Shown: positions 1 to 64,000 of the stretch, piece by piece
Numbering within the stretch: position 1 is the stretch's first letter
How the letters are laid out: the number at the start of each line of letters is the position of its first letter
DNA from: Bacteroidetes bacterium GWB2_32_14
GTDB lineage: Bacteria; Bacteroidota; Bacteroidia; Bacteroidales; UBA12077
Reading direction: 5' to 3'
Length of the DNA stretch: 64,000 nucleotides
Assembly: GCA_001768235.1 (NCBI GenBank)
Contig: MENK01000001.1
Coordinates: forward strand, 82,267 to 146,266
Program-made: the position numbers and the translations under genes
Notes under the pieces: model-generated
What the model was told of the DNA's origin: nothing
The model's input: only the letters and a program-made list of their open reading frames with translations
Database searches by the model: none

Positions 1-1
1 C

Positions 2-691
2 AAAAATCAATTTCAAAAAACAGATATTGAAATTCTTGCAAACAGTTACAATAACTCAAATCAAATTGATGTTGATAATATTCGCCACCATTTAAATGGG
101 GGTGAGAAACTTGCTGTTTTTAACGGAACCCTTCATATTGAAAACGGTAAAGTTGTTGAACCTGTTACCATAATTCATGCCCGCTCGATTGCGGAAAATA
201 TCAATATTTATGATAAAAAAGAATTATATACCGGAGAGTTAAACATAGTTTCAGGGAAGATTATTGAATTGTCTGGGTCATTAAAAGTAGAAGGAGAATC
301 ATTAGTTCATAGTGCACAATTAACTACAATTGCATTTACACGAGGCTTTTTGGGCCAATGGGGAAAATATATTGTTGCTATTGGAATTATGCTTTTTGCA
401 TTTTCAACAGCAATTTCCTGGTCGTACTATGGCGACAGGTCGGTTACATTTTTGTTTGGAGCAAAATATGTTGTTTTTTACAGGATACTTTTTGTTATCG
501 CCTTTTTCTTTGCATCATTTACAGATACAACCATTATCTGGAATTTATCGCTATTAACGGTTGTTTTTATGGCTATCCCTAATTTATTCGGTATTTTATT
601 CTTACGACGTGAGGTAAAAAGTACAATCAGGCAATATTGGATTGATTTTAAAGCCGAGCATTCTGAAGAAAAAATACCAGAGAAATTGTAA
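2..691 (+). CDS. Sodium:alanine (AGCS family) symporter, C-terminal part; 5' end lies outside the window
   Basis: Frame 2 is open from base 2 with no stop before 691. The C-terminal TM segments and 'ISWSYYGDR' resemble alanine/glycine:cation symporters. The TTG at 269 in the ORF track is probably internal. Confidence 0.7.
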   Translation, partial: KNQFQKTDIEILANSYNNSNQIDVDNIRHHLNGGEKLAVFNGTLHIENGKVVEPVTIIHARSIAENINIYDKKELYTGELNIVSGKIIELSGSLKVEGESLVHSAQLTTIAFTRGFLGQWGKYIVAIGIMLFAFSTAISWSYYGDRSVTFLFGAKYVVFYRILFVIAFFFASFTDTTIIWNLSLLTVVFMAIPNLFGILFLRREVKSTIRQYWIDFKAEHSEEKIPEKL

Positions 692-732
692 TAAACAGTA
701 TTGATAAAGCGGTGTTGTATTCAATTCCGCTT

Positions 733-2127
733 TTATTTTACCCTGAATCCTAATATAAGCATATCATCAACCTGCTCATACTTGTTTTGTAACCAGTATT
801 TCAGGTTATTTTCAAGTAATTTTTTCTGGTCATTCATAGGCTTATTGTTCATTCCAAGTAACATGTGACGGAATCGGCGCGACCGGAATTTTTTCCCTTG
901 TTCGCCTCCAAACTGATCAATAAATCCATCTGTAAAAAGATAAAAAGTATCACCTTCCTGTAACTCTATTTCGTGATTCTGAAAAGGGATTTCAATTGGA
1001 GTACTACCTATTGGATTTCGTGTAGGCTTGTATTCAATAAGTTTATTATCACGGAACAGGTAAAGCGGGTTGTTTGCGCCTGCATATTGCATTATTTTTT
1101 TATCGGGTTCTATAACACAAATGGCAATATCCATTCCGCTGTTTATCGAGTAATCTGAAGAAGAATGATTGAGCTGATCTTTTATTTCGTGCCGTAAAAC
1201 CTCGAGTGCCTGGTTTGCTTTACGTACTTCTTTTTTATTCGTGATTTCATTTATTAACGAAATTCCCAAAACACTCATGAGTGCTCCCGGAACACCATGC
1301 CCTGTACAATCTGCTATTACAATTATGATATAATCGTTTATATTTCTAAACCAGTAAAAATCACCGCTTACAATATCTTTAGGTTTAAAAAAAATAAAAT
1401 GTTCAGGCAACAATTTTTTTATATAATTCTGATTTGGAAGCAATGCTTTTTGAAGACTGCTGGCATATTGGATACTATCAGTCATTTGCTTTTTCTGGTC
1501 AGCAATTTCGTCCCGTTGTTTGGTCGAAATTATCTTCTCGTCCCGATAGCTTCGAACAAGAATTGCTACAACAAAATAGATGATAATAAATGAAAAAAGA
1601 AAGGTTATCGAAACATCATAAAATTTTACTGTTTCGCTTTCGTAATGTGTAACCAGGCTTGGAAATTTCATCTCCGTAATAAAAAGAAGAATTAGATTAG
1701 ATATAAAACCTGATATTACAATTATTCTATTTCTACCTTCGGTAATAATTACAAAAAATACCAATGCAATTAAATATACAAAAATAACCGGGCCCTGGGA
1801 GCCGGAGTTAAAAAACCAAACAGTTGACAATCCCAGTAGCGAATATATTATAAAATGAGTAAGTAATGGTTTGTATATTTTTCTTTTTCGCGAAAAATAA
1901 TAAAATGAAATAAAAATGATTGAAGAAATAAAAGTAAAAGCGGTTAATATACTGTTTAATTGCAAAGCAATATTTGTAATCGTAGCAAAAAAGGCAGCTA
2001 GTGCCGAGAAAAGACATACAGAATTAAAAAACCGATGCTCAAGACTATACTCGGTTCGCCGGCCAAAAAGAATATCAACAAAGCTATGTGGATAATATGT
2101 TGCAGTTGATTTGTTTTCTTTTACCAT
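733..2127 (-). CDS. Membrane-anchored PP2C/SpoIIE-family protein phosphatase
   Basis: N-terminal half has several hydrophobic TM helices. C-terminal half has SpoIIE/PP2C motifs ('VSGDFYWF', 'ADCTGHGVPGALMS', 'TDGFIDQFGG'). Confidence 0.8.
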   Translation of the reverse strand: MVKENKSTATYYPHSFVDILFGRRTEYSLEHRFFNSVCLFSALAAFFATITNIALQLNSILTAFTFISSIIFISFYYFSRKRKIYKPLLTHFIIYSLLGLSTVWFFNSGSQGPVIFVYLIALVFFVIITEGRNRIIVISGFISNLILLFITEMKFPSLVTHYESETVKFYDVSITFLFSFIIIYFVVAILVRSYRDEKIISTKQRDEIADQKKQMTDSIQYASSLQKALLPNQNYIKKLLPEHFIFFKPKDIVSGDFYWFRNINDYIIIVIADCTGHGVPGALMSVLGISLINEITNKKEVRKANQALEVLRHEIKDQLNHSSSDYSINSGMDIAICVIEPDKKIMQYAGANNPLYLFRDNKLIEYKPTRNPIGSTPIEIPFQNHEIELQEGDTFYLFTDGFIDQFGGEQGKKFRSRRFRHMLLGMNNKPMNDQKKLLENNLKYWLQNKYEQVDDMLILGFRVK

Positions 2128-2250
2128 TAATGTTTGTTAAGCCTCTTGTTTAGTGATTCATATTGATTGGCAGGCTTATTTGACTAGCTAATTTAAAACA
2201 AATTATTGAATAAGCAAATGAATTGTTTGATCATTAGTCAAATAGACGGG

Positions 2251-3666
2251 TTAAGAATATTTTCTTACAAGGAGCACAATATTTTCAACATGATATGTAT
2301 GCGGAAACATGTCAACAGGTTGCACTTTAATTACTTTATACTTTACGCTAAACAATTGAATATCGCGAGCCTGCGTTGCGGGATTGCAGCTTACATACAC
2401 AACTTTTTCAGGAGCCGCATTTAATATGGTTTCTACAACATCGGGATGCATTCCGGCTCTTGGCGGGTCGGTTATTATTACATCGGGTTTACCATGTTGC
2501 TTAATAAATGAGCTGGTGAGAATATCTTTTAAATCGCCTGCAAAAAACTCTGTATTATGAATAGTATTTATTTCTGAATTTATTTTTGCATCTTCAATAG
2601 CTTCTGGAACATATTCTATACCAATAACTTTTTTTGCTTGTTTGGCAACAAAATTGGCGATGGTTCCTGTTCCTGTATATAAATCATAAACAATTTCTTT
2701 ACCTGTTAACCCGGCAAAATCCCTTGCAACTTTATATAATCTGTAAGCCTGCCCGGAGTTGGTTTGATAAAAAGATTTTGCTCCGATTTTAAACTTTAAA
2801 TCTTCCATTTGCTCGAAAATATGATCTTTTCCTTTGAATAACACTACTTCTTGGTCTGTAATAGAATCATTTGATTTAGTGTTTATTATATACATTAAAG
2901 ATGTGATTTCCGGAAACAAAAAAGCAAGGTGATTTAGTAAATTTATTCTTTCATCAGCATCTTCATAATAAAAAACTACAATTGCCATTAACTCACCTGT
3001 AGATGAAGTTCTAATAATAAGGTTTCGCAAAAAACCTTCTTGTTTTCGCAAATCGAAGAAGCTTAATTTATGTTCATCGGTGTATTTTTTTACCTCATTT
3101 CGGATTGCATTTGATGGTTCGGGCTGTAACCAGCATTTATTGATATGTACGATTTTATCCCATAAACCGGGAACATGAAATCCTAAGGCATTGTTTCTTT
3201 CAATTTTTCCTTCCTTCTGAATTTCTTCTTTTGTTAACCAGCGATTATTTGAAAATGTAAATTCCAGTTTATTTCGGTAAAATGTAGTTTTTTCTGACGG
3301 GAGGATATAATCAATTTCGGGTAACTCAACTTTAGCAATTCGTTGCAGGTTATCAATTACCTGCTGGTGTTTGTATTTTAATTGTTCTTCATAAGGTAAG
3401 TTCTGCCATTTGCAACCTCCGCAAACTTCGAAATGTTCACAAACAGGAGTTAAACGTTTATCTGAATATTTACGAAACAGAACAGGTACAGCTTCCATGT
3501 AGCTTTTACGTTTCCGGGTAATTTGTAAATCAACCACATCGCCTGGTATAACTTTTGTTACAAAAACAACTTTATTGTCAATTTTTGCAATTGCTTTTCC
3601 TTCTGCTGCAATATTTGTAATCTCAACATTCTCAATTATTGGCAGTTTTTTTCTATCTCTTCCCAC
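2251..3666 (-). CDS. rlmD: 23S rRNA (uracil-5-)-methyltransferase RlmD/RumA
   Basis: TRAM-like N-terminus, Cys cluster 'CEHFEVCGGCKWQ', SAM-MTase motifs ('DLYTGTGTI', 'DPPRAG', 'YVSCNP'). The ORF is open to 3696, but the GTG at 3666 ('VGRDRKKLP') fits the usual N-terminus better. Confidence 0.85.
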   Translation of the reverse strand: MGRDRKKLPIIENVEITNIAAEGKAIAKIDNKVVFVTKVIPGDVVDLQITRKRKSYMEAVPVLFRKYSDKRLTPVCEHFEVCGGCKWQNLPYEEQLKYKHQQVIDNLQRIAKVELPEIDYILPSEKTTFYRNKLEFTFSNNRWLTKEEIQKEGKIERNNALGFHVPGLWDKIVHINKCWLQPEPSNAIRNEVKKYTDEHKLSFFDLRKQEGFLRNLIIRTSSTGELMAIVVFYYEDADERINLLNHLAFLFPEITSLMYIINTKSNDSITDQEVVLFKGKDHIFEQMEDLKFKIGAKSFYQTNSGQAYRLYKVARDFAGLTGKEIVYDLYTGTGTIANFVAKQAKKVIGIEYVPEAIEDAKINSEINTIHNTEFFAGDLKDILTSSFIKQHGKPDVIITDPPRAGMHPDVVETILNAAPEKVVYVSCNPATQARDIQLFSVKYKVIKVQPVDMFPHTYHVENIVLLVRKYS

Positions 3667-3779
3667 TTTGTAAAATTTTAAGTTGCAAAGATACAATAAT
3701 AGTTAGTTTGTTAAAACCTGGTGATTTTTTAAGTTGTTCTTTATAATCTTATCTTTGCGAAAAATTATCAGATATTTTT

Positions 3780-5723
3780 ATGATTTCAGTAGATCAGCTT
3801 ACGGTTGAATTTGGAGGATTTCAGTTATTTAACGATGTTTCTTTTATGGTTAATCCAAAAGACAGGATTGGCCTCGTGGGTAAAAATGGTTCCGGAAAAT
3901 CTACTTTGCTCAAGATTTTTATGCGAATGCAAACACCTGCAAAAGGAAAAGTTACGGTACCCGAAAGAATTCGCTTGGGTTATTTGCCTCAGCACATGTC
4001 ATGCAAAGACAGTAAAACTGTGATTGAAGAAACCCGGGAGGCATTTTTTGAGGTTCTTTTACTCGAAAAAAAAATAAGGGAAATTAATCATCACCTGACT
4101 AACAGAACAGATTATGAATCATCTGAATATTTAAAACTTATTCACGATTTAACCGAAGCAACCGATCAATACCAAATGATGGGCGGAGGTGCTATTGATG
4201 CTGATATTGAACAAACGTTATTTGGGTTGGGATTTCAAACCAAAGATTTTAACAGGCAAACATCAGAATTTAGTGGTGGCTGGCGAATGCGAATAGAGCT
4301 GGCTAAAATACTTTTGCAAAAACCTGATGTTTTGTTGCTCGACGAGCCAACGAATCATTTAGATATAGAAGCTATTCAATGGTTCGAAGATTTTTTAATC
4401 AATTATCCCGGAGCATTGGTTTTAATATCTCACGATCGCATGTTTCTTGACAATGTTACAAAACGTACCGTTGAATTATCGTTAGGTAAGGCATACGATT
4501 ACAATGTACCGTATTCAAAATATGTTGTTTTACGCAAAGAGCGCCGTGAACAACAAATGGCTGCATACCGTAACCAACAAAAAATGATTGAAGAAACAGA
4601 GGATTTTATCGAACGATTCAGGTATAAAGCCACGAAAGCCGTTCAGGTTCAGTCGCGTATTAAACAGCTTGATAAGATCGACCGCATTGAAGTTGATGAA
4701 GAAGACCTGGCATCATTAAATATTAAATTTCCACCTGCCCCACGATCTGGCGATGTAGTAATTACTGCCCGTGATTTATCGAAAAATTATGGCGACTTAG
4801 TGGTTTTTAAAGAGGTGGATTTAACCATTCACCGTGGCGACAGGGTTGCTTTTGTTGGCAGAAATGGTGAAGGTAAAACTACTCTTTCAAAGATAATTGT
4901 CGATAACCTGGAACATGGAGGAACTCTTAAAATCGGGCATAATGTATCTATTGGTTATTTTGCCCAAAACCAGGATGAAATTATGGATGAGAAGAAAACC
5001 GTGTTTCAGACCATTGATGATATTGCCGTTGGGGATGTAAGAACAAAAATCCGCGATATACTTGGCGCGTTCTTATTTAGCGGTGAAGATATTGATAAAA
5101 AGATAAAAGTACTTTCAGGAGGAGAACGATCGAGGCTTGCAATGGCGAAATTATTACTTCAGCCATATAACTTGCTGGTTCTCGATGAGCCTACCAATCA
5201 CCTTGATATGCGTTCGAAAGATATTTTAAAAGAGGCTCTTCTTGATTACAAAGGTACACTCATCCTGGTTTCACACGACAGGGAATTTCTCGATGGACTG
5301 GTTGATAAAGTATATGAATTTAAAAATCAAAAGGTTAAAGAACATTTGGGTGGTATCTTTGATTTTTTACAAAAACGTAAACTCGAGAACCTGAAGGAAC
5401 TTGAACGCAAGAATACCCAACAGGCATTGGTGAAAGACAAAAAAGAATCTGATAATAAAATGGCTTATCTGGAAAAAAAGGAAATTGATAAGCAAATCAG
5501 GAAAATAGAAAATAGTATTAAAACCAGTGAAGAGAATATAGATAAATTTGAAAAAGAAATTGAAAAAATAGCCCAGCTTATGTCCGATCCGAAAGCGCTT
5601 GGAGAAAACCCCTTACTCTTTAAAGATTATGAAATGCAAAAGCAAAACCTTCAAAAGGAAATGAGTAAATGGGAATCTTTTCATAAGGAATTGGAAATAT
5701 TAATGGTTAAAAAAGAGAAATAA
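3780..5723 (+). CDS. ABC-F family ATPase (two fused ABC domains, no TM domain, C-terminal coiled coil)
   Basis: Two Walker A sites ('GKNGSGKST', 'GRNGEGKTT'), two signature motifs ('FSGGWRMR', 'LSGGERSR'), two Walker B sites ('LLLDEPTNHLD', 'LVLDEPTNHLD'), and a Lys/Glu-rich tail. Confidence 0.9.
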   Translation: MISVDQLTVEFGGFQLFNDVSFMVNPKDRIGLVGKNGSGKSTLLKIFMRMQTPAKGKVTVPERIRLGYLPQHMSCKDSKTVIEETREAFFEVLLLEKKIREINHHLTNRTDYESSEYLKLIHDLTEATDQYQMMGGGAIDADIEQTLFGLGFQTKDFNRQTSEFSGGWRMRIELAKILLQKPDVLLLDEPTNHLDIEAIQWFEDFLINYPGALVLISHDRMFLDNVTKRTVELSLGKAYDYNVPYSKYVVLRKERREQQMAAYRNQQKMIEETEDFIERFRYKATKAVQVQSRIKQLDKIDRIEVDEEDLASLNIKFPPAPRSGDVVITARDLSKNYGDLVVFKEVDLTIHRGDRVAFVGRNGEGKTTLSKIIVDNLEHGGTLKIGHNVSIGYFAQNQDEIMDEKKTVFQTIDDIAVGDVRTKIRDILGAFLFSGEDIDKKIKVLSGGERSRLAMAKLLLQPYNLLVLDEPTNHLDMRSKDILKEALLDYKGTLILVSHDREFLDGLVDKVYEFKNQKVKEHLGGIFDFLQKRKLENLKELERKNTQQALVKDKKESDNKMAYLEKKEIDKQIRKIENSIKTSEENIDKFEKEIEKIAQLMSDPKALGENPLLFKDYEMQKQNLQKEMSKWESFHKELEILMVKKEK

Positions 5724-5883
5724 ATCCAATAAGGGGTAGGGTAATTATTTTGATTAAAGAGAAGTTCATAATTTTTAGAATAAAAATTAATTTTTCCGGA
5801 ATTATCTTTGAACTTTTATAGATTTGTAATAAATCTATTGATATCCAGTAAAATATAATAGAACGCTGATAACACAGATAATT

Positions 5884-6268
5884 ATGATGAATACAGATAA
5901 TTTTAAGCATTCAGAAATTACTGAAAAAATTATTAAAGCCTTTTATAAAGTTTACAATACCTTAGGATATGGGTTTTTTAGAAAAGGTATATGAAAATGC
6001 TTTGTTTATTGAACTAACAGCAATGGGCTTATTTGTTGAAAAACAAAAACAGATTAAAGTTTATTACGAAGGTAAACAAGTAGGTGAATACTATGCAGAT
6101 TTAACCCTTGAAGGATATGTAATTGTTGAATTAAAAGCTGTCGAAAATTCATGTGAAGAACATGAATATCAGCTGATTAATTATTTGAAAGCAACAGAAA
6201 TTGAAGTTGGTTTGCTCTTAAATTTTGGAAAAACCCCAGAGTTTAAACGTAAAGTATTTTCAAATTAA
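5884..6268 (+). pseudogene. GxxExxY-family (PD-(D/E)XK-like) protein gene interrupted by a +1 frameshift in a T6 run
   Basis: Frame 1 from ATG 5884 reads 'MMNTDNFKHSEITEKIIKAFYKVYNTLGYGFF' then stops. Frame 2 continues 'GFLEKVYENALFIEL...VELKAVE...QLINYLKAT...GLLLNFG'. Removing one T from tttttt at 5974-5979 joins them into a typical ~127-aa protein. Confidence 0.75.
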
Positions 6269-6346
6269 AAAAATCTTAATGAATCATAAAAATCAGCGGT
6301 ATCTGCGTTCTATTTTTGCTATATAATTTAAATAATAAGAATCAAT

Positions 6347-7627
6347 ATGATTAAAGAATTACGTTTGATAATTCTTCTTGTATCAGGGAGCATTTTGTAT
6401 TCATGTTCAACAAGGAAAATGAGTTTGCATTTTCAAAACCTTGATAAAATTTACGATCCATACAGCACATCAATTCATCCTGACATTCAAATTTATAACG
6501 ATTCCGATTCTTCGTCGCTTGTTGTTATTAAAATAAAATCACAGGAGTTGTTGTATAACCTTGCTAACGAAGAAAATAAATTACTTTCGAAAATAAGAGT
6601 TTCATATACCTTGTACGATCCATCAAAGAAAGAAGCCTTTATCGACAGTTTATCAGCCAGCTTTAGATTTGAAAAGAGTCAAATTCAGAATTATCACTTG
6701 ATTAATTTATCAGTACCAACAACTTTAGGCAGGAACTATATAATTGAATTAAGGATTTCTGACCAAAACAGGAGATCATCAATAAATTTTATCAGGCAGA
6801 TTAACCGTATCGAAAACTATACTGCCCGGGATTTTCTTATTTCCAATCCTGTAAATAATGATTACCATACGGATAATTATATTCGCGAAGGACAACGTTT
6901 TTCATTCAGTCATTACAACCATGACATAGACTCGATGTATGTGTTCTATTATAAAAATAATTTTATTACTCCAAAGCCACCATATATTACAGATACGATT
7001 TCAGAGTCTTTTTCAATTGCCGATACTGTATTTACCTGCTATGCCGATTCAATTGATTATTCATGCTTTAATAATGAAGGGATTTATTTTTTTAGCTCAT
7101 CAATGAGTACCCATAATGGATTTTATTTGTACAACTTTGGGAATAATTTCCCGGAATTTAAAAAACCTTCTGATTTAATAAAACCACTTTCGTATTTAAG
7201 TATTGATGATTCTATAGTTTCTGATACTTTAGATGAAAAAATGATAAAGCTGGAACTCGATAATTTCTGGCTTTCACGGGCAAAAAATATGGATCGTTCA
7301 CGTGAGCTGATAAAAGTATTTTATTCGAGGGTGAAATATGCCAATTATTATTTTACATCGTACAAACCCGGCTGGCAAACAGATAGAGGGATGATATATA
7401 TTATTTATGGTTCGCCCGATTATATTTTAAAAACGATAAACGAAGAACAATGGATTTACAATCCCAGTGATATTTGGCCGGGTAATGTATTTGTTTTTGA
7501 GAATATTCAACATAAATTCAGCCGGAATCATTATGTTTTAAACAGGTTAAAACAAAAATCAACAGGTTGGGACGATGCCGTAAAACTATGGAACAGTGGT
7601 GAAGTATATTATTATCAAAATCAATAA
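6347..7627 (+). CDS. GWxTD domain-containing protein (secreted or lipoprotein)
   Basis: Signal peptide with Cys ('LYSCS') and the C-terminal motif 'GWQTDRGMIYIIYGSPDYI'. Confidence 0.8.
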   Translation: MIKELRLIILLVSGSILYSCSTRKMSLHFQNLDKIYDPYSTSIHPDIQIYNDSDSSSLVVIKIKSQELLYNLANEENKLLSKIRVSYTLYDPSKKEAFIDSLSASFRFEKSQIQNYHLINLSVPTTLGRNYIIELRISDQNRRSSINFIRQINRIENYTARDFLISNPVNNDYHTDNYIREGQRFSFSHYNHDIDSMYVFYYKNNFITPKPPYITDTISESFSIADTVFTCYADSIDYSCFNNEGIYFFSSSMSTHNGFYLYNFGNNFPEFKKPSDLIKPLSYLSIDDSIVSDTLDEKMIKLELDNFWLSRAKNMDRSRELIKVFYSRVKYANYYFTSYKPGWQTDRGMIYIIYGSPDYILKTINEEQWIYNPSDIWPGNVFVFENIQHKFSRNHYVLNRLKQKSTGWDDAVKLWNSGEVYYYQNQ

Positions 7628-7629
7628 AA

Positions 7630-8370
7630 ATGACAAAAGAAACAGAATTTATTTTTGGTATTCGCTCCGTTATTGAAGCGATTAAAGCGGATAAGCTAAT
7701 TGACAAACTTATGATTCGTAGGGGGTTAACTGGTGAATTGAGCCATGAGTTATTAAACCTTGTGAAAGAATACCAGATACCTTACCAACTGGTTCCAAAC
7801 GAACGGATAAACCGCGTAACGCAAAAAAATCACCAGGGAGTTGTTGCATTTATTTCGCCTATTGAGTTCCAGAATATTGAGCAAATCGTTCCCTCGCTGT
7901 TTGAAGCCGGAAAGACTCCTTTGCTGGTAATTCTCGATAAAGTAACCGATGTACGTAACTTTGGTGCTATTACCAGAACATGTGAATGTGCAGCTGCAAA
8001 TGCTATTATTATCCCAGAAAAAGGTTCAGCACGAATATCGGGCGATGCAGTTAAAACATCGGCAGGGGCATTGCATAAAATACCCGTGTGCAGGGTTCAG
8101 AATTTGGCACAAACCATAAAATTTTTAAAATCGAGCGGGATACAGGTTGTTGCTGCAACAGAGAAAGCCGCTGATTTATATTATGAAATCGATTTTTCGC
8201 TACCAACGGCTATATTGTTAGGAGCAGAAGATAAAGGAGTTGAAGTCGAATATCTTAGAATAAGCGATAAGCTGGTAAAAATACCCGTTTTGGGCGAAAT
8301 AGAATCGCTAAATGTATCGGTTGCTGCTGGTATATTAATGTATGAAGCAGTAAAGCAGAGGTTAGCTTAG
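7630..8370 (+). CDS. rlmB: 23S rRNA (guanosine-2'-O)-methyltransferase RlmB (SpoU/TrmH family)
   Basis: SpoU substrate-binding N-terminus and TrmH motifs ('DKVTDVRNFGAITRT', 'LLGAEDKGV', 'ESLNVSVAAGILMYE'). Confidence 0.85.
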   Translation: MTKETEFIFGIRSVIEAIKADKLIDKLMIRRGLTGELSHELLNLVKEYQIPYQLVPNERINRVTQKNHQGVVAFISPIEFQNIEQIVPSLFEAGKTPLLVILDKVTDVRNFGAITRTCECAAANAIIIPEKGSARISGDAVKTSAGALHKIPVCRVQNLAQTIKFLKSSGIQVVAATEKAADLYYEIDFSLPTAILLGAEDKGVEVEYLRISDKLVKIPVLGEIESLNVSVAAGILMYEAVKQRLA

Positions 8371-8387
8371 TAAAAATACATTAAGGG

Positions 8388-9560
8388 TTATTGGTGTTTA
8401 AGCGTAAACTTAAAAGCCGATCCTTTATTCAAATCGCTTTCAACCCATATTTTACCCCCATTACGTTCAACAAATTCTTTACATAAAATTAATCCTAATC
8501 CTGTACCTTTTTCGTCAGATGTACCCGGGGTGGTGTGATGTACATCAATTCGGAAAAGTTTTTCCTTGTCTTCCTGTTTCATTCCTATACCATTGTCTAT
8601 AACTGAAATTTCAACTTCTTTATCTTTGAGCTCTGCTCTTATGGTTATTGCTCCTTCGGGGTTCGAGAATTTTATTGCATTGCTTATCAAATTTCGAAGT
8701 ACTGTTGTTATCATATTTTCATCTGCAAACACGGTACACTGATCATCAATTTTTATGTAAATTTTTAATTTTTTATTCTCGATATTCATCATCAGTAAAT
8801 CGATAGTATTTTCAATAATCTTTTTTAATGCAATATATTTGGGTTCAAACGGCACACTGCCGGTTTGTGAACGAGACCATTGAAGTAAATTCTCTAAAAG
8901 ATTATAAAGTTGTTTCGATGCCTGGTTCATAACATCGATAAATTCCTGGCTTTCTTTTTCTGAAAACGTGCTGAAATTCTCTGAAAGTATTTCGGTAAGA
9001 TTTAAAAACCCGGCAATAGGGTTACGCAAATCGTGTGCAATAATCGAAAAGAATTTGTCTTTACTGGCATTTAATTCGTGTAATTTTTTACGTTGCAGTT
9101 CGAGCTCTTCGTTTTGCAGGCTAATGGTTTTTTTTGCTTTTTTTAAATCAATCATTTTACCAAATAGCTCAATTGTGCGCTCCCTGAATTTTTGATTTGT
9201 TTTTTCGAGTTGTGATTGCTGGATTTCTATTTCATATTTTTGCTTCTCAAGTTGCTCATTTTGCTGGCTGATAATCTTTTTTGCTTTTTTTAAATCCACC
9301 ATTTTGCCAAATAGCTCAATAGTTCTCCCCCTGAATTTTTCGCTCGAGTCTTCAAGTTTCTTCTGCTGGATTTCAAGTTCTAAACGTTTCGTTTCTAAAT
9401 CAGAGTATTGTTTTGAAATGGTTTCATCAACTTTTTCAGGTAAACCCCAATTAATATCTTCGTTATGAATGATTAAATCTTCTTCTGTTTTTTTATGATT
9501 TATTGACATTCGCTTTCCCTTTCCCCTCGTGGTTTTAATGTTTTTATACTCTAAAATCAA
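8388..9560 (-). CDS. Soluble sensor histidine kinase with an internally duplicated coiled-coil N-terminus
   Basis: H-box 'FSIIAHDLRNPI', N-box 'LISNAIKFS', G-boxes 'DNGIGM' and 'GTGLGL'. No TM helix. TTG start overlaps the upstream stop; the alternative ATG 'MSINHKK' is at 9509. Confidence 0.8.
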   Translation of the reverse strand: MILEYKNIKTTRGKGKRMSINHKKTEEDLIIHNEDINWGLPEKVDETISKQYSDLETKRLELEIQQKKLEDSSEKFRGRTIELFGKMVDLKKAKKIISQQNEQLEKQKYEIEIQQSQLEKTNQKFRERTIELFGKMIDLKKAKKTISLQNEELELQRKKLHELNASKDKFFSIIAHDLRNPIAGFLNLTEILSENFSTFSEKESQEFIDVMNQASKQLYNLLENLLQWSRSQTGSVPFEPKYIALKKIIENTIDLLMMNIENKKLKIYIKIDDQCTVFADENMITTVLRNLISNAIKFSNPEGAITIRAELKDKEVEISVIDNGIGMKQEDKEKLFRIDVHHTTPGTSDEKGTGLGLILCKEFVERNGGKIWVESDLNKGSAFKFTLKHQ

Positions 9561-9889
9561 TACAAAAGATACATTTTTTCTTTATTTTTCCATCCTGCCT
9601 GGTAATCATTGCTTACAAAAAATATTTTTAATTCAGCCTGATAATCGTGATCGGCAAAGAATATTTTTTTTTTAGCCTGGTAACTTTGTTCAGTAAAAAA
9701 CCACAATCCTTTATTTTCTTTAGCCTGGTAATCGTACTTTACTTTGTAAACTAATAAATCTGCCTGATAGTCATATTGGGTAACAAATACTTTTAAATCA
9801 GCCTGGTAATCGTATGGTACGGAATATATTTTTTGAGAATATAAAATGCCTGGCATAATTAAAAACAAAAAACTGATAACTAGTTTCAT
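9557..9889 (-). CDS. Small secreted repeat protein with six copies of a (Y/H/N)DYQA(D/E/K/G) motif
   Basis: Signal peptide, then a periodic 'YDYQADLKVF' type repeat that is also visible in the DNA as a repeated gcctggtaatc. Function unknown. Confidence 0.6.
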   Translation of the reverse strand: MKLVISFLFLIMPGILYSQKIYSVPYDYQADLKVFVTQYDYQADLLVYKVKYDYQAKENKGLWFFTEQSYQAKKKIFFADHDYQAELKIFFVSNDYQAGWKNKEKMYLLY

Positions 9890-9891
9890 GA

Positions 9892-11169
9892 TTATTGCAG
9901 GTTAGAAAGGTTTAAACTTCTAATATCTTCACTTGAAGGACTCTGAAAAATGCTTAGCCCAAATTCAGGAATAACTGCAAGAATGTGATCAAAAATTTCT
10001 GCCTGAACCAGTTCGAATTTCACAAATGAAACCTCTTTGCAAAATACATAAATCTGAACAGGCAAGCCTTTTTCTGTTGGTTGCAAATGCCGTACAAGTA
10101 ATGTGTAAGGTGAATTAAGCGAATGTATTTTGGGATGATTATCAAGGTAGATTTCACAATATTTTCGAAAAACCTCAATGTTTGTAATATTCCTGCCGCT
10201 TAAACGATCGCTTTCATCAATTCCCAGAGCCTTGTTGTACTCATCAATTTTTGTTTGGTTTTCAATAATATAATCCTTTATAAGGTTTATTTTCTTGAAT
10301 TTTTCGAGCATTTCATGATTACAAAATGTAATACTTTTTAAATCGATATAAACGGAACGGGCTATTCGTCTTCCTTTTGAATCTTCCATTCCTTTCCAGT
10401 TCTGGAACGATTCCGACATTAATGCATATGTAGGAATGGTTACGATAGTTTTATCAAAATTCTGAACTTTAACTGTATTTAAAGTAATTTCGAGAACATC
10501 TCCGTCGGCATTTCTGCTGGGCATTGTAATCCAATCGCCAATCTTAACCATTTGATTAGCCGATAATTGTATTCCTGAAACCAGTCCTAAAATACTGTCT
10601 TTAAAAACCAATAACAATATAGCGGCTATAGCTCCTAAGCTTGCAAGTAACTTATAAGGCGATTTTCCCAGTATAATTGAAATAATAAAAATACTTCCGA
10701 TAAAGAAAACAAAAATACTTACTGTTTGAAGGTATCCTTTTATGGGCCTGTCTTTTGACGAAGGCATTGTTAAATATACCTCGTGAAGTGCATTTAAAAA
10801 GGCATTTACGATTAACATCCCAATAAAAATCATGTAAATATTTATGCCGGAAAGTATAATCTTTGACCAGTTTGGAAATTCTTCCAGCCCGTTTTTGGCA
10901 AATGCATAAATAATTACGGCTGGTACTAAGTGTGATAAGCGGTTTAGTAATTGCCTGTTTAGTAAAATATCGTCCCATTCCGATTTGCTTTTTTTTGCAA
11001 AGTTGTGAATGATGTTTACCAATACTTTTTTTGTTATAAAAAAGGCAATTAAGGATACTAAAAATATAAGAATTACTTCAATTCCGGTTTTTGCATAAAA
11101 TGCATATTCTTGCGTGAAACCAAAATGGATTAACCAGTCTTGTATTTTTGTACCAATATTTAAATTCAT
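9892..11169 (-). CDS. Mechanosensitive ion channel (MscS family) protein
   Basis: Multi-TM N-terminus and an MscS-like core ('VSGIQLSANQMVKIGDWI', 'DGDVLEITLNTVKVQNFDKTIVTIP'). Confidence 0.8.
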   Translation of the reverse strand: MNLNIGTKIQDWLIHFGFTQEYAFYAKTGIEVILIFLVSLIAFFITKKVLVNIIHNFAKKSKSEWDDILLNRQLLNRLSHLVPAVIIYAFAKNGLEEFPNWSKIILSGINIYMIFIGMLIVNAFLNALHEVYLTMPSSKDRPIKGYLQTVSIFVFFIGSIFIISIILGKSPYKLLASLGAIAAILLLVFKDSILGLVSGIQLSANQMVKIGDWITMPSRNADGDVLEITLNTVKVQNFDKTIVTIPTYALMSESFQNWKGMEDSKGRRIARSVYIDLKSITFCNHEMLEKFKKINLIKDYIIENQTKIDEYNKALGIDESDRLSGRNITNIEVFRKYCEIYLDNHPKIHSLNSPYTLLVRHLQPTEKGLPVQIYVFCKEVSFVKFELVQAEIFDHILAVIPEFGLSIFQSPSSEDIRSLNLSNLQ

Positions 11170-11251
11170 AAGGATTAAGTTTTTTTAATGTTTATTTGTA
11201 AATTTAGAGGGCAAAAATAATTCAAATAATTAGATTCCAAAACTTAGATTT

Positions 11252-12523
11252 ATGAAACCAGTATCATTATTCTTATTCCTTATTTTATCCTGTATTTCTT
11301 ATAGTCAGGGAACATATCAAGAGTATTTTACAGATCAATGTATGAGAGTTGATTTTATTTTTGGCGGCAATGCCGATACCGATATTGTATTTCTTGAACA
11401 AATTAAAAAAGAACCTTTCTGGGGAGGTTCAAAAGCATTGTTAATCGATTCTTTTAATTACGGAGAATATAAATTTGAAATTATTGATTCTGCAACCACA
11501 CAGGTAATTTTCTCACGAGGATTTTGTACTTTATTTGAAGAATGGCAAACAACAACCGAGGCACAATCCATTGACAGGAGCTATTATCAAACAATAACTT
11601 TCCCGTACCCTCTAAAACCGGTAATTCTTAAAGTGTATAGCAGAAAATGGGAAGGAGATTTTGAAGTAAAATTCGAAACGCGAATACATCCCGATAATTA
11701 TTTTATTAACCCCGAGATTAAAAGTATTCCTTATAAAAAACTTGTTGATAATGGTGATCCTGCAAAGAATGTTGACCTTGTTTTTTTAGCCGAGGGATAT
11801 ACCGAAAGTGAAATGGCAAAATTTGAATCGGATGCTCAACGAATGGTAAATTATTTATTTAGCCAGGAACCATTTAAATCAAATGCAAATAAATTTAATG
11901 TCTGGCTTGTAAATTCAGCATCGGAAGAATCGGGAACCGATATGCCGGGCTCTAAAATTTATAAAAAAACAGCATTAAACAGCAATTTTTATACTTTCGA
12001 CAGCGAACGGTACTTAACAACAACCGATGTGAAATCGGTTCGTGATTATGCCGGGGTTGTTCCATACGACGATATTTGTATCCTCGTGAATTCAAGTAAA
12101 TATGGTGGTGGTGGTGTTTATAATCACTATGCTATTTCTACAGTTAATCATGTTTTATCAGAGAAGGTTTTTATACATGAGTTTGGCCATTCATTTGCAG
12201 GATTAGGCGATGAGTATTACAATTCATCCACATCGTACAACGATTTTTACAACCTTGCTGTTGAGCCCTGGCAACCCAATCTGACTACAATGACTAATTT
12301 TGATATTAAGTGGAGTTCGATGATTAATAAAGAAATACCTGTTCCAACACCCCGTGGCAGCGAATACGAAAATGTGCTAGGGGCTTTCGAAGGCGGCGGA
12401 TATGTAAATAAAGGCATTTACAGCCCGATGATGGATTGTCGTATGAAAAGCAATGAAGCCAAAGGTTTTTGCCCTGTTTGCTCAAAGGCTATAATTGATA
12501 TGATTCAATTTAAAACGGAATAA
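11252..12523 (+). CDS. M64-family (IgA-peptidase-like) zinc metallopeptidase
   Basis: Signal peptide and zinc motif 'HEFGHSFAGLGDEY' in an M64-type layout. Confidence 0.8.
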   Translation: MKPVSLFLFLILSCISYSQGTYQEYFTDQCMRVDFIFGGNADTDIVFLEQIKKEPFWGGSKALLIDSFNYGEYKFEIIDSATTQVIFSRGFCTLFEEWQTTTEAQSIDRSYYQTITFPYPLKPVILKVYSRKWEGDFEVKFETRIHPDNYFINPEIKSIPYKKLVDNGDPAKNVDLVFLAEGYTESEMAKFESDAQRMVNYLFSQEPFKSNANKFNVWLVNSASEESGTDMPGSKIYKKTALNSNFYTFDSERYLTTTDVKSVRDYAGVVPYDDICILVNSSKYGGGGVYNHYAISTVNHVLSEKVFIHEFGHSFAGLGDEYYNSSTSYNDFYNLAVEPWQPNLTTMTNFDIKWSSMINKEIPVPTPRGSEYENVLGAFEGGGYVNKGIYSPMMDCRMKSNEAKGFCPVCSKAIIDMIQFKTE

Positions 12524-12536
12524 TCCTGATATAAAA

Positions 12537-12566
12537 AATGGAATAAAGACAGTTCTTTATTCCATT
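12537..12566. terminator. Bidirectional hairpin between convergent genes
   Basis: AATGGAATAAAG / CTTTATTCCATT perfect 12-bp stem with a 6-nt loop. Confidence 0.6.
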
Positions 12567-12586
12567 TCTCTTGTTTTTATTTCTTT

Positions 12587-12913
12587 CTATTCTTTTCTCG
12601 CGTGTTTTTTTGCAATAAAGTAATAGATAACCAGGGCCAAACCACCAAAAAGGAAAATCATTGAAACATAAGCTACTCCTTCTTCAAGGTTTGTTGATTT
12701 TGCTAAAATATCTCCAAATAAAAAACCTATGGCAATTCCAATACAGAAAATACCATATTTTAAACTGGGTGATACATTTGCTTCACTGTTGAAAATGTTA
12801 GCTGTTAAGCCCTTTTCAATTAAAGCGAGTCGTTCTTTTCTGCGTACATATAAATGGAATATTCCATAAACTACTGCAAAAAATGCAATTCCTACGATAA
12901 AATCAAAATCCAT
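12587..12913 (-). CDS. Small integral membrane protein of unknown function
   Basis: 108 aa with three predicted TM helices. No recognisable catalytic motif. Confidence 0.5.
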   Translation of the reverse strand: MDFDFIVGIAFFAVVYGIFHLYVRRKERLALIEKGLTANIFNSEANVSPSLKYGIFCIGIAIGFLFGDILAKSTNLEEGVAYVSMIFLFGGLALVIYYFIAKKHARKE

Positions 12914-13083
12914 AATTGTATTTATTTTAGTTAAACATTGTTTTAAGCTATGACGCTACCTTTTTAAAACAGGTTACATTTCTTATATAAATTTTGTAAA
13001 TTGGGTACGTATTTATTGGATTCAGCTTGCCTGCCTTTGGCAGGGATACAGGATTCAGGATATTTTAACTTTTATCTTATTTC

Positions 13084-13110
13084 TGTAACCTCTTATAAAG
13101 TAATTGCGTC
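13084..13110 (+). promoter_or_regulatory. Candidate ECF-type promoter (TGTAACC-N16-CGTC) upstream of the sigma gene
   Basis: The AAC-containing -35-like element and the CGTC -10-like element have ECF-typical spacing. The element ends ~10 nt before ATG 13121. Confidence 0.35.
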
Positions 13111-13120
13111 ATACAAACAA

Positions 13121-13702
13121 ATGAACAGAGTAAAAGACGATAAACAATATATCGACAGAATTGTTGGTGGTGATGTAAATGCATTCAGCTACATTGTTGA
13201 CAAGTACAAAGGTATGGTTTATACCCTGGCATTAAAGTTTTTGAAAAACCCTGAAGATGCCGAAGAACTTGCCCAGGATGTATTTATTAAAGCGTTTAAT
13301 GGATTGAGTGAATTTAAATTTGATTCTAAATTTTCAACATGGTTATATCGCATTACATACAATACGGCAATTTCGAAACTTAGAAAAAAACAAGTTGAAA
13401 CCTGTGATATAGATGATGTACATGTTCCTGAAAACCAGGTGTTAAGTGCTTATAATGCGATTAATGAATTAACAAAACAAGAACAAATAAAATATATTGA
13501 AATCGTTTTAAAAAATTTAAATGAAGAAGAAAGTGTAATTTTAACCCTGTTTTACTTAAATGAAAATTCGATACAGGAGATTTGTGAAATTACCGGTTTT
13601 TCAGAATCTAATGTAAAAGTTAAATTACACAGGGCCAGGAAAAGTTTTTACAATGAGTTAAAAAATATTTTAAAGGAAGAAGTAATATCCATCATACAAT
13701 GA
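13121..13702 (+). CDS. ECF-type RNA polymerase sigma factor
   Basis: Region 2 ('EDAEELAQDVFIKAF', 'FSTWLYRITYNTAI') and region 4 ('SIQEICEITGFSESNVKVKLHRARK'). The ORF-track start at 13001 adds an unlikely 40 aa, so ATG 13121 is preferred. Confidence 0.85.
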   Translation: MNRVKDDKQYIDRIVGGDVNAFSYIVDKYKGMVYTLALKFLKNPEDAEELAQDVFIKAFNGLSEFKFDSKFSTWLYRITYNTAISKLRKKQVETCDIDDVHVPENQVLSAYNAINELTKQEQIKYIEIVLKNLNEEESVILTLFYLNENSIQEICEITGFSESNVKVKLHRARKSFYNELKNILKEEVISIIQ

Positions 13703-14115
13703 AAAATAAAAAAATTGACATCGAGAAAATAACCCGCGAACTCATTCAGAAAGGCGAAGTTCAGCAACCGGGGGCAGATTTTACTAAGAATCTGATGGGT
13801 AGGATTTTAAAGAACCCGAATGTTACTGTTCAATTTATTAAACAGGAGAAAGATAAAAATTTTATCTGGGTATTATTTTCTCTTGCACTTGTTTTTATCG
13901 GATATATCGCCTTCTTTGTTTATAAAAACGGTTTGAATTCAATTGCCCAGGCAGAAAAAATCCATGCAATTTCTTATCTCAAATCTGTTTTCGATTTTTT
14001 TACAAAATTATGGTCTGAATTTAGCTTTTCCCCATACATACTCATTGCTTTTCTTGGAATTATTATTTTAATTTTATTCGATAAGTTTATTGTAAAATAC
14101 TTGTATTCAATATAG
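13699..14115 (+). CDS. Putative membrane anti-sigma factor, translationally coupled to the sigma gene
   Basis: ATGA overlap with the sigma gene stop. 138 aa with two TM helices. The call rests on position only. Confidence 0.45.
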   Translation: MKNKKIDIEKITRELIQKGEVQQPGADFTKNLMGRILKNPNVTVQFIKQEKDKNFIWVLFSLALVFIGYIAFFVYKNGLNSIAQAEKIHAISYLKSVFDFFTKLWSEFSFSPYILIAFLGIIILILFDKFIVKYLYSI

Positions 14116-14236
14116 AACAAGCTGGTAAAACAAAATTCTAAATAGGCCGTAATAAGTTATTGCCTATTTTTTTGCTTTTTAAGTTTTAGAATGTTGATTT
14201 TTACATAAATTTATCTTTTTTAATCAATAGTAAAAA

Positions 14237-14809
14237 TTGGAATCATTAAATAACGAGTTAATAATTGAAGGTATTCGTTCACAGAATCCTTATATACTCA
14301 ATCAAATATATACAAATTATTTCCCCGAAATCCGAAAATTTATTATTGATAATAATGGGACAATTCAGGATGCAAAAGATATTTTCCAGGAAGCAATAAT
14401 TATTATCTACAGGAAATTAAAGGTTGAGAACATTGTTATTACAAAATCGTTTAACTTATATCTGATAGGTGTTTGCAGGTATTTATGGTATCGCCAGGTT
14501 GCTTTTGTTAAAAACGAATCGGAACAACTGAATCATTTTGCGGAATATGAACGGTTGCCTGAATTTGAAATTGACGAAGTTGAAAAGAATGATAAGTACA
14601 AACTGTACCAGTTTCATTTTAAACAGTTGGGTATTGACTGCCAGAAAATTTTAGAAATGTTTTTAAATAATGTGCCAATAAAGGAGATAGCCAGGAAAAT
14701 GGGCAATACTTCTGAAAATTATATAAAAAGTCGAAAATACAAGTGTAAAGAACAATTGGTGAATAATATTAAAAACGATCCACGGTTTGCAAAGTATGAA
14801 AAGAAATAA
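14237..14809 (+). CDS. Second, divergent sigma-70/ECF-like sigma factor
   Basis: Region-2-like 'DAKDIFQEAIIIIYRKL', 'YLIGVCRYLWYRQ' and a region-4-like HTH 'PIKEIARKMGNTSENYIKSRKYKCKEQL'. TTG start. Confidence 0.7.
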   Translation: MESLNNELIIEGIRSQNPYILNQIYTNYFPEIRKFIIDNNGTIQDAKDIFQEAIIIIYRKLKVENIVITKSFNLYLIGVCRYLWYRQVAFVKNESEQLNHFAEYERLPEFEIDEVEKNDKYKLYQFHFKQLGIDCQKILEMFLNNVPIKEIARKMGNTSENYIKSRKYKCKEQLVNNIKNDPRFAKYEKK

Positions 14810-15533
14810 TTTCGATTTGACAGAAAGATATTTAATGGGCGATTTATCTGCGGAGGAAAGTACTGCTTTCGAGAAACTGATGGAAACAGATACTGAATTA
14901 AAAGCTGAATTAAATCTCGGGAAAGAGATTAATGAAGCAATTCTGGAATCGGATATTATGAATTTGCGCCATACCATGAGTGAAATCATGAATAAAAAAC
15001 AGAAGCCTGTATTCATTAAAAATCCATTTTTATGGCCGGCTACAGCTGCTGTTTTTATTCTGGCCATGATTATTAATACCTTATTTATAAGTTCACCCGC
15101 GGATAAGAATGATATTTTTAAAAAATATTACAAAGCATACCCGTCAGTATATAGCTCGAGAAGTTCTCAAAAACAATTGCGGGATCAACAATGCCTGAGA
15201 ATTGCTTTTGAACAATATGAAAAACCCGATTTTGAAAGTGCCGGTTTGTTGTTTAAAGAAATGTGGATCAAGGATTCAACAAATAATATGGCTAAATTTT
15301 ATTTATCTATAGCATTAATCGAGCAGAACAAAATGAATGAAGCCGAAAAGTATTTAAATGAACTAACTTTAAATAAACAACACTTATTTTATGAGCAATC
15401 GGTATGGTACCTGGCTTTGGTTTATTTAAATAATAATAAACCCGACGAAGCAGAAAGACTGTTAAATAAAATAATCTCGGAAAATTTATCGAATAAAACC
15501 CGGGCTAAGCAAATTCTGAAATCATTGAACTGA
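14796..15533 (+). CDS. Anti-sigma-like single-pass membrane protein with a C-terminal TPR domain (paralog A)
   Basis: Overlaps the sigma gene stop. N-terminal 'ERYLMGDLSAEESTAFEKLM' anti-sigma-type helix, TM 'FLWPATAAVFILAMIINTLFI', then TPR-like repeats ('WYLALVYLNNNKPDEA'). Confidence 0.65.
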   Translation: MKRNNFDLTERYLMGDLSAEESTAFEKLMETDTELKAELNLGKEINEAILESDIMNLRHTMSEIMNKKQKPVFIKNPFLWPATAAVFILAMIINTLFISSPADKNDIFKKYYKAYPSVYSSRSSQKQLRDQQCLRIAFEQYEKPDFESAGLLFKEMWIKDSTNNMAKFYLSIALIEQNKMNEAEKYLNELTLNKQHLFYEQSVWYLALVYLNNNKPDEAERLLNKIISENLSNKTRAKQILKSLN

Positions 15534-15537
15534 TTAT

Positions 15538-18357
15538 TTATTCTACAGGTTCAGGATAGTCATCCTTTTTTATTCTTGCCGAACGGTTTAACTTTTTTAC
15601 AATCAGAGTTACCAAAATTGCACCAAAAAGTACCCCGAACACGATGTAAATATACATGGCTGTATAGAGTGCATCGTTGTTCCCAATAACAACGTATCCC
15701 GACCAGAAATAGGGGTGAGCGTGTAATTGATCGGCATTCTGAAGAAACTCAATTTTTGCTTGTTGCAACGATTTTGATTTTGAAAATCCTTTTTTCAAAT
15801 CCTTGTAAAAAACAGTCATCAGTTTTACTCCCGAATTATCTTCGACCGACCATAAAGTCATTATTAACGATGGGCAACCTGCATATATGAATCCACGTGC
15901 TAAGCTCATAACTCCCTCGCCCTTTTGAAGGATTCCGGAACCGCTGTTGCACGAACTCAATACAGCCATCCTGCTTTTTAATTGCAAATTATATACTTCG
16001 TAGGTGTTTAAAAATCCGTCTTCGGTAGTATCGCTTGTTTGCGAAAAAGCCATTTTCGAATACATTGGGCTTTCATCGTTAAGTATGGTGTGCATTGCAA
16101 GGTGAAGAACATCAAATTCAGAGGCCTGTTGTTTAAATGTTTTTTCACTTGCATTTTCGTCTAAGAACAAGTTGCCCCCGATTAGTTTTGAAACGGTTTT
16201 TGCCTCTTCTTTTATTCCTTTTAACGGGTACAGTTTCTCCCTGTACTGTTGTCGTGTTAATATGACTCCCGGTTTCTGATTTTCCTGGTTATCGTATTTG
16301 GGTGCAAATGCAATAAGTTTTTTGGGAGCAATCTTCAGGTTATGTTCATTATCGAAAAGAATGCTTGCCGAATAGGTATAACTAATCGGGTTTTCAAACA
16401 AAAGATAATGCAATTTATTATAACTGATAGTGTTATAATTGCCCTCGTGGCAAAGTAAGGTTTCAAACGGGAGATAAGCCAGCTTTCCATCAGGGATAAT
16501 TATCAGGTGTTTTCCATTAATATAACCTGATACGGGAAGTATTAACTGTTTGTACAAATAGGATGATGATTTAATAAACCGGTTAAAATCTTCAAGATTA
16601 TGCTCCGAAAAGTTATTATCGGTTAAGCTGTTTATTTGCATTTCGAGATTTTCATCAAATCCGGGTTCTTTCTTTACACAAGTAAGCGAATAATCTGTTT
16701 TAGTTATTAAAAATATATAGACATTATCAGTACTTAAACAATATTCTATCACAGCATCTTTTTTCTTGATTCTTTCCTGTATATCTTTTATTTCAAACGA
16801 ATTATTCGAGAACTTTAACCTGAAATAATCAGGGTATTCCTTTTCAATCCTGGCAATAAGTTCGGCATGTTTTTCTTTTAATGTGAATATTTCTTTATTC
16901 CATGCAACAATAAACGTTTCATCAGGTTCTGCTTTTTTCCCCTCTTCATAAATCAGCTCTTCGAAAGTCCAGATACTTTTTTTCAATGAATTTTCGGTGT
17001 TCCGTATTTCCAGGGGTACATTTCCGGTTATCAATGCAGCATTGTTTTGTATTGCTTCGGAAAGTACGGCCGACTTTCCCGATTCAGAAAAACGAAATGC
17101 TTTTTCAAGATATTCTTTATTTCTTGTTGCTTCATATATCTTATAACTTGTTTCGAGTGTATGAATATATGTTTCGTGTTCGTTCTCGGCTAAGAAAAGC
17201 TTGCTCTGCTCACTCAAAAATCCGGAGCGGATTTCCCTGATAACATCTAATGCAAGTTCGCTGGCAGCTAGGCTGGCAGCCAGTGAATTGATGTTTGTTT
17301 TATCCTGTTCCCAGGTAAACTCTAAAGCAATGGATTTGTTTTTTAAGCTTCTTAATAACTGTGTTTTCGAAGAAACGGTACCGAGTTCAGGATTTGAACT
17401 ATAACCGGAGTCATTAAACTCCCTGGAGAGTGAGATTAATGATTTTTGAAAATAACTCAACGACTTTTGATATTCCCCGGTTTTTAAATAATACTCCCCG
17501 ATTTTAGAATATGCTCTTGCTGTTTCGGGATTCTTAATCCCTAAAATTTGTTTGTAAATCGATAATGCTTTTTCAAGGTTTTTTAACGATTCAGAGAGTT
17601 CGTTTTTGGAGTTTTGTAAAAACAGCCCATAGTTTAATTGATGTTGCGCATACCAGATGTTGTTTGTACCAAAATTTTTATGGATATTTTCGAGTGCTTT
17701 TAAATAATAAAATTCAGCTTTATCAGTGTTTCCTTCTTTTTCATACGAAAGGGCAAGGTTCTCGTATGTAGAATAAATAGTTTTATCTTCCTGTTTTAAT
17801 TTCAGACTATTTAAAAAACAAAGAATTGCCTTTTTGTTCTGATTAGTGTTTTTATATAAAATACCAAGATTATTATAAATTGATGCAATCAGCAACTTGT
17901 TTTTCATAGAGTCTGTATTTAGAATATTCAGTGATTCAGTATGATACAATTCTGCTTTTTCATAATCCTGTTGTCTTTCAAAAATTGTTGCCTTGTTTGC
18001 ATATACATATACAAGGCCTGGTGAATTGTGGCTTGATTTGTAAACTTGTTCGGCCTTGTTGTAACTCTGGATTGCTTCATCAAACCTGCCGTTCAATTTT
18101 TTTAGTATTCCAAAACTGATATAGGCCGATGCTAAATATTTTGTGTTGTTATTTTTTTCGAATATTTCAATAGATTTCCCGATATAGTAATAGGCACTAT
18201 CCAGGTTGCCCAGCTTACCGTATTCAATTCCTTTGGTTAAACTGAGAATCCCGTTTTCTAAAGTGTCAATACCAGACTGATTCTTGTAATTTGCTGAATT
18301 GCAGGCATTAATCAGGGTATGAGTTAGTATATAGATTATTAAAACGGATTTTTTCAT
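15538..18357 (-). CDS. Exported TPR-repeat CHAT-domain (caspase-like protease) protein with a C-terminal TM anchor
   Basis: Lipoprotein-like signal ('LINAC'), about 10 TPR-like repeats, and a CHAT catalytic-type region ('VLHLAMHT', 'MAVLSSCNSGSG', 'GFIYAGCPSLIMTLW'). Terminal hydrophobic helix followed by a basic tail. Confidence 0.85.
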   Translation of the reverse strand: MKKSVLIIYILTHTLINACNSANYKNQSGIDTLENGILSLTKGIEYGKLGNLDSAYYYIGKSIEIFEKNNNTKYLASAYISFGILKKLNGRFDEAIQSYNKAEQVYKSSHNSPGLVYVYANKATIFERQQDYEKAELYHTESLNILNTDSMKNKLLIASIYNNLGILYKNTNQNKKAILCFLNSLKLKQEDKTIYSTYENLALSYEKEGNTDKAEFYYLKALENIHKNFGTNNIWYAQHQLNYGLFLQNSKNELSESLKNLEKALSIYKQILGIKNPETARAYSKIGEYYLKTGEYQKSLSYFQKSLISLSREFNDSGYSSNPELGTVSSKTQLLRSLKNKSIALEFTWEQDKTNINSLAASLAASELALDVIREIRSGFLSEQSKLFLAENEHETYIHTLETSYKIYEATRNKEYLEKAFRFSESGKSAVLSEAIQNNAALITGNVPLEIRNTENSLKKSIWTFEELIYEEGKKAEPDETFIVAWNKEIFTLKEKHAELIARIEKEYPDYFRLKFSNNSFEIKDIQERIKKKDAVIEYCLSTDNVYIFLITKTDYSLTCVKKEPGFDENLEMQINSLTDNNFSEHNLEDFNRFIKSSSYLYKQLILPVSGYINGKHLIIIPDGKLAYLPFETLLCHEGNYNTISYNKLHYLLFENPISYTYSASILFDNEHNLKIAPKKLIAFAPKYDNQENQKPGVILTRQQYREKLYPLKGIKEEAKTVSKLIGGNLFLDENASEKTFKQQASEFDVLHLAMHTILNDESPMYSKMAFSQTSDTTEDGFLNTYEVYNLQLKSRMAVLSSCNSGSGILQKGEGVMSLARGFIYAGCPSLIMTLWSVEDNSGVKLMTVFYKDLKKGFSKSKSLQQAKIEFLQNADQLHAHPYFWSGYVVIGNNDALYTAMYIYIVFGVLFGAILVTLIVKKLNRSARIKKDDYPEPVE

Positions 18358-18577
18358 TTAATTCGTCACAAATTTTTTACAATATACTCTAAAATTGATT
18401 AAAAGTTAGTTTTTTTTGCATTTGTAAAACTCAGTAAATCAAAAGTATAAAAATTATTTTAAAAAAAGTTTAAAAATAATTTCAAAAACCGGGTTACCTT
18501 TTTTAAAAAAACTGCACATATAAGTGGAGAGAGAAACATAATTTTTATAAATAATAAAATCTAAAAAAACCAAAACC

Positions 18578-18736
18578 ATGAAAAGTTTAATTCACTTATT
18601 CGGGCAGGATGAACCCAAAAAATCATTCAAACAATTTGCACAACTCGGTACTAACGATATGCTGCTTGTAAAAGGCGGCGATGGTGATCCAATTGATGAT
18701 GATCTTTGGCCCCCGGTTCCACCGATTCAGAAATAA
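18578..18736 (+). CDS. Double-glycine-leader peptide 1, Cys-free acidic/Pro-rich core (52 aa); absent from the ORF track
   Basis: MKSLIHLFGQDEPKKSFKQFAQLGTNDMLLVKGG|DGDPIDDDLWPPVPPIQK. Hydrophobic residues sit at -4, -7, -12 and -15 relative to GG, as in C39-processed leaders. Confidence 0.7.
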   Translation: MKSLIHLFGQDEPKKSFKQFAQLGTNDMLLVKGGDGDPIDDDLWPPVPPIQK

Positions 18737-18767
18737 AGTTATTGATTTTATTAAAAGAACCAAAGCC

Positions 18768-18932
18768 ATGAAAAGTTTAATTCACTTATTCGGGCAGGAT
18801 GAACCCCAAAAATCATTTAAACAATTTGCACAACTTAGTACTAACGATATGTTGCTTGTAAAAGGCGGCGATGGAGAGCCACAAGACGATCTTTGGCCTC
18901 CAATTCCTCCCTTACCACCAACAACAAAATAA
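18768..18932 (+). CDS. Double-glycine-leader peptide 2, tandem paralog (54 aa)
   Basis: MKSLIHLFGQDEPQKSFKQFAQLSTNDMLLVKGG|DGEPQDDLWPPIPPLPPTTK. The leader DNA is almost identical to peptide 1. The ORF-track start at 18681 is read-through of the spacer. Confidence 0.7.
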   Translation: MKSLIHLFGQDEPQKSFKQFAQLSTNDMLLVKGGDGEPQDDLWPPIPPLPPTTK

Positions 18933-18994
18933 TATTTAAAACCTGAAAACCCAAAAGTTATTTTAAATATAAACCGTTCTAAAATTTAAAGTAT

Positions 18995-19747
18995 ATGAAT
19001 AGTTACAACCCTATTGTAGATAAATATATTTACGGGGAACTCGATACCGACGAAATGGTAGCTTTTGAGCAGTTGCTGGCAAACGATTCCCGTGTAAAAA
19101 AGGAGTATCATTTATACAACGATATAAACCATGCCATACTCGAGAAGGATGTTATGGTACTCCGCGGTACTCTCGATGGAATATATAATGAAATTGCCGA
19201 GCCAAAAGAAAAATATATTTCATCGGTTTTCTCTAAACGCAAGATGTATTACGCTGCCGCTTCGCTTGCCATGTTAATGGCTACAGGTGGTATTGTTAAC
19301 CAGTTAGCAAAAAACGACATGGGTAACGAAGCAATTTACAGCAAATATTTTACTCCTTACGAAGTAGCTGTTACTTATCGTTCAGGGAATGAAGAGGCTG
19401 ACAAACTGCTTTTATACGCGCTCCAGAAATACGAAGATGAGGAATATGATAAAGCTGTTGTTCTTTTCGAACAGGTACTCGAAAAACGAAATAATGATAT
19501 GGCTGCTAATTTATATTCAGGTATTTCTCTTATGGAAACTGAAAAATACCAAAAAGCAACACATTCGTTTCAGGCAATTATTGCACAAAATGATAACTTA
19601 TTTACTGAACAGGCAAAATGGTACCTGGCAATGTGTTACATTAAAACAAACAGTGTTTCTAAAGCAGAGAATATTTTAAATGATTTAATTGTTAAAAACA
19701 GCTATTATAAAGATATAGCCAAAAAAGTACTTAAAGAACTGGATTAA
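18995..19747 (+). CDS. Anti-sigma-like single-pass membrane TPR protein (paralog B of 14796..15533), with no adjacent sigma gene
   Basis: Same layout and alignable motifs as paralog A ('DKYIYGELDTDEMVAFEQLL'; TM 'YYAAASLAMLMATGGIV'; 'WYLAMCYIKTNSVSKAE'). Confidence 0.65.
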   Translation: MNSYNPIVDKYIYGELDTDEMVAFEQLLANDSRVKKEYHLYNDINHAILEKDVMVLRGTLDGIYNEIAEPKEKYISSVFSKRKMYYAAASLAMLMATGGIVNQLAKNDMGNEAIYSKYFTPYEVAVTYRSGNEEADKLLLYALQKYEDEEYDKAVVLFEQVLEKRNNDMAANLYSGISLMETEKYQKATHSFQAIIAQNDNLFTEQAKWYLAMCYIKTNSVSKAENILNDLIVKNSYYKDIAKKVLKELD

Positions 19748-19765
19748 CAATAAAATTTAAAAACA

Positions 19766-20488
19766 ATGAAACCACAATCTGGCACCATTAGTCGGGATGA
19801 CATTAAAGAAAGTAATGTTTCCGATAGCACCAGGAGTAGTTTTCTTTCGCATATATCGCATGGTATAAGAACGCCTTTAAACTCCATCATGGGTTTTTCC
19901 AATTTATTATTAGACAGGCAGCTTGTTGATGGTAAGCAAATTGAATATGCAAGGCGCATAGTTTCCAGCAGTAATGTATTGTTAAATTTTGTAGAGAACC
20001 TGATCGATTTGTCGCAATTCGATTCAAATAAATACAAGGTTACCCAACAGCAAGTTGATTTAAATTCATTGCTATGGAAAATAGCCGAAGATTTTATTAT
20101 TCAGAAAATTGATAAGGATTATTCTGAAATTGAACTTTCGGTGAATATCCATTCAGGAATCGAAGATTTTTTAATAACTACCGATTATGTATTGCTGAAA
20201 AAATCGTTAAACAGGCTTGTTGAGTTAGTTGCTGCTATTTATAAAACCGGGAAAATCGAGTTGGGATATTGCATTGAAAACAACCATGTACTTAAAATAT
20301 ATGTTCGTGAAAATAGCGACGAATATTTTAAACAGCAGGGCAACCTGGAGTTTAGGGATGATAACGGGGAAGATATGTTTAATGATTTCAATTTCGAAGT
20401 GCTTGTTCGTTCGATAGATCTTATTGGCGGGCGGGTTTGTACTGACTCAATTATGAATGAATATTATATCGAATTGCCAATAAATTGA
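19766..20488 (+). CDS. Soluble histidine-kinase-like protein: intact HisKA H-box, degenerate ATPase domain
   Basis: 'FLSHISHGIRTPLNSIMGFSNLL' is a good H-box. I could find no N-box (NxxxNAxK), DxGxG or GxGxGL in the C-terminal half. No TM helix. Confidence 0.65.
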   Translation: MKPQSGTISRDDIKESNVSDSTRSSFLSHISHGIRTPLNSIMGFSNLLLDRQLVDGKQIEYARRIVSSSNVLLNFVENLIDLSQFDSNKYKVTQQQVDLNSLLWKIAEDFIIQKIDKDYSEIELSVNIHSGIEDFLITTDYVLLKKSLNRLVELVAAIYKTGKIELGYCIENNHVLKIYVRENSDEYFKQQGNLEFRDDNGEDMFNDFNFEVLVRSIDLIGGRVCTDSIMNEYYIELPIN

Positions 20489-20547
20489 AAACAAAGATTT
20501 AAAACAATTATATAAAATAAATTAGAAAATAATAATACTAAAATACC

Positions 20548-20901
20548 ATGACAACATTTAATATATACTTACCAACAAAAAACGGGAAAATAGGAGTAGA
20601 GCTTAAACATATTCTTTACTTCGAATCCCTGGGCGACACCAATTTTATGGTGTTAAACAATGATGAAAAAATCGAGTTGTTAATGGCCGTTGATGAAATT
20701 GAGCAACTGCTGTGTTACCGTGGATTTTTCAGGTTTACACAAAACTACCTTGTAAACCTTAAAGCTGTTCAGCTTATATTCCCTGGCGATGCGTCGAAAG
20801 TGGTTCTCGAAAATGGTAAAGAAATTTTTGCACCGCAAAGCCGCCGTGAAGAACTTTTTAGAGAACTCGAGAAAGTGTACCAGGTTCACGCGACTATATA
20901 A
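20548..20901 (+). CDS. Stand-alone LytTR DNA-binding domain protein (no receiver domain)
   Basis: 117 aa. LytTR-like 'ILYFESLGDTNFMV...FFRFTQNYLVNLKAV'. The usual H-[RK]-S triad is replaced by T-Q-N. Confidence 0.7.
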   Translation: MTTFNIYLPTKNGKIGVELKHILYFESLGDTNFMVLNNDEKIELLMAVDEIEQLLCYRGFFRFTQNYLVNLKAVQLIFPGDASKVVLENGKEIFAPQSRREELFRELEKVYQVHATI

Positions 20902-20930
20902 TACAAGTTCTAAATAGTTTGTGTTTTTAA

Positions 20931-20969
20931 GTTCGGCTTGGTTTCCTTAACGGGAATACCTAGCCGAAC
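20931..20969 (+). terminator. Hairpin between the two LytTR genes
   Basis: GTTCGGCT...AGCCGAAC 8-bp stem with a long, partly paired loop. No clear T-tract. Confidence 0.35.
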
Positions 20970-21006
20970 AATTTACATTTAGTCTTGATTCTTAAAAATA
21001 AAATGT

Positions 21007-21366
21007 ATGATTGATTTAAATGGAAAAATATACATCCAATCCGAAGATGAAAAAATAATCCAAATTGAAGAAATAAAAAATATTGTTTATTTAGAAGCCG
21101 ACAATAGAAAAACGAAAGTTTATTGCTTCAACGGGAATCAGTATTTAATTAATAAATGCCTGAGTTACATAGAAGAAAGGATTACAAATAAAAATTTCTT
21201 TAAGATCCATAAATCATTTATCATTAATGTTGATTATTTAAAAAGTGTTAACTACAAAGGTGAAAAAAATGTAGTTCTTGAAAATGATATTAAAATTCAA
21301 ATAGCTTGTCGAAAATATCCTGAATTCAAGAGATTTTTGAAAGAGAAATTTTCGTTTTTTCAGTAA
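21007..21366 (+). CDS. Stand-alone LytTR DNA-binding domain protein (no receiver domain)
   Basis: 119 aa. Canonical 'IVYLEADNRKTKVY...FFKIHKSFIINVDYLKSV'. Confidence 0.8.
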   Translation: MIDLNGKIYIQSEDEKIIQIEEIKNIVYLEADNRKTKVYCFNGNQYLINKCLSYIEERITNKNFFKIHKSFIINVDYLKSVNYKGEKNVVLENDIKIQIACRKYPEFKRFLKEKFSFFQ

Positions 21367-21667
21367 ATGGTACTGTAATAGATTCAGACTAAATATATTC
21401 CCTTATTCGTTTTAACGATTGTTATAAAAAAGTTAACAAGTTTTAGTCAAAAATTTAATTGCGAAAATGCAAACTTTAGTTACGATAAAGTAATAAAATG
21501 CAACGATCATGTATTTGAACGGTTAGAACTAAATAATGAGGATTTTGATATAAGAATATTATGTCTAATTTAGGTTGTTTGAGTTCATTAAAAAAGCTCG
21601 GGTAGTTTATCGGTAAAGCAGGTATGAAAGAAAACTATGAAAATTAATTTAAAATAAAAGGCACGTT

Positions 21668-23287
21668 TTGAAAGAATCATTGATTTATATACTGAAAAGA
21701 ATTCTGAAAGAGAACAGGATTAAAGTTGACGAAAAAGAGCTGGAGTTTCAACTATTAAGCCATCCGTCGTACCCCAGCTTACATTCAGTTACGGGTGTTT
21801 TAGATCATTTTGCAATTAGTAACCTCGCGTTGGAAGTTCCTAAAAATATTGAAACTTTAAACCAATTACCCAGGTTTTTTCTTGCTTATATTAAAGATAT
21901 AAATAACGATGATTTAGTTTTGGTTACGAATAAAGATTCTAAAATATGTTTAATATATAATGAAAAAAGAACGGAAACTTTATCGACAGATAAATTTTTA
22001 AATGCATGGACAGGAGTAATTGTTGGAGTTGAAAAAGATAACGAAGTTGTTCCAAAAACGAACCCATTAGATTTAACCTTATTTACTTCATTTTTAACGA
22101 TAGTTTTATTAATTATCTTGTTTTTCTCTTTTAAACCGGATTTATTTCAGTCCCTGCATTTCTTATTATCATTTGCCGGATTAGCAATTAGTATAGTTAT
22201 TGTAAAACACGAGCTGGGTTTTCATTCTAAAATCGCAGATAAATTTTGTTCTGGAAATATTGATAAAATAAATTGTGATGATGTATTGAAATCGAAAGCA
22301 GCAAATTTTTTCGGAGTTTTTAAATTAAGTGATGTTGGAATTATTTATTTTTTATCCCTAACAGTATCCTGGCTATTATTATCAATGAATAAAGCAGGAT
22401 ATGATTCTTTAATTGTTATTTCAGTTTTAGCTATACCTTTTACTTTTTATTCAATAATTTATCAATATTTTGTTGTAAAAAAATGGTGTTTACTATGTTT
22501 AAGTGTAGTTTTAATATTGTGGTTGCAGGCAACTTCTCTTTTTATTGTTGATATAGATATTACCAGTTTATCTTTTACCTATAATAGTTTACTATTAGTT
22601 GCTTTTAGCTTCTTGCTCACAACCGTTTTTTGGCAATTTGTATTGCCTAAAATGAAAAAAGAAAAGGAATTAAGTATATTAAAAATTGAACATTACAAGT
22701 TTAAACGAAACTACAGCATATTTAATGCGCTTATATCAAGGTATGTTCAAATGAATACAGCAATCAATGGTACTAATGAGATTGTATTTGGGGATATGAA
22801 TAACCTTTTTAAAATTACAATTATTACGAACCCATTGTGCAGTTTTTGTAAAGGAGCACACGAACTGGTCGAAAACCTGTTAAAAAGCGGGAATAAGAAT
22901 ATTCAAATAACCATAAGATTTAATGTAAACCTGAATCGTGATGCTACTGATAATAAAATAGCCCTGAGATTATTAGAACTATACAATGTATCTGGTATAG
23001 AACAATGTTTAAACGCGATGCATGATATTTATGGTAAACTGTTACCCAAGAATTGGCTGGAAAAATGGGGCGAAGCCGGTAACCCCCAATATATTGAAAT
23101 ATTAAGGGCAGAAAAAGAGTGGTGTAAGCAAAACAATATCAACTTCACTCCTGAAATACTAATAAACGGGAGACCACTTCCAAAAGAATATGAAAGAAAT
23201 GATTTATTGTACTTTGTAGAAGATGTAGTTGAAAATGAGCAACAAAAAATTGAAAGCTCAATTTCAGAATTAGAATATACATCATAA
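21668..23287 (+). CDS. Three-domain membrane protein: catalytic-Cys-less C39-like domain, VKOR domain, thioredoxin/DsbA-like domain
   Basis: The N-terminal ~125 aa resemble a C39 fold, but 'SHPSYPSL' sits where the exporter has 'MDCGPSCL'. VKOR loop Cys pair 'CSGNIDKINC' and membrane CxxC 'WCLLC'. C-terminal 'NPLCSFCKGAH' CxxC. TTG start. Confidence 0.7.
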   Translation: MKESLIYILKRILKENRIKVDEKELEFQLLSHPSYPSLHSVTGVLDHFAISNLALEVPKNIETLNQLPRFFLAYIKDINNDDLVLVTNKDSKICLIYNEKRTETLSTDKFLNAWTGVIVGVEKDNEVVPKTNPLDLTLFTSFLTIVLLIILFFSFKPDLFQSLHFLLSFAGLAISIVIVKHELGFHSKIADKFCSGNIDKINCDDVLKSKAANFFGVFKLSDVGIIYFLSLTVSWLLLSMNKAGYDSLIVISVLAIPFTFYSIIYQYFVVKKWCLLCLSVVLILWLQATSLFIVDIDITSLSFTYNSLLLVAFSFLLTTVFWQFVLPKMKKEKELSILKIEHYKFKRNYSIFNALISRYVQMNTAINGTNEIVFGDMNNLFKITIITNPLCSFCKGAHELVENLLKSGNKNIQITIRFNVNLNRDATDNKIALRLLELYNVSGIEQCLNAMHDIYGKLLPKNWLEKWGEAGNPQYIEILRAEKEWCKQNNINFTPEILINGRPLPKEYERNDLLYFVEDVVENEQQKIESSISELEYTS

Positions 23288-23303
23288 AAGACCTTTTTCC
23301 CGG

Positions 23304-23401
23304 GGGGAAGGTTTATAAAGAAATTCTATTGCGAAGAATAAACCGAAACTTGACGGTTTAAAAAAGTTCAAGATTTTCTTTAACTAAAAATTCTTAATAA
23401 A
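23304..23401 (+). promoter_or_regulatory. Cassette upstream element, copy 1 (conserved promoter/operator-like repeat)
   Basis: Contains GCGAAGAATAAACCGAAACTTGACGG (23331-23356) and TTCAAG (23367-23372). TTGACGG lies 52 nt before the ATG. Confidence 0.55.
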
Positions 23402-23572
23402 ATGAAAGATTTAAAAAATTTAAAAGGTGCTAAAGTTCTTGGCAAAACAGAACAAAAAGCTATTAAGGGCGGAGTAATAGTTATTTGTGAAGGATGTCCG
23501 CCAATATCCGATTGTTGTGTAAATAACATTTGTGGCAAAATAGGTATAGGTGGAAAATGTTATGCCATTTAG
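23402..23572 (+). CDS. GG-leader Cys-rich bacteriocin-like precursor A (56 aa, 6 Cys in the core); absent from the ORF track
   Basis: MKDLKNLKGAKVLGKTEQKAIKGG|VIVICEGCPPISDCCVNNICGKIGIGGKCYAI. Confidence 0.75.
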   Translation: MKDLKNLKGAKVLGKTEQKAIKGGVIVICEGCPPISDCCVNNICGKIGIGGKCYAI

Positions 23573-23588
23573 TTTTATTTTATTCAGG

Positions 23589-23631
23589 TTAACTAGGAAT
23601 TATCTGGATTTTTCAGATAACTTCTAGTTAA
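23589..23631 (+). terminator. Hairpin after precursor A
   Basis: TTAACTAGGAATTATCTG / CAGATAACTTCTAGTTAA, 16 of 18 positions complementary. Confidence 0.5.
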
Positions 23632-23809
23632 TTATTTAGGTGGAATCCACAGTTTGCCTGACTTTAAAAAAGCAGTTGAAAATCAGGGTTTTATGCACGT
23701 GACATGCAGTTGTAACAGCTAAATGTTATTTTGAAGTGCTATGTAATATTTGCGATTTTTTTATTCTGCATACAAGTCAGAAATTGAATGCATACCACGA
23801 AATAATTTA

Positions 23810-23908
23810 CTCAAGGAAGATTTAAAAAGAAATTCATTCGCGAAGAATAAACCGAAACTTGACGGTTTTAAAATGCTCAAGATATTTTAACCTAAAATTT
23901 CTAATAAA
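23810..23908 (+). promoter_or_regulatory. Cassette upstream element, copy 2
   Basis: Differs from copy 3 at about five positions in 99 nt by my count. TTGACGG at 23859-23865 (50 nt before the ATG); CTCAAG at 23876-23881. Confidence 0.6.
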
Positions 23909-24055
23909 ATGAAAGATTTAAAGAAAATGAAAGGTGTTAAGATTCTTAGCAAAAAGGAGCAAAAAGCTATTAAAGGCGGATATGCTTGCAGAGAACCTGA
24001 AATGTGGTGCCCTCCCGGATCGATTTGTGTTGATGGGCTTTGTCGTCCAGTATAA
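23909..24055 (+). CDS. GG-leader Cys-rich bacteriocin-like precursor B (48 aa, 4 Cys)
   Basis: MKDLKKMKGVKILSKKEQKAIKGG|YACREPEMWCPPGSICVDGLCRPV (C-x6-C-x5-C-x4-C). Confidence 0.75.
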   Translation: MKDLKKMKGVKILSKKEQKAIKGGYACREPEMWCPPGSICVDGLCRPV

Positions 24056-24081
24056 TAGCAGATACGATTATTAACTAATTA

Positions 24082-24115
24082 AGAAGTTGTCTGAAAAAAT
24101 ATTCTGGCAACTTCT
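24082..24115 (+). terminator. Hairpin after precursor B
   Basis: AGAAGTTG ... CAACTTCT stem. Confidence 0.4.
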
Positions 24116-24198
24116 CTTAAAAATCATTACCTCCCCCTTGATATTTCCCCGGGGGAATAAAAAAGTTTAACATCAGTAATTGAATAAAAACTATTTTT

Positions 24199-24297
24199 CT
24201 AAAGGAAGATTTAAAAAGAAATTCTCTCGCGAAGAATAAACCGAAACTTGACGGTTTTAAAATGCTCAAGATATTTTAACCTAAAATTCTTAATAAA
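24199..24297 (+). promoter_or_regulatory. Cassette upstream element, copy 3
   Basis: GCGAAGAATAAACCGAAACTTGACGG at 24229-24254 and CTCAAG at 24265-24270. TTGACGG lies 50 nt before the ATG. Confidence 0.6.
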
Positions 24298-24453
24298 ATG
24301 AAAGATTTAAAAAAATTAAAAGGTGCTAAAATTCTTAGCAAAAAGGAGCAAATCTCAATTAAAGGTGGAAAAATTTATTGTGGTGATGGAAAACCTTGTC
24401 CTGTTGGTACAATATGTAATGGGACATGGTGTGAACCATATATTGAGGCATAG
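24298..24453 (+). CDS. GG-leader Cys-rich bacteriocin-like precursor C (51 aa, 4 Cys)
   Basis: MKDLKKLKGAKILSKKEQISIKGG|KIYCGDGKPCPVGTICNGTWCEPYIEA (C-x5-C-x5-C-x4-C). Confidence 0.75.
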   Translation: MKDLKKLKGAKILSKKEQISIKGGKIYCGDGKPCPVGTICNGTWCEPYIEA

Positions 24454-24471
24454 TATCAAATTTTAAATATC

Positions 24472-24503
24472 GAGAGAAAATCTTTGGTTTTCTCTCATTT
24501 TTA
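24472..24503 (+). terminator. Hairpin plus T-tract after precursor C
   Basis: GAGAGAAAA / TTTTCTCTC stem followed by ATTTTT. The sequence is related to the hairpin after precursor D. Confidence 0.6.
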
Positions 24504-24604
24504 ATTAAATAAGTTTAGATCGCTTTAAGTTAGAAATAATTAAGAAAGTTGTAAAATACTTACAATAAGTTGTGTTTAATTTTTAACTCAATGATAGCAT
24601 ATAT

Positions 24605-25540
24605 ATGGATATAATTAATAGCATCATAGATTTTGTTAAGGATAACTGGACTACAATATTTAGTGGTATTGGTACAACTATTTTAATTGGAATTCTCGGA
24701 TATATTGGTAAGCGTATGAAAAAAGGAAAAAAAATATCCCAAGAAGAAAAAAAAGTTATAAATCAAAGTGTGAATACTGGAGATAACTCAAAAGTAATTC
24801 AAAGTGCTGAAAACATCATAATTGACAATTCAGATGTTAAAATAAATAATGATTCAAAATCAACAGCCACAGAGCAAACAATTATTGTGCAAGCTGGTAG
24901 AGATGCTATATTGAATGTTAAACAAAGTCCGCCTGACATAAAATTAGTACGAGTAACAGTTGAAGATGATGAAACACAAAGAGGGCTGAAGCAAAAGCTG
25001 AATGTAATAATGAAAAATAATGGAGATAAAAGTGTATTTCTTTTAAGTGGTCATCTAGAGGTTATTGGTTGTGAAGACATTGTAAATCCAAATCATTTTG
25101 GAATGCATTATAAACTTAGTTTTGCTGATTGGAATTATGATGTTGATATTAATAGTGATAACCCTAGCTTTAAGGGACAACATATAATTGAACCAGATGA
25201 AGTAATTAACTTTAATGTCATAGTCGGTAGAAATGAAGGAGGCCTTAATTTATCAGTCTATAAATGTTTATTAAAGTTTAAATTTGATGAACACAAGGAT
25301 TTAGAATGTGGTCCATTTTTCTTGCTTATTTCTGGACCAACTGTTTGGGATGGAGGTTTTCAAGCCTGTGGACCAACTCCTGAACAATGGGGCAGAGCGC
25401 AAGTAGATAACATCAAACGTTTAGACAGTATAGGATATGATTATCGTCATCAAATTCATCCAGATTCAAGAAAATACCTTGAAGAAATAGACCCACATAT
25501 CTTTGAAAAACAAAAAACTAAACACAACACGCGGTCATAA
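24605..25540 (+). CDS. Hypothetical N-terminally membrane-anchored protein (311 aa) interrupting the cassette array
   Basis: Long clean ORF. TM helix 'IFSGIGTTILIGILGYIG', then a low-complexity Asn/Ser/Asp linker and a ~200-aa globular domain. I do not recognise any family motif. Confidence 0.55.
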   Translation: MDIINSIIDFVKDNWTTIFSGIGTTILIGILGYIGKRMKKGKKISQEEKKVINQSVNTGDNSKVIQSAENIIIDNSDVKINNDSKSTATEQTIIVQAGRDAILNVKQSPPDIKLVRVTVEDDETQRGLKQKLNVIMKNNGDKSVFLLSGHLEVIGCEDIVNPNHFGMHYKLSFADWNYDVDINSDNPSFKGQHIIEPDEVINFNVIVGRNEGGLNLSVYKCLLKFKFDEHKDLECGPFFLLISGPTVWDGGFQACGPTPEQWGRAQVDNIKRLDSIGYDYRHQIHPDSRKYLEEIDPHIFEKQKTKHNTRS

Positions 25541-25660
25541 AACATGCCGGTTTCAGTCGGTTTTCGAGCGTTTCGTCCCGCCTCGTAGGTTTGTAACGGG
25601 GGGTACAGACGCAGCCCCGCAATCCGGCACGTTTCATACCGCCAACGTTAGAGTATAGCA
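25541..25660. other. GC-rich, non-coding, structure-prone island of unknown nature
   Basis: Composition jumps sharply relative to the AT-rich surroundings. Complementary segments: ATGCCGG (25544-25550) / CCGGCA (25624-29), and CGGGG...CCCCG around 25597-25619. No ORF. Confidence 0.3.
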
Positions 25661-25697
25661 TGACGGGAAATTAAACTTTACAAAAATGACTGAAGCT

Positions 25698-25750
25698 TTG
25701 ACGGTCAACTAAATGCTCAAGGCAAATTATTAATTAAATAGTAACTTATT
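25698..25750 (+). promoter_or_regulatory. Cassette upstream element, truncated copy 4 (core only)
   Basis: TTGACGG at 25698-25704 (53 nt before the ATG) and CTCAAG at 25716-25721. The distal GCGAAGAATAAACCGAAAC part is absent. Confidence 0.5.
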
Positions 25751-25924
25751 ATGAAAGAATTAAAAAATTTAAAAGGTGCTAAAGTTCTTAGCAAAAAAGA
25801 GCAAATCTCAATTAAAGGCGGATTAGAAATTTGTGATATTTTTGGGCATGATTGCCATGAAGGTTATATTTGCAAATTAGTGAATTCAACCACGGGATGG
25901 TGCATTCCTGTAATCGAAGATTAA
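25751..25924 (+). CDS. GG-leader Cys-rich bacteriocin-like precursor D (57 aa, 4 Cys)
   Basis: MKELKNLKGAKVLSKKEQISIKGG|LEICDIFGHDCHEGYICKLVNSTTGWCIPVIED. Confidence 0.75.
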   Translation: MKELKNLKGAKVLSKKEQISIKGGLEICDIFGHDCHEGYICKLVNSTTGWCIPVIED

Positions 25925-25934
25925 TGTCTTGAAT

Positions 25935-25970
25935 AATGAGAGGGAACTTTTTGGTTTTCTCTCATTATTT
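25935..25970 (+). terminator. Hairpin after precursor D
   Basis: AATGAGAG / CTCTCATT stem. Shares 'tttggttttctctcatt' with the hairpin after precursor C. Confidence 0.55.
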
Positions 25971-26175
25971 AAAATTTAGAATTTAGAATAACTCATTTCT
26001 GCCCAGGATTTTGCCATGGGGCTAATCATTAAATAAAATAGTTTTAAATACAACAGTATCAATACAGAAGCAAATCGATTATAAAAAATCTTTGTAAATA
26101 AATGCAATTTATTTTCTGAATTATTAAAATTAATCCTAAGTCTGTTCAAGAGTTTTTAATATCTTTAAACCAAAA

Positions 26176-28392
26176 ATGCCTTTCCCCTTTTACCAACAGT
26201 TAGATGCCATGGATTGCGGCCCTTCGTGCCTGCGCATGATTGCGAAACATTATGGCAAGTCGTTTTCCTTACAAACCTTGCGCGATAAAAGCTATATTAC
26301 CCGCGAGGGTGTTTCTATGCTGGGTATTAGCGATGCAGCAGAAGCAATTGGATTTCGCAGCATGGGTGTTCGAATTACTTTCGAGCAGTTACTAAACGAA
26401 GCACCAATGCCTTGTATAGCACATTGGAAGCAAAATCACTTTGTGGTGGTTTATAAAATCAAACAAATTCTCCCGTCCCCCTTTAGAAAAGGAGGAGTAT
26501 TTGTACATGTGGCCGATCCGGCACGGGGATTGATAAAATTTACCAAGGAAGAGTTTATGTCGGGTTGGGCTAACACGAAAGAAGCGGGCGAAGATAAAGG
26601 TTTGTGCCTATTGCTGGAAACAACTCCCGACTTTTACAAGTCCGATAATGAAAAATTAAACAAATCGGGTTTCAAATTTTTGTTTTCGTATTTACGACCG
26701 TATAAAAAACTGATTATTCAGCTGGTATTAGGTTTATTGCTGGGTAGTTTATTGCAACTTATTTTTCCATTTTTAACCCAGAGCATTGTCGATAAAGGTA
26801 TCAATAACCAGGATTTGAGCTTTGTAACACTCATTATTATTGCACAACTGGTACTTATTTTTTCGCGAACTATAGTTGAATTTATTCGGAGCTGGATTTT
26901 ATTGCACCTGGGTACACGAATCAATATTTCGTTAATATCCGATTTTCTGATTAAATTAATGAAGTTACCGGTTTCCTTTTTCGATACTAAAATGATTGGT
27001 GACCTTATTCAACGAATTGGCGACCATAAACGTATCGAAAACTTTTTAACATCATCTACATTAAATATCCTGTTCTCATTTGTTAACCTGATCATATTTG
27101 GCATTGTTCTTCTTACATACAGTGTAAACATATTTCTTATTTTCCTTATAGGAAGTACATTATACACGCTTTGGATTTACCTGTTCATGAAAAAACGACG
27201 CGATTTGGATAATCGGAAGTTTGCCCAACTTTCGAGTAATCAAAGCAATGTAATTCAGTTGATTACCGGAATGCAGGAAATAAAACTGAACAACTGTGAA
27301 AAGCAAAAACGATGGGAGTGGGAGAGTATCCAGGCCAAGTTGTTCAAAGTAAATATGGATAGCTTATCATTGAGTCAGTACCAGCAGGCTGGCGGGGTTT
27401 TTATTAACGAAATAAAAAACATTGCAATCACGTTTATTGCAGCCAAATCAGTTATCGACGGACAAATGACTCTGGGTATGATGCTGGCAGTGCAATACAT
27501 CATTGGCCAGTTAAACAGCCCGATTAATCAAATGATTGGATTCTTGCAGGCTACCCAGGATGCGAAAATAAGCCTGGAACGCTTAGGTGAGATTCATCAA
27601 CGCGACAATGAAGAGTCGGACGAAACGCCTAAAATAAGTATTCTGCCTGAACACCGTGATTTAAATATTGATTTAATATCATTCCAGTACGAGGGGCCTC
27701 ATTCGCCTTTTGTGCTCGAAAATGTTGAATTAAATATCCCCGAGAAAAAAATTACAGCTGTAGTAGGTACCAGCGGTAGTGGTAAAACCACACTAATCAA
27801 GCTTTTACTTGGATTTTACGAGCCACAGAAAGGCAAAATAAAACTGGGTGATATTTACCTGAACAATATCAGTAATCGTATGTGGCGCGATAAGTGTGGT
27901 GTTGTTATGCAGGATGGATTTATTTTCTCCGATTCAATAGCAAATAATATTTCTGTTTCAGACGAGTTTCCCGATCGCGAAAAATTACTAAATGCCGTAA
28001 AGGTGGCCAATATACAGGATTTTATTGAATCTCTGCCTTTGGGCTATAATACAAAAATCGGACAGAATGGTGTTGGATTGAGCCAGGGGCAGAAACAACG
28101 AATACTCATTGCCCGTGCGGTGTATAAAAACCCTGAATTTATTTTCCTTGATGAGGCTACCAATGCACTCGACGCAAATAATGAACGTGTTATCATGGAA
28201 AACCTCGATCAGTTTTTTAAAGGGAAAACAGTTGTAGTTGTTGCACACCGATTGAGTACTGTAAAAAATGCCGACCAGATTGTAGTTTTGGAGCAAGGGA
28301 AAATAGTAGAAAGAGGTACCCATGCAGAGTTAACCAGGAAGAAAGGTGCTTATTACGAGTTGGTGAGGAATCAGTTGGAGTTAGGGAATTAA
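26176..28392 (+). CDS. Peptidase-C39-domain ABC transporter (double-glycine leader cleavage and export)
   Basis: N-terminal C39 with a candidate catalytic set (Q in 'YQQLD', C in 'MDCGPSC', H in 'QNHFVVV', D in 'VADPA'). Six-TM ABC membrane domain. Walker A 'GTSGSGKTT', signature 'LSQGQKQR', Walker B 'IFLDEATNALD'. Confidence 0.9.
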   Translation: MPFPFYQQLDAMDCGPSCLRMIAKHYGKSFSLQTLRDKSYITREGVSMLGISDAAEAIGFRSMGVRITFEQLLNEAPMPCIAHWKQNHFVVVYKIKQILPSPFRKGGVFVHVADPARGLIKFTKEEFMSGWANTKEAGEDKGLCLLLETTPDFYKSDNEKLNKSGFKFLFSYLRPYKKLIIQLVLGLLLGSLLQLIFPFLTQSIVDKGINNQDLSFVTLIIIAQLVLIFSRTIVEFIRSWILLHLGTRINISLISDFLIKLMKLPVSFFDTKMIGDLIQRIGDHKRIENFLTSSTLNILFSFVNLIIFGIVLLTYSVNIFLIFLIGSTLYTLWIYLFMKKRRDLDNRKFAQLSSNQSNVIQLITGMQEIKLNNCEKQKRWEWESIQAKLFKVNMDSLSLSQYQQAGGVFINEIKNIAITFIAAKSVIDGQMTLGMMLAVQYIIGQLNSPINQMIGFLQATQDAKISLERLGEIHQRDNEESDETPKISILPEHRDLNIDLISFQYEGPHSPFVLENVELNIPEKKITAVVGTSGSGKTTLIKLLLGFYEPQKGKIKLGDIYLNNISNRMWRDKCGVVMQDGFIFSDSIANNISVSDEFPDREKLLNAVKVANIQDFIESLPLGYNTKIGQNGVGLSQGQKQRILIARAVYKNPEFIFLDEATNALDANNERVIMENLDQFFKGKTVVVVAHRLSTVKNADQIVVLEQGKIVERGTHAELTRKKGAYYELVRNQLELGN

Positions 28393-28490
28393 AAAAGTTG
28401 CAGCAGTATGTAGCAGCAGGAAGCGGAAGTATTTAGTTAAGGTTAGTTGGTAGTATAAAAATTATAACTAAAATTTTAATATAATAGACA

Positions 28491-28862
28491 ATGGAGTTTG
28501 GGTTTAAACAGTTAAAAGTTTACCAAAAGGCATATCAGCTCGCAAAAGAGATATTTGAAATCAGCAAATCATTTCCTATAGAAGAGAAGTATTCTTTAAC
28601 AGATCAGATAAGAAGATCATCAAGAGCTGTTTGTGCTAATATTGCGGAAGCATATCGAAAAAGACGATATCCTAAACACTTTACATGTAAAATTACTGAC
28701 TCAGACGCTGAAGCTAGTGAGACTGTTGTTTGGCTTAATTTTGCAATGGATTCTAATTACATTTCTAAAGAAATTCAAATGCGATTAGAAAATGAATATG
28801 AAGAAGTTGAAAGAATGTTAGGTTCAATGGCCGATCATCCTGAAAAATTTTTACCAAAATAA
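28491..28862 (+). CDS. Four-helix-bundle protein ('23S rRNA intervening-sequence protein' family)
   Basis: 'FKQLKVYQKAYQLAKEIFEISKSFP..EKYSLTDQIRRSSRAVCANIAEAY' is the typical family signature. Wedged between the exporter and HlyD genes. Confidence 0.8.
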   Translation: MEFGFKQLKVYQKAYQLAKEIFEISKSFPIEEKYSLTDQIRRSSRAVCANIAEAYRKRRYPKHFTCKITDSDAEASETVVWLNFAMDSNYISKEIQMRLENEYEEVERMLGSMADHPEKFLPK

Positions 28863-28910
28863 ATTATACTGCATACTGCAACTGTCAACTGCAGCTTAAT
28901 AATAAATAGT

Positions 28911-30206
28911 ATGGAAGAACAAAATAAAATTGAACTTCGCTCGAATGATGTACAAGAAATTCTCAGCCGTCCACCAAAATGGATTGTGCGATGGGGTATT
29001 ACAATAATTCTGATTGTTGTTGTTATCTTGATTGCAGGGAGTTGGTTTTTTAAATATCCCGACATTATTACTGCAAAAATAGTATTGACTACAGAAAACC
29101 CACCATCTCCCGTAGTTGCTAAAACATCGGGCAAAATTCAGAACTTGTTTGTTACCGATAAGCAGGAAGTAAAAAAGAATCAGGTATTGGCAGTTATCGA
29201 GAATCCCGCAAATTTCAATGATATAAGTATAATCATTGAAAAATTAAACAACTTTAATTCAGATTCTTATTCCAATGAAATTTTTTCAGGGAGTTATAAT
29301 CTTGGCACTATTCAATCCTATTATGCTGATTTTATCAGAAATCTTGATGAATACCAAAAACTTGTTCAGATGGATTATCACCAGAAAAAAATCAATCTCT
29401 TGAAAAAAGAAATTATACAATACACAAAATACCTCGCAAATTTAAAAGTGCAAAACAACCTGCAAAAAAGAGAATACGAATTAATAGTGAACCAATTCTA
29501 TCGTGATTCAACTTTACACGATCAGCAGTTAATATCTGAGGCTGAATTTGAGAAATCGAAGTCATCCTTATTGTCAAAACAGTTTAGTCTTGAACAATCA
29601 AACATTGCACTTACCAATACCGAAATTCAGGTTCAAAATATTGAGCAGAGCATAGCAGAACTTGAGCTGCAGGAAGAAAAACAATTGTCGGATAAAAAGC
29701 TGCTAATCAAACAGTCGTGTGAAAATTTAATTGCAGCTATCGATTCCTGGAAATACCAGTATGTTTTAATTGCATCAACCGATGGTAAAGTTACATTTAA
29801 CAAGTTCTGGAATGAGAATCAATCGGTAAAATCAGGAGAAACAGTACTTACAATAATTCCGGATAATGAGGGTGAAATAATTGGTAAGGTTCAATTGTCG
29901 TTTCAGGGTGCCGGGAAAGTAAAAGAAGGACAACAGGTAAATATTCGATTCGATAATTATCCATATATGGAATTTGGAATGGTTAAAGGAGTGGTAAAAT
30001 CAATATCGCAAGTTCCCGATAATGATTATTATACTGCCGAAATACAGTTGCCCGGCGGATTAATTACATTTTACAATGAAAAACTCGATTTTAAGCAGGA
30101 AATGCAAGGTACAGCAGAGATTGTAACTGAAGATTTCCGGTTATTGGAACGTATTGTAAGGCCATTGCGGTACGTTTTAAATAAAAATACTAAGTTTGGG
30201 GGTTAA
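28911..30206 (+). CDS. HlyD-family membrane fusion/accessory protein for the peptide exporter
   Basis: N-terminal TM helix, long coiled-coil middle and a C-terminal beta-barrel-like region, immediately downstream of the C39 ABC transporter. Confidence 0.8.
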   Translation: MEEQNKIELRSNDVQEILSRPPKWIVRWGITIILIVVVILIAGSWFFKYPDIITAKIVLTTENPPSPVVAKTSGKIQNLFVTDKQEVKKNQVLAVIENPANFNDISIIIEKLNNFNSDSYSNEIFSGSYNLGTIQSYYADFIRNLDEYQKLVQMDYHQKKINLLKKEIIQYTKYLANLKVQNNLQKREYELIVNQFYRDSTLHDQQLISEAEFEKSKSSLLSKQFSLEQSNIALTNTEIQVQNIEQSIAELELQEEKQLSDKKLLIKQSCENLIAAIDSWKYQYVLIASTDGKVTFNKFWNENQSVKSGETVLTIIPDNEGEIIGKVQLSFQGAGKVKEGQQVNIRFDNYPYMEFGMVKGVVKSISQVPDNDYYTAEIQLPGGLITFYNEKLDFKQEMQGTAEIVTEDFRLLERIVRPLRYVLNKNTKFGG

Positions 30207-30396
30207 AAAGTTGTCAGAATTCAGAAATACGTTTACTTTGATATTATAGTATAAATAACGTTTTTAAAAAATGAAAAGAATATTTATTAAAAATAGGGAT
30301 GAATCATGAACCCTGAGAATTTAATTTATTTCTGAATCCTGTTTTTGATTAAATGGTATCACGATAATATTGATGGATTTTAAAATATAGATTGAA

Positions 30397-31125
30397 ATGT
30401 TAAAACATCCTTTTGGAATATATAATTTCCCTGTTAAATCGTACGATTCAGATCAGAATGGGAGATTAACTCTTCAGACACTGTTTCATTTCTTGCAAGA
30501 ATGTGCTTGGAATAATGCCCGAATGAACGATTTTGGTTACGAGTATCTCGAAAAAGAAAACACATACTGGGTTTTATCACGTGTATTGGTTCAAATAAAT
30601 GAATATCCTGAATGGAAAGATGAAATCAGCATAAAGACATGGCCTAAAGGTGCCGATGGATATTTTGCCTTACGTGATTTTCTTATTTTTAAAGATGACA
30701 AAGTAATTGGCCGTGCAACAACATCGTGGCTGATTCTCGATCGTGAAACAAAACGTCCCCGACGACTCGAAAATTTCAATTTTATTCACCAAAATTTTTT
30801 AAACGAAAGTGCCATTGATAAAAAACCGGATAAAATAAATTTGAATACAAGTTTGGCTGAACTCGATCGGCGCAAAGTATATCCGAGTGATTTAGATGTG
30901 AATAAACACGTGAATAATGCTACTTATGTTCGCTGGATGCTTGATGCTTATTTTTCGAATCATTCAAAATTAATTTCTGAATTTGAAATTAATTTTTTAT
31001 CTGAATTACTCATGCATGATGAATTTACAGTATTTGAAAGTTATACTAACGAAGAATTGTTTTATATCCTGAAAACTAACCAAGATAAAGAAGTTTGCAA
31101 AGCAAGATTGATTGCAAGCAAATAG
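30397..31125 (+). CDS. Acyl-ACP thioesterase
   Basis: Double hot-dog layout. 'LQECAWNNA...YWVLSR' and 'DLDVNKHVNNATYVRW' resemble FatA/B-like thioesterases. Confidence 0.75.
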   Translation: MLKHPFGIYNFPVKSYDSDQNGRLTLQTLFHFLQECAWNNARMNDFGYEYLEKENTYWVLSRVLVQINEYPEWKDEISIKTWPKGADGYFALRDFLIFKDDKVIGRATTSWLILDRETKRPRRLENFNFIHQNFLNESAIDKKPDKINLNTSLAELDRRKVYPSDLDVNKHVNNATYVRWMLDAYFSNHSKLISEFEINFLSELLMHDEFTVFESYTNEELFYILKTNQDKEVCKARLIASK

Positions 31126-31134
31126 AAATAAAAA

Positions 31135-31163
31135 TGCCTAAAACAGTATTATCATTTTAGGCA
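31135..31163. terminator. Bidirectional hairpin between convergent genes
   Basis: TGCCTAAAA / TTTTAGGCA 9-bp stem. Confidence 0.6.
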
Positions 31164-31189
31164 CTTATAATTTTAAATTTTAGGTATTT

Positions 31190-31573
31190 CTAAAATGGTA
31201 AATCATCAGGTTCGTTTTCAGGCGGAACATCATCCATAGTTGGAAGTGGTGGCATATCGTCATTTCTTCGCTGGTTTTGATTTTGCACTTTTTCAATTCG
31301 CCATGCATCAAGATTAGTAAAATAATTTACTTTTCCTTCTTTTTCCCACTTATTTCCACGTATGTTAAAACTAACCTTTATTTCATCGTTCATATTCAGT
31401 TGCTCAATAAGATTACATTTATCCTGGGTTAACTGAAATTTGATAAAATCCTTGAAATCCAATCCTCCGTTCGATTCTTTGGCTTCAATTACAAATTCAC
31501 GTTTCTTAAAGCGATCGCTCACCTGAACGGTATTGTATTTTTCTACTAACTTTCCTGTAATTTCGAAACTCAT
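31190..31573 (-). CDS. DUF3127-like OB-fold protein with an acidic Pro-rich tail
   Basis: 'MSFEITGKLVEKYNTVQVSDRFKKREFVIE' is a typical DUF3127 N-terminus. Confidence 0.65.
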   Translation of the reverse strand: MSFEITGKLVEKYNTVQVSDRFKKREFVIEAKESNGGLDFKDFIKFQLTQDKCNLIEQLNMNDEIKVSFNIRGNKWEKEGKVNYFTNLDAWRIEKVQNQNQRRNDDMPPLPTMDDVPPENEPDDLPF

Positions 31574-31575
31574 AA

Positions 31576-32010
31576 TTAGTCCTCGTGAATGATTATTTTT
31601 TCAATTACATCACCTTGCCTTATTTTATCAATTACTTCAAGCCCTTCGTAAATTTTTCCGAAAACGGTATGATTACGATCGAGATGTTGGGTGTTTTCGC
31701 GGTTGTGGCAAATAAAAAATTGCGATCCTCCTGTATCTCTGCCTGCATGAGCCATAGAAAGTACACCGCGGTCGTGGTACTGGTTATTTCCAGTTAGTTC
31801 ACATTTAATAGTATAACCCGGGCCACCCATTCCTGTTCCTTCTGGGCATCCACCCTGGATAACAAAATTTGGAATTACACGATGAAATGTTAGTCCATCG
31901 TAATATCCCTGTTTCGATAACTTAACAAAATTTGCAACAGTTCCGGGTGCATCTTCTTCAAAGAATTTCACCATTAGAGTTCCTTTTGCTGTTTTAATTT
32001 CTGCTTTCAT
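31576..32010 (-). CDS. Cyclophilin-type peptidyl-prolyl cis-trans isomerase
   Basis: '[13 protein letters not shown]', 'GGSQFFI' and 'HTVFGK' motifs. Confidence 0.9.
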
Positions 32011-32076
32011 TTTTCAACTGTTTTAAATAAAACAAGCACGTGAATAACGTGCTTGATAAAACTATATAAACACAAT

Positions 32077-32826
32077 TTATTTTGATTTGTTCGTTTTTTT
32101 CTGATTTAAGCTTACATTTTTTGGTTCTTCAGCAGGAACATCCATAACTTCCAATAACTCAACTTCAAAAATTAAAGCCATGTTTGCTTCAAGTTTTCCT
32201 CCTGGACGAACTCTTGTTCCATAACCCAATTCGGTAGGAATATAAAATTTGAATTTGGCACCTTCTTTCATAAGCTGCAAACCTTCAGTCCAACCTGTTA
32301 TAACTCCATTTAATCTGAATTCTGCCGGTTTATTTCTTTCGTATGAACTGTCAAACTCAGTACCATCAATTAAAGTCCCACGATAGTTTACTTTTACCAT
32401 ATCAGTTGCTGTTGGAGTTTTTCCGGTACCTTCAGTTATTATTTCATACTGCAAACCACTGGCAGTAGTAATTACTCCTTCACGTTTTTTATTTTCTTCC
32501 AAAAATGCTCTTCCATCTGTCAGGTTTTTTTCCATTGCTTTATTGCGTAACTCTGTAAAGTATTTGTTAAGCATAATTTTTATGGTGTCTTTACTAAATG
32601 CAGTTTCTTTATCTGAAAAAACATCGTCAAGTCCTTTGATAAATGCATCGTATTCTAAACCTTCGAATTTGGCACTTTTTAAACTGTTTGCAATATCAAC
32701 ACCAATAATATAGCTTACAGTGTCTTTATCTGTTTTTAAATTTACTTTAGATGGAACTTGTTGCCCACATGATGTTGCAATAATTGCAAAAGCAAATACA
32801 GTTAATAATAAGTTTGTAATTTTCAT
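32077..32826 (-). CDS. FKBP-type peptidyl-prolyl isomerase lipoprotein (FkpA/Mip-like)
   Basis: Lipoprotein signal ('ATSCG'), dimerisation helix and an FKBP core ('YRGTLIDGTEFDSS', 'LIFEVELL'). Confidence 0.85.
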   Translation of the reverse strand: MKITNLLLTVFAFAIIATSCGQQVPSKVNLKTDKDTVSYIIGVDIANSLKSAKFEGLEYDAFIKGLDDVFSDKETAFSKDTIKIMLNKYFTELRNKAMEKNLTDGRAFLEENKKREGVITTASGLQYEIITEGTGKTPTATDMVKVNYRGTLIDGTEFDSSYERNKPAEFRLNGVITGWTEGLQLMKEGAKFKFYIPTELGYGTRVRPGGKLEANMALIFEVELLEVMDVPAEEPKNVSLNQKKTNKSK

Positions 32827-32972
32827 AAAATTTATTTTTAAGTTTTTATTCGTTTTTTAATTTGAATTGCAAAGGTGATGAATTTATTTTTAATGTCAAA
32901 CACACCCGATTTAAAAAATGTTAAAAATTTAGTTGAAATATTGTACTTAATATTTATGATTTCAGTTTTTCA

Positions 32973-33632
32973 TTATTCATTTTTCTCTGCTCTGAGTATA
33001 TGTCTTTTTCCCGGGGGGCCTGCCAATCTTATAACTTTAAAACCTGCATCACGGAGATTTTGTTTTACACTTCCTTTTGAACTATAAGTAACTAAAATAC
33101 CATTCGGATTTAATGAATCATAAATTTTTTTAAAGTTCTCCGAACTCCACATTTCGGGTTGAATATCAGGTCCAAAGGCATCAAAATAAACAAGATCATA
33201 AAAATCTGTAAATCGATATTTATTCAAATCTGCATTTATTTTTTGAAGATAAAAATCTGTATGAATCATTACATTTTGGTTCCATGCACATTCATGCATC
33301 TTACTAAAAGTATCTATTAGTGTTGGATTAATAACTCCGGCATAATTTAAATTGCTTATCAATTTTAAATCCAATGGATATAGTTCTAATGCAGTGTAAT
33401 TTACCAGTGTGTTTTTTAAAATAGCCGTTTCACAAGTTAAGATAGCATTTAAACCTGTTCCAAATCCAACCTCCAATACATGAATTTTATTTTTTGTAAT
33501 AAATTGAAATCCGTTTTTTATAAAAACGTGCATTGATTCAGTATAAGCTCCGAAAGTAGAATGATAATGCTCGTTTAATTTCGAATTATACAGGGTTAAT
33601 GAGCCATCCAGAGTTTTTTTTATTTCCAGCAA
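32973..33632 (-). CDS. mnmD: tRNA (mnm5s2U34) methyltransferase MnmD-like (stand-alone MnmC methyltransferase domain)
   Basis: 'DGSLTLYNSKLNEHYHS..GA..ES.HVF', 'VLEVGFGTGLN' and 'DLVYFDAFGP' match the MnmC C-terminal/DUF752-type domain. Confidence 0.65.
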   Translation of the reverse strand: MLEIKKTLDGSLTLYNSKLNEHYHSTFGAYTESMHVFIKNGFQFITKNKIHVLEVGFGTGLNAILTCETAILKNTLVNYTALELYPLDLKLISNLNYAGVINPTLIDTFSKMHECAWNQNVMIHTDFYLQKINADLNKYRFTDFYDLVYFDAFGPDIQPEMWSSENFKKIYDSLNPNGILVTYSSKGSVKQNLRDAGFKVIRLAGPPGKRHILRAEKNE

Positions 33633-33861
33633 TTTGATTTAGAATTATATAGAATGAGTTTTTTTATGATTTCAAAAATAGTTAAAAAAATAAAAATTTA
33701 GAATGATTCTTAATAATATGTAATTAATTGATTAATAGTTTAATTTTAAAAATGGTTTTATTGAATATCGATAAGTAATTATTTTACAGTATTTTAGTGT
33801 GTAAATCGTAATATTTTTTTTTGTTAATTGCAATCATATTTATTAACCAAAAAAATTACCT

Positions 33862-35046
33862 ATGAAAAAAAGATTTTTATTATTAGTGGCTTTAACCGGA
33901 TTTGTAGCTATAACCGGTTGCCAAAAAAGTGACTCTGTTTTAAATAAAGCTGATGAAGTAGCTTTTATCGAAAGTGATCCACAAAATGGGGCAATTATCG
34001 AAGGTCAGTATGTAGTTGTATTAAATGAAACTTCATTTAAATTTTCGCAGGAAAAAGCAGCCAGCTACCTTGAAAAACAAAATGAAGTAAAACAAATTGC
34101 TCAAAGTTATTTTAAATCACTAGGTGTAAATTATGAATTAAAACAAACTTACGCTGAAACATTAAAAGGATTTTGTGTAAAACTTTCAAAAGAAGATGCA
34201 GAAACACTTAAAAATGATAACAGTATTAAATATGTTCTTCCTGACAGAATGTATGTAATGGCAAAACCAGTTCCTGCACCACCAGCTGAATCAATTCCAT
34301 GGGGTATTACAAGAGTTGGTTATGGAAGCGGAGTAGGCAAAACAGCTTGGATTATTGATACAGGCGTTGATTTAGATCACCCAGATTTAACTGTAAATGC
34401 TTCTAGAGGATATGATTTCATCAACAATGATGCTTTAGCTGATGATGATAATGGACATGGATCACATTGTGCTGGTACTGTTGCTGCTATCGATAATACA
34501 ATAGGTGTTGTTGGTGTTGCTGCTGGTGCTACAATCGTTCCTGTTAAAGTTCTTGATAAAAGAGGTAGCGGAGCATATTCTGTTATTATTGCTGGTGTTG
34601 ATTTTGTTGGTGCAAATGCAAGTGCTGGTGATGCTGCTAACATGAGTTTAGGTGGTGGCGTATATGAAGCTATTGATTTAGCTGTTTATAATGCATCTCA
34701 AAAAGGTATTTTCTTTTCATTAGCTGCTGGTAATGAAACTGACGATGCTAACAATCATTCTCCTGCAAGAGTTAATGGCCCATATATCTGGACTATTTCT
34801 GCTATGGATGTTAATGATAACTTTGCTTCTTTCTCAAACTATGGCAATCCTCCAGTTGATTTTTGCGAACCTGGTGTTAGCATTTATTCAACTTATATGA
34901 ATGGCGGTTTTGCTACATTAAGCGGAACTTCTATGGCTGCTCCACACATGTGCGGTATTTTATTAATGACAAACGGACATCCTGTAACTGATGGATATGT
35001 AAATAACGATCCTGATGGAAATCCAGATCCAATAGGTACTATTTAA
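33862..35046 (+). CDS. Subtilisin-like S8 serine peptidase lipoprotein with an I9 propeptide
   Basis: Lipobox 'AITGC'. Catalytic triad contexts 'IIDTGVD', 'HGSHCAGT' and 'SGTSMAAPH'. Confidence 0.9.
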   Translation: MKKRFLLLVALTGFVAITGCQKSDSVLNKADEVAFIESDPQNGAIIEGQYVVVLNETSFKFSQEKAASYLEKQNEVKQIAQSYFKSLGVNYELKQTYAETLKGFCVKLSKEDAETLKNDNSIKYVLPDRMYVMAKPVPAPPAESIPWGITRVGYGSGVGKTAWIIDTGVDLDHPDLTVNASRGYDFINNDALADDDNGHGSHCAGTVAAIDNTIGVVGVAAGATIVPVKVLDKRGSGAYSVIIAGVDFVGANASAGDAANMSLGGGVYEAIDLAVYNASQKGIFFSLAAGNETDDANNHSPARVNGPYIWTISAMDVNDNFASFSNYGNPPVDFCEPGVSIYSTYMNGGFATLSGTSMAAPHMCGILLMTNGHPVTDGYVNNDPDGNPDPIGTI

Positions 35047-35067
35047 TACAAAAGAGTTTATCTTGTT

Positions 35068-35096
35068 AAGGCCGTTAGAAATAACGGCCTTTTTTA
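35068..35096. terminator. Intrinsic terminator hairpin with T-tract, shared by convergent genes
   Basis: AAGGCCGTT agaaat AACGGCCTT followed by TTTT. Confidence 0.7.
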
Positions 35097-35999
35097 GTTT
35101 AACAAATCTGTCAATGCAGAATCCATGGTTTCAAAATTAAATCTAAAACCTTCATTCATTAATTTATCAGGTAAAACCTGCTGGCTGGCTAACAGCATTT
35201 CTTTAGCCAGGTCTCCCAGAAAAAACTTGAGAACTCTTTCCTGAATTGAAAAAAGTATTGGTTTATTGTATTTTCTTGAGATATTCTCAATAATTTCTTC
35301 CATTTTTACAGGCGTTGGAGCAGTTAAATTAAATGCTCCGGAAAGATGTTGATTTTTTATTAAAAATTCGATAGCCCTGATTTCATCCTGAATATGTATC
35401 CATGAAATATAATTTTGTCCCCGTCCTATAATTGCTCCAATGTTATATCGAAAGGGTTTGAGTAATTTAGGTAAAATGCCTCCATTTTTCCCGAAAACAA
35501 CTCCCGTTCGAATAATAATCCTGTTTATACCATAATTTACAACATCACGGGTCGAATTTTCCCATTGCTCACAAACATCTGATAGAAATCCTGTTCCTTT
35601 CGAACTCTCTTCATTACATGTGCTATTTATATTATATCCATAATAACCTATAGCTGATGCTTGTATAAGTATGCCTGGTTTGTTTGCAGCTTTTATACAT
35701 AGCTGTGTAATTAAATTACCTGTGTTAACCCGGCTAGTTATAATTTTTTGTTTTTGACTTTTTGTCCAAAGTCCCGAAGAAATATTTTCACCTGCAAGAT
35801 TAATTACTGCATCGGATTTATTAATTAGTTCGAGCAAGGTATTGTAGGTGAAATCATAAACTTTTACCGATTGGCTAAAAAGTGTTTTTGCTTTTATGGT
35901 GTTCCTTGTTACAACATTTACCGGGTAATTGTTTTCTACCAGGTACTGAACCAGTTCTTTTCCAATAAAACCTGTTGCACCAAAAATTGTAATCATCAT
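35094..35999 (-). CDS. TIGR01777/YfcH-like NAD-dependent epimerase-family oxidoreductase
   Basis: Rossmann 'IFGATGFIGKEL', ~300 aa with a DUF1731-like C-terminus. 4-bp overlap with the photolyase gene. Confidence 0.75.
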   Translation of the reverse strand: MMITIFGATGFIGKELVQYLVENNYPVNVVTRNTIKAKTLFSQSVKVYDFTYNTLLELINKSDAVINLAGENISSGLWTKSQKQKIITSRVNTGNLITQLCIKAANKPGILIQASAIGYYGYNINSTCNEESSKGTGFLSDVCEQWENSTRDVVNYGINRIIIRTGVVFGKNGGILPKLLKPFRYNIGAIIGRGQNYISWIHIQDEIRAIEFLIKNQHLSGAFNLTAPTPVKMEEIIENISRKYNKPILFSIQERVLKFFLGDLAKEMLLASQQVLPDKLMNEGFRFNFETMDSALTDLLN

Positions 36000-37303
36000 A
36001 TTTTATTCTTTTGAATAGCTTGTTTATATGCATCAATTGCTCTTATGCGGGCAAAATTATGTTCAACTACTGGTTTAGGGTATTTTTGTGTATTATATTC
36101 GGAAATCCATTTTCTAATGTATTCAAGTTTCGGGTCGAAACGATTGGTTTGTAATTCAGGGTTAAAAATCCTGAAATAAGGAACAGCATCGCAGCCTGTG
36201 CTTGCAGCCCATTGCCATCCTCCATTATTTGATGAAAGTTCATAATCCAGAAGTTTTTGTCCAAAATAAGCTTCGCCCCAACGCCAATCTATAAGCAGGT
36301 GTTTGGTTAGAAAACTTGCTGTAATCATTCTGACCCGGTTATGCATAAATCCTGTTTCGTTTAACTCGCGCATACCTGCATCAACAACAGGATAGCCGGT
36401 TTGTCCATTACACCATAACTCAAAATGTTTTTCGTTGTTTATCCATTCAATCCTGTCGTAAGCGGGTTTAAAAGAATTTTTTATCACATCAGGAAAGAAA
36501 TAAAGAATCATCATATAAAACTCACGCCAGATAAGCTCACTTAAAAATGAATCATTTAATCCCATCGTAGCTTTAATTAATTGCCTTATGCTTATTGTTC
36601 CGAATCGTAAATGAATACTTAGCCTGCTTGTTCCATCAATTGAAGGGAAATTCCTGAACTTATCGTAATATTTAATTTTTTCAAGATTAATTTCTTTTGA
36701 TGGAATATTCAAACCAGTTTGTTGAAAGCCCAAATCATTTAAAGATAAAAATTTAAAAGGTGTAGTTTTATGTAAGTTTGATAGTATTTTTTCAGAATAA
36801 TAAAATTTTAGTTCTTGTTTATTAAATTGTTCTTTCCATTTTTTCATGTAAGGAGTAAAAACAGTATATGGTTTTCCATCTGACTTTATGATTTCTTCTT
36901 TTTCAAAAATTACCTGGTCTTTATAACTGTAAACCGGAATATTTAATGATTTAAATGCATTTATAACAGAACGATCTCTTTCAAGGGCGTAAGGTTCATA
37001 ATCGTGATTAATAAATAATGCTTCAACCGGGTATGTATTTGTAATATTTCTAAATGCGTTAAGCGGAGAATCATATACAACATACAATGAACTCCCATAT
37101 TTTTCGAGATCCGATTTTAAATTCTTAATCTCGTTGTAAATAAAGTTAACTCTTCTATCATTTTTATATTCCAGTTTTTCCAGTATGTTCTTATCGAAAA
37201 TAAATACAGGAAGCACGTTTCCGTTTTTAAGTGCATGAAAAAATGCCCGATTATCGTGTAATCGTAAATCGCGTCGAAACCAAAAAAGATTAATTTTCGT
37301 CAT
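35996..37303 (-). CDS. Photolyase/cryptochrome family protein (CPD photolyase or Cry-DASH-like)
   Basis: 'LFWFRRDLRLHDN' N-terminus and an FAD-binding C-terminus ('GYPVVDAGMREL..TGFMHNRVRM', 'NNGGWQW'). Confidence 0.85.
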   Translation of the reverse strand: MTKINLFWFRRDLRLHDNRAFFHALKNGNVLPVFIFDKNILEKLEYKNDRRVNFIYNEIKNLKSDLEKYGSSLYVVYDSPLNAFRNITNTYPVEALFINHDYEPYALERDRSVINAFKSLNIPVYSYKDQVIFEKEEIIKSDGKPYTVFTPYMKKWKEQFNKQELKFYYSEKILSNLHKTTPFKFLSLNDLGFQQTGLNIPSKEINLEKIKYYDKFRNFPSIDGTSRLSIHLRFGTISIRQLIKATMGLNDSFLSELIWREFYMMILYFFPDVIKNSFKPAYDRIEWINNEKHFELWCNGQTGYPVVDAGMRELNETGFMHNRVRMITASFLTKHLLIDWRWGEAYFGQKLLDYELSSNNGGWQWAASTGCDAVPYFRIFNPELQTNRFDPKLEYIRKWISEYNTQKYPKPVVEHNFARIRAIDAYKQAIQKNKI

Positions 37304-37526
37304 AATTTTGATTAAAAGTAACCAGGTAAAGGTTTATATTTTTTAAATTTATAAAATATTGATTGTTTCTATCAGTCTTTTGTATTTAAACAAAAGAAGT
37401 TTTTATTTGTTTATGAATTATGTAATTAATGTTGTACAAATGAAAATCATGTGCAAAATGAACCAATATATAAACTTGTTGTTTTACACATTAAAATCGT
37501 AATAATACATCGAAAACTGTTGAATT

Positions 37527-38408
37527 ATGGCTAAATATTCAATTAAGGAATTAGAAAATTTATCGGGAATTAAGGCTCACACTATTCGGATATGGGAAAA
37601 GCGCTACAATATAATTAAACCTGATCGAACGGATACGAATATAAGGTATTATTGTGATACTGAACTTAAACGGTTATTGAATATAGCAATATTAAACCGG
37701 CATGGGATTAAAATTTCTAATATTGCACATTTATCAGATTCTGAATTAACAGATAAAGTCGTTTCTATATCAAGCGATCCTTCGGATGCAGAAAATAACA
37801 TTGAGAACATGGTTGTAGCCATGGTAGAAATGAATGAGAACCGTTTTGAGAAAATCTTGTCGCGATACATTATGCACGAAGGATTCGAGAATGCTGTTAT
37901 AAAAATTATTTTCCCATTTTTTGAAAAAATTGGATTGTTATGGCAAACAGGCTCAATTAACCCTGCGCACGAGCATTTTGTTTCGAATTTATTTCGGCAG
38001 AAATTAATGGTTGCAATCGATAATTTAATAGTAACTGATAATATTAATGCCAAAAAGTTTGTTTTATTTTTACCGGAAGGAGAATACCACGAACTTGGAT
38101 TGTTATTTTATTATTATTTAGTAAAAAAATCGGGTAAGTTGGTTTATTACCTCGGAAGTTCTGTTCCATATAATGATGTTGTTGAAACTGGTAAAATGAT
38201 AAAATCTGATTATTTTTTTACATCAATCACATCATCGCTCAACGGGACTAAGGCTGTAGATTATTTAAATAAGTTATCAAAAGAATTTCCATTTCAAACC
38301 ATTTTTATAACAGGGCTTCAGGTAAAGGAAGGATTGCACAATTTACCTTCAAATGTTCGTAAAATATCATCTCCCTTAGATTTAAACGAGTTTTTAAAAA
38401 TAAACTGA
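37527..38408 (+). CDS. CarH/LitR-type MerR-family regulator with an adenosylcobalamin-binding photoreceptor domain
   Basis: MerR HTH ('YSIKELENLSGIKAHTIRIWEKRY'). Exact Wx9EH motif ('WQTGSINPAHEH') and B12 lower-ligand motif ExHxxG ('EYHELG'). Confidence 0.8.
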   Translation: MAKYSIKELENLSGIKAHTIRIWEKRYNIIKPDRTDTNIRYYCDTELKRLLNIAILNRHGIKISNIAHLSDSELTDKVVSISSDPSDAENNIENMVVAMVEMNENRFEKILSRYIMHEGFENAVIKIIFPFFEKIGLLWQTGSINPAHEHFVSNLFRQKLMVAIDNLIVTDNINAKKFVLFLPEGEYHELGLLFYYYLVKKSGKLVYYLGSSVPYNDVVETGKMIKSDYFFTSITSSLNGTKAVDYLNKLSKEFPFQTIFITGLQVKEGLHNLPSNVRKISSPLDLNEFLKIN

Positions 38409-38436
38409 TTGTATTTAGAATTATTCTAAATTACTT

Positions 38437-38467
38437 ATCCTGCGTGTACTTCAGCAGGATTTTTTTG
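38437..38467 (+). terminator. Intrinsic terminator after the MerR/B12 regulator gene
   Basis: ATCCTGC ... GCAGGAT stem followed by TTTTTT. Confidence 0.65.
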
Positions 38468-38696
38468 TTTAATTATGGTGTATCAAGGGATGCAAAAGAT
38501 TAAACAAAAAAATGTTTTTTTTTGTAATTTAGAAACTATGAGCAAAATGGTATCTGATTGCCTAAATGTAGTGTTATGTATTGATATTACTTATTTAGAA
38601 ATGATATGAATTTAGTGGCGTGAGGGCTTTTGATATTTGGAATTCTGTTTAAATGTGTTGTATATTTGTTTAACGATAATTTAAAAAGTTACAACT

Positions 38697-39200
38697 ATGA
38701 CAGCAATGGAATTTAATCATCAATTAATAAGTTTGGAAAGTAAGTTGTCGCGATTTGCAATGAGTTTAACGTCAGATAAAGAAGAAGCTCATGATTTATT
38801 GCAGGAAACATACTTAAAAGCACTCTCGCACAGAGATAAATTTATAGGTTATTCGAATTTAAAGGCATGGACTTTTACAATTATGAAAAATACCTTTATT
38901 AATAATTACAGGAAACATCAAAAAGAAAATACACACAACGATGTAACCAAAAATATGTATTTTTTAAATATTTCCAGAGATATTTCTCCTGAAAAACCAG
39001 ATACAGAGTATTTTACGCAGGAAATATTAAAGCAGATAGATAGTTTGCCCGATGAATTTAAACAGCCTTTTAATATGTTCTTATCAGGTTATAAATATAA
39101 AGAAATAGCAGACGAACTGGAATTAAAAATTGGTACCGTGAAAAGCAGAATTTTCTTTACACGTAAAAAACTAATGGATAGTTTAAAAGATTTCCAGTAA
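38697..39200 (+). CDS. ECF-type RNA polymerase sigma factor
   Basis: Region 2 ('EEAHDLLQETYLKAL', 'KAWTFTIMKNTFIN') and region 4 ('YKEIADELELKIGTVKSRIFFTRKKL'). Confidence 0.85.
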   Translation: MTAMEFNHQLISLESKLSRFAMSLTSDKEEAHDLLQETYLKALSHRDKFIGYSNLKAWTFTIMKNTFINNYRKHQKENTHNDVTKNMYFLNISRDISPEKPDTEYFTQEILKQIDSLPDEFKQPFNMFLSGYKYKEIADELELKIGTVKSRIFFTRKKLMDSLKDFQ

Positions 39201-39241
39201 GAAATTAAGATTGTTGAATTAATAATTAGTGAACTTTTTGG

Positions 39242-39700
39242 TTATAAACTACCAAAAAGTTCTTTTATTTTATGTTCACGATAGGTGAATATTTCTTCTA
39301 CCTTTTTCTTAACGAATAATTTATGCACGAGCTTTCCAAAAATGCCATAAGGTAAATCATAGAAAAGAATATCGGTCATTTCAATTCCATTTTCAATCTT
39401 GCTAAAATGATGTTCGTGATGCCAGATAGTATAAGGGCCTTTAATCTGGTTGTCGATAAAATACTTGTGCTCTTTAATCTGGGTAATTTCTGTAGCCCAC
39501 TTAATTGAAATATTCAGAACAGGACTAATTGTATAAGTAATAATCATTCCGGGGTACATATCACCAACATCTGACCTCGAAATAACAGAAAATTTCATAT
39601 ACGATGGAGTAATTAGCCCCAGGTTTTCAGGCTTCGAAAAAAAATCCCAGGCATGGGTTAATTTGATTGGTATTTGTTGCGTCCTTTTAAGCTTATACAT
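39242..39700 (-). CDS. SRPBCC-superfamily (START/cyclase-dehydrase-like) protein
   Basis: ~150 aa from the internal ATG ('MYKLKRTQQIPIKLTHAWDFFSKPENL'). The ORF-track start at 39787 is probably too far upstream. Confidence 0.55.
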   Translation of the reverse strand: MYKLKRTQQIPIKLTHAWDFFSKPENLGLITPSYMKFSVISRSDVGDMYPGMIITYTISPVLNISIKWATEITQIKEHKYFIDNQIKGPYTIWHHEHHFSKIENGIEMTDILFYDLPYGIFGKLVHKLFVKKKVEEIFTYREHKIKELFGSL

Positions 39701-39929
39701 TCTTTTGTTTAGAAACCAAATTGTTAAATATCTTTCATATAACAAGCAAGCTGCAAATTTGTTTTCAATGAATTGGTTTCCAAACATGAAATTACAAATA
39801 AAATAGTTAGGTATTGCAATAACTCGGAATATTCAATGCAAATAGTATGGTTATTTATTCTTTTTTTGATAAGTCAAAGATTTGATTTACAGTTAATATT
39901 TTCTAATTTCGAATTTTAAAAATATTAAT

Positions 39930-40703
39930 ATGACAGATTATCATATACATACAATATTATCTGATGGGATAGATACTCATGAAGCATGTTTAAGAATGGC
40001 ATCAGAATATAATGTATCGGAAATTGGTTTTTCAGATCATATTTGTCTTAATTATCCCGAATGGGCTGTAAGGGAAGAAGATTTGACCTATATGAAAGAA
40101 AAAGTGACTAAAATTAAAAATACAACAGATTTGCCGTTTAAGGTAAAATTTGGTGCTGAAATAGATTATTTGTCGGACAAAAAAGATGAAATCCAAACAA
40201 TTATTCAAAAACTAAAATTAGATTATGTTATAGGTTCTGTACACTTTATAAATGGATGGAATTTCGATACCGAACCGTTTAATTACGAAACCAAGAATAT
40301 TGATCATCTTTATAACGAATACTTTAGGTTAATTCAGGAAGCAGCAATATCCGGTTTATTTGATATTATTGGACATGCTGATGTAATTAAAAAGTTTAAT
40401 TATAAACCATCGTTTAAACTCGATAAATTATACAAACAAACAGCTAAAATATTTAGTAAAGCAGATATAGCAATTGAATTAAATACAAGTGGTTTGTTTA
40501 AACCTTGCAATGAGTATTATCCTTCGACAGAGTTTTTAAAGATGTGTTTTAAAGAAAAGGTTCCTGTTACGTTGGGTTCCGATGCACATCAGGCAGTTGA
40601 TATTGCACGAAATTTTAAAAAAGCAATAAACCTTTTAAAAGTTACCGGATATAAGCAGATTGCTGTTTTCGAAAAAAGGAAAAGAACACTTATTCCAATT
40701 TGA
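39930..40703 (+). CDS. PHP-domain histidinol-phosphatase (HisJ-family) hydrolase
   Basis: 'DYHIHT..SDG', 'GFSDH', 'GSVHF', 'GHAD' and 'GSDAH' metal-ligand pattern. Confidence 0.7.
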   Translation: MTDYHIHTILSDGIDTHEACLRMASEYNVSEIGFSDHICLNYPEWAVREEDLTYMKEKVTKIKNTTDLPFKVKFGAEIDYLSDKKDEIQTIIQKLKLDYVIGSVHFINGWNFDTEPFNYETKNIDHLYNEYFRLIQEAAISGLFDIIGHADVIKKFNYKPSFKLDKLYKQTAKIFSKADIAIELNTSGLFKPCNEYYPSTEFLKMCFKEKVPVTLGSDAHQAVDIARNFKKAINLLKVTGYKQIAVFEKRKRTLIPI

Positions 40704-40705
40704 GT

Positions 40706-40960
40706 TTAGTCTCTATTTTCGTTTGAAAAAGAATTTTTAAATTCTCCGAGTATATCTTTTGCTTTTTCAATATCCTTATTTGCAACAAAGACCTTTGATT
40801 CAATCCCTTGCAAACCTCCACTAAATCCGGCAACCAGGCCGGAATTCATGTTGTTTATCACCATTGCGGCAACGTGGTTGTCTTCAAGTATTTCTTTCAA
40901 TACATGCGCATCAATATCTGAGCAGGTAAATAGTAGTTTTAATTCTTCAGGATTTGTCAT
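40706..40960 (-). CDS. Small DUF2007-like protein
   Basis: 84 aa with a beta-alpha-beta-like pattern. Weak family recollection only. Confidence 0.4.
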   Translation of the reverse strand: MTNPEELKLLFTCSDIDAHVLKEILEDNHVAAMVINNMNSGLVAGFSGGLQGIESKVFVANKDIEKAKDILGEFKNSFSNENRD

Positions 40961-40972
40961 AATATTAAAATT

Positions 40973-41662
40973 TTAAAAATCAATATTTTCAGTGCTTATT
41001 AATTCAAGAGTATCCAGGTTTAAAGCAGATAAATACCCATATTCTTTAATTTGCTTATATACGCAACCGGAATCAATGCAAAGGATTTTATTTTTATTTT
41101 CAATATTTTTCAATATTTGTTTTTTTGGAAGCTGGGTATGCCCGTGTATGATAAATTTCCCTTTCGTTAAATCCGAATTGTAATTCTCTTCACGAGTCCA
41201 TATCATACTTATTTTATCATTAAAAGGATTATCAGAATTAAAATTTATCCCGGCATGAACCAGGATAAATTTTTCTGTTTCAATAAAATAGGGCATCGAT
41301 TCAATAAATTCAATATATTTTTTTGGGATATAACCGGTTAAATGATAAATTCCATTAGGTACATTATAGTTTTTAAGAGTTTGTGATGCTCCATTGTTCA
41401 TCCAAAGCAAATAATCTTCAATATTATTATTTAAATATGTGCTTAACATCATTTCTTCGTGATTTCCCCTGATAATATGAATTGCTTGTTTTGAGTGTTT
41501 AAGATCAATTAAATAATCAAGCACTGATTTGGAATCAGGCCCCCTGTCGATATAATCGCCTAAAAAATAATATGTATTATCAGAAGAAACAGCTTCAATA
41601 GTCTTTATCAACTCTTTCAATGTTTTTATACAACCATGAATGTCGCTAATGGCGTAATGCAT
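40973..41662 (-). CDS. Metallophosphoesterase (PPP-family Ser/Thr phosphatase or ApaH-like)
   Basis: 'ISDIHG', 'GDYIDRG', 'RGNHE' and 'GHT' motifs. Confidence 0.85.
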   Translation of the reverse strand: MHYAISDIHGCIKTLKELIKTIEAVSSDNTYYFLGDYIDRGPDSKSVLDYLIDLKHSKQAIHIIRGNHEEMMLSTYLNNNIEDYLLWMNNGASQTLKNYNVPNGIYHLTGYIPKKYIEFIESMPYFIETEKFILVHAGINFNSDNPFNDKISMIWTREENYNSDLTKGKFIIHGHTQLPKKQILKNIENKNKILCIDSGCVYKQIKEYGYLSALNLDTLELISTENIDF

Positions 41663-41771
41663 GTCTAGTTTATTAAGTTTATAAATTAGGCATATTTATA
41701 TCAATATTCAAGTTTTAATAAATAAAAAAACCATCCTTATGGAGGACGGTTTCTTTAATGCAATTTATTTT

Positions 41772-43403
41772 TTAATAATACAAGTACCGCTTGATTTTAT
41801 GTGTTGCAGTTTTTTCGAATGGTGTAGAATATGATACTACAGCATATACACGAGAGAATTTATTTACTCTTGAGTTAACATATTCCTGTAGCTCTATACT
41901 AAGCTCATCAATCTTTTCTTTGATATAATGCATAGCTTCTTCTTTAAACTCGTTAAATTGTTTTTCCAGCTCTTCATGGTTAAAGTGAACTAAAGCTACC
42001 AGTTTCCCTTTTTGTTCAACTACAACAGATTCAACAACGTATTTAAAGTTATTAATTACAGATTCAATTTCCTCGGGGTAAATATTCTCTCCACTTGCAC
42101 CAACAATCATGTTTTTTATTCGTCCACGAATAAAAAGGTAGTTGTCTTTATCAAAATAACCTAAATCGCCAGTTTTAAGCCAGCCATCAGGAGTTAGAAC
42201 CTCGCTTGTAATTTGTGGTTCTTTATAGTAACCTTTCATAATATTATCTCCTTTAGCCCAAACTTCTCCTTCGCCAGTTACTGAATCCGGGTTGTTGATT
42301 TTTATCTGAACCCCTTTTAATACCGGGCCTGTAGCTCGTAGTTTAACCTGATGAGGATTCGCTCCCGATAACAGGGGAGATGATTCGGTTAAACCATATC
42401 CGATAGCATAAGGGAATTTGGCTTCACGTAAAAATTTTTCAACTGTCGGATCAAGAGGAGCCCCGCCAACACCAAAGAATACCAGTTCACCACCAAATGT
42501 ACCGTATAGCTTTTTACCTGCTAACCGGTTTAGTATTTTTCTAATAAATCCGACTTTGTACAAAGCTGAAATTACTTTCCCATTTGTAAATTTGGGTAAT
42601 ATCTGGTTACGATATATTTTCTCGATTACCATTGGAACGCTTAATATATGCGTAGGCCTTACAATTTTTAAAGCAGGTAATAAAACTGCTGCTGTTGGTG
42701 GTTTTTCAAGATAATAAACTGATGCACCTTGCATTAATGGAAGTACAAAACCCAATGTATTCTCGTAAGTGTGAGATAATGGTAAAATAGATAAAAACTT
42801 GTGTGTAGAGTTCACGGGCTCAATAGATAAAACCTGAATGGCATTATTTACAATATTCTTATGAGTTAGCATAACACCTTTAGACTTGCCTGTTGTGCCG
42901 GATGTATATATGATTGATGCTACATCGCTTTCTTGCACAATATAATTAGGCGAATCTTTTAAAATCATATCGTGTTGTGTTCCTCTTTCAATAGTTAAAT
43001 CATCGGAATATATTATTGTATCTAGTAAATCCTGTTTAAGTTTTTCGATTTTCGGGTACATCAGTTTCGAAACAATAATTGCTTTACTTTCCGAATGTTC
43101 AATGATATTCTGAATTTCGTTTTCGTGAAAATCAGGTAACATTGGTACTGCAATTGCCCCCATTGATGTTATTGCGAAATAAGCAATTCCCCAATTGGGC
43201 ATATTTCTGCTTAAAATAGCAACCTTATCGCCTTTTTGGATATTAAAGCTTGCAAGCAGTACCTGCATTTTTTCAATTTCAGCTTTTAAATCAGTATATG
43301 TTAATGGGTTTCCATTTACATAAGTTAAAGCTGTATTATTTCCATACAATTGAAAACTGTTTTCTAAAAGTGCAGGAATGGTTTGGTTTTTCAGTTTTGT
43401 CAT
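41772..43403 (-). CDS. AMP-dependent long-chain acyl-CoA synthetase
   Basis: 'YTSGTTGKSKGV' AMP-binding motif, 'GYGLTE' and 'TGDLG'. Confidence 0.85.
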   Translation of the reverse strand: MTKLKNQTIPALLENSFQLYGNNTALTYVNGNPLTYTDLKAEIEKMQVLLASFNIQKGDKVAILSRNMPNWGIAYFAITSMGAIAVPMLPDFHENEIQNIIEHSESKAIIVSKLMYPKIEKLKQDLLDTIIYSDDLTIERGTQHDMILKDSPNYIVQESDVASIIYTSGTTGKSKGVMLTHKNIVNNAIQVLSIEPVNSTHKFLSILPLSHTYENTLGFVLPLMQGASVYYLEKPPTAAVLLPALKIVRPTHILSVPMVIEKIYRNQILPKFTNGKVISALYKVGFIRKILNRLAGKKLYGTFGGELVFFGVGGAPLDPTVEKFLREAKFPYAIGYGLTESSPLLSGANPHQVKLRATGPVLKGVQIKINNPDSVTGEGEVWAKGDNIMKGYYKEPQITSEVLTPDGWLKTGDLGYFDKDNYLFIRGRIKNMIVGASGENIYPEEIESVINNFKYVVESVVVEQKGKLVALVHFNHEELEKQFNEFKEEAMHYIKEKIDELSIELQEYVNSRVNKFSRVYAVVSYSTPFEKTATHKIKRYLYY

Positions 43404-43705
43404 TGAGCTATATTATAACGAAATTAAAAGAATATGTTATAAAGCACTAAAAATTCAATTGCCAAATATACAACTAATATGATAAAGTTATCCGTTATAT
43501 AAACATATTACAACTGGTAAATGTTTACACGATATTTAAAATGATGAATAATAAGAGATTAACGGTAGATTTAATGATTATTTTTTATTAACAACATTGG
43601 TTAAAAATAGAAATTAAAACTTTTGATTTAATCAGGTTCGATGGGTAATTGGTGAACCGGAAATTTTCAGTGCCGGATTTAATTTGCAATGATTTTATTG
43701 TAGCA

Positions 43706-46186
43706 CTAATCTTTATTTTCTTTAGTGATCCATTTATTAATTAGTAAAAACAGGTTTTCTTTTTTTATTGGTTTTGTAATATATTCGTCTCCACCTGCAT
43801 CAAAGCTTAATTTTTCGTCATTCTGCATTGCATGGGCTGTTTGAATAATAATAGGAATTTCAGGATTAAAATTTTTAATACGCGTTGTAGCTTCAAGCCC
43901 GTTCATTCCTGGCATTTTAATATCCATCAATATTAAATCTATTTTTTGATGCCCTTTGCAAATTTCTAAAGCTTCAAATCCATTTTCAGCTTTTAAAAGG
44001 TTTAATCCCTTATTTTTTAATAGTATCTCGAGAAATTTATAGTTGCTGTCTTCATCCTCGGCAATTAATATGGTTTTATTTTTCCATAAAGAAAAATCAG
44101 AAATCATTTCTGAGTCTTTATGTATAAGCTTAATGTTATTAAAATCGGGCAAGTTTAAAGGTAAGTTAAAATAAAATGTTGTTCCTTTTTTGGGAACGGA
44201 TTCAAGCCATATTTTCCCACCTAACCGCTCAATAAGATTTTTAGTTATTGTAAGTCCTAAACCTGTTCCGCGGTATAATTTTGATTTATCGTTTTCTATT
44301 TTTATAAAACTCTGGAAAATTTCATCGTATTTTTCTTTATCAATTCCAATGCCTGTATCTTTTATATAAAACTCAATTTTGGTATCGTTTTCTTTAACCA
44401 GGTAACCAAGCTCAATCGTTCCGTTATCGGTAAATTTAAATGCATTATCAATTAAATTAGTAAGTATTTGTTTAAGCCTGAACGGGTCTGTCTTTAACTT
44501 TAAATTTTGATTAATTATTTTTTTATTTACCTTGAAATTAATATGTGTTTTATTAATCTTTTTTCGGGTCTCGTTATAAAATTCGACTAGTTCTTGAATA
44601 ATTAAATTCATATTTGTTTCCCGTATTGAAACCGAAAGCTGGTTTGCTTCAATCTTTGCCAGGTCTATTATGTCATCAATTAAATGGAGCAAAGTATCGC
44701 AATTGTTGTTAATATGAGAGACAAGTTCTTCGCGTTCGTTTACATCAGTGTTATAATCAACAAGTAGGTCGGAAAAACCGATGATAGCATTCATTGGAGT
44801 TCTTATTTCATGCGACATGTTTGCTAAAAATGATGATTTTAAACGGTCAGACTCTTCTGCTTTTTCTTTTGCCAGTTTCAAATCAATCTCGGTTTTATAT
44901 CGTTTGGTAATATCATGGCAGATGCCAACTATTCCTAATGGATTTTCATTTTCATCGGTAAAAGGTACTTTTAATATGTCGAGTAAAAATTCTTGCCCAT
45001 CGGTATTCTTCTCCCACGATTCAAAACGAATGCTTGTATTTTCAGAAATTAATTTAAAATCGGTTTCAAAAAAATATTGAGCCTGTTCGTTAGGGAAAAG
45101 GTCAAAATCAGTCTTTTCTTTAATATTATCGAACTGCAAATTATAGAACCTGGCAAAAGCCTGATTACAACCTAAATATTTGTTGAATTTATCTTTGTAA
45201 AAAATTAAATCGGGGATGGAATTAATCATGGAGTTAAGCAGCGATTTTTCTTTAATGAGTTCCTCTTCAGCTCTTTTTCGTTCGTGCAATTCGAGTTGCA
45301 GTTCCGATGTTTTTGCAGCAACTTGTTTTCTTAACGACCACGACCAGAAAATTATTGAAATCAGGATAAATCCAAATGGAATGAGTATCCATGCAATTAT
45401 TGTATAAACTTTGGTTTTGATATCAGATTTTTCATATATGCCAAACCATTTATCATAAATCAGGTCGTACTCTCCGGTTGCTTTAATAATTTGTAACCCA
45501 TCATTTAATTGGGCAACTAACTCTGGTTTGTCTTTATTTATTCCAAATGCAAGCTCAAGAGGTTGAATTGCAGAACCTACAGGTTTAAGGTTCGTGAGAT
45601 TAAACTCGTTTATTGCAAATTGGCCCTGAAGTTTATTTATCATGGCACAATCATATTCTCCGGCAGAAAGAAGCCTTAAAGCAGTTTGATAATCTTTTAC
45701 AGGAATAATGAATTCTGTTAAGCGATTTGAAACTATGTAGTCATGCATTATATCGCCTTTAACAACAATCACTTGTTTGCCGCTAATATCATCTATTGAA
45801 TTTATTTCTTCTCCTTTTCGAACAAACAAAGAGTGAGAAATATAAACATAAGTTGTAGAAAAACGAATAACTCTGCTTCGTTCGGGTGAAGGAGACATTG
45901 CTGTAAGTCCGTCAATTTTGCCTGATTCTAATTCGGCCCTTACTGTACTCCATGGCCCTAACTCAATTTTAATATTTAAACCCATTGTTCTTGCAACAGC
46001 ATGCAATAATTCTACACTAAACCCATCAGGCTGGTTTTGATTATTAATTAGCTGATACGGAGGATATTCATTGTTACCCTTAAAATACAACGTGTCGTTA
46101 TTGTAACAAAAAGCCTGAATATTTGCAAAAGGAATGATGAAAAAAAAGAGGGAGATTATTGAAATTCTAAGGCTCATATGAATCAT
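43706..46186 (-). CDS. Hybrid sensor histidine kinase/response regulator with a periplasmic solute-binding-like sensor and a PAS domain
   Basis: Signal/TM, SBP_bac_3-like domain, TM, PAS, H-box 'FLANMSHEIRTPMN', 'NLIDNAFKFT', 'DTGIGI', 'GTGLGL', then a receiver ('LMDIKMPGMNG'). Confidence 0.85.
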   Translation of the reverse strand: MIHMSLRISIISLFFFIIPFANIQAFCYNNDTLYFKGNNEYPPYQLINNQNQPDGFSVELLHAVARTMGLNIKIELGPWSTVRAELESGKIDGLTAMSPSPERSRVIRFSTTYVYISHSLFVRKGEEINSIDDISGKQVIVVKGDIMHDYIVSNRLTEFIIPVKDYQTALRLLSAGEYDCAMINKLQGQFAINEFNLTNLKPVGSAIQPLELAFGINKDKPELVAQLNDGLQIIKATGEYDLIYDKWFGIYEKSDIKTKVYTIIAWILIPFGFILISIIFWSWSLRKQVAAKTSELQLELHERKRAEEELIKEKSLLNSMINSIPDLIFYKDKFNKYLGCNQAFARFYNLQFDNIKEKTDFDLFPNEQAQYFFETDFKLISENTSIRFESWEKNTDGQEFLLDILKVPFTDENENPLGIVGICHDITKRYKTEIDLKLAKEKAEESDRLKSSFLANMSHEIRTPMNAIIGFSDLLVDYNTDVNEREELVSHINNNCDTLLHLIDDIIDLAKIEANQLSVSIRETNMNLIIQELVEFYNETRKKINKTHINFKVNKKIINQNLKLKTDPFRLKQILTNLIDNAFKFTDNGTIELGYLVKENDTKIEFYIKDTGIGIDKEKYDEIFQSFIKIENDKSKLYRGTGLGLTITKNLIERLGGKIWLESVPKKGTTFYFNLPLNLPDFNNIKLIHKDSEMISDFSLWKNKTILIAEDEDSNYKFLEILLKNKGLNLLKAENGFEALEICKGHQKIDLILMDIKMPGMNGLEATTRIKNFNPEIPIIIQTAHAMQNDEKLSFDAGGDEYITKPIKKENLFLLINKWITKENKD

Positions 46187-46315
46187 GCAGTATTTGAAAA
46201 AAATAGAATTAACTCTTTATACGTTACGTTACAAATAAAAGTTGTTACTATATTTGTTACCGTTTAAGCATAAAACCAGATGCATGTGATTTAATATTAG
46301 AATGGAGCTAATTTT

Positions 46316-47473
46316 ATGAGAAATATAACAATCAATTATATCCTGTTTATATTATTAATTTTGTGTTCTTGTAAAGAAAAAACAAGCCAGAATGAAAATG
46401 TTTTTTCTAAGGCAAACAGTTTATTAGAGTGTGATATTAAATACGCCAAAGGTTTTAAAATAGAGCATTATGCAAATTTTAAATTAATAACAATTACCGA
46501 TCCCTGGCAAGGCGCTAAAAATATTCAATATAGATATGTTTTAGCCGATGATATTTCTGGTTTACCCCGGTTCCCTGATGATATTAAATTAATTAAAACA
46601 CCTGTATCCAGAGTTGTTTGTTTATCAACTACTCATATAGCTTTTATTGATATTTTAAATAAAAACAACTCTATAGTAGGCGTATCAGGTACTCAATATG
46701 TTTATAATCCTGCCGTAAGAAATGAAATAAACAATCATAAAATTGTTGATGTAGGATATGATAATAATCTGAATTATGAATTAATTGCCAGCTTAAAACC
46801 CGATTTAGTTATTACTTATGGTGTTGGAAGTCAGGTTGCCGGGTATAATCAGAAATTAAGTGAGCTTGGTATAAATACCGTGATAAATGCAGAATACCTG
46901 GAGGAACATCCTTTAGGCAAACTCGAGTGGATTAAATTTATAGCGACATTTTATAATCTTGGTGATTCTGCTTCAGATTATTTTAATAATGTGGAAAAAC
47001 AATACAACGAATTGGTAAGACTTACATCAGGCTTAGAAAAGAAACCAGAAGTTCTGATTGGAATGCCATGGAAAGATACCTGGTATGTACCTGGTGGAAA
47101 ATCGTACATGGCCAAATTGGTTGAAGATGCAGGAGGAGATTATATTTGGAGTGATAACGAATCAAGAGAAAGCCTGGCTTTAGATATTGAACGGGTATTT
47201 GCTCTTGGACAAAATGCTGAAATTTGGCTGAATACTGGGAGCATTAATAATAAAAAGGAAATTCTTACTATTGATGAACGTTTTCAACGTTTTGCCCCAT
47301 ATAAAAATGGCCACATATTCAATAATAACAACAGGATAAATAATTTTGGAGGAATTGATTATTGGGAATCAGGCATAGTTAATCCGCATGTTATTTTACA
47401 CGACATGATTTCTATTTTTCATCCGGAACTTTTAACTGATTGTAAGCTGGTGTATTATAAAGCGATAGATTAA
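46316..47473 (+). CDS. ABC transporter periplasmic binding lipoprotein (BtuF/FhuD-like, iron-siderophore/cobalamin class)
   Basis: Lipobox 'LILCSC'. 'VVCLSTTHIAFI' and 'KPDLVITYG' are typical of class III binding proteins. First gene of a binding-protein/permease/ATPase operon. Confidence 0.75.
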   Translation: MRNITINYILFILLILCSCKEKTSQNENVFSKANSLLECDIKYAKGFKIEHYANFKLITITDPWQGAKNIQYRYVLADDISGLPRFPDDIKLIKTPVSRVVCLSTTHIAFIDILNKNNSIVGVSGTQYVYNPAVRNEINNHKIVDVGYDNNLNYELIASLKPDLVITYGVGSQVAGYNQKLSELGINTVINAEYLEEHPLGKLEWIKFIATFYNLGDSASDYFNNVEKQYNELVRLTSGLEKKPEVLIGMPWKDTWYVPGGKSYMAKLVEDAGGDYIWSDNESRESLALDIERVFALGQNAEIWLNTGSINNKKEILTIDERFQRFAPYKNGHIFNNNNRINNFGGIDYWESGIVNPHVILHDMISIFHPELLTDCKLVYYKAID

Positions 47474-47544
47474 ATGTAAATTGAATGAAATCAGATTCGG
47501 TATTTTGTTTAAATTTGTTTTCTCATTTTATCTATTAAAAAATC

Positions 47545-48579
47545 TTGAAATCGAATTTTAAAACATTTCTTGTTTGGGCTTTTCTTATTATAATATTATT
47601 TACATTATTTGTATTCGATATTTTTTTAGGTTCTGTAAAAATTCCTTTTAGAGAAATATTTCATATACTTTTTACCGGGAAATCTGAATATTCAGAATAT
47701 TCTGCCATTGTATTGTATTTCCGTATTCCCAAAGCTTTAACTGCCTTATTTGCCGGATTTGCATTATCAGTAAGTGGGTTACAAATGCAGACAATATTTA
47801 AGAACCCGTTGGCCGGGCCTTATGTATTGGGAATAAGTGCAGGTGCAAGCCTGGGTGTTGCCATACTCGTATTGGGAGTCTCATCATTTACTGTAATTAA
47901 TCAGTTTGGAGTTATTGGAAACTGGTTAATTGTAATAGCTGCATGGATTGGTTCCGGTTTGATTTTATTCCTGATTTTAGCAATTTCCGTGAGGGTTAAA
48001 GATATCATGACGATTCTTATTTTAGGTATAATGTTTGGCAGTGCAACAACTTCAATTGTAAGTATTTTACAATATTTTAGCAGCGAAAGTATGCTAAAAG
48101 CATTTGTTATTTGGACAATGGGTAGCCTGGGAGGTGTTTCAAAATCACAACTTTTTGTATTAATTCCAAGTGTTAGTATTGGACTAATTATGGCTTTTTT
48201 ATCAGTAAAAATGTTAAATGCAATGCTCGTGGGGGAGAATTATGCTAAGAGCATGGGCTTAAACATTAAACTATCACGTTTTTTTGTGTTTTTTAGTACA
48301 AGTCTTTTGGCTGGAAGCATTACTGCATTTTGCGGGCCAATAGGATTTATTGGCATTGCTGTTCCTCATATTGCCCGAATGATTTTTAAAACAGCGAATC
48401 ATAAGATTCTTCTTCCTGGTACAATGCTTATAGGTGGAAGTGTTCTTCTTTTTAGTGATATGATTTCTCAGTTACCCGGGAAAGAAAGTTCTTTGCCAAT
48501 TAATTCAATAACTGCACTGGTTGGTATTCCTATAGTTATCTGGATTATAATTCGCAAGCAAAAATTTTCAACTATGTAA
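47545..48579 (+). CDS. FecCD/BtuC-family ABC permease
   Basis: About ten TM helices. 'AGFALSVSGLQMQTIFKNPLAGPYVLGIS' and 'GPIGFIGIAVPHIAR' motifs. Confidence 0.85.
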   Translation: MKSNFKTFLVWAFLIIILFTLFVFDIFLGSVKIPFREIFHILFTGKSEYSEYSAIVLYFRIPKALTALFAGFALSVSGLQMQTIFKNPLAGPYVLGISAGASLGVAILVLGVSSFTVINQFGVIGNWLIVIAAWIGSGLILFLILAISVRVKDIMTILILGIMFGSATTSIVSILQYFSSESMLKAFVIWTMGSLGGVSKSQLFVLIPSVSIGLIMAFLSVKMLNAMLVGENYAKSMGLNIKLSRFFVFFSTSLLAGSITAFCGPIGFIGIAVPHIARMIFKTANHKILLPGTMLIGGSVLLFSDMISQLPGKESSLPINSITALVGIPIVIWIIIRKQKFSTM

Positions 48580-49610
48580 TGCTTAATATGGAAACAAGAA
48601 AACATATTTTGGAAATTCATAACCTCGAAATTGGATATCATATTTCCAAAAGAATACATAATTCTCTGGTTTCAAATATTAACTTAACTGCATCTGAAGG
48701 CGAACTTATTGCCGTAATCGGAAAAAACGGAGTAGGAAAGAGCACCTTATTACGAAATATTGCCGGGTTGCAAAATTCCATACAAGGTGATATTTTATTA
48801 AACAAAAAAAATATAATCGGATATTCCCGCGCTGATTTTGCAAGGTTGGTCAGCTTTGTTTCTACAGAAATAGTAAATATTAATAACCTGAGAGTTTTCG
48901 ATCTGGTTGCTCTTGGCAGGTTTCCGCATACCAATTGGTTTGGGAAGCTGGAAACAAAAGATTTGAAAAGTGTATCGAAAGCATTGGAAATGGTGGGCAT
49001 GAAAAGTTTTGTAAACAAAAACATTAACGAAATATCTGATGGGGAACGCCAGCGGGTTATGATAGCCCGTACTTTAGCCCAGGATACTCCTGTTATTGTT
49101 CTCGACGAACCTACGGCTTTTCTCGATTTGCCAAATAAATATGAAATAGTTCATTTGCTGAACAATTTATCGAAAACCGAAAATAAAACCATTATTTTCT
49201 CAACTCACGATTTGAATATTGCCATTCAGGAAACCGACAAAATATGGCTAATGCTTAACGATAGTATAATTGAAGGAGCACCCGAAGACCTGATTCTGAA
49301 CGAAACATTTAACCAGATTTTCGATAATTCAAAATTAAGTTTTGATAGAGTAAAAGGTGATTTCAGGATGAAACGAAAATATACTGAAAAGATAGGCTTG
49401 TTTGGTGAAGGTATTTATTATACCTGGACTAAGAAAGCTCTTGAACGCATGAACTTTACAGTAGAAAAGGGGAATGATTCAATTGAACATGTAGTTGTTG
49501 AGCAGAATAATGAAATTGTTATATGGAAACTTATTGATACGAATGAAATTCTTGAATTTAATTCTATTTACAACTTGTCGAATCATTTGAAAAACGGCAG
49601 AAACCCATAG
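48579..49610 (+). CDS. ABC transporter ATPase (FecE/BtuD-like) with an extra ~90-aa C-terminal domain
   Basis: Walker A 'GKNGVGKST', signature 'ISDGERQR', Walker B 'IVLDEPTAFLD'. Start overlaps the permease stop. Confidence 0.85.
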   Translation: MLNMETRKHILEIHNLEIGYHISKRIHNSLVSNINLTASEGELIAVIGKNGVGKSTLLRNIAGLQNSIQGDILLNKKNIIGYSRADFARLVSFVSTEIVNINNLRVFDLVALGRFPHTNWFGKLETKDLKSVSKALEMVGMKSFVNKNINEISDGERQRVMIARTLAQDTPVIVLDEPTAFLDLPNKYEIVHLLNNLSKTENKTIIFSTHDLNIAIQETDKIWLMLNDSIIEGAPEDLILNETFNQIFDNSKLSFDRVKGDFRMKRKYTEKIGLFGEGIYYTWTKKALERMNFTVEKGNDSIEHVVVEQNNEIVIWKLIDTNEILEFNSIYNLSNHLKNGRNP

Positions 49611-49707
49611 TGAAACAAAAATAAAACCCGCCAACTAAAATGAACCTCAAAATGTGGGGTGCAGATTAAACCGGGCGGGTTTTATTTTTAATATTTACTC
49701 AGGAATA

Positions 49708-51165
49708 TTACTCGTTTTCCTGTGTTGTAAAATCAATCTCGGAGATTTTCTTTTTCCCAAGTTCAATATTTAAAATATTTTCGACGGTTTCAGCTCCAAT
49801 CCGTTTAGCAACTATTTTTTTATCCTTATCGAGCAGGTAAAGGGTAGGAGTACTGTACACATTATAGAAAAAGCGAAAATTAGTCAGGTTGTATGGATCC
49901 CAGCAATTAATCCAGTCAATATGATTTTCTTCAATATATTTCATCCATTCTGTTTTATCAGCCTGAGTATATACTGCAAGTACTTCAAACTCATTCCGGT
50001 CGAACTTATTGTAAATTTCCCAAACCTGTGGAACAACTTTTTTACAATGGCCACAATCAGGTTCCCAAAACATAAGCAATGTAAACTTTGCTTTTATTTC
50101 GCTTAACCGTGCATATTCTCCTGTAACAGTTTCCATTTTTAAATCCTGGGCAATACCCCCGATTAAGTTAAATTTAAGTTTTGCAACTTGTTCGCGAAGC
50201 TTAGTCAACGTTTCTTTATCAAGCCAGTTTACTTTTCCAGATAAATAGTAAGTTTCGGCAACATGTACAAAAACCTTGTCCATTCCCATGATGGTACTTT
50301 GCTGAAAAGTATTTATAAAATAGCGCATTACATATTGAAAAACTTCATCGTTTGCCGATGCTTTTTTGGCAACAATATCAATATATTTATTAATAGTATC
50401 GGGATTTTGTACAAGAACTTTTGTGAAGTAATATTCTATTTTATTATGCAATATGGGTGTTCTCAATAACCTGTTATCTGCAAGGTTAATATTATCGAAA
50501 TAATGATTTTGATTGAAGTTGTATGAATGAAACCATTTAACGGAATCTTTATTCTGAATACTTTCAGGAACTTCAATTTCAGGTATTTCAATTCCTATCA
50601 TTGCTTTAATTATCGATTCTAAAAGTGTCCCGGGGTTTTCGGTAATGAGTTTGTTCCACTCCTTTTTAACTTCCATGTCCAGGCCTTTTAATTGATCTTG
50701 TAATATCACTAATGTATCAGCATTCATATAGTTTTCTTTCATTTTTTGCTGAATAACCTGTGATTTCTCATTCATCGTGATCATATAATCCTGGTACGCT
50801 TTAAAAGCCGTATTTTCTTTGGAGCCTTTAACCTGCATTCTTTTTAATAAATCGTCTTTGTTGGATTCAATTGAGAATTCCTGGTCAGAACCAATTAATA
50901 TTTCAAAATAATTTTTTGATGGCAATACAACCAGGTAAATTCCCTGAGGTAAAAGCGAATCTCCTTTAAAAACTCCTTCACCTTTAGTATCCAATTTTAT
51001 GGTATCGTCCAGGTATTGTTTATTGCCATAGTGGTGTGCCAGGTAAATATCCGTATCGCTTAATCCGTTAATCTTTATATTGATGTTATGTTTTTGAGCT
51101 GTGGCCGTACAAGCTCCAAAAAGAATAGTGATAAATGCAAATACGATTGATTTTTTTATATTCAT
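49708..51165 (-). CDS. TlpA/thioredoxin-like thiol:disulfide oxidoreductase lipoprotein with a large N-terminal domain
   Basis: Lipobox 'LFGAC' and C-terminal redoxin fold with 'WEPDCGHCKK'. Confidence 0.75.
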   Translation of the reverse strand: MNIKKSIVFAFITILFGACTATAQKHNINIKINGLSDTDIYLAHHYGNKQYLDDTIKLDTKGEGVFKGDSLLPQGIYLVVLPSKNYFEILIGSDQEFSIESNKDDLLKRMQVKGSKENTAFKAYQDYMITMNEKSQVIQQKMKENYMNADTLVILQDQLKGLDMEVKKEWNKLITENPGTLLESIIKAMIGIEIPEIEVPESIQNKDSVKWFHSYNFNQNHYFDNINLADNRLLRTPILHNKIEYYFTKVLVQNPDTINKYIDIVAKKASANDEVFQYVMRYFINTFQQSTIMGMDKVFVHVAETYYLSGKVNWLDKETLTKLREQVAKLKFNLIGGIAQDLKMETVTGEYARLSEIKAKFTLLMFWEPDCGHCKKVVPQVWEIYNKFDRNEFEVLAVYTQADKTEWMKYIEENHIDWINCWDPYNLTNFRFFYNVYSTPTLYLLDKDKKIVAKRIGAETVENILNIELGKKKISEIDFTTQENE

Positions 51166-51356
51166 AATTGTATTTTTTTAATTCAACCAACAAATATATT
51201 TAATATTTTAAATACTTATTCACTGTTTCGTTTAATCTTAAACACGAACGATTCTAAAACGTTTTTAGTTCAATTATAATATTCTTATATGTTTATTTTA
51301 ATCATATGATTATCTTTGTTCGCTTAAAAATAAAGTTTAATAATTTGTATGTTTTT

Positions 51357-53150
51357 ATGAATATTGAAATGCAATTGAAGGATAAGGTTTTGGAAGCTGT
51401 TCAACATATTTATAGCCAGCAGGTTGATGAAAGTGCGATTCAAATCCAGAAAACAAGAAAAGATTTTGAAGGTGATTTTACCCTGGTTGTATTTCCATTG
51501 TTAAGGGTTTCAAAAAAACCACCTGAACAAACGGCTGAAGAAATTGGAAAATATCTGTGCGATAATATTCATGAAATTAGCGGGTATAATGTAATTAAAG
51601 GGTTTCTGAATCTTACTTTAAATAGTAGTTTCTGGGTTTTATTCTTGAATAATGTAGCAGGCAAAGAGCATTATGGATATATAACTGAAAAAGAAAATCC
51701 AAGTACTGTTCTGATTGAATATTCATCGCCAAATACAAACAAACCGTTACATCTTGGGCATATACGCAACAATTTGTTAGGATATGCAGTGGCAAATATA
51801 ATCGCCTCGCAAGGCGATAAGGCTATAAAAGTTAATCTTGTAAACGATCGCGGAATACATATTTGCAAATCAATGCTGGCCTGGCAAAAGTGGGGCAATG
51901 GAATAACTCCCGAAAAAGCAGGTAAAAAAGGCGATCATTTGGTAGGTGATTTCTATGTTATGTTCGATAAGGAATATAAAATACAAATTGAAGAACTAAT
52001 AGAAAAGGGACAAACTGAAGAAGAAGCAAAGAAAAATGCCCCACTAATTATTGAGGCACAGGATATGCTTCGAAAGTGGGAAGCAAAAGACTCTTCAACG
52101 ATTGCCTTGTGGAAAGAAATGAACCATTGGGTTTTACGAGGTTTCGATGTTACCTATAAAAACCTGGGAATAGATTTTGATAAAGTATATTTCGAATCGG
52201 ACACGTATAAGCTTGGAAAAGAAATTGTTCAGGAAGGATTAAAAAAGGGAGTTTTCTTTAAAAAAGACGATGGTTCGGTTTGGGTTGATTTAACCGATGA
52301 AGGACTCGATCAGAAATTACTTCTTCGTGCCGATGGTACATCTGTTTATATAACCCAGGATATTGGCACGGCCCACCAGCGTTTTGATGATTTTAAAGCA
52401 AATGAACTGATATATGTAGTTGGAAATGAGCAAAACTATCATTTTCAGGTATTAAAACTCATCATGCAAAAATTGGGATATTCATTCTCTGAATATTTAT
52501 TTCATCTTTCGTATGGTATGGTTGAGTTGCCCGAAGGTAAAATGAAATCGCGCGAAGGAACAGTAGTTGATGCTGATGATTTAATGGAAGAAATGATTCG
52601 AACAGCCGAAGAAATGTCACGCGAATTAGGTAAGCTCGATGATTATGGCGAAAACGAGAAAAATCAAATAATAAGAACAATTGGACTTGGAGCATTAAAA
52701 TATTTTATTCTCAAGGTTGATCCGAAAAAAAATATGACTTTTGACCCGAAAGAATCGATTGATTTTAATGGAAATACCGGTCCATTTATTCAATACAGCT
52801 ATGCACGAATCCGATCGTTAATTAAAAAAGCTCAGGCAAAAGAAATTCAAATACCTGCTGAAATACCTTCAGTAATCGATATTAATATAAAAGAACTTCA
52901 GTTAATTAAACTCATTCATACTTATCCCGAGATTTTATACGAGGCATCTGAAAACCTAAGTCCTGCAATTGTTGCCAATTATATTTATGAAATGGCAAAG
53001 GAATACAATCAGTTTTATCATGAATACCCTATTCTTAGCGAAGAAAAAGCTGGTATCTCTGTTTTCAGGTTATTCCTTTCTTTACAAGTTGGGAAAATTA
53101 TTCAATCAGGAATGAGTTTGCTCGGAATAGATGTTCCCGAACGCATGTAG
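51357..53150 (+). CDS. argS: Arginine--tRNA ligase
   Basis: 'SSPNTNKPLHLGHIRN' (HIGH) and 'MKSREG' (KMSKS-like), plus a DALR anticodon-binding C-terminus. ATG 51357 is preferred over 51306. Confidence 0.9.
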   Translation: MNIEMQLKDKVLEAVQHIYSQQVDESAIQIQKTRKDFEGDFTLVVFPLLRVSKKPPEQTAEEIGKYLCDNIHEISGYNVIKGFLNLTLNSSFWVLFLNNVAGKEHYGYITEKENPSTVLIEYSSPNTNKPLHLGHIRNNLLGYAVANIIASQGDKAIKVNLVNDRGIHICKSMLAWQKWGNGITPEKAGKKGDHLVGDFYVMFDKEYKIQIEELIEKGQTEEEAKKNAPLIIEAQDMLRKWEAKDSSTIALWKEMNHWVLRGFDVTYKNLGIDFDKVYFESDTYKLGKEIVQEGLKKGVFFKKDDGSVWVDLTDEGLDQKLLLRADGTSVYITQDIGTAHQRFDDFKANELIYVVGNEQNYHFQVLKLIMQKLGYSFSEYLFHLSYGMVELPEGKMKSREGTVVDADDLMEEMIRTAEEMSRELGKLDDYGENEKNQIIRTIGLGALKYFILKVDPKKNMTFDPKESIDFNGNTGPFIQYSYARIRSLIKKAQAKEIQIPAEIPSVIDINIKELQLIKLIHTYPEILYEASENLSPAIVANYIYEMAKEYNQFYHEYPILSEEKAGISVFRLFLSLQVGKIIQSGMSLLGIDVPERM

Positions 53151-53221
53151 TCCTGTTTATTATTGCTTGCAGGTAGTATTTTTTATTGTATTTTTGCACA
53201 AGTTAAAAATGGTTTTAATAT

Positions 53222-54553
53222 ATGTTTGAAAATTTATCGGAACGGCTGGAGAAGTCGTTTAAATTATTAAAAGGTGAAGGAAGAATTTCGGAAATAAATG
53301 TTGCCGAGACACTTAAAGAAGTTCGTCGCGCGTTACTCGATGCCGATGTAAACTATAAAATTGCCAAAACATTCACCGATACAGTTAAACAGAAAGCCCT
53401 GGGACAGAATGTACTTTCTGCTTTAAAACCAGGCCAGGTAATGGTTAAAATTGTTCATGATGAGCTTGTCGAACTCATGGGTGGGCAAACAATGGATATT
53501 AATCTTAAAGGTAATCCAACAGTAATATTAATTGCAGGTTTACAGGGTTCAGGTAAAACAACTTTTTCAGGAAAACTTGCAAAATACCTGAAATCTAAAA
53601 AACAAAAAAGCCCGTTGTTGGTAGCCTGCGACATATATCGCCCCGCGGCTATCGAACAGCTAAGAGTTTTAGGAGAGCAAATACAGGTTCCCGTATATAC
53701 TGAAGAAGGAAGTAAAGATCCTGTTCAAATTGCAAAGAATGCAATAAAGCAAGCTAAAAAAGACGGACAAAACCTGGTAATTGTCGATACTGCCGGTCGT
53801 TTAGCCATTGATGAGCAAATGATGAACGAGATAGCGGCAATCAAAAAAGCAATCGAACCACAAGAGATTTTATTCGTTGTCGATTCTATGACAGGGCAGG
53901 ATGCTGTAAATACGGCTAAGGAATTCAACGACAGGCTTGATTTCGACGGTGTTGTCCTTACGAAACTCGATGGTGATACCCGTGGTGGTGCTGCATTATC
54001 AATTCGTTCTGTTGTTAATAAACCACTAAAATTTGTTGGTACTGGCGAAAAACTTGATGCTATTGATGTATTCCACCCTGAACGTATGGCCGACCGTATT
54101 TTAGGCATGGGTGATATTGTATCATTGGTTGAACGTGCACAGGATCAGTATAATGTTGAAGAAGCAAGAAAATTAAGTAAAAAAATTGCCAAGAATCAGT
54201 TCGATTTCAACGATTTTATTTCACAGATTGAACAAATCAAGAAAATGGGTAATTTGAAAGATTTGGCGGGCATGATTCCCGGCATGGGCAAGATGATGAA
54301 AAATATTGATATCGACGATGATGCATTTAAAGGAATTGAAGCAATTATTCATTCTATGACACCCGAAGAAAGAAATAATCCTGAATTACTAAATGGAAGT
54401 CGCCGCAAAAGAATAGCAATGGGCAGTGGAACCGACATACAGGAAGTTAATCGACTGGTAAAACAATTCGACGAGACTAAAAAAATGATGAAAATGATGA
54501 AAGATGGTAAAGGTATGTCTGGTTTGATGAGTAAAATGAAAGGAATGAGATAA
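53222..54553 (+). CDS. ffh: Signal recognition particle protein Ffh
   Basis: N/G domains ('GLQGSGKTT', 'DTAGR', 'TKLDGD') and a Met-rich M domain. Confidence 0.95.
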   Translation: MFENLSERLEKSFKLLKGEGRISEINVAETLKEVRRALLDADVNYKIAKTFTDTVKQKALGQNVLSALKPGQVMVKIVHDELVELMGGQTMDINLKGNPTVILIAGLQGSGKTTFSGKLAKYLKSKKQKSPLLVACDIYRPAAIEQLRVLGEQIQVPVYTEEGSKDPVQIAKNAIKQAKKDGQNLVIVDTAGRLAIDEQMMNEIAAIKKAIEPQEILFVVDSMTGQDAVNTAKEFNDRLDFDGVVLTKLDGDTRGGAALSIRSVVNKPLKFVGTGEKLDAIDVFHPERMADRILGMGDIVSLVERAQDQYNVEEARKLSKKIAKNQFDFNDFISQIEQIKKMGNLKDLAGMIPGMGKMMKNIDIDDDAFKGIEAIIHSMTPEERNNPELLNGSRRKRIAMGSGTDIQEVNRLVKQFDETKKMMKMMKDGKGMSGLMSKMKGMR

Positions 54554-54610
54554 TATTTTTTCCCTGAACAAAACAGTATTTTTCTGGTTTTCTCAATAAA
54601 AAGAATAATT

Positions 54611-55498
54611 ATGAATCTTATCGACGGAAATAAAATTTCAGCAGAAGTTAAGGATGAAATAGCTTTAGAAGTAACACGAATGAAAGAACGTGGTGAAAAA
54701 GTTCCTCATCTGGCGGCTTTAATTGTTGGTCACGATGGTGCAAGCGAAACATACGTAGGTAACAAAGAAAAAGCATGCAAACAGGTTGGCTTCGATTCTA
54801 CCGTTATACGTTTTGAAGAATCTGTTACTGAAAAAGAGATTCTTGAAAAAGTGAATGAGTTCAATAATAATCCCTCAATTGATGGATTTATTATTCAATT
54901 GCCTTTACCAAAGCACATTTCAGAGCAAAAAGTCATTGAAGCTATCGATCCCAGGAAAGATGTTGACGGGTTTCATCCGATAAATTTAGGAAGAATGGTA
55001 ATTGGTTTGCCTGCTTATGTTTCAGCTACACCCGCGGGTATTATTGAATTATTTAAAAGATATAAAATAGAAACATCGGGTAAAAATGTTGTTGTAATTG
55101 GCCGTAGCAATATAGTTGGAAAGCCTATCAGTATTTTATTAAGTCAGAAAGCCAGTCCGGGCGATGCAACAGTAACTTTAACGCATAGCCGCACAAAAAA
55201 CCTGAAAGAAGTGGTGTCCAGGGCTGATATTGTTATTGCTGCTTTGGGTAACCCCGAGTTTTTAACTGCCGATATGGTTAAAGATGGTGCTGTGGTTATT
55301 GATGTTGGTATAACCCGTGTAAAATCAGAAAAAACCAAGTCGGGTTGGAAATTAATTGGAGATGTTAAATTTGACGAGGTTTCACAAAAAGCTTCTTTTA
55401 TAACTCCTGTACCTGGAGGTGTTGGGCTAATGACAATAGTTTCATTACTCCAGAATACTTTGAAAGCAGCTAAAGGTGAAATTTATCCAAAAAAATAA
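54611..55498 (+). CDS. folD: Bifunctional methylenetetrahydrofolate dehydrogenase/methenyl-THF cyclohydrolase
   Basis: 'YVGNKEKAC', 'QLPLP', 'DVDGFHP', 'GRSNIVGKP' and 'PVPGGVG'. Confidence 0.95.
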
Positions 55499-55517
55499 TA
55501 GTGTTTTTATAAAAGTG

Positions 55518-55548
55518 AAAAAGGGACCTTTTACAGTCCCTTTTTCTT
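55518..55548 (+). terminator. Intrinsic terminator after folD
   Basis: AAAAGGGAC cttttaca GTCCCTTTTT. Confidence 0.7.
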
Positions 55549-55861
55549 TGCAGATACATGATGCATTCTTTGAAGCAGAAGAATTGTTTAGGGGTTAAAT
55601 TATCACAGAATTATTTTTGAAAAAGCAAAATAACGTCGTTGGTTTGTATGTCTGAAAACTGCGTTGTTAAATTGTCCGTGATTGTTTAGGATTCACTGAT
55701 TCATAATATTATTACACCATTCCTGCAAATTATCAAAGAACTTTATAAATAAATTTTAGTTTTATTTTTAAGATACATTGAGAAGATGTAAGAAATAAAA
55801 AATAGGTTGCGTTAAGAATTAAAAAATTTGTTAAGAGTAGTAATTTCCCGTGTACTTGTTG

Positions 55862-56476
55862 TTAAAGAACAAGTTCCCCAATGCCCTGCCTTATAATTTC
55901 AAAATCATCATTTGTACAATTAACAACGGTTGAAGCTTCGTTTTTTCCATATCCTCCATCGATAACAAAATCAACCAGTTTTTCATATTTTTCATGTATC
56001 AATTCAGGATCGGTCATATAATCTAAAATCTCATCATCGTGGTGTAATGATGTTGTCATTATTGGATTTCCCAATTTTTCAACTATTTCGACAGCTATTT
56101 TATTATCGGGAATACGAATACCAACGGTTTTCTTTTTTTCTTTATAAAACCTCGGAACATTATTGTTTGCAGTAAGAATAAATGTAAACGGGCCGGGTAA
56201 ATTGTGTTTTAAGATTTTAAAAGTAGCATTATTAATATGAGCAGTAAATTCAGAAACCTGGCTTAAACTCGAACAAATAAGAGAAAAGTTTTCTTTTAAC
56301 GCATTTTTCCCTTTAAGCCGGACAATTTTATCGAATGCTTTCGGGCTGTTAATATCCCAGGCTAATCCATAAACCGTATCGGTAGGATAAACAATTAATC
56401 CATCCTTTTTAAGAGCTTCAATTACTTTTGAAATTTCTCTTGGATTGGGATTCTCGGGATGTATTTGTATAAGCAT
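55862..56476 (-). CDS. tsaC: L-threonylcarbamoyladenylate synthase (TsaC/YrdC family)
   Basis: 'YPTDTVYGLA', 'KGR'-like 'LKGKNALKENFSLI', 'PGPFTFIL' and 'GIRIPD'. ATG at 56476 is preferred. Confidence 0.85.
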   Translation of the reverse strand: MLIQIHPENPNPREISKVIEALKKDGLIVYPTDTVYGLAWDINSPKAFDKIVRLKGKNALKENFSLICSSLSQVSEFTAHINNATFKILKHNLPGPFTFILTANNNVPRFYKEKKKTVGIRIPDNKIAVEIVEKLGNPIMTTSLHHDDEILDYMTDPELIHEKYEKLVDFVIDGGYGKNEASTVVNCTNDDFEIIRQGIGELVL

Positions 56477-56576
56477 ATTATTTTTTAATAAAACAAGATG
56501 CAAATGTAAGAAACAAAAGAGAAGAAGTATTTAAAACAGTCTGAAATTTACAATTTCCGATTTTTTTTAATTAAAA

Positions 56577-56613
56577 AAGTTGTTTCAAAAGGGTAAAACT
56601 CCTGAAACAACTT
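56577..56613 (-). terminator. Intrinsic terminator after the aldolase gene (minus strand)
   Basis: AAGTTGTTTCA / TGAAACAACTT 11-bp stem, with a U-tract on the minus strand. Confidence 0.65.
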
Positions 56614-56634
56614 GCAAATGAAACAACTATTTTT

Positions 56635-57291
56635 TTACCCGTTTACTTTTTTGTAATCAGCTAAGAATTTTTCCAAACCAATGTCAGTAAGTGGGTGATT
56701 TAATAATCCTAATATTGCACTAAGCGGGCAGGTAGCTACATCTGCACCTGCTTCCATACACTGAATAATGTGCATGGTATGACGAATAGATGCTGCCAGA
56801 ACCTGAGTTTCGAAACCATAGAAATTGTACATATCAACAATCTGGGCAATTAATGCAACACCATCAGTTGAAATATCATCTAAACGTCCAATAAATGGAG
56901 ATACATATGTTGCACCTGCTTTTGCCGCCAGTAATGCCTGGCCTGCAGAAAACACCAATGTGCAGTTTGTTCTAATTCCTTTGCCGGTTAAATACTTTAT
57001 TGCTTTAATTCCATCTTTTGTCATAGGAACTTTAACAACAATTTGTGGATGCAATGCAGCAAGTTTCTCACCTTCTTTTATCATTCCTGCATAATCTGTT
57101 GATATTACTTCAGCACTAACATCGCCATCAACTATTTCGCAAATGGCCTTATAATGATTGATAATGTTTTGTTCGCCTTTTATTCCTTCTTTAGCCATTA
57201 ATGATGGATTGGTTGTTACACCATCGAGTACTCCTAAATCCTGGGCTTCCCTGATTTGGTCGAGATTAGCTGTATCAATAAAAAATTTCAT
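56635..57291 (-). CDS. Fructose-6-phosphate aldolase / short transaldolase (TalC/Fsa family)
   Basis: 218 aa. 'MKFFIDTAN', 'GVTTNPSL' and 'VKVPMT' (Schiff-base Lys context). Confidence 0.9.
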
Positions 57292-57376
57292 AATGTATTT
57301 TGATGTTTAATTAATAATCAGATTCAGATGCGAAAATAATTCAATTTTTCGAGTATAAAAACCAATATGTAAATGT

Positions 57377-57817
57377 TTAAGATATCGGGATATTTTCCTT
57401 TTTAAGATTTTCGTAAATACCATATTTCCTGCAATACCTGTAAAGCCAGCTATATTCAATTTCGATATTTAAATTTTCTTTAATTTTTTTTTGAAGTTGT
57501 TCAATCGTTTTTACACTTTTTGCTGATGCAATTCGCTTAATTTTACTTTTGTATGGAGTAAGTTTCGATTTTCGTCGTTGTGAATATTTATAATGTAATA
57601 ATCCTTCTGTTCCCCGGTTTAAATAAATTTTTGTCCAGTCGGCAATTGAATCTTCATGGATTTTTAAAAGCCGGGTTATATTTTCGTTTTTCTGGCCTTC
57701 GTTTTTTAACAGGATGCAATATGCCCGTTTCAGAATATTCTTATGTTTCTGATTTTCACGAACTATTCTTTTTAATTCGAATTCTTCGCTATCTGAAAGG
57801 TTTATCCTGTAACTCAT
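57377..57817 (-). CDS. Orphan IS630-like transposase N-terminal HTH protein (no DDE domain present)
   Basis: 'KRAYCILLKNEGQKNENITRLLKIHEDSIADWTKIYLNRGTEGL' resembles the IS630/Tc1 orfA double-HTH. No catalytic ORF follows. ATG 57817 is preferred over 57901. Confidence 0.5.
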   Translation of the reverse strand: MSYRINLSDSEEFELKRIVRENQKHKNILKRAYCILLKNEGQKNENITRLLKIHEDSIADWTKIYLNRGTEGLLHYKYSQRRKSKLTPYKSKIKRIASAKSVKTIEQLQKKIKENLNIEIEYSWLYRYCRKYGIYENLKKENIPIS

Positions 57818-57989
57818 TTTTTTAATAGATAGAATGTATAAATACATTTTGAAAAAATACTGTTTAAAAACGAACCTGGCACAAATTCTTATCCCGGGCA
57901 AAGCGAAGAATCAAAAATAACACTAAATAATGATTCTTTATTTTGCTCAGGACGACTTTAAATAATTTTTTTAAACAGTATCTGGAAAA

Positions 57990-58562
57990 CTAAAAAATAA
58001 AGGATCGTATTCCAATCCCAAAATAGATTTCATTACCCGAAAGAGAATTATCACCTAATGTGGTTCTGGAGAAATAAGTAATCCTGGTATTTAAAGCTAC
58101 CGCTTTTGATAACATAAACATAACTCCAAGACTGGTAGATGAGTTTATTCCTTTTGAATCACCTTCATAATCTGTTGATGTATCTTTATAGGAATAAAAA
58201 TCTACAAAAATGGATTCACTTATAAAAGGATATACTTTTTGATCTCTGTGCCCGGCTATACAATACATGAAAGTAGGGCCAACACCTACAGTATTATTGC
58301 TGTATTCGCCAGACTTATAATATGAATATTGAAATTCTGCTCCAATAGCAAATGATGGAGCAACAAAAAATAAAAAATCAGGATTAAAATTAAATGACAT
58401 ATTCCTGTCACCATCTGTGTTTTCGTACAATTCACCACCACTCGAATAAAAGCTAATACCTCCGCCTAAAGATAAACTTCCTCTGTCGGTGGCAAATTCA
58501 GGTTGTGAATAAACACTGTTAATAAGCAATACCATAAGAAACAAAAAAAATAGTTTTTTCAT
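57990..58562 (-). CDS. Small outer-membrane beta-barrel protein
   Basis: Signal peptide, alternating amphipathic strands and a C-terminal aromatic residue ('GIRSFIF'). Confidence 0.7.
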   Translation of the reverse strand: MKKLFFLFLMVLLINSVYSQPEFATDRGSLSLGGGISFYSSGGELYENTDGDRNMSFNFNPDFLFFVAPSFAIGAEFQYSYYKSGEYSNNTVGVGPTFMYCIAGHRDQKVYPFISESIFVDFYSYKDTSTDYEGDSKGINSSTSLGVMFMLSKAVALNTRITYFSRTTLGDNSLSGNEIYFGIGIRSFIF

Positions 58563-58626
58563 GACTTTAATTTTTAGGGTTAACGAGTAAAATTACAAAG
58601 GATAGTTTTAAAAACCAAAAGAGCAT

Positions 58627-58740
58627 AAAAAAGCCGGGCAAGCTACTTACATCGCTCCGCTACAACCGTTTACCCTTGCTTCCTTCCGAACCTGGGGGAG
58701 TTCAACGGGAGCTGGTCGTATAAGACTTACCCGGGGGCAC
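58627..58740 (-). ncRNA. ffs: Small (4.5S-type) signal recognition particle RNA
   Basis: The minus strand reads ...CCCCCAGGUUCGGAAGGAAGCAAGGGUAAACGG..., the conserved domain IV motif with its GGAA tetraloop. The ends pair (CCGGGUAAG / CUUGCCCGG) and a U-tract follows. It forms a GC-rich island in an AT-rich intergenic region. Confidence 0.85.
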
Positions 58741-58836
58741 AAAAATAGCAATAAATTGATTCTTTTCAAATAAATAATTTATAATTTCTAAAAAAACGGA
58801 TATATTTGTTTCTACCTTAACTAAAAATTATATTCT

Positions 58837-59379
58837 ATGAACGAAAAATCTACATTCTGGAAAACAAGTATTACAAACGGGGCAATTTTAGGTATTGCTT
58901 TAATTATTTACTCTGTTCTTTTATTTATTTTCGATTTAAGTATGAACAAGAGCCTTGGTTATATTAATTACGTGATTCTTTTAGCCGGGTTAATCTGGTT
59001 TACAAAATCATATCGTGATAATAACATGGGTGGAATAATTTCTTATGGACAAGCACTGGGTTTTGGAACTATGGTTGTAGTTTTTGCTGCATTAATTTCT
59101 GGTATTTATGGTTATATTTTTATGAAATTTATCGATCCTTCAATAATTGATAAAATAATTGCATTAGGTGAAGAAGAGATGTTAAAAAGAGGAATGTCTG
59201 ATGAACAAATTGAAATGGCTCAATCTATGCAAAAGAATTTTATGAATCCAGGATTTATAAATATTATGGGTTTTGTAGTTACTTCAATCTGGGGATTTGT
59301 ATTAGCTTTAATAACTTCCGCGTTTATTAAAAAAGAGGGCGACCCTTTTAAAACCGCAATGCAAGAAACTGGAGAATAA
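58837..59379 (+). CDS. DUF4199-like membrane protein
   Basis: 180 aa, four TM helices, 'GAILGIALIIYSVLLFI' type N-terminus as seen in Bacteroidota DUF4199 proteins. Confidence 0.6.
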   Translation: MNEKSTFWKTSITNGAILGIALIIYSVLLFIFDLSMNKSLGYINYVILLAGLIWFTKSYRDNNMGGIISYGQALGFGTMVVVFAALISGIYGYIFMKFIDPSIIDKIIALGEEEMLKRGMSDEQIEMAQSMQKNFMNPGFINIMGFVVTSIWGFVLALITSAFIKKEGDPFKTAMQETGE

Positions 59380-59420
59380 TAAATAAGGGAGAATTCTTTC
59401 TCCTGTTTAATTTTAAAAAT

Positions 59421-60374
59421 ATGGATATCTCGGTTGTAATACCTTTATATAACGAAGAAGAATCGCTTCCCGAGTTGGTTGAATGGATTGATCGCGTGAT
59501 GAAAGACAACAACTTTTCATACGAGGTCATTTTGGTTGACGACGGAAGCTCGGATCATTCGTGGAAGATAATAAGCCAACTAGGTGAAAAGAATAAAAAC
59601 ATCAAAGGAATAAAATTTCGCAGGAATTATGGTAAGTCAGCTGCTTTACATACAGGATTTAGCGAAACAAAAGGTAACGTGATTATTACCATGGATGCCG
59701 ATTTACAGGATAGCCCTGATGAAATTCCTGAATTATACCGAATGATTCAATCAGAAGGATACGACCTTGTTTCCGGGTGGAAAAAGAAACGATACGATCC
59801 AATCAGTAAAACCATACCGAGTAAATTATTTAACCGAACAGCCCGTGCATTAACCGGAATAAAACTACATGATTTTAATTGCGGGCTTAAAGCATACAAA
59901 AACGAAGTGGTTAAAAATATTGAAGTGTATGGCGAAATGCACCGTTATATTCCCGTGATAGCTAAAAAGGCCGGTTATAAAAAGATTGGTGAAAAAGTGG
60001 TTCAACATCAGGAGAGAAAATACGGAGTTACCAAATTTGGTATCGATCGTTTTGTTAAAGGATATCTCGATTTATTATCGATCACGTTTATTACCAAATT
60101 TGGGCAAAGGCCTATGCATTTATTTGGTACCCTGGGTACTTTGATGTTTATTGTTGGTTTTTTATCTGCCGCATGGCTGGGAGCAAAAAAGATATATTTT
60201 ATTTCTAAAGGTGTTCCTGCTGATTTGGTTACAAAGAGTCCCTACTTTTTTTTGGCACTTACATCAATGATTATAGGCACTCAATTATTTTTAACTGGTT
60301 TTCTTGGAGAAATGATTTCCAGGAGTTCCAGTAACAGGAATAATTATCTTATTGAGGGGAAAAATAATTTGTAA
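59421..60374 (+). CDS. GT2-family polyprenyl-phosphate glycosyltransferase with two C-terminal TM helices
   Basis: 'SVVIPLYNEEE', 'VDDGSSD' and 'MDADLQD' (DxD), with an ArnC/DPM1-like layout. Confidence 0.85.
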   Translation: MDISVVIPLYNEEESLPELVEWIDRVMKDNNFSYEVILVDDGSSDHSWKIISQLGEKNKNIKGIKFRRNYGKSAALHTGFSETKGNVIITMDADLQDSPDEIPELYRMIQSEGYDLVSGWKKKRYDPISKTIPSKLFNRTARALTGIKLHDFNCGLKAYKNEVVKNIEVYGEMHRYIPVIAKKAGYKKIGEKVVQHQERKYGVTKFGIDRFVKGYLDLLSITFITKFGQRPMHLFGTLGTLMFIVGFLSAAWLGAKKIYFISKGVPADLVTKSPYFFLALTSMIIGTQLFLTGFLGEMISRSSSNRNNYLIEGKNNL

Positions 60375-60377
60375 ATA

Positions 60378-61496
60378 TTATAAGCTTTCCGCAAACTGAA
60401 TTAATGATTTAGCAAGATGATCCCACGATAGCTCGTTTTTTAGGCGGGCTATATTCTTTTTAAATGAAATTTGGTCTTTAATCGCGAAGAACTCGATAAT
60501 TTTTTCAGCAAGTTTTTCTGCATCAGGCTGTTCAACTATCAAGCCGGTATCTTTATCGCTGATAGTTTCACGTAATCCTCCGACATCTGTTGCTATTATT
60601 GGCAAATCAAAATGAAAGGAAATATAGGTTATTCCACTTTGTGTAGCCGATTTGTAGGGCAGGATGCAAACATCGGCAGCAGAGAAAAACAGGGGTACTT
60701 TATCATCGGGAATATAATCGACAAAAAGGCCTATATTTTCTTTATTGGGCAGGCTGTTAATCTGCTCCTGGTACCTGGTAAAACTACCATAAACCTCACC
60801 AGCAATAATTAAATAATACTCAGGGCTGAGTTTTCTAAAGCTGTCGATTAAAATGTCAAGCCCTTTGTAGTCGCGGATAAAACCAAAAAATAACAATACT
60901 TTTTTATTCTCAGGTATCCCCAGTATTTTTTGAGCTTTTAGTTTATCTGTTATCTGGTCAAAATGATTATAAATTGGATGCAAATGCTTTATATATTTAG
61001 ATACTGGTTTTAATAAAAGCAGGTCTTTTTCTACAGATTCACTCATTACAACAAAGCCATCGTTTTGTTTCAGGAAAAAAGATGTAAAAGGTTTATCAAA
61101 GAAATGTTTTTCGTGAGAAATTACATTATCTAAGATTGTAATAACCTTTGTATTCTCAGGCATTTTTTTTGCGACAAGTCCCAGTGATGGGCCAAAGAAC
61201 GACATCCAGTATTTCATTATTAAAATATCAGGATTCCATTGTTTTATTTCGTGCGCTGTTTTAAAGTAAGTTAATGGATTAATCGTGTTTAATACGGGTA
61301 AACTATTAATAATATCTGCTTTATCTCCCTGCTGTACATATTGGGTCTTACCAGGGAACAATAATTTTGGATATTGCGTGGTAAAAGTAAATGCTTTTAC
61401 TTCATGTTCTTTTTCAAGTGCCCTGTATAACGATGCATTAAATTGTGCTATACCACCTCTGAAAGGATAAAATGTGGAGAGATATGCAATTTTCAT
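60378..61496 (-). CDS. GT4-family (GT-B fold) glycosyltransferase
   Basis: C-terminal 'ADVCILPY..ATQSG' and 'GGLRETI' (E-x7-E-like) motifs. Confidence 0.8.
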   Translation of the reverse strand: MKIAYLSTFYPFRGGIAQFNASLYRALEKEHEVKAFTFTTQYPKLLFPGKTQYVQQGDKADIINSLPVLNTINPLTYFKTAHEIKQWNPDILIMKYWMSFFGPSLGLVAKKMPENTKVITILDNVISHEKHFFDKPFTSFFLKQNDGFVVMSESVEKDLLLLKPVSKYIKHLHPIYNHFDQITDKLKAQKILGIPENKKVLLFFGFIRDYKGLDILIDSFRKLSPEYYLIIAGEVYGSFTRYQEQINSLPNKENIGLFVDYIPDDKVPLFFSAADVCILPYKSATQSGITYISFHFDLPIIATDVGGLRETISDKDTGLIVEQPDAEKLAEKIIEFFAIKDQISFKKNIARLKNELSWDHLAKSLIQFAESL

Positions 61497-61511
61497 GAAG
61501 TATATTTTGAT

Positions 61512-62606
61512 TTAAAATTTTTCCTTATACAGGGTTAAGATTTCACGAAGCACTATATCCGTTTTCAGGTCTTTCATACAATGATTTTCTCTTTTACAGG
61601 TATTTCCATAATAACAATCACATCCTGTTGGTGGTTCAACAATTACTCCATTATTGTACAATTCGAATTCGTGCCTGTTAAAAATGTTATTAAATAAAAC
61701 CAGTGGTTTTCTGAGGGCAATGGCAATATGCATCATCATGGTTACCAGTGAAATAATCATATCGCAATTCGATGTTAACGCGATAAACTCTTCTAATGAA
61801 AAATATCCGGGGTAGTATGCACCCGTTTTAGCAGATAATTGTTTGTTTCGTTCATCTTCATCCTGTCCGCCCAGTAAAACAGGGTAAAAATTATTATCAT
61901 TCAGTTTCCCAATTAGTTCTATCCAGTATTCATCAGGCCATAAACGTGTTTGCCAGCGAGTGCCACAGCCCGTATTCATTCCAATAATTATCTTGTTTTC
62001 TGCATTCTTTCGTAAAGACTCCCATTTCCCGGCAAGATTCATATTTAAATTTATCAGGTAAGGTTCTTTATTGAACTTTAAGTGACAAATTTCGAAGATT
62101 TCCTCAGGATAACTTTTCGTGTTTTTCTTTGAGATATTATCAAAAATGCCTGTAATTAATTTATTCTCTGCATTTGGAGTAGCAACATCAATGTGATTAT
62201 CGTGCCATATAAATCCATATTTTTCGGTTGCTTTAACTTCGCTGAGTAATATACAAGCTTCTGTATCTTTATCAAGATTTATGGCAATGTCGTATCTCTT
62301 GTTTTTAATTTTATAAATGGAACGGAACTCAAACCGGTGAATCTCATTAATTAAATCGGGAGGTAAAATTTGCGGGGTATCGGTTACCCATGTAATATGG
62401 CATTCGGGGTACAGTTCGCGATATTTTACAACAAGAGGTGTTGTTCGGATAACATCACCCATTGCGCCTAACTTTATTATTAGAATTTTTTTATCGAAGA
62501 TTTTATATTCATCACAGGTATCGCAGTTTTTATCTCTCAATTTATTAGGCTTACAAGGTATTTCTCCCTTAAAGAATTTACAATCAAATTTGATTTTCTT
62601 AATCAT
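61512..62606 (-). CDS. GT9-family (heptosyltransferase-like) glycosyltransferase with Cys clusters at both termini
   Basis: 'ILIIKLGAMGDVIRTTPL' is a GT9 hallmark. N-terminal C-x8-C-x9-C-x2-C and C-terminal C-x-C-x6-C-x5-C clusters. Confidence 0.75.
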   Translation of the reverse strand: MIKKIKFDCKFFKGEIPCKPNKLRDKNCDTCDEYKIFDKKILIIKLGAMGDVIRTTPLVVKYRELYPECHITWVTDTPQILPPDLINEIHRFEFRSIYKIKNKRYDIAINLDKDTEACILLSEVKATEKYGFIWHDNHIDVATPNAENKLITGIFDNISKKNTKSYPEEIFEICHLKFNKEPYLINLNMNLAGKWESLRKNAENKIIIGMNTGCGTRWQTRLWPDEYWIELIGKLNDNNFYPVLLGGQDEDERNKQLSAKTGAYYPGYFSLEEFIALTSNCDMIISLVTMMMHIAIALRKPLVLFNNIFNRHEFELYNNGVIVEPPTGCDCYYGNTCKRENHCMKDLKTDIVLREILTLYKEKF

Positions 62607-62645
62607 AAAAGGTTTGTTTTGCAGAATACGAATAAAATAACATTT

Positions 62646-63158
62646 TTAATTTGCCACGATAAAAATAGATATAATTTGTATAATATTTATCATTAAGCAT
62701 AATGTTCGGGTAGCTTTTAGCTTTAAAATAACTTTTCTGTCGATTGGAAATGTCATTTCATCCTCTTCGATGTCTTTAATTTTTTGCCACCTAAATGAAA
62801 TGTTCCCATTTTTCATTTCAGTGAAATCGAAAGGCTTTGTTGATATCTTGAAATTTATTGGTTCAATAAACCGGGTTAAGTAATAAATGCTTATAAGTTG
62901 ATGGCCTTCGAAGAAATACGCGGGTTGAAAATAATCTGTAGTGTAAAAATGGTTTATAATTTCAATTTTCTGATTCATCTCTTCCCAGGCTTCACGCTTT
63001 AAACAATCAATAGGGCCTTCTCCATAGTTCATTCCTCCACCCGGGAATTTAGTCATTTTTGTATCAAGCATAAATTCATCACTAAGCAGGACTTCATCAG
63101 TCTGGTTAATAAAAATTCCATAAACACGAATAATAAATTTGTTTGTTTTTGGTTCCAT
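62646..63158 (-). CDS. NUDIX hydrolase
   Basis: Nudix box 'GGGMNYGEGPIDCLKREAWEEMN'. Confidence 0.8.
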   Translation of the reverse strand: MEPKTNKFIIRVYGIFINQTDEVLLSDEFMLDTKMTKFPGGGMNYGEGPIDCLKREAWEEMNQKIEIINHFYTTDYFQPAYFFEGHQLISIYYLTRFIEPINFKISTKPFDFTEMKNGNISFRWQKIKDIEEDEMTFPIDRKVILKLKATRTLCLMINIIQIISIFIVAN

Positions 63159-63159
63159 A

Positions 63160-64000
63160 TCAACAATTATTTCTTATAAATTCGAGTATTTCATTTTTTC
63201 TGTCAGAATGAAACCAGGCAATTTCTTTATCACGGCCAAACCACGAGATTTGTCTTTTGGCATAATGGCGTGAATTTTGTTTTATTAATTCAATGGCTTT
63301 TTCAAGAGTACTTGAACCATCAAAATAGTCAAACAGTTCTTTGTAACCAACCGTATTTAATGAATTCAGGAGCCTGTCTTTATAAAATATGCGGGCTTCA
63401 TCAATCAGTCCATCATCAATCATTTGATCAACCCTCAGGTTGATGCGTTCATATAATTCATTCCTGTTGCGTTGCAATCCTATTTTTACAATTTTAAAAT
63501 CCCGTGTTCTTCGCGGCTTGGTCAAAAATGTTGAATAAGGTTTCCCTGTTTGCAAAGTAACTTCCAATGCTTTTAAAATTCGTTTAGGGTTTCTTATGTC
63601 AGCTTCTTTGTAATAATCGGGATCAAGCATTTTAAGGTGCATGCGCAAACTCTCGATACCTTCTTTATTCAACCTGTTTATTAATTCAGCGCGGAGTTCC
63701 TGATCTATAGTTGGTAAATCATCAATTCCTTTACAAACAGCATCGATATATAAACCAGAACCTCCTGTCATTATAACGGTTTCATTTTTCAGGAATAGTT
63801 TGTCAAGCAACTCCAGCACTTCAACCTCGAACATACTCGCGTTGTAATAATCGTAAATGGATTTGTTGCCAATAAAATGATGTTTTACTTTATTTAATTG
63901 AATGTTGGTTGGAACAGCTGTGCCAATCTTGAGTTCTTTATATATCTGGCGCGAGTCGCACGATATTATTTCAGTATTTAGTTCTTGTGCAATTTCAATA
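63160..64000 (-). CDS. miaA: tRNA dimethylallyltransferase MiaA; N-terminus lies outside the window
   Basis: The reading frame stays open upstream of the ATG at 63834 to the window edge ('SCDSRQIYKELKIGTAVP', 'GGSGLYI', 'YAKRQISWF'). Confidence 0.85.
   Translation of the reverse strand, partial: IEIAQELNTEIISCDSRQIYKELKIGTAVPTNIQLNKVKHHFIGNKSIYDYYNASMFEVEVLELLDKLFLKNETVIMTGGSGLYIDAVCKGIDDLPTIDQELRAELINRLNKEGIESLRMHLKMLDPDYYKEADIRNPKRILKALEVTLQTGKPYSTFLTKPRRTRDFKIVKIGLQRNRNELYERINLRVDQMIDDGLIDEARIFYKDRLLNSLNTVGYKELFDYFDGSSTLEKAIELIKQNSRHYAKRQISWFGRDKEIAWFHSDRKNEILEFIRNNC

What the first reader, a model, noticed from the sequence alone, without database searches (positions are those of the whole stretch)
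21668..23287. Leader-docking module fused to a disulfide-forming machine: Cys-less C39-like domain + VKOR + thioredoxin
The N-terminal ~125 aa look like a C39 peptidase fold, but 'SHPSYPSL' sits where the exporter has the catalytic 'MDCGPSCL'. The only Cys in that domain is far downstream.

Next comes a VKOR-type membrane domain (loop pair C-x8-C and CLLC in a TM helix), then a DsbA/thioredoxin domain (CSFC).

Inactive C39-like domains are known to bind substrates without cleaving them (HlyB-type CLD). Placed directly upstream of four even-Cys GG-leader peptides, this fusion would recognise the leader and oxidise the core. That would make it a substrate-dedicated oxidative folding enzyme for bacteriocins.
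Basis: partly seen in the sequence, partly recalled or inferred. Interest (0 to 1): 0.72.

Follow-up and report, generated by a model that had tools for sequence, protein, structure and literature searches.

The report
Inward-facing disulfide machine for leader-tagged peptides
This gene encodes a membrane enzyme that joins an inactive copy of the leader-cutting protease domain to a quinone-driven disulfide-forming unit, and the evidence suggests it cross-links cysteine-rich bacteriocin-like peptides inside the cell before export, which is not where bacteria normally make disulfide bonds.

Summary
ORF 21668-23287 (539 aa) has three parts: a C39-fold domain without the catalytic Cys or His, a VKOR core (C-x8-C loop, CLLC) and a DsbA-like domain (CSFC). 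Four GG-leader peptides with 6, 4, 4 and 4 Cys follow it, then an active C39 peptide exporter (PCAT) and HlyD.

The family is large and, among named hits, found only in Bacteroidota. In 80 related genome loci I found 379 distinct GG-leader peptides, all on the enzyme's strand. Every core has at least 2 Cys, and 358 have an even number. No paper I could search describes this architecture. The bacteroidetocin 'thiol oxidoreductase' belongs to a different family.

The new point concerns topology. An extra membrane helix precedes VKOR helix 1, so the C39-like domain, both VKOR Cys pairs and the DsbA-like domain all lie on one side of the membrane. Loop K+R counts are the mirror image of 106 canonical VKOR-Trx proteins, which predicts that side is the cytoplasm.

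It nevertheless makes the leader-docking idea coherent, because leaders exist only in the cytoplasm. Leader binding, oxidation and orientation are all untested experimentally.

Verdict: new variant of a known kind; interest 0.75.

The parts
21668..23287 (+). Whole gene: C39-like domain, extra TM helix, VKOR core and DsbA-like domain (539 aa, TTG start)
21668..22042 (+). N-terminal C39-fold domain (aa 1-125). S34 sits at the catalytic Cys position and D82 at the His position. Q28, H32, P33, P36 and H47 are invariant in the family.
   Evidence: Pfam C39 22.2 bits; conservation; hhalign; Foldseek to PCAT1, ComA, LahT150 and HlyB CLD
22073..22132 (+). Extra transmembrane helix TM-A (aa 136-155) ahead of VKOR helix 1. 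It places the N-domain on the same side as the VKOR active site.
   Evidence: hydropathy; helix 136-153 in the model; the Pfam VKOR match starts at aa 165; sequence
22148..22645 (+). VKOR core plus fifth helix (aa 161-326; TM-B to TM-F)
   Evidence: Pfam VKOR 7e-17; match to Synechococcus VKOR 4nv6
22247..22276 (+). VKOR loop cysteine pair C194-x8-C203 (both invariant)
22487..22498 (+). VKOR CXXC (CLLC; C274 and C277 invariant) at the start of TM-E, preceded by conserved KK
22745..23242 (+). DsbA-like thioredoxin-fold domain (aa ~360-525) with CSFC at 22838-22849 and invariant T494-P495
23402..23572 (+). GG-leader peptide 1; core has 6 Cys
23909..24055 (+). GG-leader peptide 2; core has 4 Cys
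24298..24453 (+). GG-leader peptide 3; core has 4 Cys
25751..25924 (+). GG-leader peptide 4; core has 4 Cys
26176..28392 (+). PCAT: ABC exporter with an active C39 peptidase domain (MDCGPSC)
   Evidence: present in 52-53 of 80 related loci
28911..30206 (+). HlyD-family periplasmic adaptor
   Evidence: present in 50-51 of 80 loci

Best explanation
The gene encodes a substrate-dedicated disulfide-forming enzyme whose whole catalytic face points into the cytoplasm.

Proposed sequence of events:
1. Precursor peptides (a conserved 23-24 aa GG leader plus a hypervariable core with 4, 6 or 8 Cys) are made in the cytoplasm.
2. The N-terminal C39-fold domain, which has lost its catalytic Cys and His, holds the leader without cutting it.
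3. The tethered DsbA-like domain (CxxC, cis-Pro TP) oxidises the core cysteines.
4. That domain is re-oxidised through the VKOR loop pair C194/C203 and then CLLC (274-277). The electrons end on membrane menaquinone.
5. The cross-linked precursor, still carrying its leader, passes to the neighbouring PCAT. Its active C39 domain removes the leader, and the PCAT exports the peptide with HlyD, bypassing the periplasm.

Shown here:
- domain identities
- invariance of all six redox cysteines
- loss of the protease triad
- a six-helix layout that puts all functional parts on one side of the membrane
- reversed positive-charge bias
- tight gene linkage to Cys-rich GG peptides

Inferred: leader binding, the oxidation itself, the order of events and the true membrane orientation.
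For: Domains: Pfam, AlphaFold2 and Foldseek.

Conservation in 57 homologs: C194, C203, C274, C277, C391 and C394 are invariant. No member has Cys at the catalytic position (S/T/Y/D). The His-equivalent position is variable.

Topology:
- There are six hydrophobic helices, conserved across the family. TM-A precedes the helix that Pfam aligns to VKOR helix 1.
- There is no N-terminal signal-like segment.
- Mean K+R per segment in the fusion family, in the order N-flank, Cys loop, TM2-3, TM3-4, TM4-5, post-TM5: 0.56, 5.51, 0.30, 2.16, 0.47, 4.18.
- The same segments in 106 canonical VKOR-Trx proteins give 4.03, 1.77, 2.87, 0.33, 1.91, 1.03. This set includes a 98%-identical relative of a truncated JGI protein that is 77% identical to part of the crystallised Synechococcus enzyme.
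- The window's own PCAT obeys the positive-inside rule.

Gene linkage across 80 genome loci:
- 379 non-redundant leader-matching peptides in 65 loci, all on the enzyme's strand. In the first-pass search (38 loci) the first peptide started a median 136 nt downstream.
- Cys per core: 4 (166 peptides), 6 (160), 8 (28), 2 (4), odd (21), zero (0). Parity p = 3e-80. Cys content was not used to select the peptides.
- PCAT is present in 52-53 loci and HlyD in 50-51.

Leader versus core: the leader carries 2-4 bits per position over its whole length, the core 0.3-0.5 bits.

Precedents:
- Inward-facing VKOR is documented for Aeropyrum pernix, and engineered inverted enzymes work (PMC13486548, citing Hibender 2017 and Hatahet & Ruddock 2013).
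- A dedicated thiol oxidoreductase is needed for bacteroidetocin activity (PMC6671954).
Against: - No experiment supports any step. Orientation rests on the positive-inside rule and helix counting. The tools gave no model coordinates and no dedicated topology predictor.
- The genome is AT-rich and its proteins Lys-rich. That inflates K counts next to soluble domains, although it does not explain the K/R-poor opposite loops.
- The cytoplasm is reducing, so disulfides made there need protection or immediate export.
- Sequence similarity of the N-domain to C39 is marginal (22.2 bits; hhalign probability 38%; BLASTP to its own PCAT finds nothing). The fold assignment therefore rests on predicted structure.
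- In HlyB the C39-like domain binds its substrate on a face other than the old active site, so homology does not say where, or whether, a GG leader would bind.
- 15 of 80 loci showed no peptide at the strict threshold. Some of those loci are truncated or have diverged leaders.
Confidence: 0.55

Rival explanations
1. Conventional orientation. The VKOR active site and the DsbA-like domain face the periplasm, and the 135-aa C39-like domain is translocated there too. The enzyme oxidises peptides during or after export, and the C39-like domain binds something other than the leader, such as the mature peptide, HlyD or the exporter.
For: According to the literature read, almost all known VKORs face outward; the exceptions are a few Crenarchaea. 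DsbA-like domains are typically extracytoplasmic (matches).
Against: - Loop K+R would be 15.0 outside versus 1.3 inside, opposite to 106 canonical bacterial VKOR-Trx proteins.
- A charged 135-aa N-terminal domain (about 16 K+R) with no signal sequence would have to cross the membrane.
- GG leaders are removed at the cytoplasmic face, and PCAT/HlyD export bypasses the periplasm (established knowledge of these exporters), so a periplasmic enzyme would rarely meet its substrate.
Confidence: 0.12
2. The enzyme is cytoplasm-facing and dedicated to these peptides, but the C39-like domain does not bind the leader. Either it is a relic of a PCAT-derived 'peptidase domain + TM1' module whose main effect was to invert the VKOR, or it docks the enzyme onto the PCAT or another partner. 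Substrate selection would then come from proximity or from the DsbA-like domain.
For: Foldseek aligns the N-domain plus helices to the PCAT1 N-terminus. Similarity to active C39 domains is very weak. Leader binding has not been tested.
Against: The N-domain is strongly conserved (58% mean column identity). Its invariant residues (Q28, H32, P33, P36, S37, H47) cluster around the former active-site loop, including the oxyanion-hole Gln equivalent. That argues for a retained binding function. The leaders are conserved over all 23-24 residues, which is longer than the 15-aa bacteroidetocin leaders used in loci without this fusion.
Confidence: 0.25
3. The protein serves self-protection or regulation rather than biosynthesis. 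It could change the redox state of peptides in the producer to keep them inactive, or sense redox state.
For: No obvious immunity gene is present in the locus. Bacteroidetocin loci also lack recognised immunity genes (PMC6671954).
Against: The gene sits first in the operon-like array, directly upstream of the peptide genes, and co-occurs with the exporter across the family. VKOR chemistry is oxidative. In the analogous bacteroidetocin system the thiol oxidoreductase gave no protection and was required for toxin activity.
Confidence: 0.06

Closest known systems
Bacterial VKOR-thioredoxin fusions (Synechococcus VKOR, PDB 3KP9/4NV2/4NV6; cyanobacterial and other homologs)
   Same: Four-helix VKOR core with a loop Cys pair and a CXXC in helix 4. 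A fifth helix leads to a fused thioredoxin-fold domain. The electron relay runs Trx CxxC to loop Cys to CXXC to quinone.
   Different: The window protein has an extra N-terminal helix and a C39-like domain. Its loop-charge pattern is the mirror image, so it is predicted to face inward. Its partner domain is DsbA-like with a helical insert rather than a small Trx. It sits in peptide-exporter loci.
Aeropyrum pernix inward-facing VKOR paralog (ApVKORi)
   Same: A VKOR whose catalytic cysteines face the cytoplasm (cited in PMC13486548).
   Different: ApVKORi is from a hyperthermophilic crenarchaeon, is thought to serve general cytoplasmic disulfide formation, has no C39-like domain and is not linked to GG-leader peptides. 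I could not read the primary paper.
HlyB-type C39-like domain (CLD, PDB 3ZUA)
   Same: A cytoplasmic C39 fold without the catalytic Cys, placed N-terminal to a membrane domain, and known to bind substrate without cleaving it. It is a structural match (TM 0.69).
   Different: The HlyB CLD belongs to an ABC transporter and recognises RTX proteins, not GG leaders. Here the domain is fused to an oxidoreductase and the His is lost as well.
Bacteriocin-dedicated thiol-disulfide oxidoreductases: the bacteroidetocin 'thiol oxidoreductase' (Coyne 2019); from my own knowledge also PedC for pediocin and BdbA/BdbB for sublancin
   Same: A redox enzyme encoded next to Cys-containing GG-leader peptides and a PCAT. 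It is required for active toxin in Bacteroides.
   Different: The bacteroidetocin enzyme is a 171-aa, single-helix AhpC/TlpA-like thioredoxin with no VKOR and no C39-like domain. It is a different family. The 5-TM partner protein of those loci is absent here.
Leader-recognition domains of RiPP tailoring enzymes (RRE/PqqD-like) (own knowledge)
   Same: The functional logic matches: a leader-binding module fused to a modifying enzyme that acts on a variable core in the cytoplasm before a PCAT removes the leader.
   Different: The fold is unrelated, and the modification here would be plain disulfide formation.

Membership tests
VKOR family (PF07884) | Profile match above the curated cut-off | tested here: met
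   62.2 bits against a cut-off of 27.5, aa 165-288
VKOR family (PF07884) | Loop cysteine pair plus CXXC at the start of helix 4 | tested here: met
   C194, C203, C274 and C277 are invariant in 57 homologs
VKOR family (PF07884) | Usual outward (extracytoplasmic) orientation of the catalytic cysteines | tested here: not met
   The extra helix and a K+R pattern that mirrors 106 canonical VKOR-Trx proteins predict an inward orientation. This is a prediction only.
VKOR family (PF07884) | Quinone-dependent re-oxidation | not testable with these tools
   Needs biochemistry
Peptidase C39 (active double-glycine peptidase) | C39 / papain-like fold | tested here: met
   Foldseek to PCAT1, ComA and LahT150 peptidase domains, TM 0.67-0.73, prob 1.00. 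Pfam 22.2 bits against a cut-off of 22.
Peptidase C39 (active double-glycine peptidase) | Catalytic Cys | tested here: not met
   Position 34 is S (40), T (10), Y (5) or D (2) in 57 homologs and is never Cys
Peptidase C39 (active double-glycine peptidase) | Catalytic His and Asp | tested here: not met
   In hhalign His aligns to position 82 (E/D/G/H/N) and Asp to position 98 (N/D/S/G/E). Both are variable. The alignment has low confidence.
HlyB-type C39-like domain (CLD) | C39 fold lacking the nucleophile, N-terminal to a membrane domain | tested here: met
   3zua match with TM 0.69; no Cys at the catalytic position
HlyB-type C39-like domain (CLD) | Part of an ABC transporter | tested here: not met
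   It is fused to VKOR and a DsbA-like domain, and there is no ABC domain
HlyB-type C39-like domain (CLD) | Binds substrate without cleaving it | not testable with these tools
   Needs binding assays or complex modelling
DsbA-like thioredoxin fold (PF13462 Thioredoxin_4) | CxxC, cis-Pro loop and Trx fold with a helical insert | tested here: met
   C391 and C394 invariant, T494-P495 invariant. Foldseek to ScsC, BdbD and DsbA with TMt up to 0.74.
DsbA-like thioredoxin fold (PF13462 Thioredoxin_4) | Profile match above the curated cut-off | tested here: inconclusive
   19.1 bits against a cut-off of 23.2 for the window protein. Many homologs carry a precomputed PF13462 hit.
Bacteroidetocin (class IIf) system | 171-aa TlpA-like thiol oxidoreductase, 5-TM protein and a bacteroidetocin-type peptide with a 15-aa leader | tested here: not met
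   The bacteroidetocin A locus was fetched (L090). Its oxidoreductase is from a different family. The 5-TM protein of that locus was not looked for specifically, and no such ORF was recognised among the ORFs read in window 17000-29000. The leaders here are 23-24 aa.

The most novel reading that the evidence does not exclude
Bacteroidota have a widespread, previously undescribed pathway in which an inward-facing VKOR/DsbA machine installs disulfides in the cytoplasm. A degenerate C39 domain guides it by reading the GG leader. This would make disulfide formation a leader-dependent tailoring step, as in RiPP biosynthesis. It would feed hypervariable libraries of knotted peptides (up to 21 genes per locus) to a PCAT exporter. 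It would also be the first bacterial example of a naturally inverted VKOR.
Probability: 0.45. Interest if true: 0.85.

Novelty: new variant of a known kind. Interest (0 to 1): 0.75.

Why it matters
In bacteria, disulfide formation is regarded as an extracytoplasmic process. The literature read here lists inward-facing VKORs only for a few hyperthermophilic archaea. A large bacterial family that turns the VKOR/DsbA relay inward and couples it to a leader-reading domain would have three consequences.

First, it would show how Gram-negative cells can cross-link peptides that leave through a one-step exporter and never enter the periplasm.

Second, it would extend the leader-guided logic of RiPP enzymes to disulfide bonds.

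Third, it would give a compact, genetically encoded tool for making disulfide-rich peptides in the cytoplasm.

It also flags hundreds of hypervariable Cys-rich peptides in marine Flavobacteriaceae and anaerobic Bacteroidales as a likely unexplored class of antimicrobial or signalling peptides.

Tried and rejected
1. I tested whether this is the bacteroidetocin 'thiol oxidoreductase' of Coyne 2019. I took the Bd-A sequence from the paper's supplement and fetched its loci from gut metagenomes. The neighbouring enzyme is a 171-aa AhpC/TlpA-like protein. The idea is rejected.

2. A homolog search with a fragment of the Synechococcus PDB sequence gave a single hit and was essentially wasted. Repeating it with that hit (P0121) gave the 106-protein control set.

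3. BLASTP of the N-domain against the window's own PCAT peptidase domain found nothing. hhalign of the two family profiles gave only 38% probability. The C39 assignment therefore rests on Pfam at threshold plus predicted structure.

4. I looked for a housekeeping VKOR in the window and in all fetched loci, to serve as a same-phylum control. None was found.

5. NCBIfam has no specific model for the protein or the peptides. The only signal was a weak leader_Chryseo hit.

6. Literature searches for the architecture found nothing relevant. They used combinations of C39, VKOR, thioredoxin, bacteriocin, leader peptide and Bacteroid*. The primary paper on Aeropyrum VKOR topology is not held.

7. A fused N-domain-plus-leader construct for AlphaFold was considered and not attempted.
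Full report
**1. The observation**

The ORF at 21668-23287 (+) is real. It has a TTG start and encodes 539 aa. It is identical to a deposited hypothetical protein of a 'Bacteroidetes bacterium GWC2_33_15' MAG (P0001).

- SHPSYPSL at aa 31-38
- CSGNIDKINC, i.e. C-x8-C, at aa 194-203
- CLLC at aa 274-277
- CSFC at aa 391-394

Pfam reports VKOR (7e-17, aa 165-288), Peptidase_C39 just at its cut-off (22.2 bits against 22, aa 2-125) and a sub-threshold Thioredoxin_4 hit. NCBIfam has no model for the protein.

An AlphaFold2 model built on 57 homologs has mean pLDDT 84. A separate model of residues 1-135 has pLDDT 83.8 and pTM 0.75.

Foldseek gives these matches:
- The N-domain sits next to the peptidase domains of PCAT1, ComA and LahT150 and next to the HlyB C39-like domain (TM 0.67-0.73, prob 1.00).
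- The C-terminal domain sits next to DsbA-like oxidoreductases ScsC, BdbD, DsbA and MdbA (TMt up to 0.74).

The three-domain reading is therefore correct.

**2. State of the catalytic residues**

In an alignment of 57 homologs (42-69% identity), all six redox cysteines are invariant: C194, C203, C274, C277, C391 and C394. So is the T494-P495 pair at the position of the thioredoxin-fold cis-proline.

In the N-domain, the position that aligns with the C39 nucleophile is S (40), T (10), Y (5) or D (2), and never Cys. The single Cys of the window protein (C94) lies in a variable column.

A profile-profile alignment with the C39 domains of 53 neighbouring PCATs places the catalytic His at variable position 82 and the Asp at variable position 98. 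Its confidence is low (38%).

By contrast, Q28 (the oxyanion-Gln equivalent), H32, P33, P36, S37 and H47 are invariant. The domain is therefore a degenerate C39 fold that cannot be a cysteine protease. It is nevertheless under strong constraint around the former active-site loop.

**3. Topology, the main new result**

Hydropathy analysis and the model both show six membrane helices: 136-155, 161-180, 220-238, 247-267, 273-294 and 306-326. All six are conserved as hydrophobic segments across the family.

Pfam aligns VKOR helix 1 to the second of them. The first helix (TM-A) is therefore an addition.

With this extra helix, four elements necessarily lie on the same side of the membrane: the N-domain, the Cys loop, the CXXC at the start of helix 4 and the DsbA-like domain.

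Which side is indicated by the charge distribution. Mean K+R on that side is 15.0, against 1.3 in the three loops on the other side. The minimum difference in any family member is 10.

As a control I collected 106 canonical VKOR-Trx fusions, mostly cyanobacterial. The set includes P0122, which is 98% identical to P0121; P0121 in turn is 77% identical to part of the crystallised Synechococcus enzyme. Mean K+R per segment:

| Segment | Canonical VKOR-Trx (n=106) | Fusion family (n=57) |
|---|---|---|
| N-flank | 4.03 | 0.56 |
| Cys loop | 1.77 | 5.51 |
| TM2-3 | 2.87 | 0.30 |
| TM3-4 | 0.33 | 2.16 |
| TM4-5 | 1.91 | 0.47 |
| post-TM5 | 1.03 | 4.18 |

The two patterns are mirror images.

Three further points agree with an inward orientation:
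- The window's own PCAT obeys the positive-inside rule.
- The N-terminus has no signal-like hydrophobic segment.
- The N-domain carries about 16 K+R, which makes its translocation unlikely.

The best reading is that the whole redox face is cytoplasmic.

The literature read here says nearly all VKORs face outward. It lists inward-facing paralogs only for a few Crenarchaea such as Aeropyrum pernix, and notes that engineered inverted enzymes function (PMC13486548).

**4. Genomic association**

Homologs are numerous. More than 612 clusters at 90% identity were found. At least 269 loci occur in species-representative genomes. The N-domain profile finds 921 representatives at E<=1e-10, and the best hits are almost all proteins of 525-550 aa with the domain at residues 1-135.

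All named sources are Bacteroidota: Bacteroidales, Marinilabiliales and Flavobacteriales.

I surveyed 80 fetched loci with a leader HMM iterated from the four window peptides. Cys content was not a selection criterion.

Results of the survey:
- 379 non-redundant peptides in 65 loci, all on the enzyme's strand. In the first-pass search (38 loci) the first peptide started a median 136 nt downstream.
- Core Cys counts: 4 (166 peptides), 6 (160), 8 (28), 2 (4), odd (21) and zero (0).
- The even-number bias has p = 3e-80.
- Some Flavobacteriaceae loci hold up to 21 such genes.
- Leaders are conserved along all 23-24 residues and show the canonical L-12, E-8, I-4, G-2, G-1 pattern. Cores are hypervariable.
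- A PCAT with an intact C39 domain is present in 52-53 loci and HlyD in 50-51.

In the window itself the arrangement is:
- four peptides (6, 4, 4 and 4 Cys)
- an active PCAT (C39 hit 1.5e-31)
- a small four-helix protein
- HlyD

**5. Mechanism**

PCATs remove GG leaders at the cytoplasmic face, and PCAT/HlyD export bypasses the periplasm. This is established knowledge of these exporters.

A leader-reading domain can therefore only work in the cytoplasm. A periplasmic oxidase would rarely meet these peptides.

The predicted inward orientation makes the architecture self-consistent. The proposed steps are:
1. The C39-like domain holds the leader.
2. The tethered DsbA-like domain oxidises the core.
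3. Electrons pass through the VKOR loop pair to the CXXC and on to menaquinone.
4. The cross-linked precursor goes to the PCAT for cleavage and export.

From my own knowledge, PCAT-type transporters already export ring-containing lanthipeptides, so cross-linked cargo is not a problem in principle.

None of these steps has been tested. My confidence in each component is about:
- 0.97 for the domain architecture
- 0.9 for dedication to these peptides
- 0.8 for the inward orientation
- 0.55 for leader binding

**6. Comparison with what is known**

Coyne et al. (PMC6671954) showed that bacteroidetocin loci encode a 'thiol oxidoreductase' needed for toxin activity. They suggested it forms the peptide's disulfides, because Bacteroides lack general Dsb machinery.

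I fetched bacteroidetocin A loci. That enzyme is a 171-aa, single-helix AhpC/TlpA-like thioredoxin. It is an analogue, not a relative.

The other comparisons run as follows:
- Canonical VKOR-Trx fusions share the relay but face outward and lack the extra helix and the C39-like domain.
- HlyB's C39-like domain shares the idea of a non-cutting binder but sits on an ABC transporter.
- ApVKORi shares the orientation only.

I found no paper describing this architecture. Public annotation only lists the component domains.

**7. Verdict**

It is a new variant built from known parts. It is widespread, uncharacterised and directly testable.

The main caveat is that orientation, binding and chemistry rest on sequence-based inference alone.

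Noticed in passing
window 18578-18736 and 18768-18932 (+); also L002 6655-6789 and L004 6278-6427: There are two Cys-free peptides with a different, longer GG leader (MKSLIHLFGQDEP.KSFKQFAQL.TNDMLLVKGG) and an acidic, Pro-rich core (DGD..DDLWPP.PP). The same peptide type recurs in two related loci. It may be a pheromone-like or second cargo class for the same exporter.
   Followed up: partly
window 15538-18357 (-) and 18995-19747 (+): A 939-aa TPR + CHAT-domain protein (CHAT 1e-56) and a 250-aa TPR protein lie upstream. Homologs of the first recur in 17 of 81 surveyed loci and of the second in 13. This suggests a conserved regulatory or processing module linked to the peptide system.
   Followed up: partly
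window 19766-20488, 20548-20901, 21007-21366 (+): Directly upstream of the enzyme gene are a HisKA-only protein (240 aa) and two stand-alone LytTR DNA-binding proteins (117 and 119 aa). The set recalls the kinase/LytTR regulators of Gram-positive bacteriocin loci, but no receiver domains were detected.
   Followed up: no
window 24605-25540 (+): A 311-aa ORF with an N-terminal hydrophobic helix is inserted between peptide genes 3 and 4. It has no Pfam or NCBIfam hit and no homolog in any of the 80 related loci. It could be an immunity candidate or an unrelated insertion.
   Followed up: partly
window 23306-23377, 23815-23886, 24204-24275 (and leader-coding repeats 23379-23494, 23886-24001, 24275-24390, 25728-25843): A conserved ~72-nt upstream element (88-89% identical) precedes the first three peptide genes. 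Together with the leader-coding region it forms a duplicated cassette. It is likely a shared promoter or operator.
   Followed up: no
window 28491-28862 (+): A 23S rRNA-intervening-sequence / bAvd-like four-helix-bundle protein (1.6e-32) sits between the PCAT and HlyD genes. It is seen in only 2 other loci.
   Followed up: no
L090 7239-7754 (bacteroidetocin A locus, human gut metagenome): The bacteroidetocin thiol oxidoreductase has one positive residue before its single membrane helix and three just after it (NPKRTKQ). Its thioredoxin domain might therefore also face the cytoplasm. I did not analyse this further.
   Followed up: no
L044 8441-8641; L068 6314-6556 (Flavobacteriaceae bacterium RhTr2 and an uncultured Aquimarina locus): In these two loci, and in the Aquimarina loci, the enzyme gene abuts the PCAT directly. 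In L044 and L068 the Cys-rich GG peptides have diverged leaders and lie upstream instead of downstream.
   Followed up: partly

Follow-up and report, generated by a model that had tools for sequence, protein, structure and literature searches.

We analysed a 64-kb stretch of DNA (the window) from a groundwater Bacteroidota genome, in which four small + strand ORFs (starts 23402, 23909, 24298 and 25751) form an array bounded by an oxidase fusion gene (21668-23287) and by PCAT and HlyD genes (26176-30206), with the PCAT start lying 250 nt 3' of the array. Regulatory genes (LytTR, HisKA) lie upstream of the array, as do two genes for pheromone-like GG peptides. The genes are as follows.

14237..14809, + strand: ECF-sigma-like gene, leftmost in the syntenic island (52-55% identity to PF04542 Sigma70_r2 genes)
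14787..15533, + strand: TPR protein, anti-sigma-like partner (Pfam TPR_19; position conserved in relatives)
15538..18357, - strand: CHAT-TPR protein (PF12770 CHAT, E=1.3e-56; 44-48% identical syntenic orthologues)
18578..18736, + strand: Cys-free GG-leader peptide 1, candidate signalling peptide (leader end ...LVKGG; core DGDPIDDDLWPPVPPIQK)
18768..18932, + strand: Cys-free GG-leader peptide 2 (tandem paralogue, 84% identical to peptide 1)
18995..19747, + strand: TPR protein (Pfam TPR_19, E=2.3e-9; syntenic)
19766..20488, + strand: HisKA-domain protein, histidine-kinase-like (PF00512, E=3.9e-15; syntenic)
20548..20901, + strand: stand-alone LytTR DNA-binding protein 1 (PF04397, E=1.2e-10)
21007..21366, + strand: stand-alone LytTR DNA-binding protein 2 (PF04397, E=1.8e-18)
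21668..23287, + strand: fusion of C39-like (without catalytic Cys), VKOR and DsbA/thioredoxin-like domains, candidate leader-guided disulfide oxidase
23402..23572, + strand: cassette A, 56 aa (24-aa GG leader and 32-aa core, 6 Cys)
23909..24055, + strand: cassette B, 48 aa (leader and 24-aa core, 4 Cys, YACREPEMWCPPGSIC... type; same sequence as P0002)
24298..24453, + strand: cassette C, 51 aa (leader and 27-aa core, 4 Cys; same sequence as P0001)
25751..25924, + strand: cassette D, 57 aa (leader and 33-aa core, 4 Cys; same sequence as P0003)
26176..28392, + strand: PCAT with intact C39 domain (PF03412, E=1.5e-31; ABC_membrane, ABC_tran)
28491..28862, + strand: PF05635 (23S rRNA IVP / bAvd-like) four-helix-bundle protein
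28911..30206, + strand: HlyD-family membrane-fusion protein (PF13437, E=2.6e-12; syntenic)

Related Bacteroidales have a syntenic island, and the arrangement was the same in every related locus examined; the module of oxidase and peptide array also occurs in Lutibacter, Salinivirgaceae and Chitinophagaceae. The ECF-sigma-like gene has no Pfam match of its own at E<=1e-4, and its PF04542 counterparts occupy the same position in the related loci L001, L003, L004 and L008. When the Cys-free GG peptides were aligned with those of relatives, KGG and D-x-WPP were invariant; the window, like L001, L003 and L004, has them directly 5' of the TPR/HisKA/LytTR genes. The PCAT translation (TIGR01193, E=8.5e-132, under the cut-off) shows the motifs DCGPSC and NHFVVV, and close relatives also have the PF05635 gene between those for PCAT and HlyD. 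The window yielded neither an immunity gene nor an outer-membrane component.

Peptide cassettes and their family

The coordinates and strand that the initial annotation gave for the four ORFs are correct, and all four align without gaps over the common leader MK(D/E)LKxxKGxK(V/I)L(S/G)K(K/T)EQxxIKGG (24 residues). The leader is indeed near the classical LSxxELxxIxGG consensus, agreeing at five of six positions (L-12, S-11, E-8, I-4 and GG are kept). It scored under the cut-off in all curated GG-leader models (NF047798, 14.3 bits, cut-off 23.5; TIGR04149, 12.5, cut-off 25; PF14406, 13.8, cut-off 25), and Pfam and NCBIfam gave no above-cut-off match for the four ORFs. A leader HMM run over the 64 kb picked out these four ORFs and no others (48-55 bits). 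The Cys counts and spacings first noted were also reproduced, with C-x2-C-x5-CC-x4-C-x8-C in A (6 Cys) and C-x5/6-C-x5-C-x4/9-C in B, C and D (4 Cys each), as were CP(P/V)G(S/T)IC common to cores B and C, and the pairing of A with B by EQKAIKGG and of C with D by EQISIKGG, the 3' hairpins of the latter two containing the same string tttggttttctctcatt. The statement that the cores are unrelated was not borne out: B, C, D and relatives align on one scaffold, C-x5-6-C-P-x-G-x-x-C-x3-9-G-x-C. Structure models were weak, with mean pLDDT values of 60 and 68, and searching by fold returned nothing significant. By sequence and fold, the best matches, none of them significant, were to knottin toxins of animals, to a cyclotide, and to granulin and Dkk.

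Between paralogous cassettes, DNA identity was 0.82-0.93 in the leader and 0.65-0.92 in the 110 nt upstream, versus 0.47-0.61 in the core. Since randomly drawn pairs of 90-nt segments of the window average 0.58, the leader and upstream DNA are conserved and the core is at chance level, in agreement with the earlier observation. From this pattern the cores had been called hypervariable and the cassettes diversifying toxins. Orthologous cassettes in other species, however, keep the frame and every Cys (for example all 6 Cys in the cassette A orthologue at L001 9759-9929), and the pooled pN/pS values were 0.21/0.70 in the cores (dN/dS about 0.12) and 0.11/0.50 in the leaders (dN/dS about 0.15). 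Each core type is therefore conserved across species under purifying selection, and the earlier wording was overstated; the compared cassettes retain intact ORFs, with no stop or frameshift. Judged from these alignments, the diversity comes from the choice and arrangement of paralogous cassettes in each genome, and fast core evolution is not its source. Islands differ between genomes in cassette content and order and hold 3-11 different peptides each.

The same leader defines about 966 representative clusters in 1.84 billion proteins, none of the clusters being named and almost all having 4 or 6 Cys. Among 93 unique family peptides gathered, 90 have 4, 6 or 8 Cys, an even number, and the leaders are without exception Cys-free; the same counts of 4, 6 or 8 hold in 131 of 138 further representatives. 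Identical B, C and D products were found on 8-13 contigs. The description of the cassettes as unannotated is plausible in that B, C and D are nameless and have no NCBI entry, unlike the oxidase gene beside the array, with the qualification that they are called by the JGI, ENA and Logan gene callers only. The interpretation as an array of GG-leader, Cys-rich exported peptides is supported by cassettes that each have a 5' element and a 3' hairpin and lie beside an exporter and an oxidase, and these comparisons likewise support the four ORFs as real genes for such peptides.

The oxidase fusion and the side of disulfide formation

The fusion protein matches VKOR (E=7e-17), Peptidase_C39 (22.2 bits, cut-off 22) and Thioredoxin_4 in Pfam. 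All 119 homologues compared keep six redox Cys (C194, C203, C274/C277 and C391/C394). PF03412 covers residues 2-125, where 91 of the 119 are Cys-free, and no conserved Cys column was found in residues 1-130; by this alignment, the C39-like domain is catalytically dead. A GG/Cys peptide array lies 3' of the oxidase homologue in 11/11 GTDB species representatives with downstream sequence (11 of 13, L009 and L015 having none), and likewise follows in the metagenome loci that carry the oxidase gene and downstream sequence.

The topology of the oxidase was read from hydropathy and charge counts, with no dedicated predictor. The window protein has six hydrophobic segments, which is also the modal count in the homologues (exactly six in 63-81 of 119, depending on the threshold). 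Mean K/R content is 13.7 on the flanks facing the C39-like domain, the Cys loop, the CxxC and the thioredoxin-like domain, versus 0.6 on the opposite flanks. The VKOR part is alignable to 4NV6, and the loops that are K/R-rich in the solved Synechococcus VKOR (VKRWRW and GHRW..K) have K/R-free equivalents in the window oxidase. Six membrane segments with K/R on the side of the redox sites would place oxidation at the cytoplasmic face, which suggests that the leader guides disulfide formation there, before the peptide is exported.

A serious competitor, to which we give roughly half the weight of the overall reading below, is that the VKOR-thioredoxin module faces the periplasm as usual and that disulfides are made there after export, as proposed for bacteroidetocins; this would be the case if the first hydrophobic segment were not a membrane span, or if the C39-like domain were translocated. 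To our knowledge, every characterised bacterial VKOR-Trx protein is periplasm-facing (4NV6 family); moreover, a cytoplasm-facing VKOR must work against a reducing compartment, and the segment and charge analysis is crude, given the variable segment number. Nevertheless, the N-terminal 135 residues contain no signal peptide, hydrophobicity in the window protein peaks at the first segment (2.53), and the K/R distribution puts the redox side in the cytoplasm, opposite to 4NV6. In addition, a leader-binding domain is useful only before PCAT cleavage, that is, in the cytoplasm while the leader exists, and Gram-negative PCAT and HlyD systems are thought to bypass the periplasm (CvaAB/TolC).

With oxidation on the cytoplasmic side, the leader would dock on the dead C39-like domain, being used as by RiPP enzymes, and the thioredoxin-like CxxC would oxidise the core peptide before export, passing electrons through the VKOR loop cysteines and the VKOR CxxC to quinone. 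The PCAT, whose domain content is observed and whose activity is predicted from it, would then cut after GG and export the cross-linked core with HlyD.

Function of the exported peptides

As a whole, the locus is probably explained (probability about 0.68) by disulfide-bonded exported peptides that belong to a multi-peptide 'bacteriocin island' conserved among environmental Bacteroidota, and we file the array with the bacteroidetocin-like / class II kind. The island may be switched on by the LytTR/HisKA regulators, possibly in answer to the Cys-free GG peptides (18578-18932), and the secreted peptides would most likely be a cocktail of narrow-spectrum antibacterial toxins. An antibacterial activity is inferred by analogy with the bacteroidetocins, the closest characterised system, whose loci (GG peptide, thiol oxidoreductase and ABC/peptidase) yield active toxins, require the oxidoreductase for full activity and, like the window, are without an immunity gene (PMC6671954).

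The peptides might instead be exported and disulfide-bonded and have another role, as pheromones, protease inhibitors or anti-grazer/eukaryote toxins like knottin-like mini-proteins. We consider this unlikely, at perhaps one chance in four. The purifying rather than diversifying selection on orthologous cores would fit such a role, as would the C-C-CC-C-C pattern of core A, the non-significant best matches and the regulators in the locus, given that PCAT systems also export pheromones. A pheromone role is, however, already fitted by the separate Cys-free GG pair, and the number of different peptides per island is typical of bacteriocin cocktails. That the array and its surroundings have no immunity gene would also fit, yet bacteroidetocins are antibacterial without one (PMC6671954).

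The structured element 5' of the cassettes

Each cassette is preceded by a 49-nt element ending about 15-30 nt before the start codon, and most of the flanking features recur from cassette to cassette, as listed below (all on the + strand).

23323..23339: palindrome/hairpin ATTCTattgcgAAGAAT, 5' of the cassette A element
23336..23384: structured 5' element, cassette A (CM R1 44.3 bits, E=3e-8; CM R2 42.7 bits)
23587..23633: 3' hairpin after A (-23.1 kcal/mol, z=-5.3)
23832..23848: palindrome ATTCattcgcgAAGAAT, 5' of cassette B
23845..23892: structured 5' element, cassette B (CM R1 54.5 bits, E=5.5e-11; CM R2 52.9 bits)
24082..24115: 3' hairpin after B (z=-3.3)
24221..24237: palindrome ATTCTctcgcgAAGAAT, 5' of cassette C
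24234..24281: structured 5' element, cassette C (CM R1 54.5 bits; CM R2 52.9 bits)
24472..24496: terminator-like hairpin with T tail, after C
25683..25732: structured 5' element, cassette D (CM R1 42.9 bits, E=8e-8; CM R2 43.8 bits)
25929..25972: 3' hairpin after D (-23.9 kcal/mol, z=-6.2)

A search of 376 kb with CM R1, which was built on helix 2 only, gave 56 matches, all on the + strand and exactly four in the window; 55 are directly 5' of a GG-peptide ORF, and the exception is just 5' of an HlyD gene (L012). In the resulting alignment, 92.6% of cells were paired, versus 78.8% when shuffled (0/500) and at most 46.6% when slid, with double-sided changes in 10 of 12 pairs. Helix 1, which is absent from CM R1, was paired in 88.5% of cells with compensatory changes in 5 of 6 pairs, and RNAalifold recovers it independently. 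In the reciprocal test with CM R2, built on helix 1 only, helix 2 was 95.5% paired versus 86.8% when shuffled (0/1000). From this covariation, the conserved upstream DNA is a structured element with two interleaved helices, which had been missed in the first reading. Its geometry is that of a putative H-type pseudoknot, and simultaneous pairing or an alternating switch would both fit. No Rfam family was matched by the 49-nt element, and about a fifth of the cassettes of relatives are without a recognisable copy.

It is improbable that the motif is rather a DNA-level promoter (for instance of the island ECF sigma) or an operator of LytTR or another protein. A sigma-70-like TTGACG-N16/18-(GATATT/TATTTT) does overlap the motif in B and C, and the island carries ECF-sigma-like and LytTR genes. 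However, promoter-like matches are not above the shuffled expectation (19 vs 13.6 +/- 4.0), and the TTGAC-like string becomes CTGTGA, CCCGA or GCCTGG in other taxa with pairing intact. Compensatory changes in both helices, even within one genome (L001 and L010), are unexpected for a protein site, and the excess of G.U over A.C cells (34 vs 6) indicates that the structure is specific to the sense strand. Moreover, where arrays are tight, the motif adjoins or overlaps the ORF before it; in L001 it starts at 9698, inside the last codons of an ORF whose stop codon ends at 9704, so that no promoter fits between. Note that the adjacent palindrome ATTCT-N7-AGAAT, found before A, B, C and all Lutibacter cassettes and lacking before D, keeps its sequence instead of covarying and thus resembles a protein site.

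Under the preferred reading as an RNA structure, the element would act post-transcriptionally in all cassettes, by affecting how translation starts or how stable the mRNA is, or by binding a factor, and a cassette would be a self-contained unit of palindrome (A, B and C), RNA element, ORF and 3' hairpin. Recombination across the conserved 5' element and leader of neighbours (about 150 nt) is a plausible route of cassette shuffling.

The reading of the ORFs as untranslated chance frames in repeated intergenic DNA, to which their shortness, the lack of above-cut-off Pfam/NCBIfam matches and the absence of functional names in the family (the few NCBI entries are hypothetical proteins) could point, is effectively refuted by the comparative data, namely the specificity of the leader HMM in the window, the breadth of the same-leader family, an orthologue pN far below pS, the family-wide Cys parity and the constant linkage to PCAT and oxidase. 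One decayed copy of a paralogous cassette was seen in a relative (L025 366-509).

Peptide cassettes A to D and their family

The island, a syntenic cluster of regulators, an oxidase, a peptide array, a peptidase-containing ABC transporter (PCAT) and HlyD, carries four GG-leader, Cys-rich peptide cassettes, here called A to D.

Table. Features of the island (window coordinates)
18578-18736 and 18768-18932, + strand: two Cys-free GG-leader peptides in tandem, between the CHAT gene and the regulators
18995-19747, + strand: TPR protein
19766-20488, + strand: HisKA-domain protein, 240 aa
20548-20901 and 21007-21366, + strand: stand-alone LytTR proteins, 117-119 aa
21668-23287, + strand: C39-like/VKOR/thioredoxin (Trx) oxidase, 539 aa, with a Peptidase_C39-like N-terminus and a DsbA/thioredoxin-like C-terminus
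23402-23572, + strand: cassette A, 56 aa, 6 Cys
23909-24055, + strand: cassette B, 48 aa, 4 Cys
24298-24453, + strand: cassette C, 51 aa, 4 Cys
25751-25924, + strand: cassette D, 57 aa, 4 Cys
26176-28392, + strand: PCAT, 738 aa (PF03412, E=1.5e-31; ABC_membrane; ABC_tran)
28491-28862, + strand: PF05635 protein, between the PCAT and HlyD genes
28911-30206, + strand: HlyD-family membrane-fusion protein (PF13437, E=2.6e-12)

The four ORFs described in the initial annotation, with their shared leader, their 6, 4, 4 and 4 Cys residues and the Cys spacings, are all seen in the window translation, and both the leader variants that separate A and B from C and D and the 3' string specific to C and D are present. 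The claim that leader and upstream DNA are conserved while core DNA is not was also borne out: identity among the paralogues is 82-93% in the 72-nt leader DNA and 65-92% in the 110 nt upstream, versus 47-61% in the core DNA, for which random 90-nt window pairs give a mean of 58%. Each cassette of the window is terminated by a strong 3' hairpin (z -2.9 to -6.2).

The N-terminal 24 residues, which end in KGG, are almost identical in the four peptides and precede cores of 24-33 aa. With respect to the pattern LSxxELxxIxGG, L-12, S-11, E-8, I-4, G-2 and G-1 are kept and position -7 is Q, not L. The leader shape resembles those of NF047798 (leader_Chryseo), NF047792 (CCPGW) and the rSAM-modified families TIGR04149/PF14406 (MKxLK...LSKxEQKxIxGG), although the matches of A to D to these models are weak and all fall below the curated cut-offs (best matches: NF047798, 14.3 bits against 23.5; TIGR04149, 12.5 against 25; PF14406, 13.8 against 25), and C and D have no NCBIfam match. 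Hence the assignment of the leader to the GG type holds for the residue pattern, save position -7, and finds no above-cut-off match in any curated GG-leader model. A leader HMM built from database relatives matched exactly A to D in the 64-kb window.

The cores had been regarded as unrelated to one another, which does not hold for B, C and D: these align, together with about 25 relatives, on the scaffold C-x5-6-C-P-x-G-x-x-C-x3-9-G-x-C. Six Cys in the order C-C-CC-C-C are found in core A and in many relatives. This order and a low-confidence three-stranded model recall knottins, whereas the first loop of core A has only 2 residues and no sequence or fold match is significant. The disulfide-rich folds that the initial annotation had proposed to predict came out as small beta models of modest confidence, with a leader helix and a beta-hairpin or three-stranded sheet in the core (mean pLDDT 60 for an A-type precursor, with three strands, and 68 for a B-type precursor). 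Foldseek against the PDB returned no match for A and, for B, only cystine-dense mini-proteins at E>2; among PDB sequences, profile searches found no match with E under 0.07, the best one for peptide A having E=0.072. As the top matches of both kinds, none of them significant, are all cystine-dense mini-proteins, the predicted cores are described here as cystine-dense mini-proteins, with no fold assigned.

A profile of the peptides retrieved 966 representative clusters (E<=1e-3) among 1.84 billion proteins; no functional name was seen on the peptides of this family, the few named entries being hypothetical proteins. The Cys count of 93 unique peptides is 4 in 49, 6 in 38, 8 in two and odd in only three; 14% of the residues in the cores are Cys, against 0% in the leaders. 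Four or six Cys were also found in 131 of 138 further representatives. Together with the PCAT, in which the C39 domain is intact (the Cys motif DCGPSC and the His motif NHFVVV are visible), and the HlyD gene, the leader pattern agrees with what is expected of class II GG peptides. The central idea of the initial annotation, real GG-leader, Cys-rich, exporter-linked peptide genes, is therefore upheld, and A to D are very probably exported, GG-processed and disulfide-bonded peptides.

The description of the cores as hypervariable and diversifying has to be abandoned for orthologues. In four orthologous pairs (window A with locus L001, B with L003, C with L001 and D with L003), pooled pN/pS values were 0.21/0.70 for cores and 0.11/0.50 for leaders, giving dN/dS of about 0.12-0.15, which argues against diversifying cores and indicates that orthologous cassettes are under purifying selection. 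Genomes differ from one another in which cassettes are present and in their order. The identity of leaders and 5' regions within a genome would provide ample homology for recombination between cassettes. A decayed cassette at 366-509 of locus L025, with a truncated leader, GG changed to EGK, a D-like core and an odd Cys count, indicates that cassettes can decay. The database peptide P0006 is a 72-aa variant of peptide A (98% identical) in which the stop codon is read through (...KCYAIQFYFIQVNQELSGFFR), either a strain polymorphism or a sequencing error.

The structured element upstream of the cassettes

In an alignment of the 120-nt stretches that precede cassettes at many loci, the motif AAACCG-AAA-CCTTGA-CGGTTT-TAAAATGY-TCAAGG was seen, which ends 15-30 nt ahead of the ATG and consists of two interleaved inverted repeats with compensatory changes both across taxa and within single genomes. 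Helix 1 occurs as ACCG/CGGT, ACTG/CAGT, GACAC/GTGTC, GCTG/CAGC, GCCG/CGGC and GGTA/TACC, and helix 2 as CCTTGA/TCAAGG, CTGTGA/TCACAG, CCCGA/TCGGG and GCCTGG/CCGGGC. A covariance model (CM) of helix 2 only gave 56 matches in 376 kb, all on the sense strand, with four in the window, one per cassette; 55 of the 56 are immediately upstream of a GG-peptide ORF, and the exception, in locus L012, is just upstream of the HlyD gene.

In the alignment obtained with this model, 92.6% of the cells were paired versus 78.8% in column shuffles (0/500) and at most 46.6% with slid partners, and 10 of 12 pairs showed double-sided changes. Helix 1, which is absent from the model, was 88.5% paired, with compensatory changes in five of six pairs. 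The reciprocal model, of helix 1 only, found the same sites, at which helix 2 was 95.5% paired versus 86.8% after shuffling (0/1000), and RNAalifold independently gave helix 1. G.U cells outnumber A.C cells (34 versus 6), suggesting that the structure belongs to the sense strand. From this covariation the 5' element can be called, with good confidence, a sense-strand structured RNA.

With two helices of 5-7 bp, each supported by covariation, and loops of 3 (AAA), 0-1 and about 8 nt (A-rich), the predicted element fits a classical H-type pseudoknot, and such loops would allow the helices to stack coaxially; the two helices may instead be two alternative hairpins. The pseudoknot would resemble the preQ1-I, SAM-II/V and guanidine-III riboswitches and ribosomal protein operator pseudoknots, which likewise span about 40-50 nt just upstream of a start codon, and differs from the small pseudoknot riboswitches in recurring ahead of each cassette within a single island. 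At the four element positions of the window, Rfam 15 gave nothing at the gathering score, and matches at E<=10 were weak, on the wrong strand or to eukaryotic families. One of them, OTKONC on the minus strand, reached only 19 bits where the gathering score is 141 and was taken for a chance match.

Other explanations of the repeats fared less well. An integron-like or attC-type recombination site would also contain inverted repeats, but no integrase is found in the island and the G.U bias is that of a sense-strand RNA. LytTR-type direct repeats had at first seemed to lie upstream of the cassettes; the interleaved inverted repeats, with their covariation, replaced this reading. A scan for sigma-70-type promoters did not exceed the shuffled expectation, and no Bacteroidota-type -33/-7 promoter was located by eye. 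In tight arrays the element begins inside or right after the preceding ORF (in L001, at 9698, where the stop of that ORF ends at 9704), so that the element cannot itself be a stand-alone promoter in these arrays.

A second feature, the palindrome ATTCT-N7-AGAAT with a TCGCGA-like centre, is located 5' of the element at 23323-23339 (A), 23832-23848 (B) and 24221-24237 (C). It precedes all Lutibacter cassettes in an almost identical form, but neither D nor the tightly packed cassettes have it. Both arms are constant in sequence and show no covariation, suggesting that it may be a protein-binding site (operator); the palindrome may mark the cassettes that have their own promoter.

Bacteroidota generally initiate translation without Shine-Dalgarno pairing. 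Considering this together with the fixed distance to the AUG, a role of the element in ribosome loading, protection of the mRNA 5' end or factor binding is the most likely, if putative, one. Translation initiation and post-transcriptional control in Bacteroidota are poorly understood, and the element is for this reason a valuable test case, being a compact candidate structured RNA with strong covariation that is directly testable.

The copy in L012 (16733-16781, Lutibacter) is a 49-nt element within the 82 nt that separate the PCAT gene from the HlyD gene and indicates that the element is not restricted to peptide genes. In locus L004, an element at 10444-10491 precedes an ORF (10506-10667) for a GG peptide of a different leader family (MKNKKRSDYSLLFDNEKAMSKDELNLTKGG...), which has one Cys and a hydrophobic core and adjoins radical-SAM/SPASM and Rce1-like genes. 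The only Rfam match of the window at the gathering score is a Bacteroidales small SRP RNA at 58632-58739 on the minus strand (RF04183, 97 bits), which fits the taxonomic assignment.

The oxidase and the proposed maturation route

The oxidase belongs to a family of more than 600 members that have generic annotations only, and no paper on its combination of C39-like, VKOR and Trx domains was found in our literature search. Strains of Lutibacter, Ancylomarina and Labilibaculum are among the carriers of homologous oxidases. The domain content of the oxidase, its invariant Cys residues and its genomic linkage to the peptides are direct observations. C194 and C203 (VKOR loop), C274 and C277 (VKOR CxxC) and C391 and C394 (Trx CxxC) are invariant in 119 homologues. 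Residues 192-320 align to the VKOR-Trx protein of Synechococcus (PDB 4NV6), in which the loop Cys pair and both CxxC motifs are likewise present. The differences from 4NV6 are that the oxidase unites three modules and has an additional membrane segment and a reversed K/R bias, which predicts cytoplasmic redox sites.

Residues 1-130 match PF03412 and have no conserved Cys (no Cys at all in 91 of the 119 homologues), so that this C39-like domain cannot be a cysteine protease. Its assignment comes from the Pfam profile; BLASTP detected no similarity between it and the C39 domain of the PCAT. The catalytic Cys is also absent from the C39-like domain of HlyB-type exporters, where the inactive domain binds the substrate. 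By analogy, binding of the GG leader would be the obvious use of the C39-like domain of the oxidase.

Six hydrophobic segments, the modal count in homologues, were predicted in the oxidase, one more than in the Synechococcus protein. With the number of spans even, the redox parts (Cys loop, CxxC and Trx domain) would share one face of the membrane with the C39-like domain. The flanks on this redox and C39-like side contain a mean of 13.7 K/R residues versus 0.6 on the opposite side, and the K/R-rich loops of the Synechococcus protein correspond to K/R-free loops in the oxidase. The positive-inside rule would then put the redox side in the cytoplasm.

In Gram-negative bacteria, secretion by PCAT/HlyD systems is believed to involve no periplasmic intermediate (CvaAB-TolC), and the leader is present only before cleavage by the PCAT, so oxidation on the cytoplasmic side would fit the logic of the system. 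PCAT-type exporters routinely export lanthipeptides that are already cross-linked, and disulfide formation in the E. coli cytoplasm can be achieved with engineered inverted VKOR and DsbB. On the predicted topology, we somewhat favour oxidation of the cores on the cytoplasmic side. The leader binding, the orientation of the oxidase and the order of events are what we infer from these data.

In the most far-reaching reading of these data, the dead C39 domain would grip the GG leader, with the topologically inverted VKOR-thioredoxin module tethered to it; the cystine-dense cores would acquire their disulfides at the cytoplasmic face before passing to the PCAT/HlyD exporter; and the pseudoknot RNA before each cassette would co-ordinate translation or stability of the whole peptide cocktail. 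We give a probability of roughly 35% to this reading, namely that one island contains both a RiPP-like disulfide maturase and a new small pseudoknot RNA class, the latter conserved, as part of the same reading, across Bacteroidales, Flavobacteriales and Chitinophagales. Neither a leader-tethered inverted oxidase nor a cassette pseudoknot RNA was found described in the literature searched, and the covarying 5' element and the predicted inverted oxidase are the parts that would surprise specialists. If true, the oxidase would be a natural case in which disulfides are formed before export in a quinone-driven, leader-directed way. This would account for the disulfides of peptides that bypass the periplasm, and the enzyme would be a useful tool for making disulfide-rich peptides in bacteria.

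Gene content of the island and comparison with known systems

Further to the left are genes for a CHAT-TPR protein and a TPR protein and an ECF-sigma-like gene. In relatives the left part reads ECF sigma, TPR, CHAT, small GG peptide, TPR, HisKA and two or three LytTR genes, and the right part oxidase, 3-11 small peptide genes, PCAT, PF05635, HlyD and acyl-ACP thioesterase, followed in some by LanC, lanthipeptide dehydratase or radical-SAM plus Rce1-like genes after the array. When one genome per species was scanned, a single-protein query of the oxidase gave no match, and an alignment query gave 13 loci (Bacteroidales MAGs, Lutibacter, Salinivirgaceae and Chitinophagaceae). GG-leader, Cys-rich ORFs directly follow the oxidase gene in 11 of the 11 loci with DNA downstream of it, a count that covers all but L009 and L015, which have little or no downstream DNA. 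Between the oxidase and A2X13_13665 of "Bacteroidetes bacterium GWC2_33_15" the identity is 100%, and the array is unchanged on a 596-kb groundwater metagenome scaffold; a metagenome scan with a degenerate leader DNA pattern found only two loci, one of them a duplicate.

The two Cys-free GG peptides, in which the leader ends in ...LVKGG and the core is short, acidic and Pro-rich (DGDPxDDDLWPPxPP...), are directly upstream of the TPR, HisKA and LytTR genes, and both the peptides, cores included, and this arrangement are kept in L001, L003 and L004. No pseudoknot-type element was found before this pair (18578-18932), which is a candidate for the signalling (quorum-sensing) peptides of the island. 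No receiver domain was found in the two LytTR proteins and no HATPase match in the HisKA protein, indicating that the regulatory module is not a standard two-component system.

Bacteroidetocins are recognised by at least two, usually four, Cys and by a gene for a five-TM protein in the locus, and they kill through BamA. They have been proposed as class IIf bacteriocins (Coyne et al. 2019, PMC6671954; Matano et al. 2021, PMC8546649), with a leader of 15-16 aa and a mature peptide of 42-53 aa (PMC6671954, PMC8546649); the locus encodes a GG-leader peptide with four Cys, a thiol oxidoreductase, which is required for full activity, and an ABC/peptidase protein, and has no immunity gene (PMC6671954). 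This locus is the closest characterised system. Like A to D, bacteroidetocins occur in several classes of Bacteroidota and have a GG leader, usually four Cys and no immunity gene, and the island has both the oxidoreductase and the ABC/peptidase gene. However, the leader of A to D is 24 aa rather than 15-16 and the cores 24-33 aa rather than 42-53, each locus encodes 3-11 different peptides rather than one, HlyD, LytTR/HisKA regulators and pheromone-like peptides are added, the hosts are environmental (groundwater, marine), and no five-TM protein gene was found between 18995 and 30206. On the published leader and mature-peptide lengths, and given these differences in the locus, A to D are therefore not classed here as bacteroidetocins.

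In streptococci and lactobacilli, blp, pln and similar loci have a GG-leader pheromone, a histidine kinase and a LytTR regulator. In common with these, the island has several GG peptides, one PCAT with an accessory protein, a strain-variable cassette content and a separate signalling-type GG peptide beside kinase-like and LytTR genes. It differs in its Gram-negative host, stand-alone LytTR proteins without receiver, cystine-dense cores, a dedicated oxidase, a structured RNA element before each cassette and the lack of immunity genes, none of which was found at the island. By analogy, the island would work like bacteroidetocins and the multi-peptide LytTR-regulated class II loci of Gram-positive bacteria, and an antibacterial role of A to D has slightly better than even odds. 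The leader, the 5' element and the neighbouring oxidase together provide a recognition rule for the family, which amounts to about a thousand clusters of secreted cystine-dense Bacteroidota mini-proteins that have no functional name in any source and is a ready source of stable scaffolds and possibly of narrow-spectrum antibacterials.

RiPP-modifying enzymes (LanC, LanM, dehydratase, radical SAM) were not found in the island of the window, in contrast to lanthipeptide and rSAM RiPP islands, and radical SAM and LanC genes are absent from the whole window; in relatives' islands, such genes lie beside other peptides. The islands of L001, L003, L025 and L026 also contain LanC-like, lanthipeptide dehydratase and radical SAM genes and peptides with weak Lant_leader_dom matches, so one exporter island seems to serve several peptide classes. 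L001 has a second oxidase copy at 17121-18755, and 11 consecutive peptide genes are found in L026.

At 0.40-0.46, the GC content of the PCAT gene stands above that of its surroundings (0.25-0.33), and its protein is 87-89% identical to those of relatives, compared with only 50-66% for the adjoining oxidase and HlyD. This contrast points to either very strong constraint or a recent exchange of the exporter. The PF05635 protein (23S rRNA intervening-sequence protein/bAvd-like) is kept between PCAT and HlyD in the window, L004, L008 and L022 and is absent in L007; that it might be a nucleic-acid-binding partner of the 5' element is pure speculation.

Between C and D, an orphan gene (24605-25540, + strand) encodes a 311-aa protein with one N-terminal membrane segment, which has no Pfam or NCBIfam match and only 9 homologues in 5.8 billion proteins and is absent from the 19 related loci checked (L001-L019). 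It is followed by a GC-rich stretch of about 120 nt (25541-25665), which proved neither a repeat, being single-copy, nor a significantly structured RNA (z=-0.15). The orphan gene and the GC-rich stretch look like an insertion into the array.

Follow-up and report, generated by a model that had tools for sequence, protein, structure and literature searches.

Compact pseudoknots in the mRNA leaders of phage T4 gene 32 and Escherichia coli rpsO (S15) act as translational operators. The smallest H-type pseudoknot riboswitch, preQ1-I (RF00522), also lies in a 5' leader and is associated with queuosine genes, and the DUF805b RNA motif (RF02914, clan CL00115) is a candidate cis-regulatory element of 35 nt. 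The bacteroidetocin gene clusters (Coyne et al. 2019, PMC6671954) combine double-glycine (GG)-leader, Cys-containing peptides with a thiol oxidoreductase and a C39-peptidase ABC exporter. The paper deals with proteins and genes, and a term-based search of the text gave no leader RNA element. The locus described below is of this type, but its peptide leader family differs from that of the bacteroidetocin clusters.

Within the 64,000-nt stretch of DNA that was analyzed (here called the window), four GG-leader peptide genes lie between a C39-like/VKOR/thioredoxin fusion gene and the genes for an exporter and a membrane fusion protein (Table 1). The synteny of the VKOR fusion gene and the peptide array is kept in at least 16 related loci. 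A module of about 99 nt, present in three near-identical copies and one diverged copy, stands 5' of each peptide gene ATG. The first-pass annotation had described this module and its fixed TTGACGG...CTCAAG core, and the counts agree with it: GCGAAGAATAAACCGAAACTTGACGG has three exact matches (at 23331, 23840, and 24229), none being expected from shuffles, and TTGACGG-N9-12-YTCAAG has four (at 23350, 23859, 24248, and 25698; 0.01 expected), with no further copy in 64 kb. Copies 2 and 3 (23810 to 23908 and 24199 to 24297) differ at 5 of 99 positions, and the same repeat family was recovered by a repeat search (D1 to D3) and by alignment of the copies. The distance of 50 to 53 nt claimed between TTGACGG and the ATG was measured as 52, 50, 50, and 53 nt for the four genes. 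The repeat is therefore real, but its core is most likely an H-type pseudoknot RNA and not the promoter for which it had been taken, to judge from comparison of related sequences.

Table 1. Positions of the leader elements and genes in the window (S, stem; L, loop; P0, optional upstream hairpin or palindrome)
Feature	Position	Strand	Details
Pseudoknot copy 1	23340-23372	+	S1 23340-23345/23354-23359; L1 AAA 23346-23348; S2 23349-23353/23368-23372; L3 23360-23367; model R1 match 23333-23383, 42.5 bits, E 1.3e-05; knot end 29 nt from ATG 23402
Pseudoknot copy 2	23849-23881	+	S1 AAACCG 23849-23854/CGGTTT 23863-23868; L1 AAA 23855-23857; S2 CTTGA 23858-23862/TCAAG 23877-23881; L3 TAAAATGC 23869-23876; model match 45.2 bits, E 3.6e-06; knot end 27 nt from ATG 23909
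Pseudoknot copy 3	24238-24270	+	S1 24238-24243/24252-24257; L1 24244-24246; S2 24247-24251/24266-24270; L3 24258-24265; model match 45.2 bits; knot end 27 nt from ATG 24298
Pseudoknot copy 4	25687-25723	+	S1 TGACTG 25687-25692/CGGTCA 25702-25707; S2 GCTTTGA 25695-25701/TCAAGGC 25717-25723; L3 ACTAAATGC 25708-25716; ATG 25751; model match 46.7 bits, E 1.8e-06
P0, copy 1	23323-23339	+	ATTCT-ATTGCGA-AGAAT; adjoins S1
P0, copy 2	23832-23848	+	ATTCATTCGCGAAGAAT
P0, copy 3	24221-24237	+	ATTCT-CTCGCGA-AGAAT
Knot-to-ATG spacer, copy 1	23373-23401	+	A/U rich, G poor, unstructured
Knot-to-ATG spacer, copy 2	23882-23908	+	A/U rich, G poor, unstructured
Knot-to-ATG spacer, copy 3	24271-24297	+	A/U rich, G poor, unstructured
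Knot-to-ATG spacer, copy 4	25724-25750	+	A/U rich, G poor, unstructured
C39-like/VKOR/thioredoxin fusion gene	21668-23287	+	Directly 5' of peptide array
GG-leader peptide gene 1	23402-23572	+	MKDLKNLKGAKVLGKTEQKAIKGG, then Cys-rich core
GG-leader peptide gene 2	23909-24055	+	
GG-leader peptide gene 3	24298-24453	+	
GG-leader peptide gene 4	25751-25924	+	
Peptidase-C39 ABC exporter gene	26176-28392	+	Exporter for GG-leader peptides
bAvd/IVP-like gene	28491-28862		Absent from related locus L001
HlyD-family membrane fusion protein gene	28911-30206	+	

The core consists of two interlocked helices, S1 (AAACCG/CGGTTT) and S2 (CTTGA/TCAAG), with the loops L1 (AAA) and L3 (UAAAAUGY). The general layout spans about 35 nt, with an S1 of 5 to 7 bp, an L1 of AAA, AAG, or AAU, an S2 of 5 to 7 bp, and an A-rich L3 (UUAAAUGU); S2 ends in an invariant GA/UC junction stacked directly on S1 (L2 = 0). 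The core noticed earlier is made up of the S2 5' arm, the S1 3' arm, L3, and the S2 3' arm. The fourth copy, previously regarded as truncated, gave the top covariance model score of the window: compared with copies 1 to 3, two compensatory changes and one G.U preserve its S1, though the remaining module is gone. The putative hairpin P0 paired at 78.6%, versus 55 to 57% in slid controls, with two covarying pairs.

Comparative analysis of dozens of Bacteroidales/Marinifilaceae loci showed that compensatory substitutions maintain both helices, and do so exclusively on the gene strand. The comparison set held 76 distinct instances, drawn from 6 genomes of Bacteroidales/Marinifilaceae and from 26 metagenome contigs. 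When 43 instances were aligned by sequence only (MAFFT), 88.6% of cells paired, versus 31 to 46% with slid partners; double-sided changes occurred in 12 of 13 pairs (103 compensatory cells), and the covariation score was reached by none of 500 shuffles. Among the 76 covariance model matches, 89.9% of cells paired (slid controls overall, 27 to 49%), with 181 compensatory cells, and S2 was 96.9% paired although it was not modeled as pairs. The cleanest pairing test is that of S2 in the 30 instances outside training, where it paired at 171 of 180 cells (95%); the S1 core paired at 127 of 145 cells in these instances, and percentages for S1 are somewhat inflated because instances were chosen first by a pairing scan and later by a model with S1 pairs. 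The arms themselves are diverse, S1 having 36 distinct arm pairs and S2 having 38. All 92 real covariance model matches lie on the gene strand, on which the core stems contain 49 G.U and 13 A.C oppositions. In one genome scan and one metagenome scan, the median best upstream pseudoknot score of 79 GG-peptide genes was 28 (shuffles: median, 17; 90th percentile, 23), and 47 of these genes carry the identical architecture at equal distance.

Since covariation supports each helix and not their simultaneous formation, a pseudoknot and two alternative hairpins fit these data alike. The minimum free energy (MFE) fold of copy 2 yields the S1 hairpin. Classical H-type geometry accommodates an L1 of 2 to 3 nt over an S2 of 5 to 7 bp and an L3 of 7 to 9 nt over an S1 of 5 to 7 bp, with an L2 of 0. 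Here, L1 is 3 nt long in 70 of 73 instances (range, 2 to 3 nt), L2 is 0, and L3 is mostly 7 to 9 nt; by textbook pseudoknot loop-span rules, these lengths are sterically compatible with both helices at once.

The position of the element relative to genes is narrowly set. Of the 76 distinct instances, 73 lie 14 to 70 nt 5' of an ORF of 30 aa or more, and almost all of these ORFs encode peptides of the GG-leader family; for 71 of the 73, the ATG is 19 to 29 nt downstream (mode, 26 to 28 nt) and the product is such a peptide. Together with the four copies in the window, this bears out the earlier proposal of a locus-restricted cis element for each peptide cassette. The spacers between knot and ATG are 87% A+U and 2% G (75 instances), and, with the first 18 nt of coding sequence included, they have an MFE of -1.1 kcal/mol, versus -5.9 kcal/mol for equal-length downstream segments.

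The best explanation, which we hold with moderate confidence, is that an H-type pseudoknot in the leader of each peptide mRNA acts in cis on translation initiation or mRNA stability; we infer this effect from the position of the knot and the nature of the spacer. Translation initiation in Bacteroidia does not use Shine-Dalgarno (SD) pairing, and mRNA structure and nucleotides farther upstream tune it (PMC6847099, PMC7797042). The element would act on the mRNA and not on DNA, with the knot placed just outside the 30S footprint in these SD-independent bacteria. As a rigid folded 5' boundary, it would keep or present a single-stranded landing pad, leading to a high rate of translation initiation. 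It might contact the ribosome platform, bS1, or another bound factor, and it might also shield the 5' terminus of the individual peptide cistrons in a VKOR-peptide-exporter transcript.

As in the T4 gene 32 and rpsO leaders, the knot might instead be a translational operator, nucleating a trans-acting RNA-binding repressor or activator that spreads onto or occludes the A/U tract and the start codon; we regard this as a tentative possibility. The element would resemble both leaders as a compact H-type pseudoknot of the 5' leader whose spacing to the start codon is set, and would resemble T4 gene 32 in the unstructured A/U-rich tract, including the initiation region, that follows the knot. The order of pseudoknot, about 26 nt of unstructured A/U, and AUG fits an operator. 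Of 76 instances, the junction pairs are G-C in 72 and A-U in 70, and L1 and L3 are conserved in sequence while the stems vary freely, a pattern suited to a recognition surface; a protein or a ligand could equally well recognize the GA/UC junction and the conserved loops. However, the loci yielded no conserved gene for a candidate RNA-binding protein; the recurring genes are limited to the VKOR fusion, the C39-ABC exporter, and HlyD. T4 gene 32 and rpsO are single-gene autoregulatory sites with known protein partners, whereas the element here is multicopy, stands before every family member, and occurs in SD-independent Bacteroidia.

A role in mRNA processing or stability, in which the knot marks and protects the 5' end of a cistron after endonucleolytic cleavage of a VKOR-peptide-exporter transcript, is doubtful. 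The element is intercistronic and immediately follows upstream stop codons, and hairpins lie 3' of the peptide genes, so that the small cistrons are bracketed by structures. However, the element keeps a fixed distance to the downstream ATG and a variable one to upstream features, and pure 5' protection needs no fixed distance. If this reading were true, precursor mRNA would be far above enzyme or exporter mRNA.

The first-pass annotation had read the core as a DNA promoter/operator, with the TTG of TTGACGG as a Bacteroidetes -33 element, a downstream TATTTT as the -7 box, and LytTR or ECF regulators binding the repeats of the module. For the core, this improbable reading is largely refuted. 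It draws on a sigma-70-like TTGACG-16/18-GATATT/TATTTT arrangement in copies 2 and 3 (9/12), on two LytTR genes and an ECF sigma gene near the locus, and on the hairpins 3' of peptide genes 1 to 3 and a terminator-like site at 24472 to 24496, which make separate promoters plausible. Against it, the TTG position varies in homologues (ATG, TAA, CCG, TCG, CTG, TAG, and CAG, in S2 5' arms CATGA, CCTAA, CCCGA, CTCGA, CCTGA, CTTAGA, and CCAGA), and every variant is matched by a compensating change in TCAAG, its partner. At no fixed offset from the element is the Bacteroidetes -7 consensus TAnnTTTG enriched: between -100 and +70, no single offset had matches of at least 5/6 in more than 7 of 73 instances, and 6/6 matches occurred at neither of the two offsets that met the listing threshold. 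Sigma-70-type sites are not above background (19, versus 14.2 +/- 5.1 in shuffles). Pairing in the stems is strand asymmetric (G.U over A.C), which one would not expect for duplex DNA recognition. The element can start as little as 10 nt past the upstream stop codon; in five related loci (L001, L003, L006, L016, and L019), the gap between the VKOR stop codon and S1 is 10 to 20 nt, which leaves no room for a separate intergenic promoter and hints indirectly that the element is transcribed. No conservation was detected among related loci upstream of the knot beyond about 20 nt. Because hairpins follow genes 1 to 3, which suggests that copies 2 to 4 may need their own nearby promoters, the distal part of window copies 2 and 3 may contain a promoter; such a promoter is not a conserved property of the element.

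The operator half of the promoter reading is not supported. LytTR-type operators are expected to have imperfect direct repeats phased at about 21 bp. A direct repeat about 65 nt apart had been proposed for LytTR binding, but the distal segment and the proximal CTCAAGATATTTTAACC... segment are alike at only 16 of 26 positions, a value that 31% of same-module shuffles reach, and related loci do not conserve the distal segment. The related sequence reported upstream of the exporter gene is present, at 26144 to 26171 (32 nt 5' of the ATG), but its likeness as a sign of a shared regulon is at chance level: identity with the proximal segment is only 15 to 16 of 28 positions, and the covariance model of the element had no match there at E values of up to 1. 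The motif GTTCAAGA occurs five times in the window. Transcriptional control of the locus more likely resides elsewhere; a candidate is a set of phased ACGA boxes at 21461, 21482, and 21503 (21-nt phasing) upstream of the VKOR gene, which would suit the two LytTR proteins and is kept in L002.

The element is without counterpart in Rfam. Searches with Rfam 15 yielded only the SRP RNA in the whole window at gathering scores, no match (including preQ1-I and DUF805/DUF805b) at E values of up to 10 in 23200 to 26300, and none at E values of up to 1 for the elements of 16 related loci. A riboswitch of the preQ1-I size class that senses a small-molecule signal controlling bacteriocin production would thus be an unassigned class, and we consider it very improbable. 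The element shares with preQ1-I a size of about 34 nt, a compact H-type fold, an A-rich 3' loop, and a location in the 5' leader, and its loop nucleotides are conserved. However, its helices are long (5 to 7 bp), S2 adjoins S1 without L2, and there is no obvious pocket. Sequestration of the start site was not found here: duplexes between the knot and the initiation region reach -5.07 kcal/mol, versus -5.02 kcal/mol in shuffles, and the stretch from the knot to the ATG contains no terminator-like site; there is therefore no recognizable expression platform. The context is a single bacteriocin-like peptide family, not metabolic or transport genes. A dispersed genomic repeat (REP/MITE-like) was rejected, as there are only four copies in 64 kb, all before GG-peptide genes, and the matches in relatives are likewise gene linked.

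The DUF805b motif is of the same size as the pseudoknot and occurs in a sister locus (L008, positions 2181 to 2216; 48.2 bits, gathering score 35.6), 20 nt before a GG-leader peptide ORF (2237 to 2425). As this site belongs to the same peptide array, DUF805b is an analogue of the pseudoknot, another small leader motif in this kind of locus. The two are distinct: neither DUF805 nor DUF805b matched any of the pseudoknots, model R1 did not match L008 at 2181, and the DUF805b hairpin, with its 12-nt loop, cannot be threaded onto an architecture with an L2 of 0.

Beyond a cis-acting leader structure as such, we put forward as a speculative proposal that the element is a dedicated leader for SD-independent Bacteroidia, either ribosome recruiting (a fold docked near -27 that is IRES-like or binds bS1) or signal responsive (a new class of small pseudoknot sensor). 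If so, a ribosome-recruiting or sensor knot would drive or gate the translation of bacteriocin precursor peptides at a high level, and the pseudoknot and DUF805b would form part of a wider, unrecognized set of leader pseudoknots specific to secreted-peptide genes.

Each of the four genes for double-glycine (GG) leader peptides is preceded by the repeated module that the first-pass annotation had described. The sequence GCGAAGAATAAACCGAAACTTGACGG has three exact occurrences in the window (23331, 23840, and 24229; none expected from shuffles), and TTGACGG-N9-12-YTCAAG has four (23350, 23859, 24248, and 25698; 0.01 expected by chance), with no further copy of the latter within the 64 kb. The near-identity of copies 2 and 3 (differences at 5 of 99 positions) and the fixed distance from TTGACGG to the four ATGs (52, 50, 50, and 53 nt) were likewise borne out. 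The apparent -35/-10 promoter and its operator repeats are, on comparative grounds, a covariation-supported RNA structure. The "TTG" that had been read as a -33/-35 element, paired with a -7/-10 element, covaries with "TCAAG" across relatives of the peptides. A positional scan found no enrichment of the Bacteroidetes -7 consensus TAnnTTTG at any offset from the element and no conserved sequence upstream of the knot past about -20. A sigma-70-type promoter was also rejected, since site counts in the scan did not exceed those in shuffles.

A genome scan supplied 7 loci with relatives of the peptides, and a metagenome scan supplied 26. The element found among them consists of two interlocked helices, S1 and S2, with the 5' arm of S2 situated inside the S1 loop (i.e., an H-type pseudoknot topology). 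The S2 arm pairs include CCTTGA/TCAAGG, CCATGA/TCATGG, CCTAA/TTAGG, CCCGA/TCGGG, TCTCGA/TCGAGA, GCCTGA/TCAGGC, and CTTAGA/TCTAAG, and those of S1 include AAACCG/CGGTTT, AAACTG/CAGTTT, AGACAC/GTGTCT, GACAG/CTGTC, AGTAC/GTACT, and GGCTG/CAGCT. Loop L1 is AAA, AAG, or AAU, zero nucleotides separate the S2 5' arm from the S1 3' arm, and L3 is A-rich (7 to 9 nt). A reading of the AUG in L3 as the start of an upstream open reading frame (ORF) was rejected because AUG is present in only about 60% of instances, the others carrying AAG, AUA, ACG, or AUU. Copy 4 had been called truncated, which holds for the remainder of the module; its S1, however, is kept as TGACTG/CGGTCA, with two compensatory changes and one G.U relative to copies 1 to 3, and its S2 is longer. 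Because S1 persists where the rest of the module is lost, copy 4 provides a natural test inside the window. We regard the module as a genuine cis element and reinterpret it, from sequence comparison, as an RNA pseudoknot motif whose mechanism we can only infer.

Across 43 instances aligned with MAFFT on sequence alone, 88.6% of cells pair, versus 31 to 46% with slid partners; double-sided changes occur in 12 of 13 pairs (103 cells), and the covariation score was matched by none of 500 shuffles. A covariance model built with S1 pairs only gave 93 matches in the window and 33 loci, all on the gene strand except for one chance match (E = 0.35). Among the 76 distinct sequences, 89.9% of cells are paired and 181 are compensatory, and S2 is 96.9% paired, though it was left unpaired in the model. 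As the instances were chosen first via a pairing scan and then via a model including S1, the cleanest evidence is the pairing of S2 in 30 cores outside the training set (171 of 180 cells; S1 core, 127 of 145), together with the enrichment over shuffles (best pseudoknot score upstream of 79 GG-peptide genes, median of 28; shuffles, median of 17 and 90th percentile of 23). The excess of G.U over A.C in the core stems (49 versus 13) indicates that what is constrained is the sense strand in single-stranded form.

An ORF of at least 30 amino acids lies downstream of 73 of the 76 distinct matches, and nearly all of these ORFs encode peptides of the GG-leader family. The gap between knot and ATG is 19 to 29 nt in 71 of the 73 (mode, 26 to 28), the remaining two being 14 and 70 nt. 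This spacer is 87% A+U and 2% G and is nearly devoid of predicted structure (minimum free energy of -1.1 kcal/mol versus -5.9 for downstream control segments). The comparisons thus show a predicted strand-specific, covarying pseudoknot at a fixed distance 5' of the start codon, with an unstructured, G-poor tract between the two. In at least 16 loci, the peptide array directly follows a gene for a C39-like/VKOR/thioredoxin fusion (the VKOR gene), and in related loci L001, L003, L006, L016, and L019 only 10 to 20 nt separate its stop codon from the first knot, so that a separate intergenic promoter cannot be a general part of the element. The simplest reading is that the peptide genes are cotranscribed with the VKOR gene. 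The motif may be limited to Bacteroidales sensu lato, since a flavobacterial locus (L007, Tenacibaculum metagenome-assembled genome, 3566 to 4186) encodes peptides with GG-like leaders without the pseudoknot; its first gene is preceded only by a simple ATGTGA-TTTT-TCACAT hairpin.

In about 20 instances, copies 1 to 3 among them, a pyrimidine/purine palindrome (P0) lies directly 5' of S1. It is 78.6% paired versus 55 to 57% in slid controls, two of its pairs covary, and U.G is frequent; this modest support makes P0 a candidate RNA hairpin, or a candidate DNA palindrome overlapping a promoter.

Two regulatory features proposed alongside the promoter did not stand up. The distal/proximal direct repeat suggested as a LytTR site is alike at 16 of 26 positions, a value reached by 31% of module shuffles, and the supposed relative upstream of the exporter (26144 to 26171) shows chance-level identity (15 to 16 of 28), with no match to the covariance model there. 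Upstream of the VKOR gene, three ACGA-core boxes occur in exact 21-nt phasing, which is typical of LytTR operators. The orthologous intergenic region of locus L002 has the same arrangement (1772, 1793, and 1814), and its HisKA and LytTR genes are also kept. These phased boxes appear to be a better candidate than the 99-nt module for a LytTR operator or locus promoter.

The gene set around the peptides is that of a bacteroidetocin-type locus (PMC6671954), and its features are listed in the table. The small SRP RNA, which is of Bacteroidales type, and the nearest relatives assign the window to Bacteroidales sensu lato.

Features of the peptide locus and other elements in the window
Feature	Position	Strand
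ECF sigma factor	13001-13702	
Second peptide pair with flanking ECF sigma factor and TPR genes	13001-19747	
TPR protein	14787-15533	
TPR-CHAT protein (939 aa)	15538-18357	minus
Direct repeat (91%)	18562-18700, 18752-18890	
Second peptide family, tandem pair	18578-18736, 18769-18932	
TPR protein	18995-19747	
HisKA-only histidine-kinase-like protein	19766-20488	
Stand-alone, receiver-less LytTR proteins	20548-20901, 21007-21366	
ACGA-core boxes (region 21455-21510)	21461-64, 21482-85, 21503-06	
C39-like/VKOR/thioredoxin fusion	21668-23287	
P0 (ATTCT-CTCGCGA-AGAAT), copies 1-3	23323-39, 23832-48, 24221-37	
Longer hairpins 3' of peptide genes 1 and 2	about 23589-23633, 24081-24115	
Hairpins 3' of peptide genes 3 and 4	24472-24496, 25945-25969	
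Insertion between peptide genes 3 and 4	24605-25660	
GC-rich patch	25541-25660	
Peptidase-C39 ABC exporter	26176-28392	
bAvd-like protein gene	28491-28862	
HlyD protein	28911-30206	
Bacteroidales small SRP RNA (RF04183, 97.4 bits)	58632-58739	minus

The four peptides (48 to 57 aa) combine a conserved MK(D/E)LK.LKGAK.L.K.EQ..IKGG leader with a variable Cys-rich core. The HisKA protein, in which no HATPase_c domain was detected and a membrane sensor region is absent, adjoins the two LytTR proteins, an unusual signaling set kept in L002. A gene for a 23S rRNA-intervening-sequence/bAvd-like four-helix-bundle protein separates the exporter and HlyD genes; it is missing from that junction in L001. 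An insertion between peptide genes 3 and 4 contains a 311-aa ORF, which has a hydrophobic segment at its N terminus and no Pfam or NCBIfam match, and then a 120-nt patch of 45 to 47% GC in a region of about 28% GC; the fold of the patch is not better than that of shuffles (z = -0.74). The insertion takes the place of the distal portion of copy 4 of the module and spares the pseudoknot. The hairpins 3' of peptide genes 3 and 4 have a common sequence (TTTGGTTTTCTCTCATT), and the former scores as an intrinsic terminator. A second peptide family, with a MKSLIHLFGQDEP.KSFKQFAQL..NDMLLVKGG leader and a Pro/Asp-rich core, forms a tandem pair within a direct repeat whose unit takes in a short upstream region; no related pseudoknot and no Rfam match were found there. 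Of the flanking genes, those for the two smaller TPR proteins may encode anti-sigma-like proteins.

Initiation in Bacteroidia does not use Shine-Dalgarno pairing; mRNA structure and upstream nucleotides tune it (PMC6847099, PMC7797042). We infer that the knot acts on the mRNA, where a rigid fold whose 3' end lies at about -27 would border the 30S footprint, and that its most likely effect is to set or raise translation initiation on each peptide cistron. The knot could insulate and present the landing pad, or contact the ribosomal platform or bS1, and it may additionally protect the 5' end. A protein-bound operator is possible, as the invariant GA/UC junction and conserved loops would suit a recognition surface, and so is an element for processing or stability. 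A riboswitch is less likely, with no apparent junction pocket, no terminator 3' of the knot, and alternative pairing between knot and start region not above that of shuffles.

No Rfam 15 family matched the element in the window and 16 related loci at gathering or permissive thresholds. Small leader pseudoknots (preQ1-I and the T4 gene 32 and rpsO operators) resemble the element most closely in form, and DUF805b (RF02914) comes closest in context. In L008, a sister locus, DUF805b (2181 to 2216, plus strand; 48.2 bits versus a gathering score of 35.6) lies 20 nt 5' of an ORF (2237 to 2425) for a different GG-leader peptide (MRKKINLLGGSNKELVKREMLKVRGG followed by CGCGC...), and the new pseudoknot is present twice in that peptide array. 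The two elements differ in architecture and give no cross-matches; as a leader motif for secreted peptides, DUF805b may be an analogue of the new element. DUF805 is not mentioned in the text of the Weinberg 2017 paper, and our literature search found no pseudoknot or RNA motif tied to bacteriocin genes in Bacteroidetes, nor an earlier description of posttranscriptional control of bacteriocin precursors in Bacteroidia.

The element is thus a structured RNA motif lacking an Rfam 15 match; its 76 distinct examples come from Bacteroidales and Marinifilaceae genomes and metagenomes and are linked to just one family of exported, Cys-rich GG-leader peptides. How mRNAs without Shine-Dalgarno sequences reach very high translation rates is a question under active study, and a conserved fold whose distance to the start codon is fixed offers a directly testable handle on it. 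The motif also gives genome mining a compact marker of small peptide genes of the same class that have escaped annotation.
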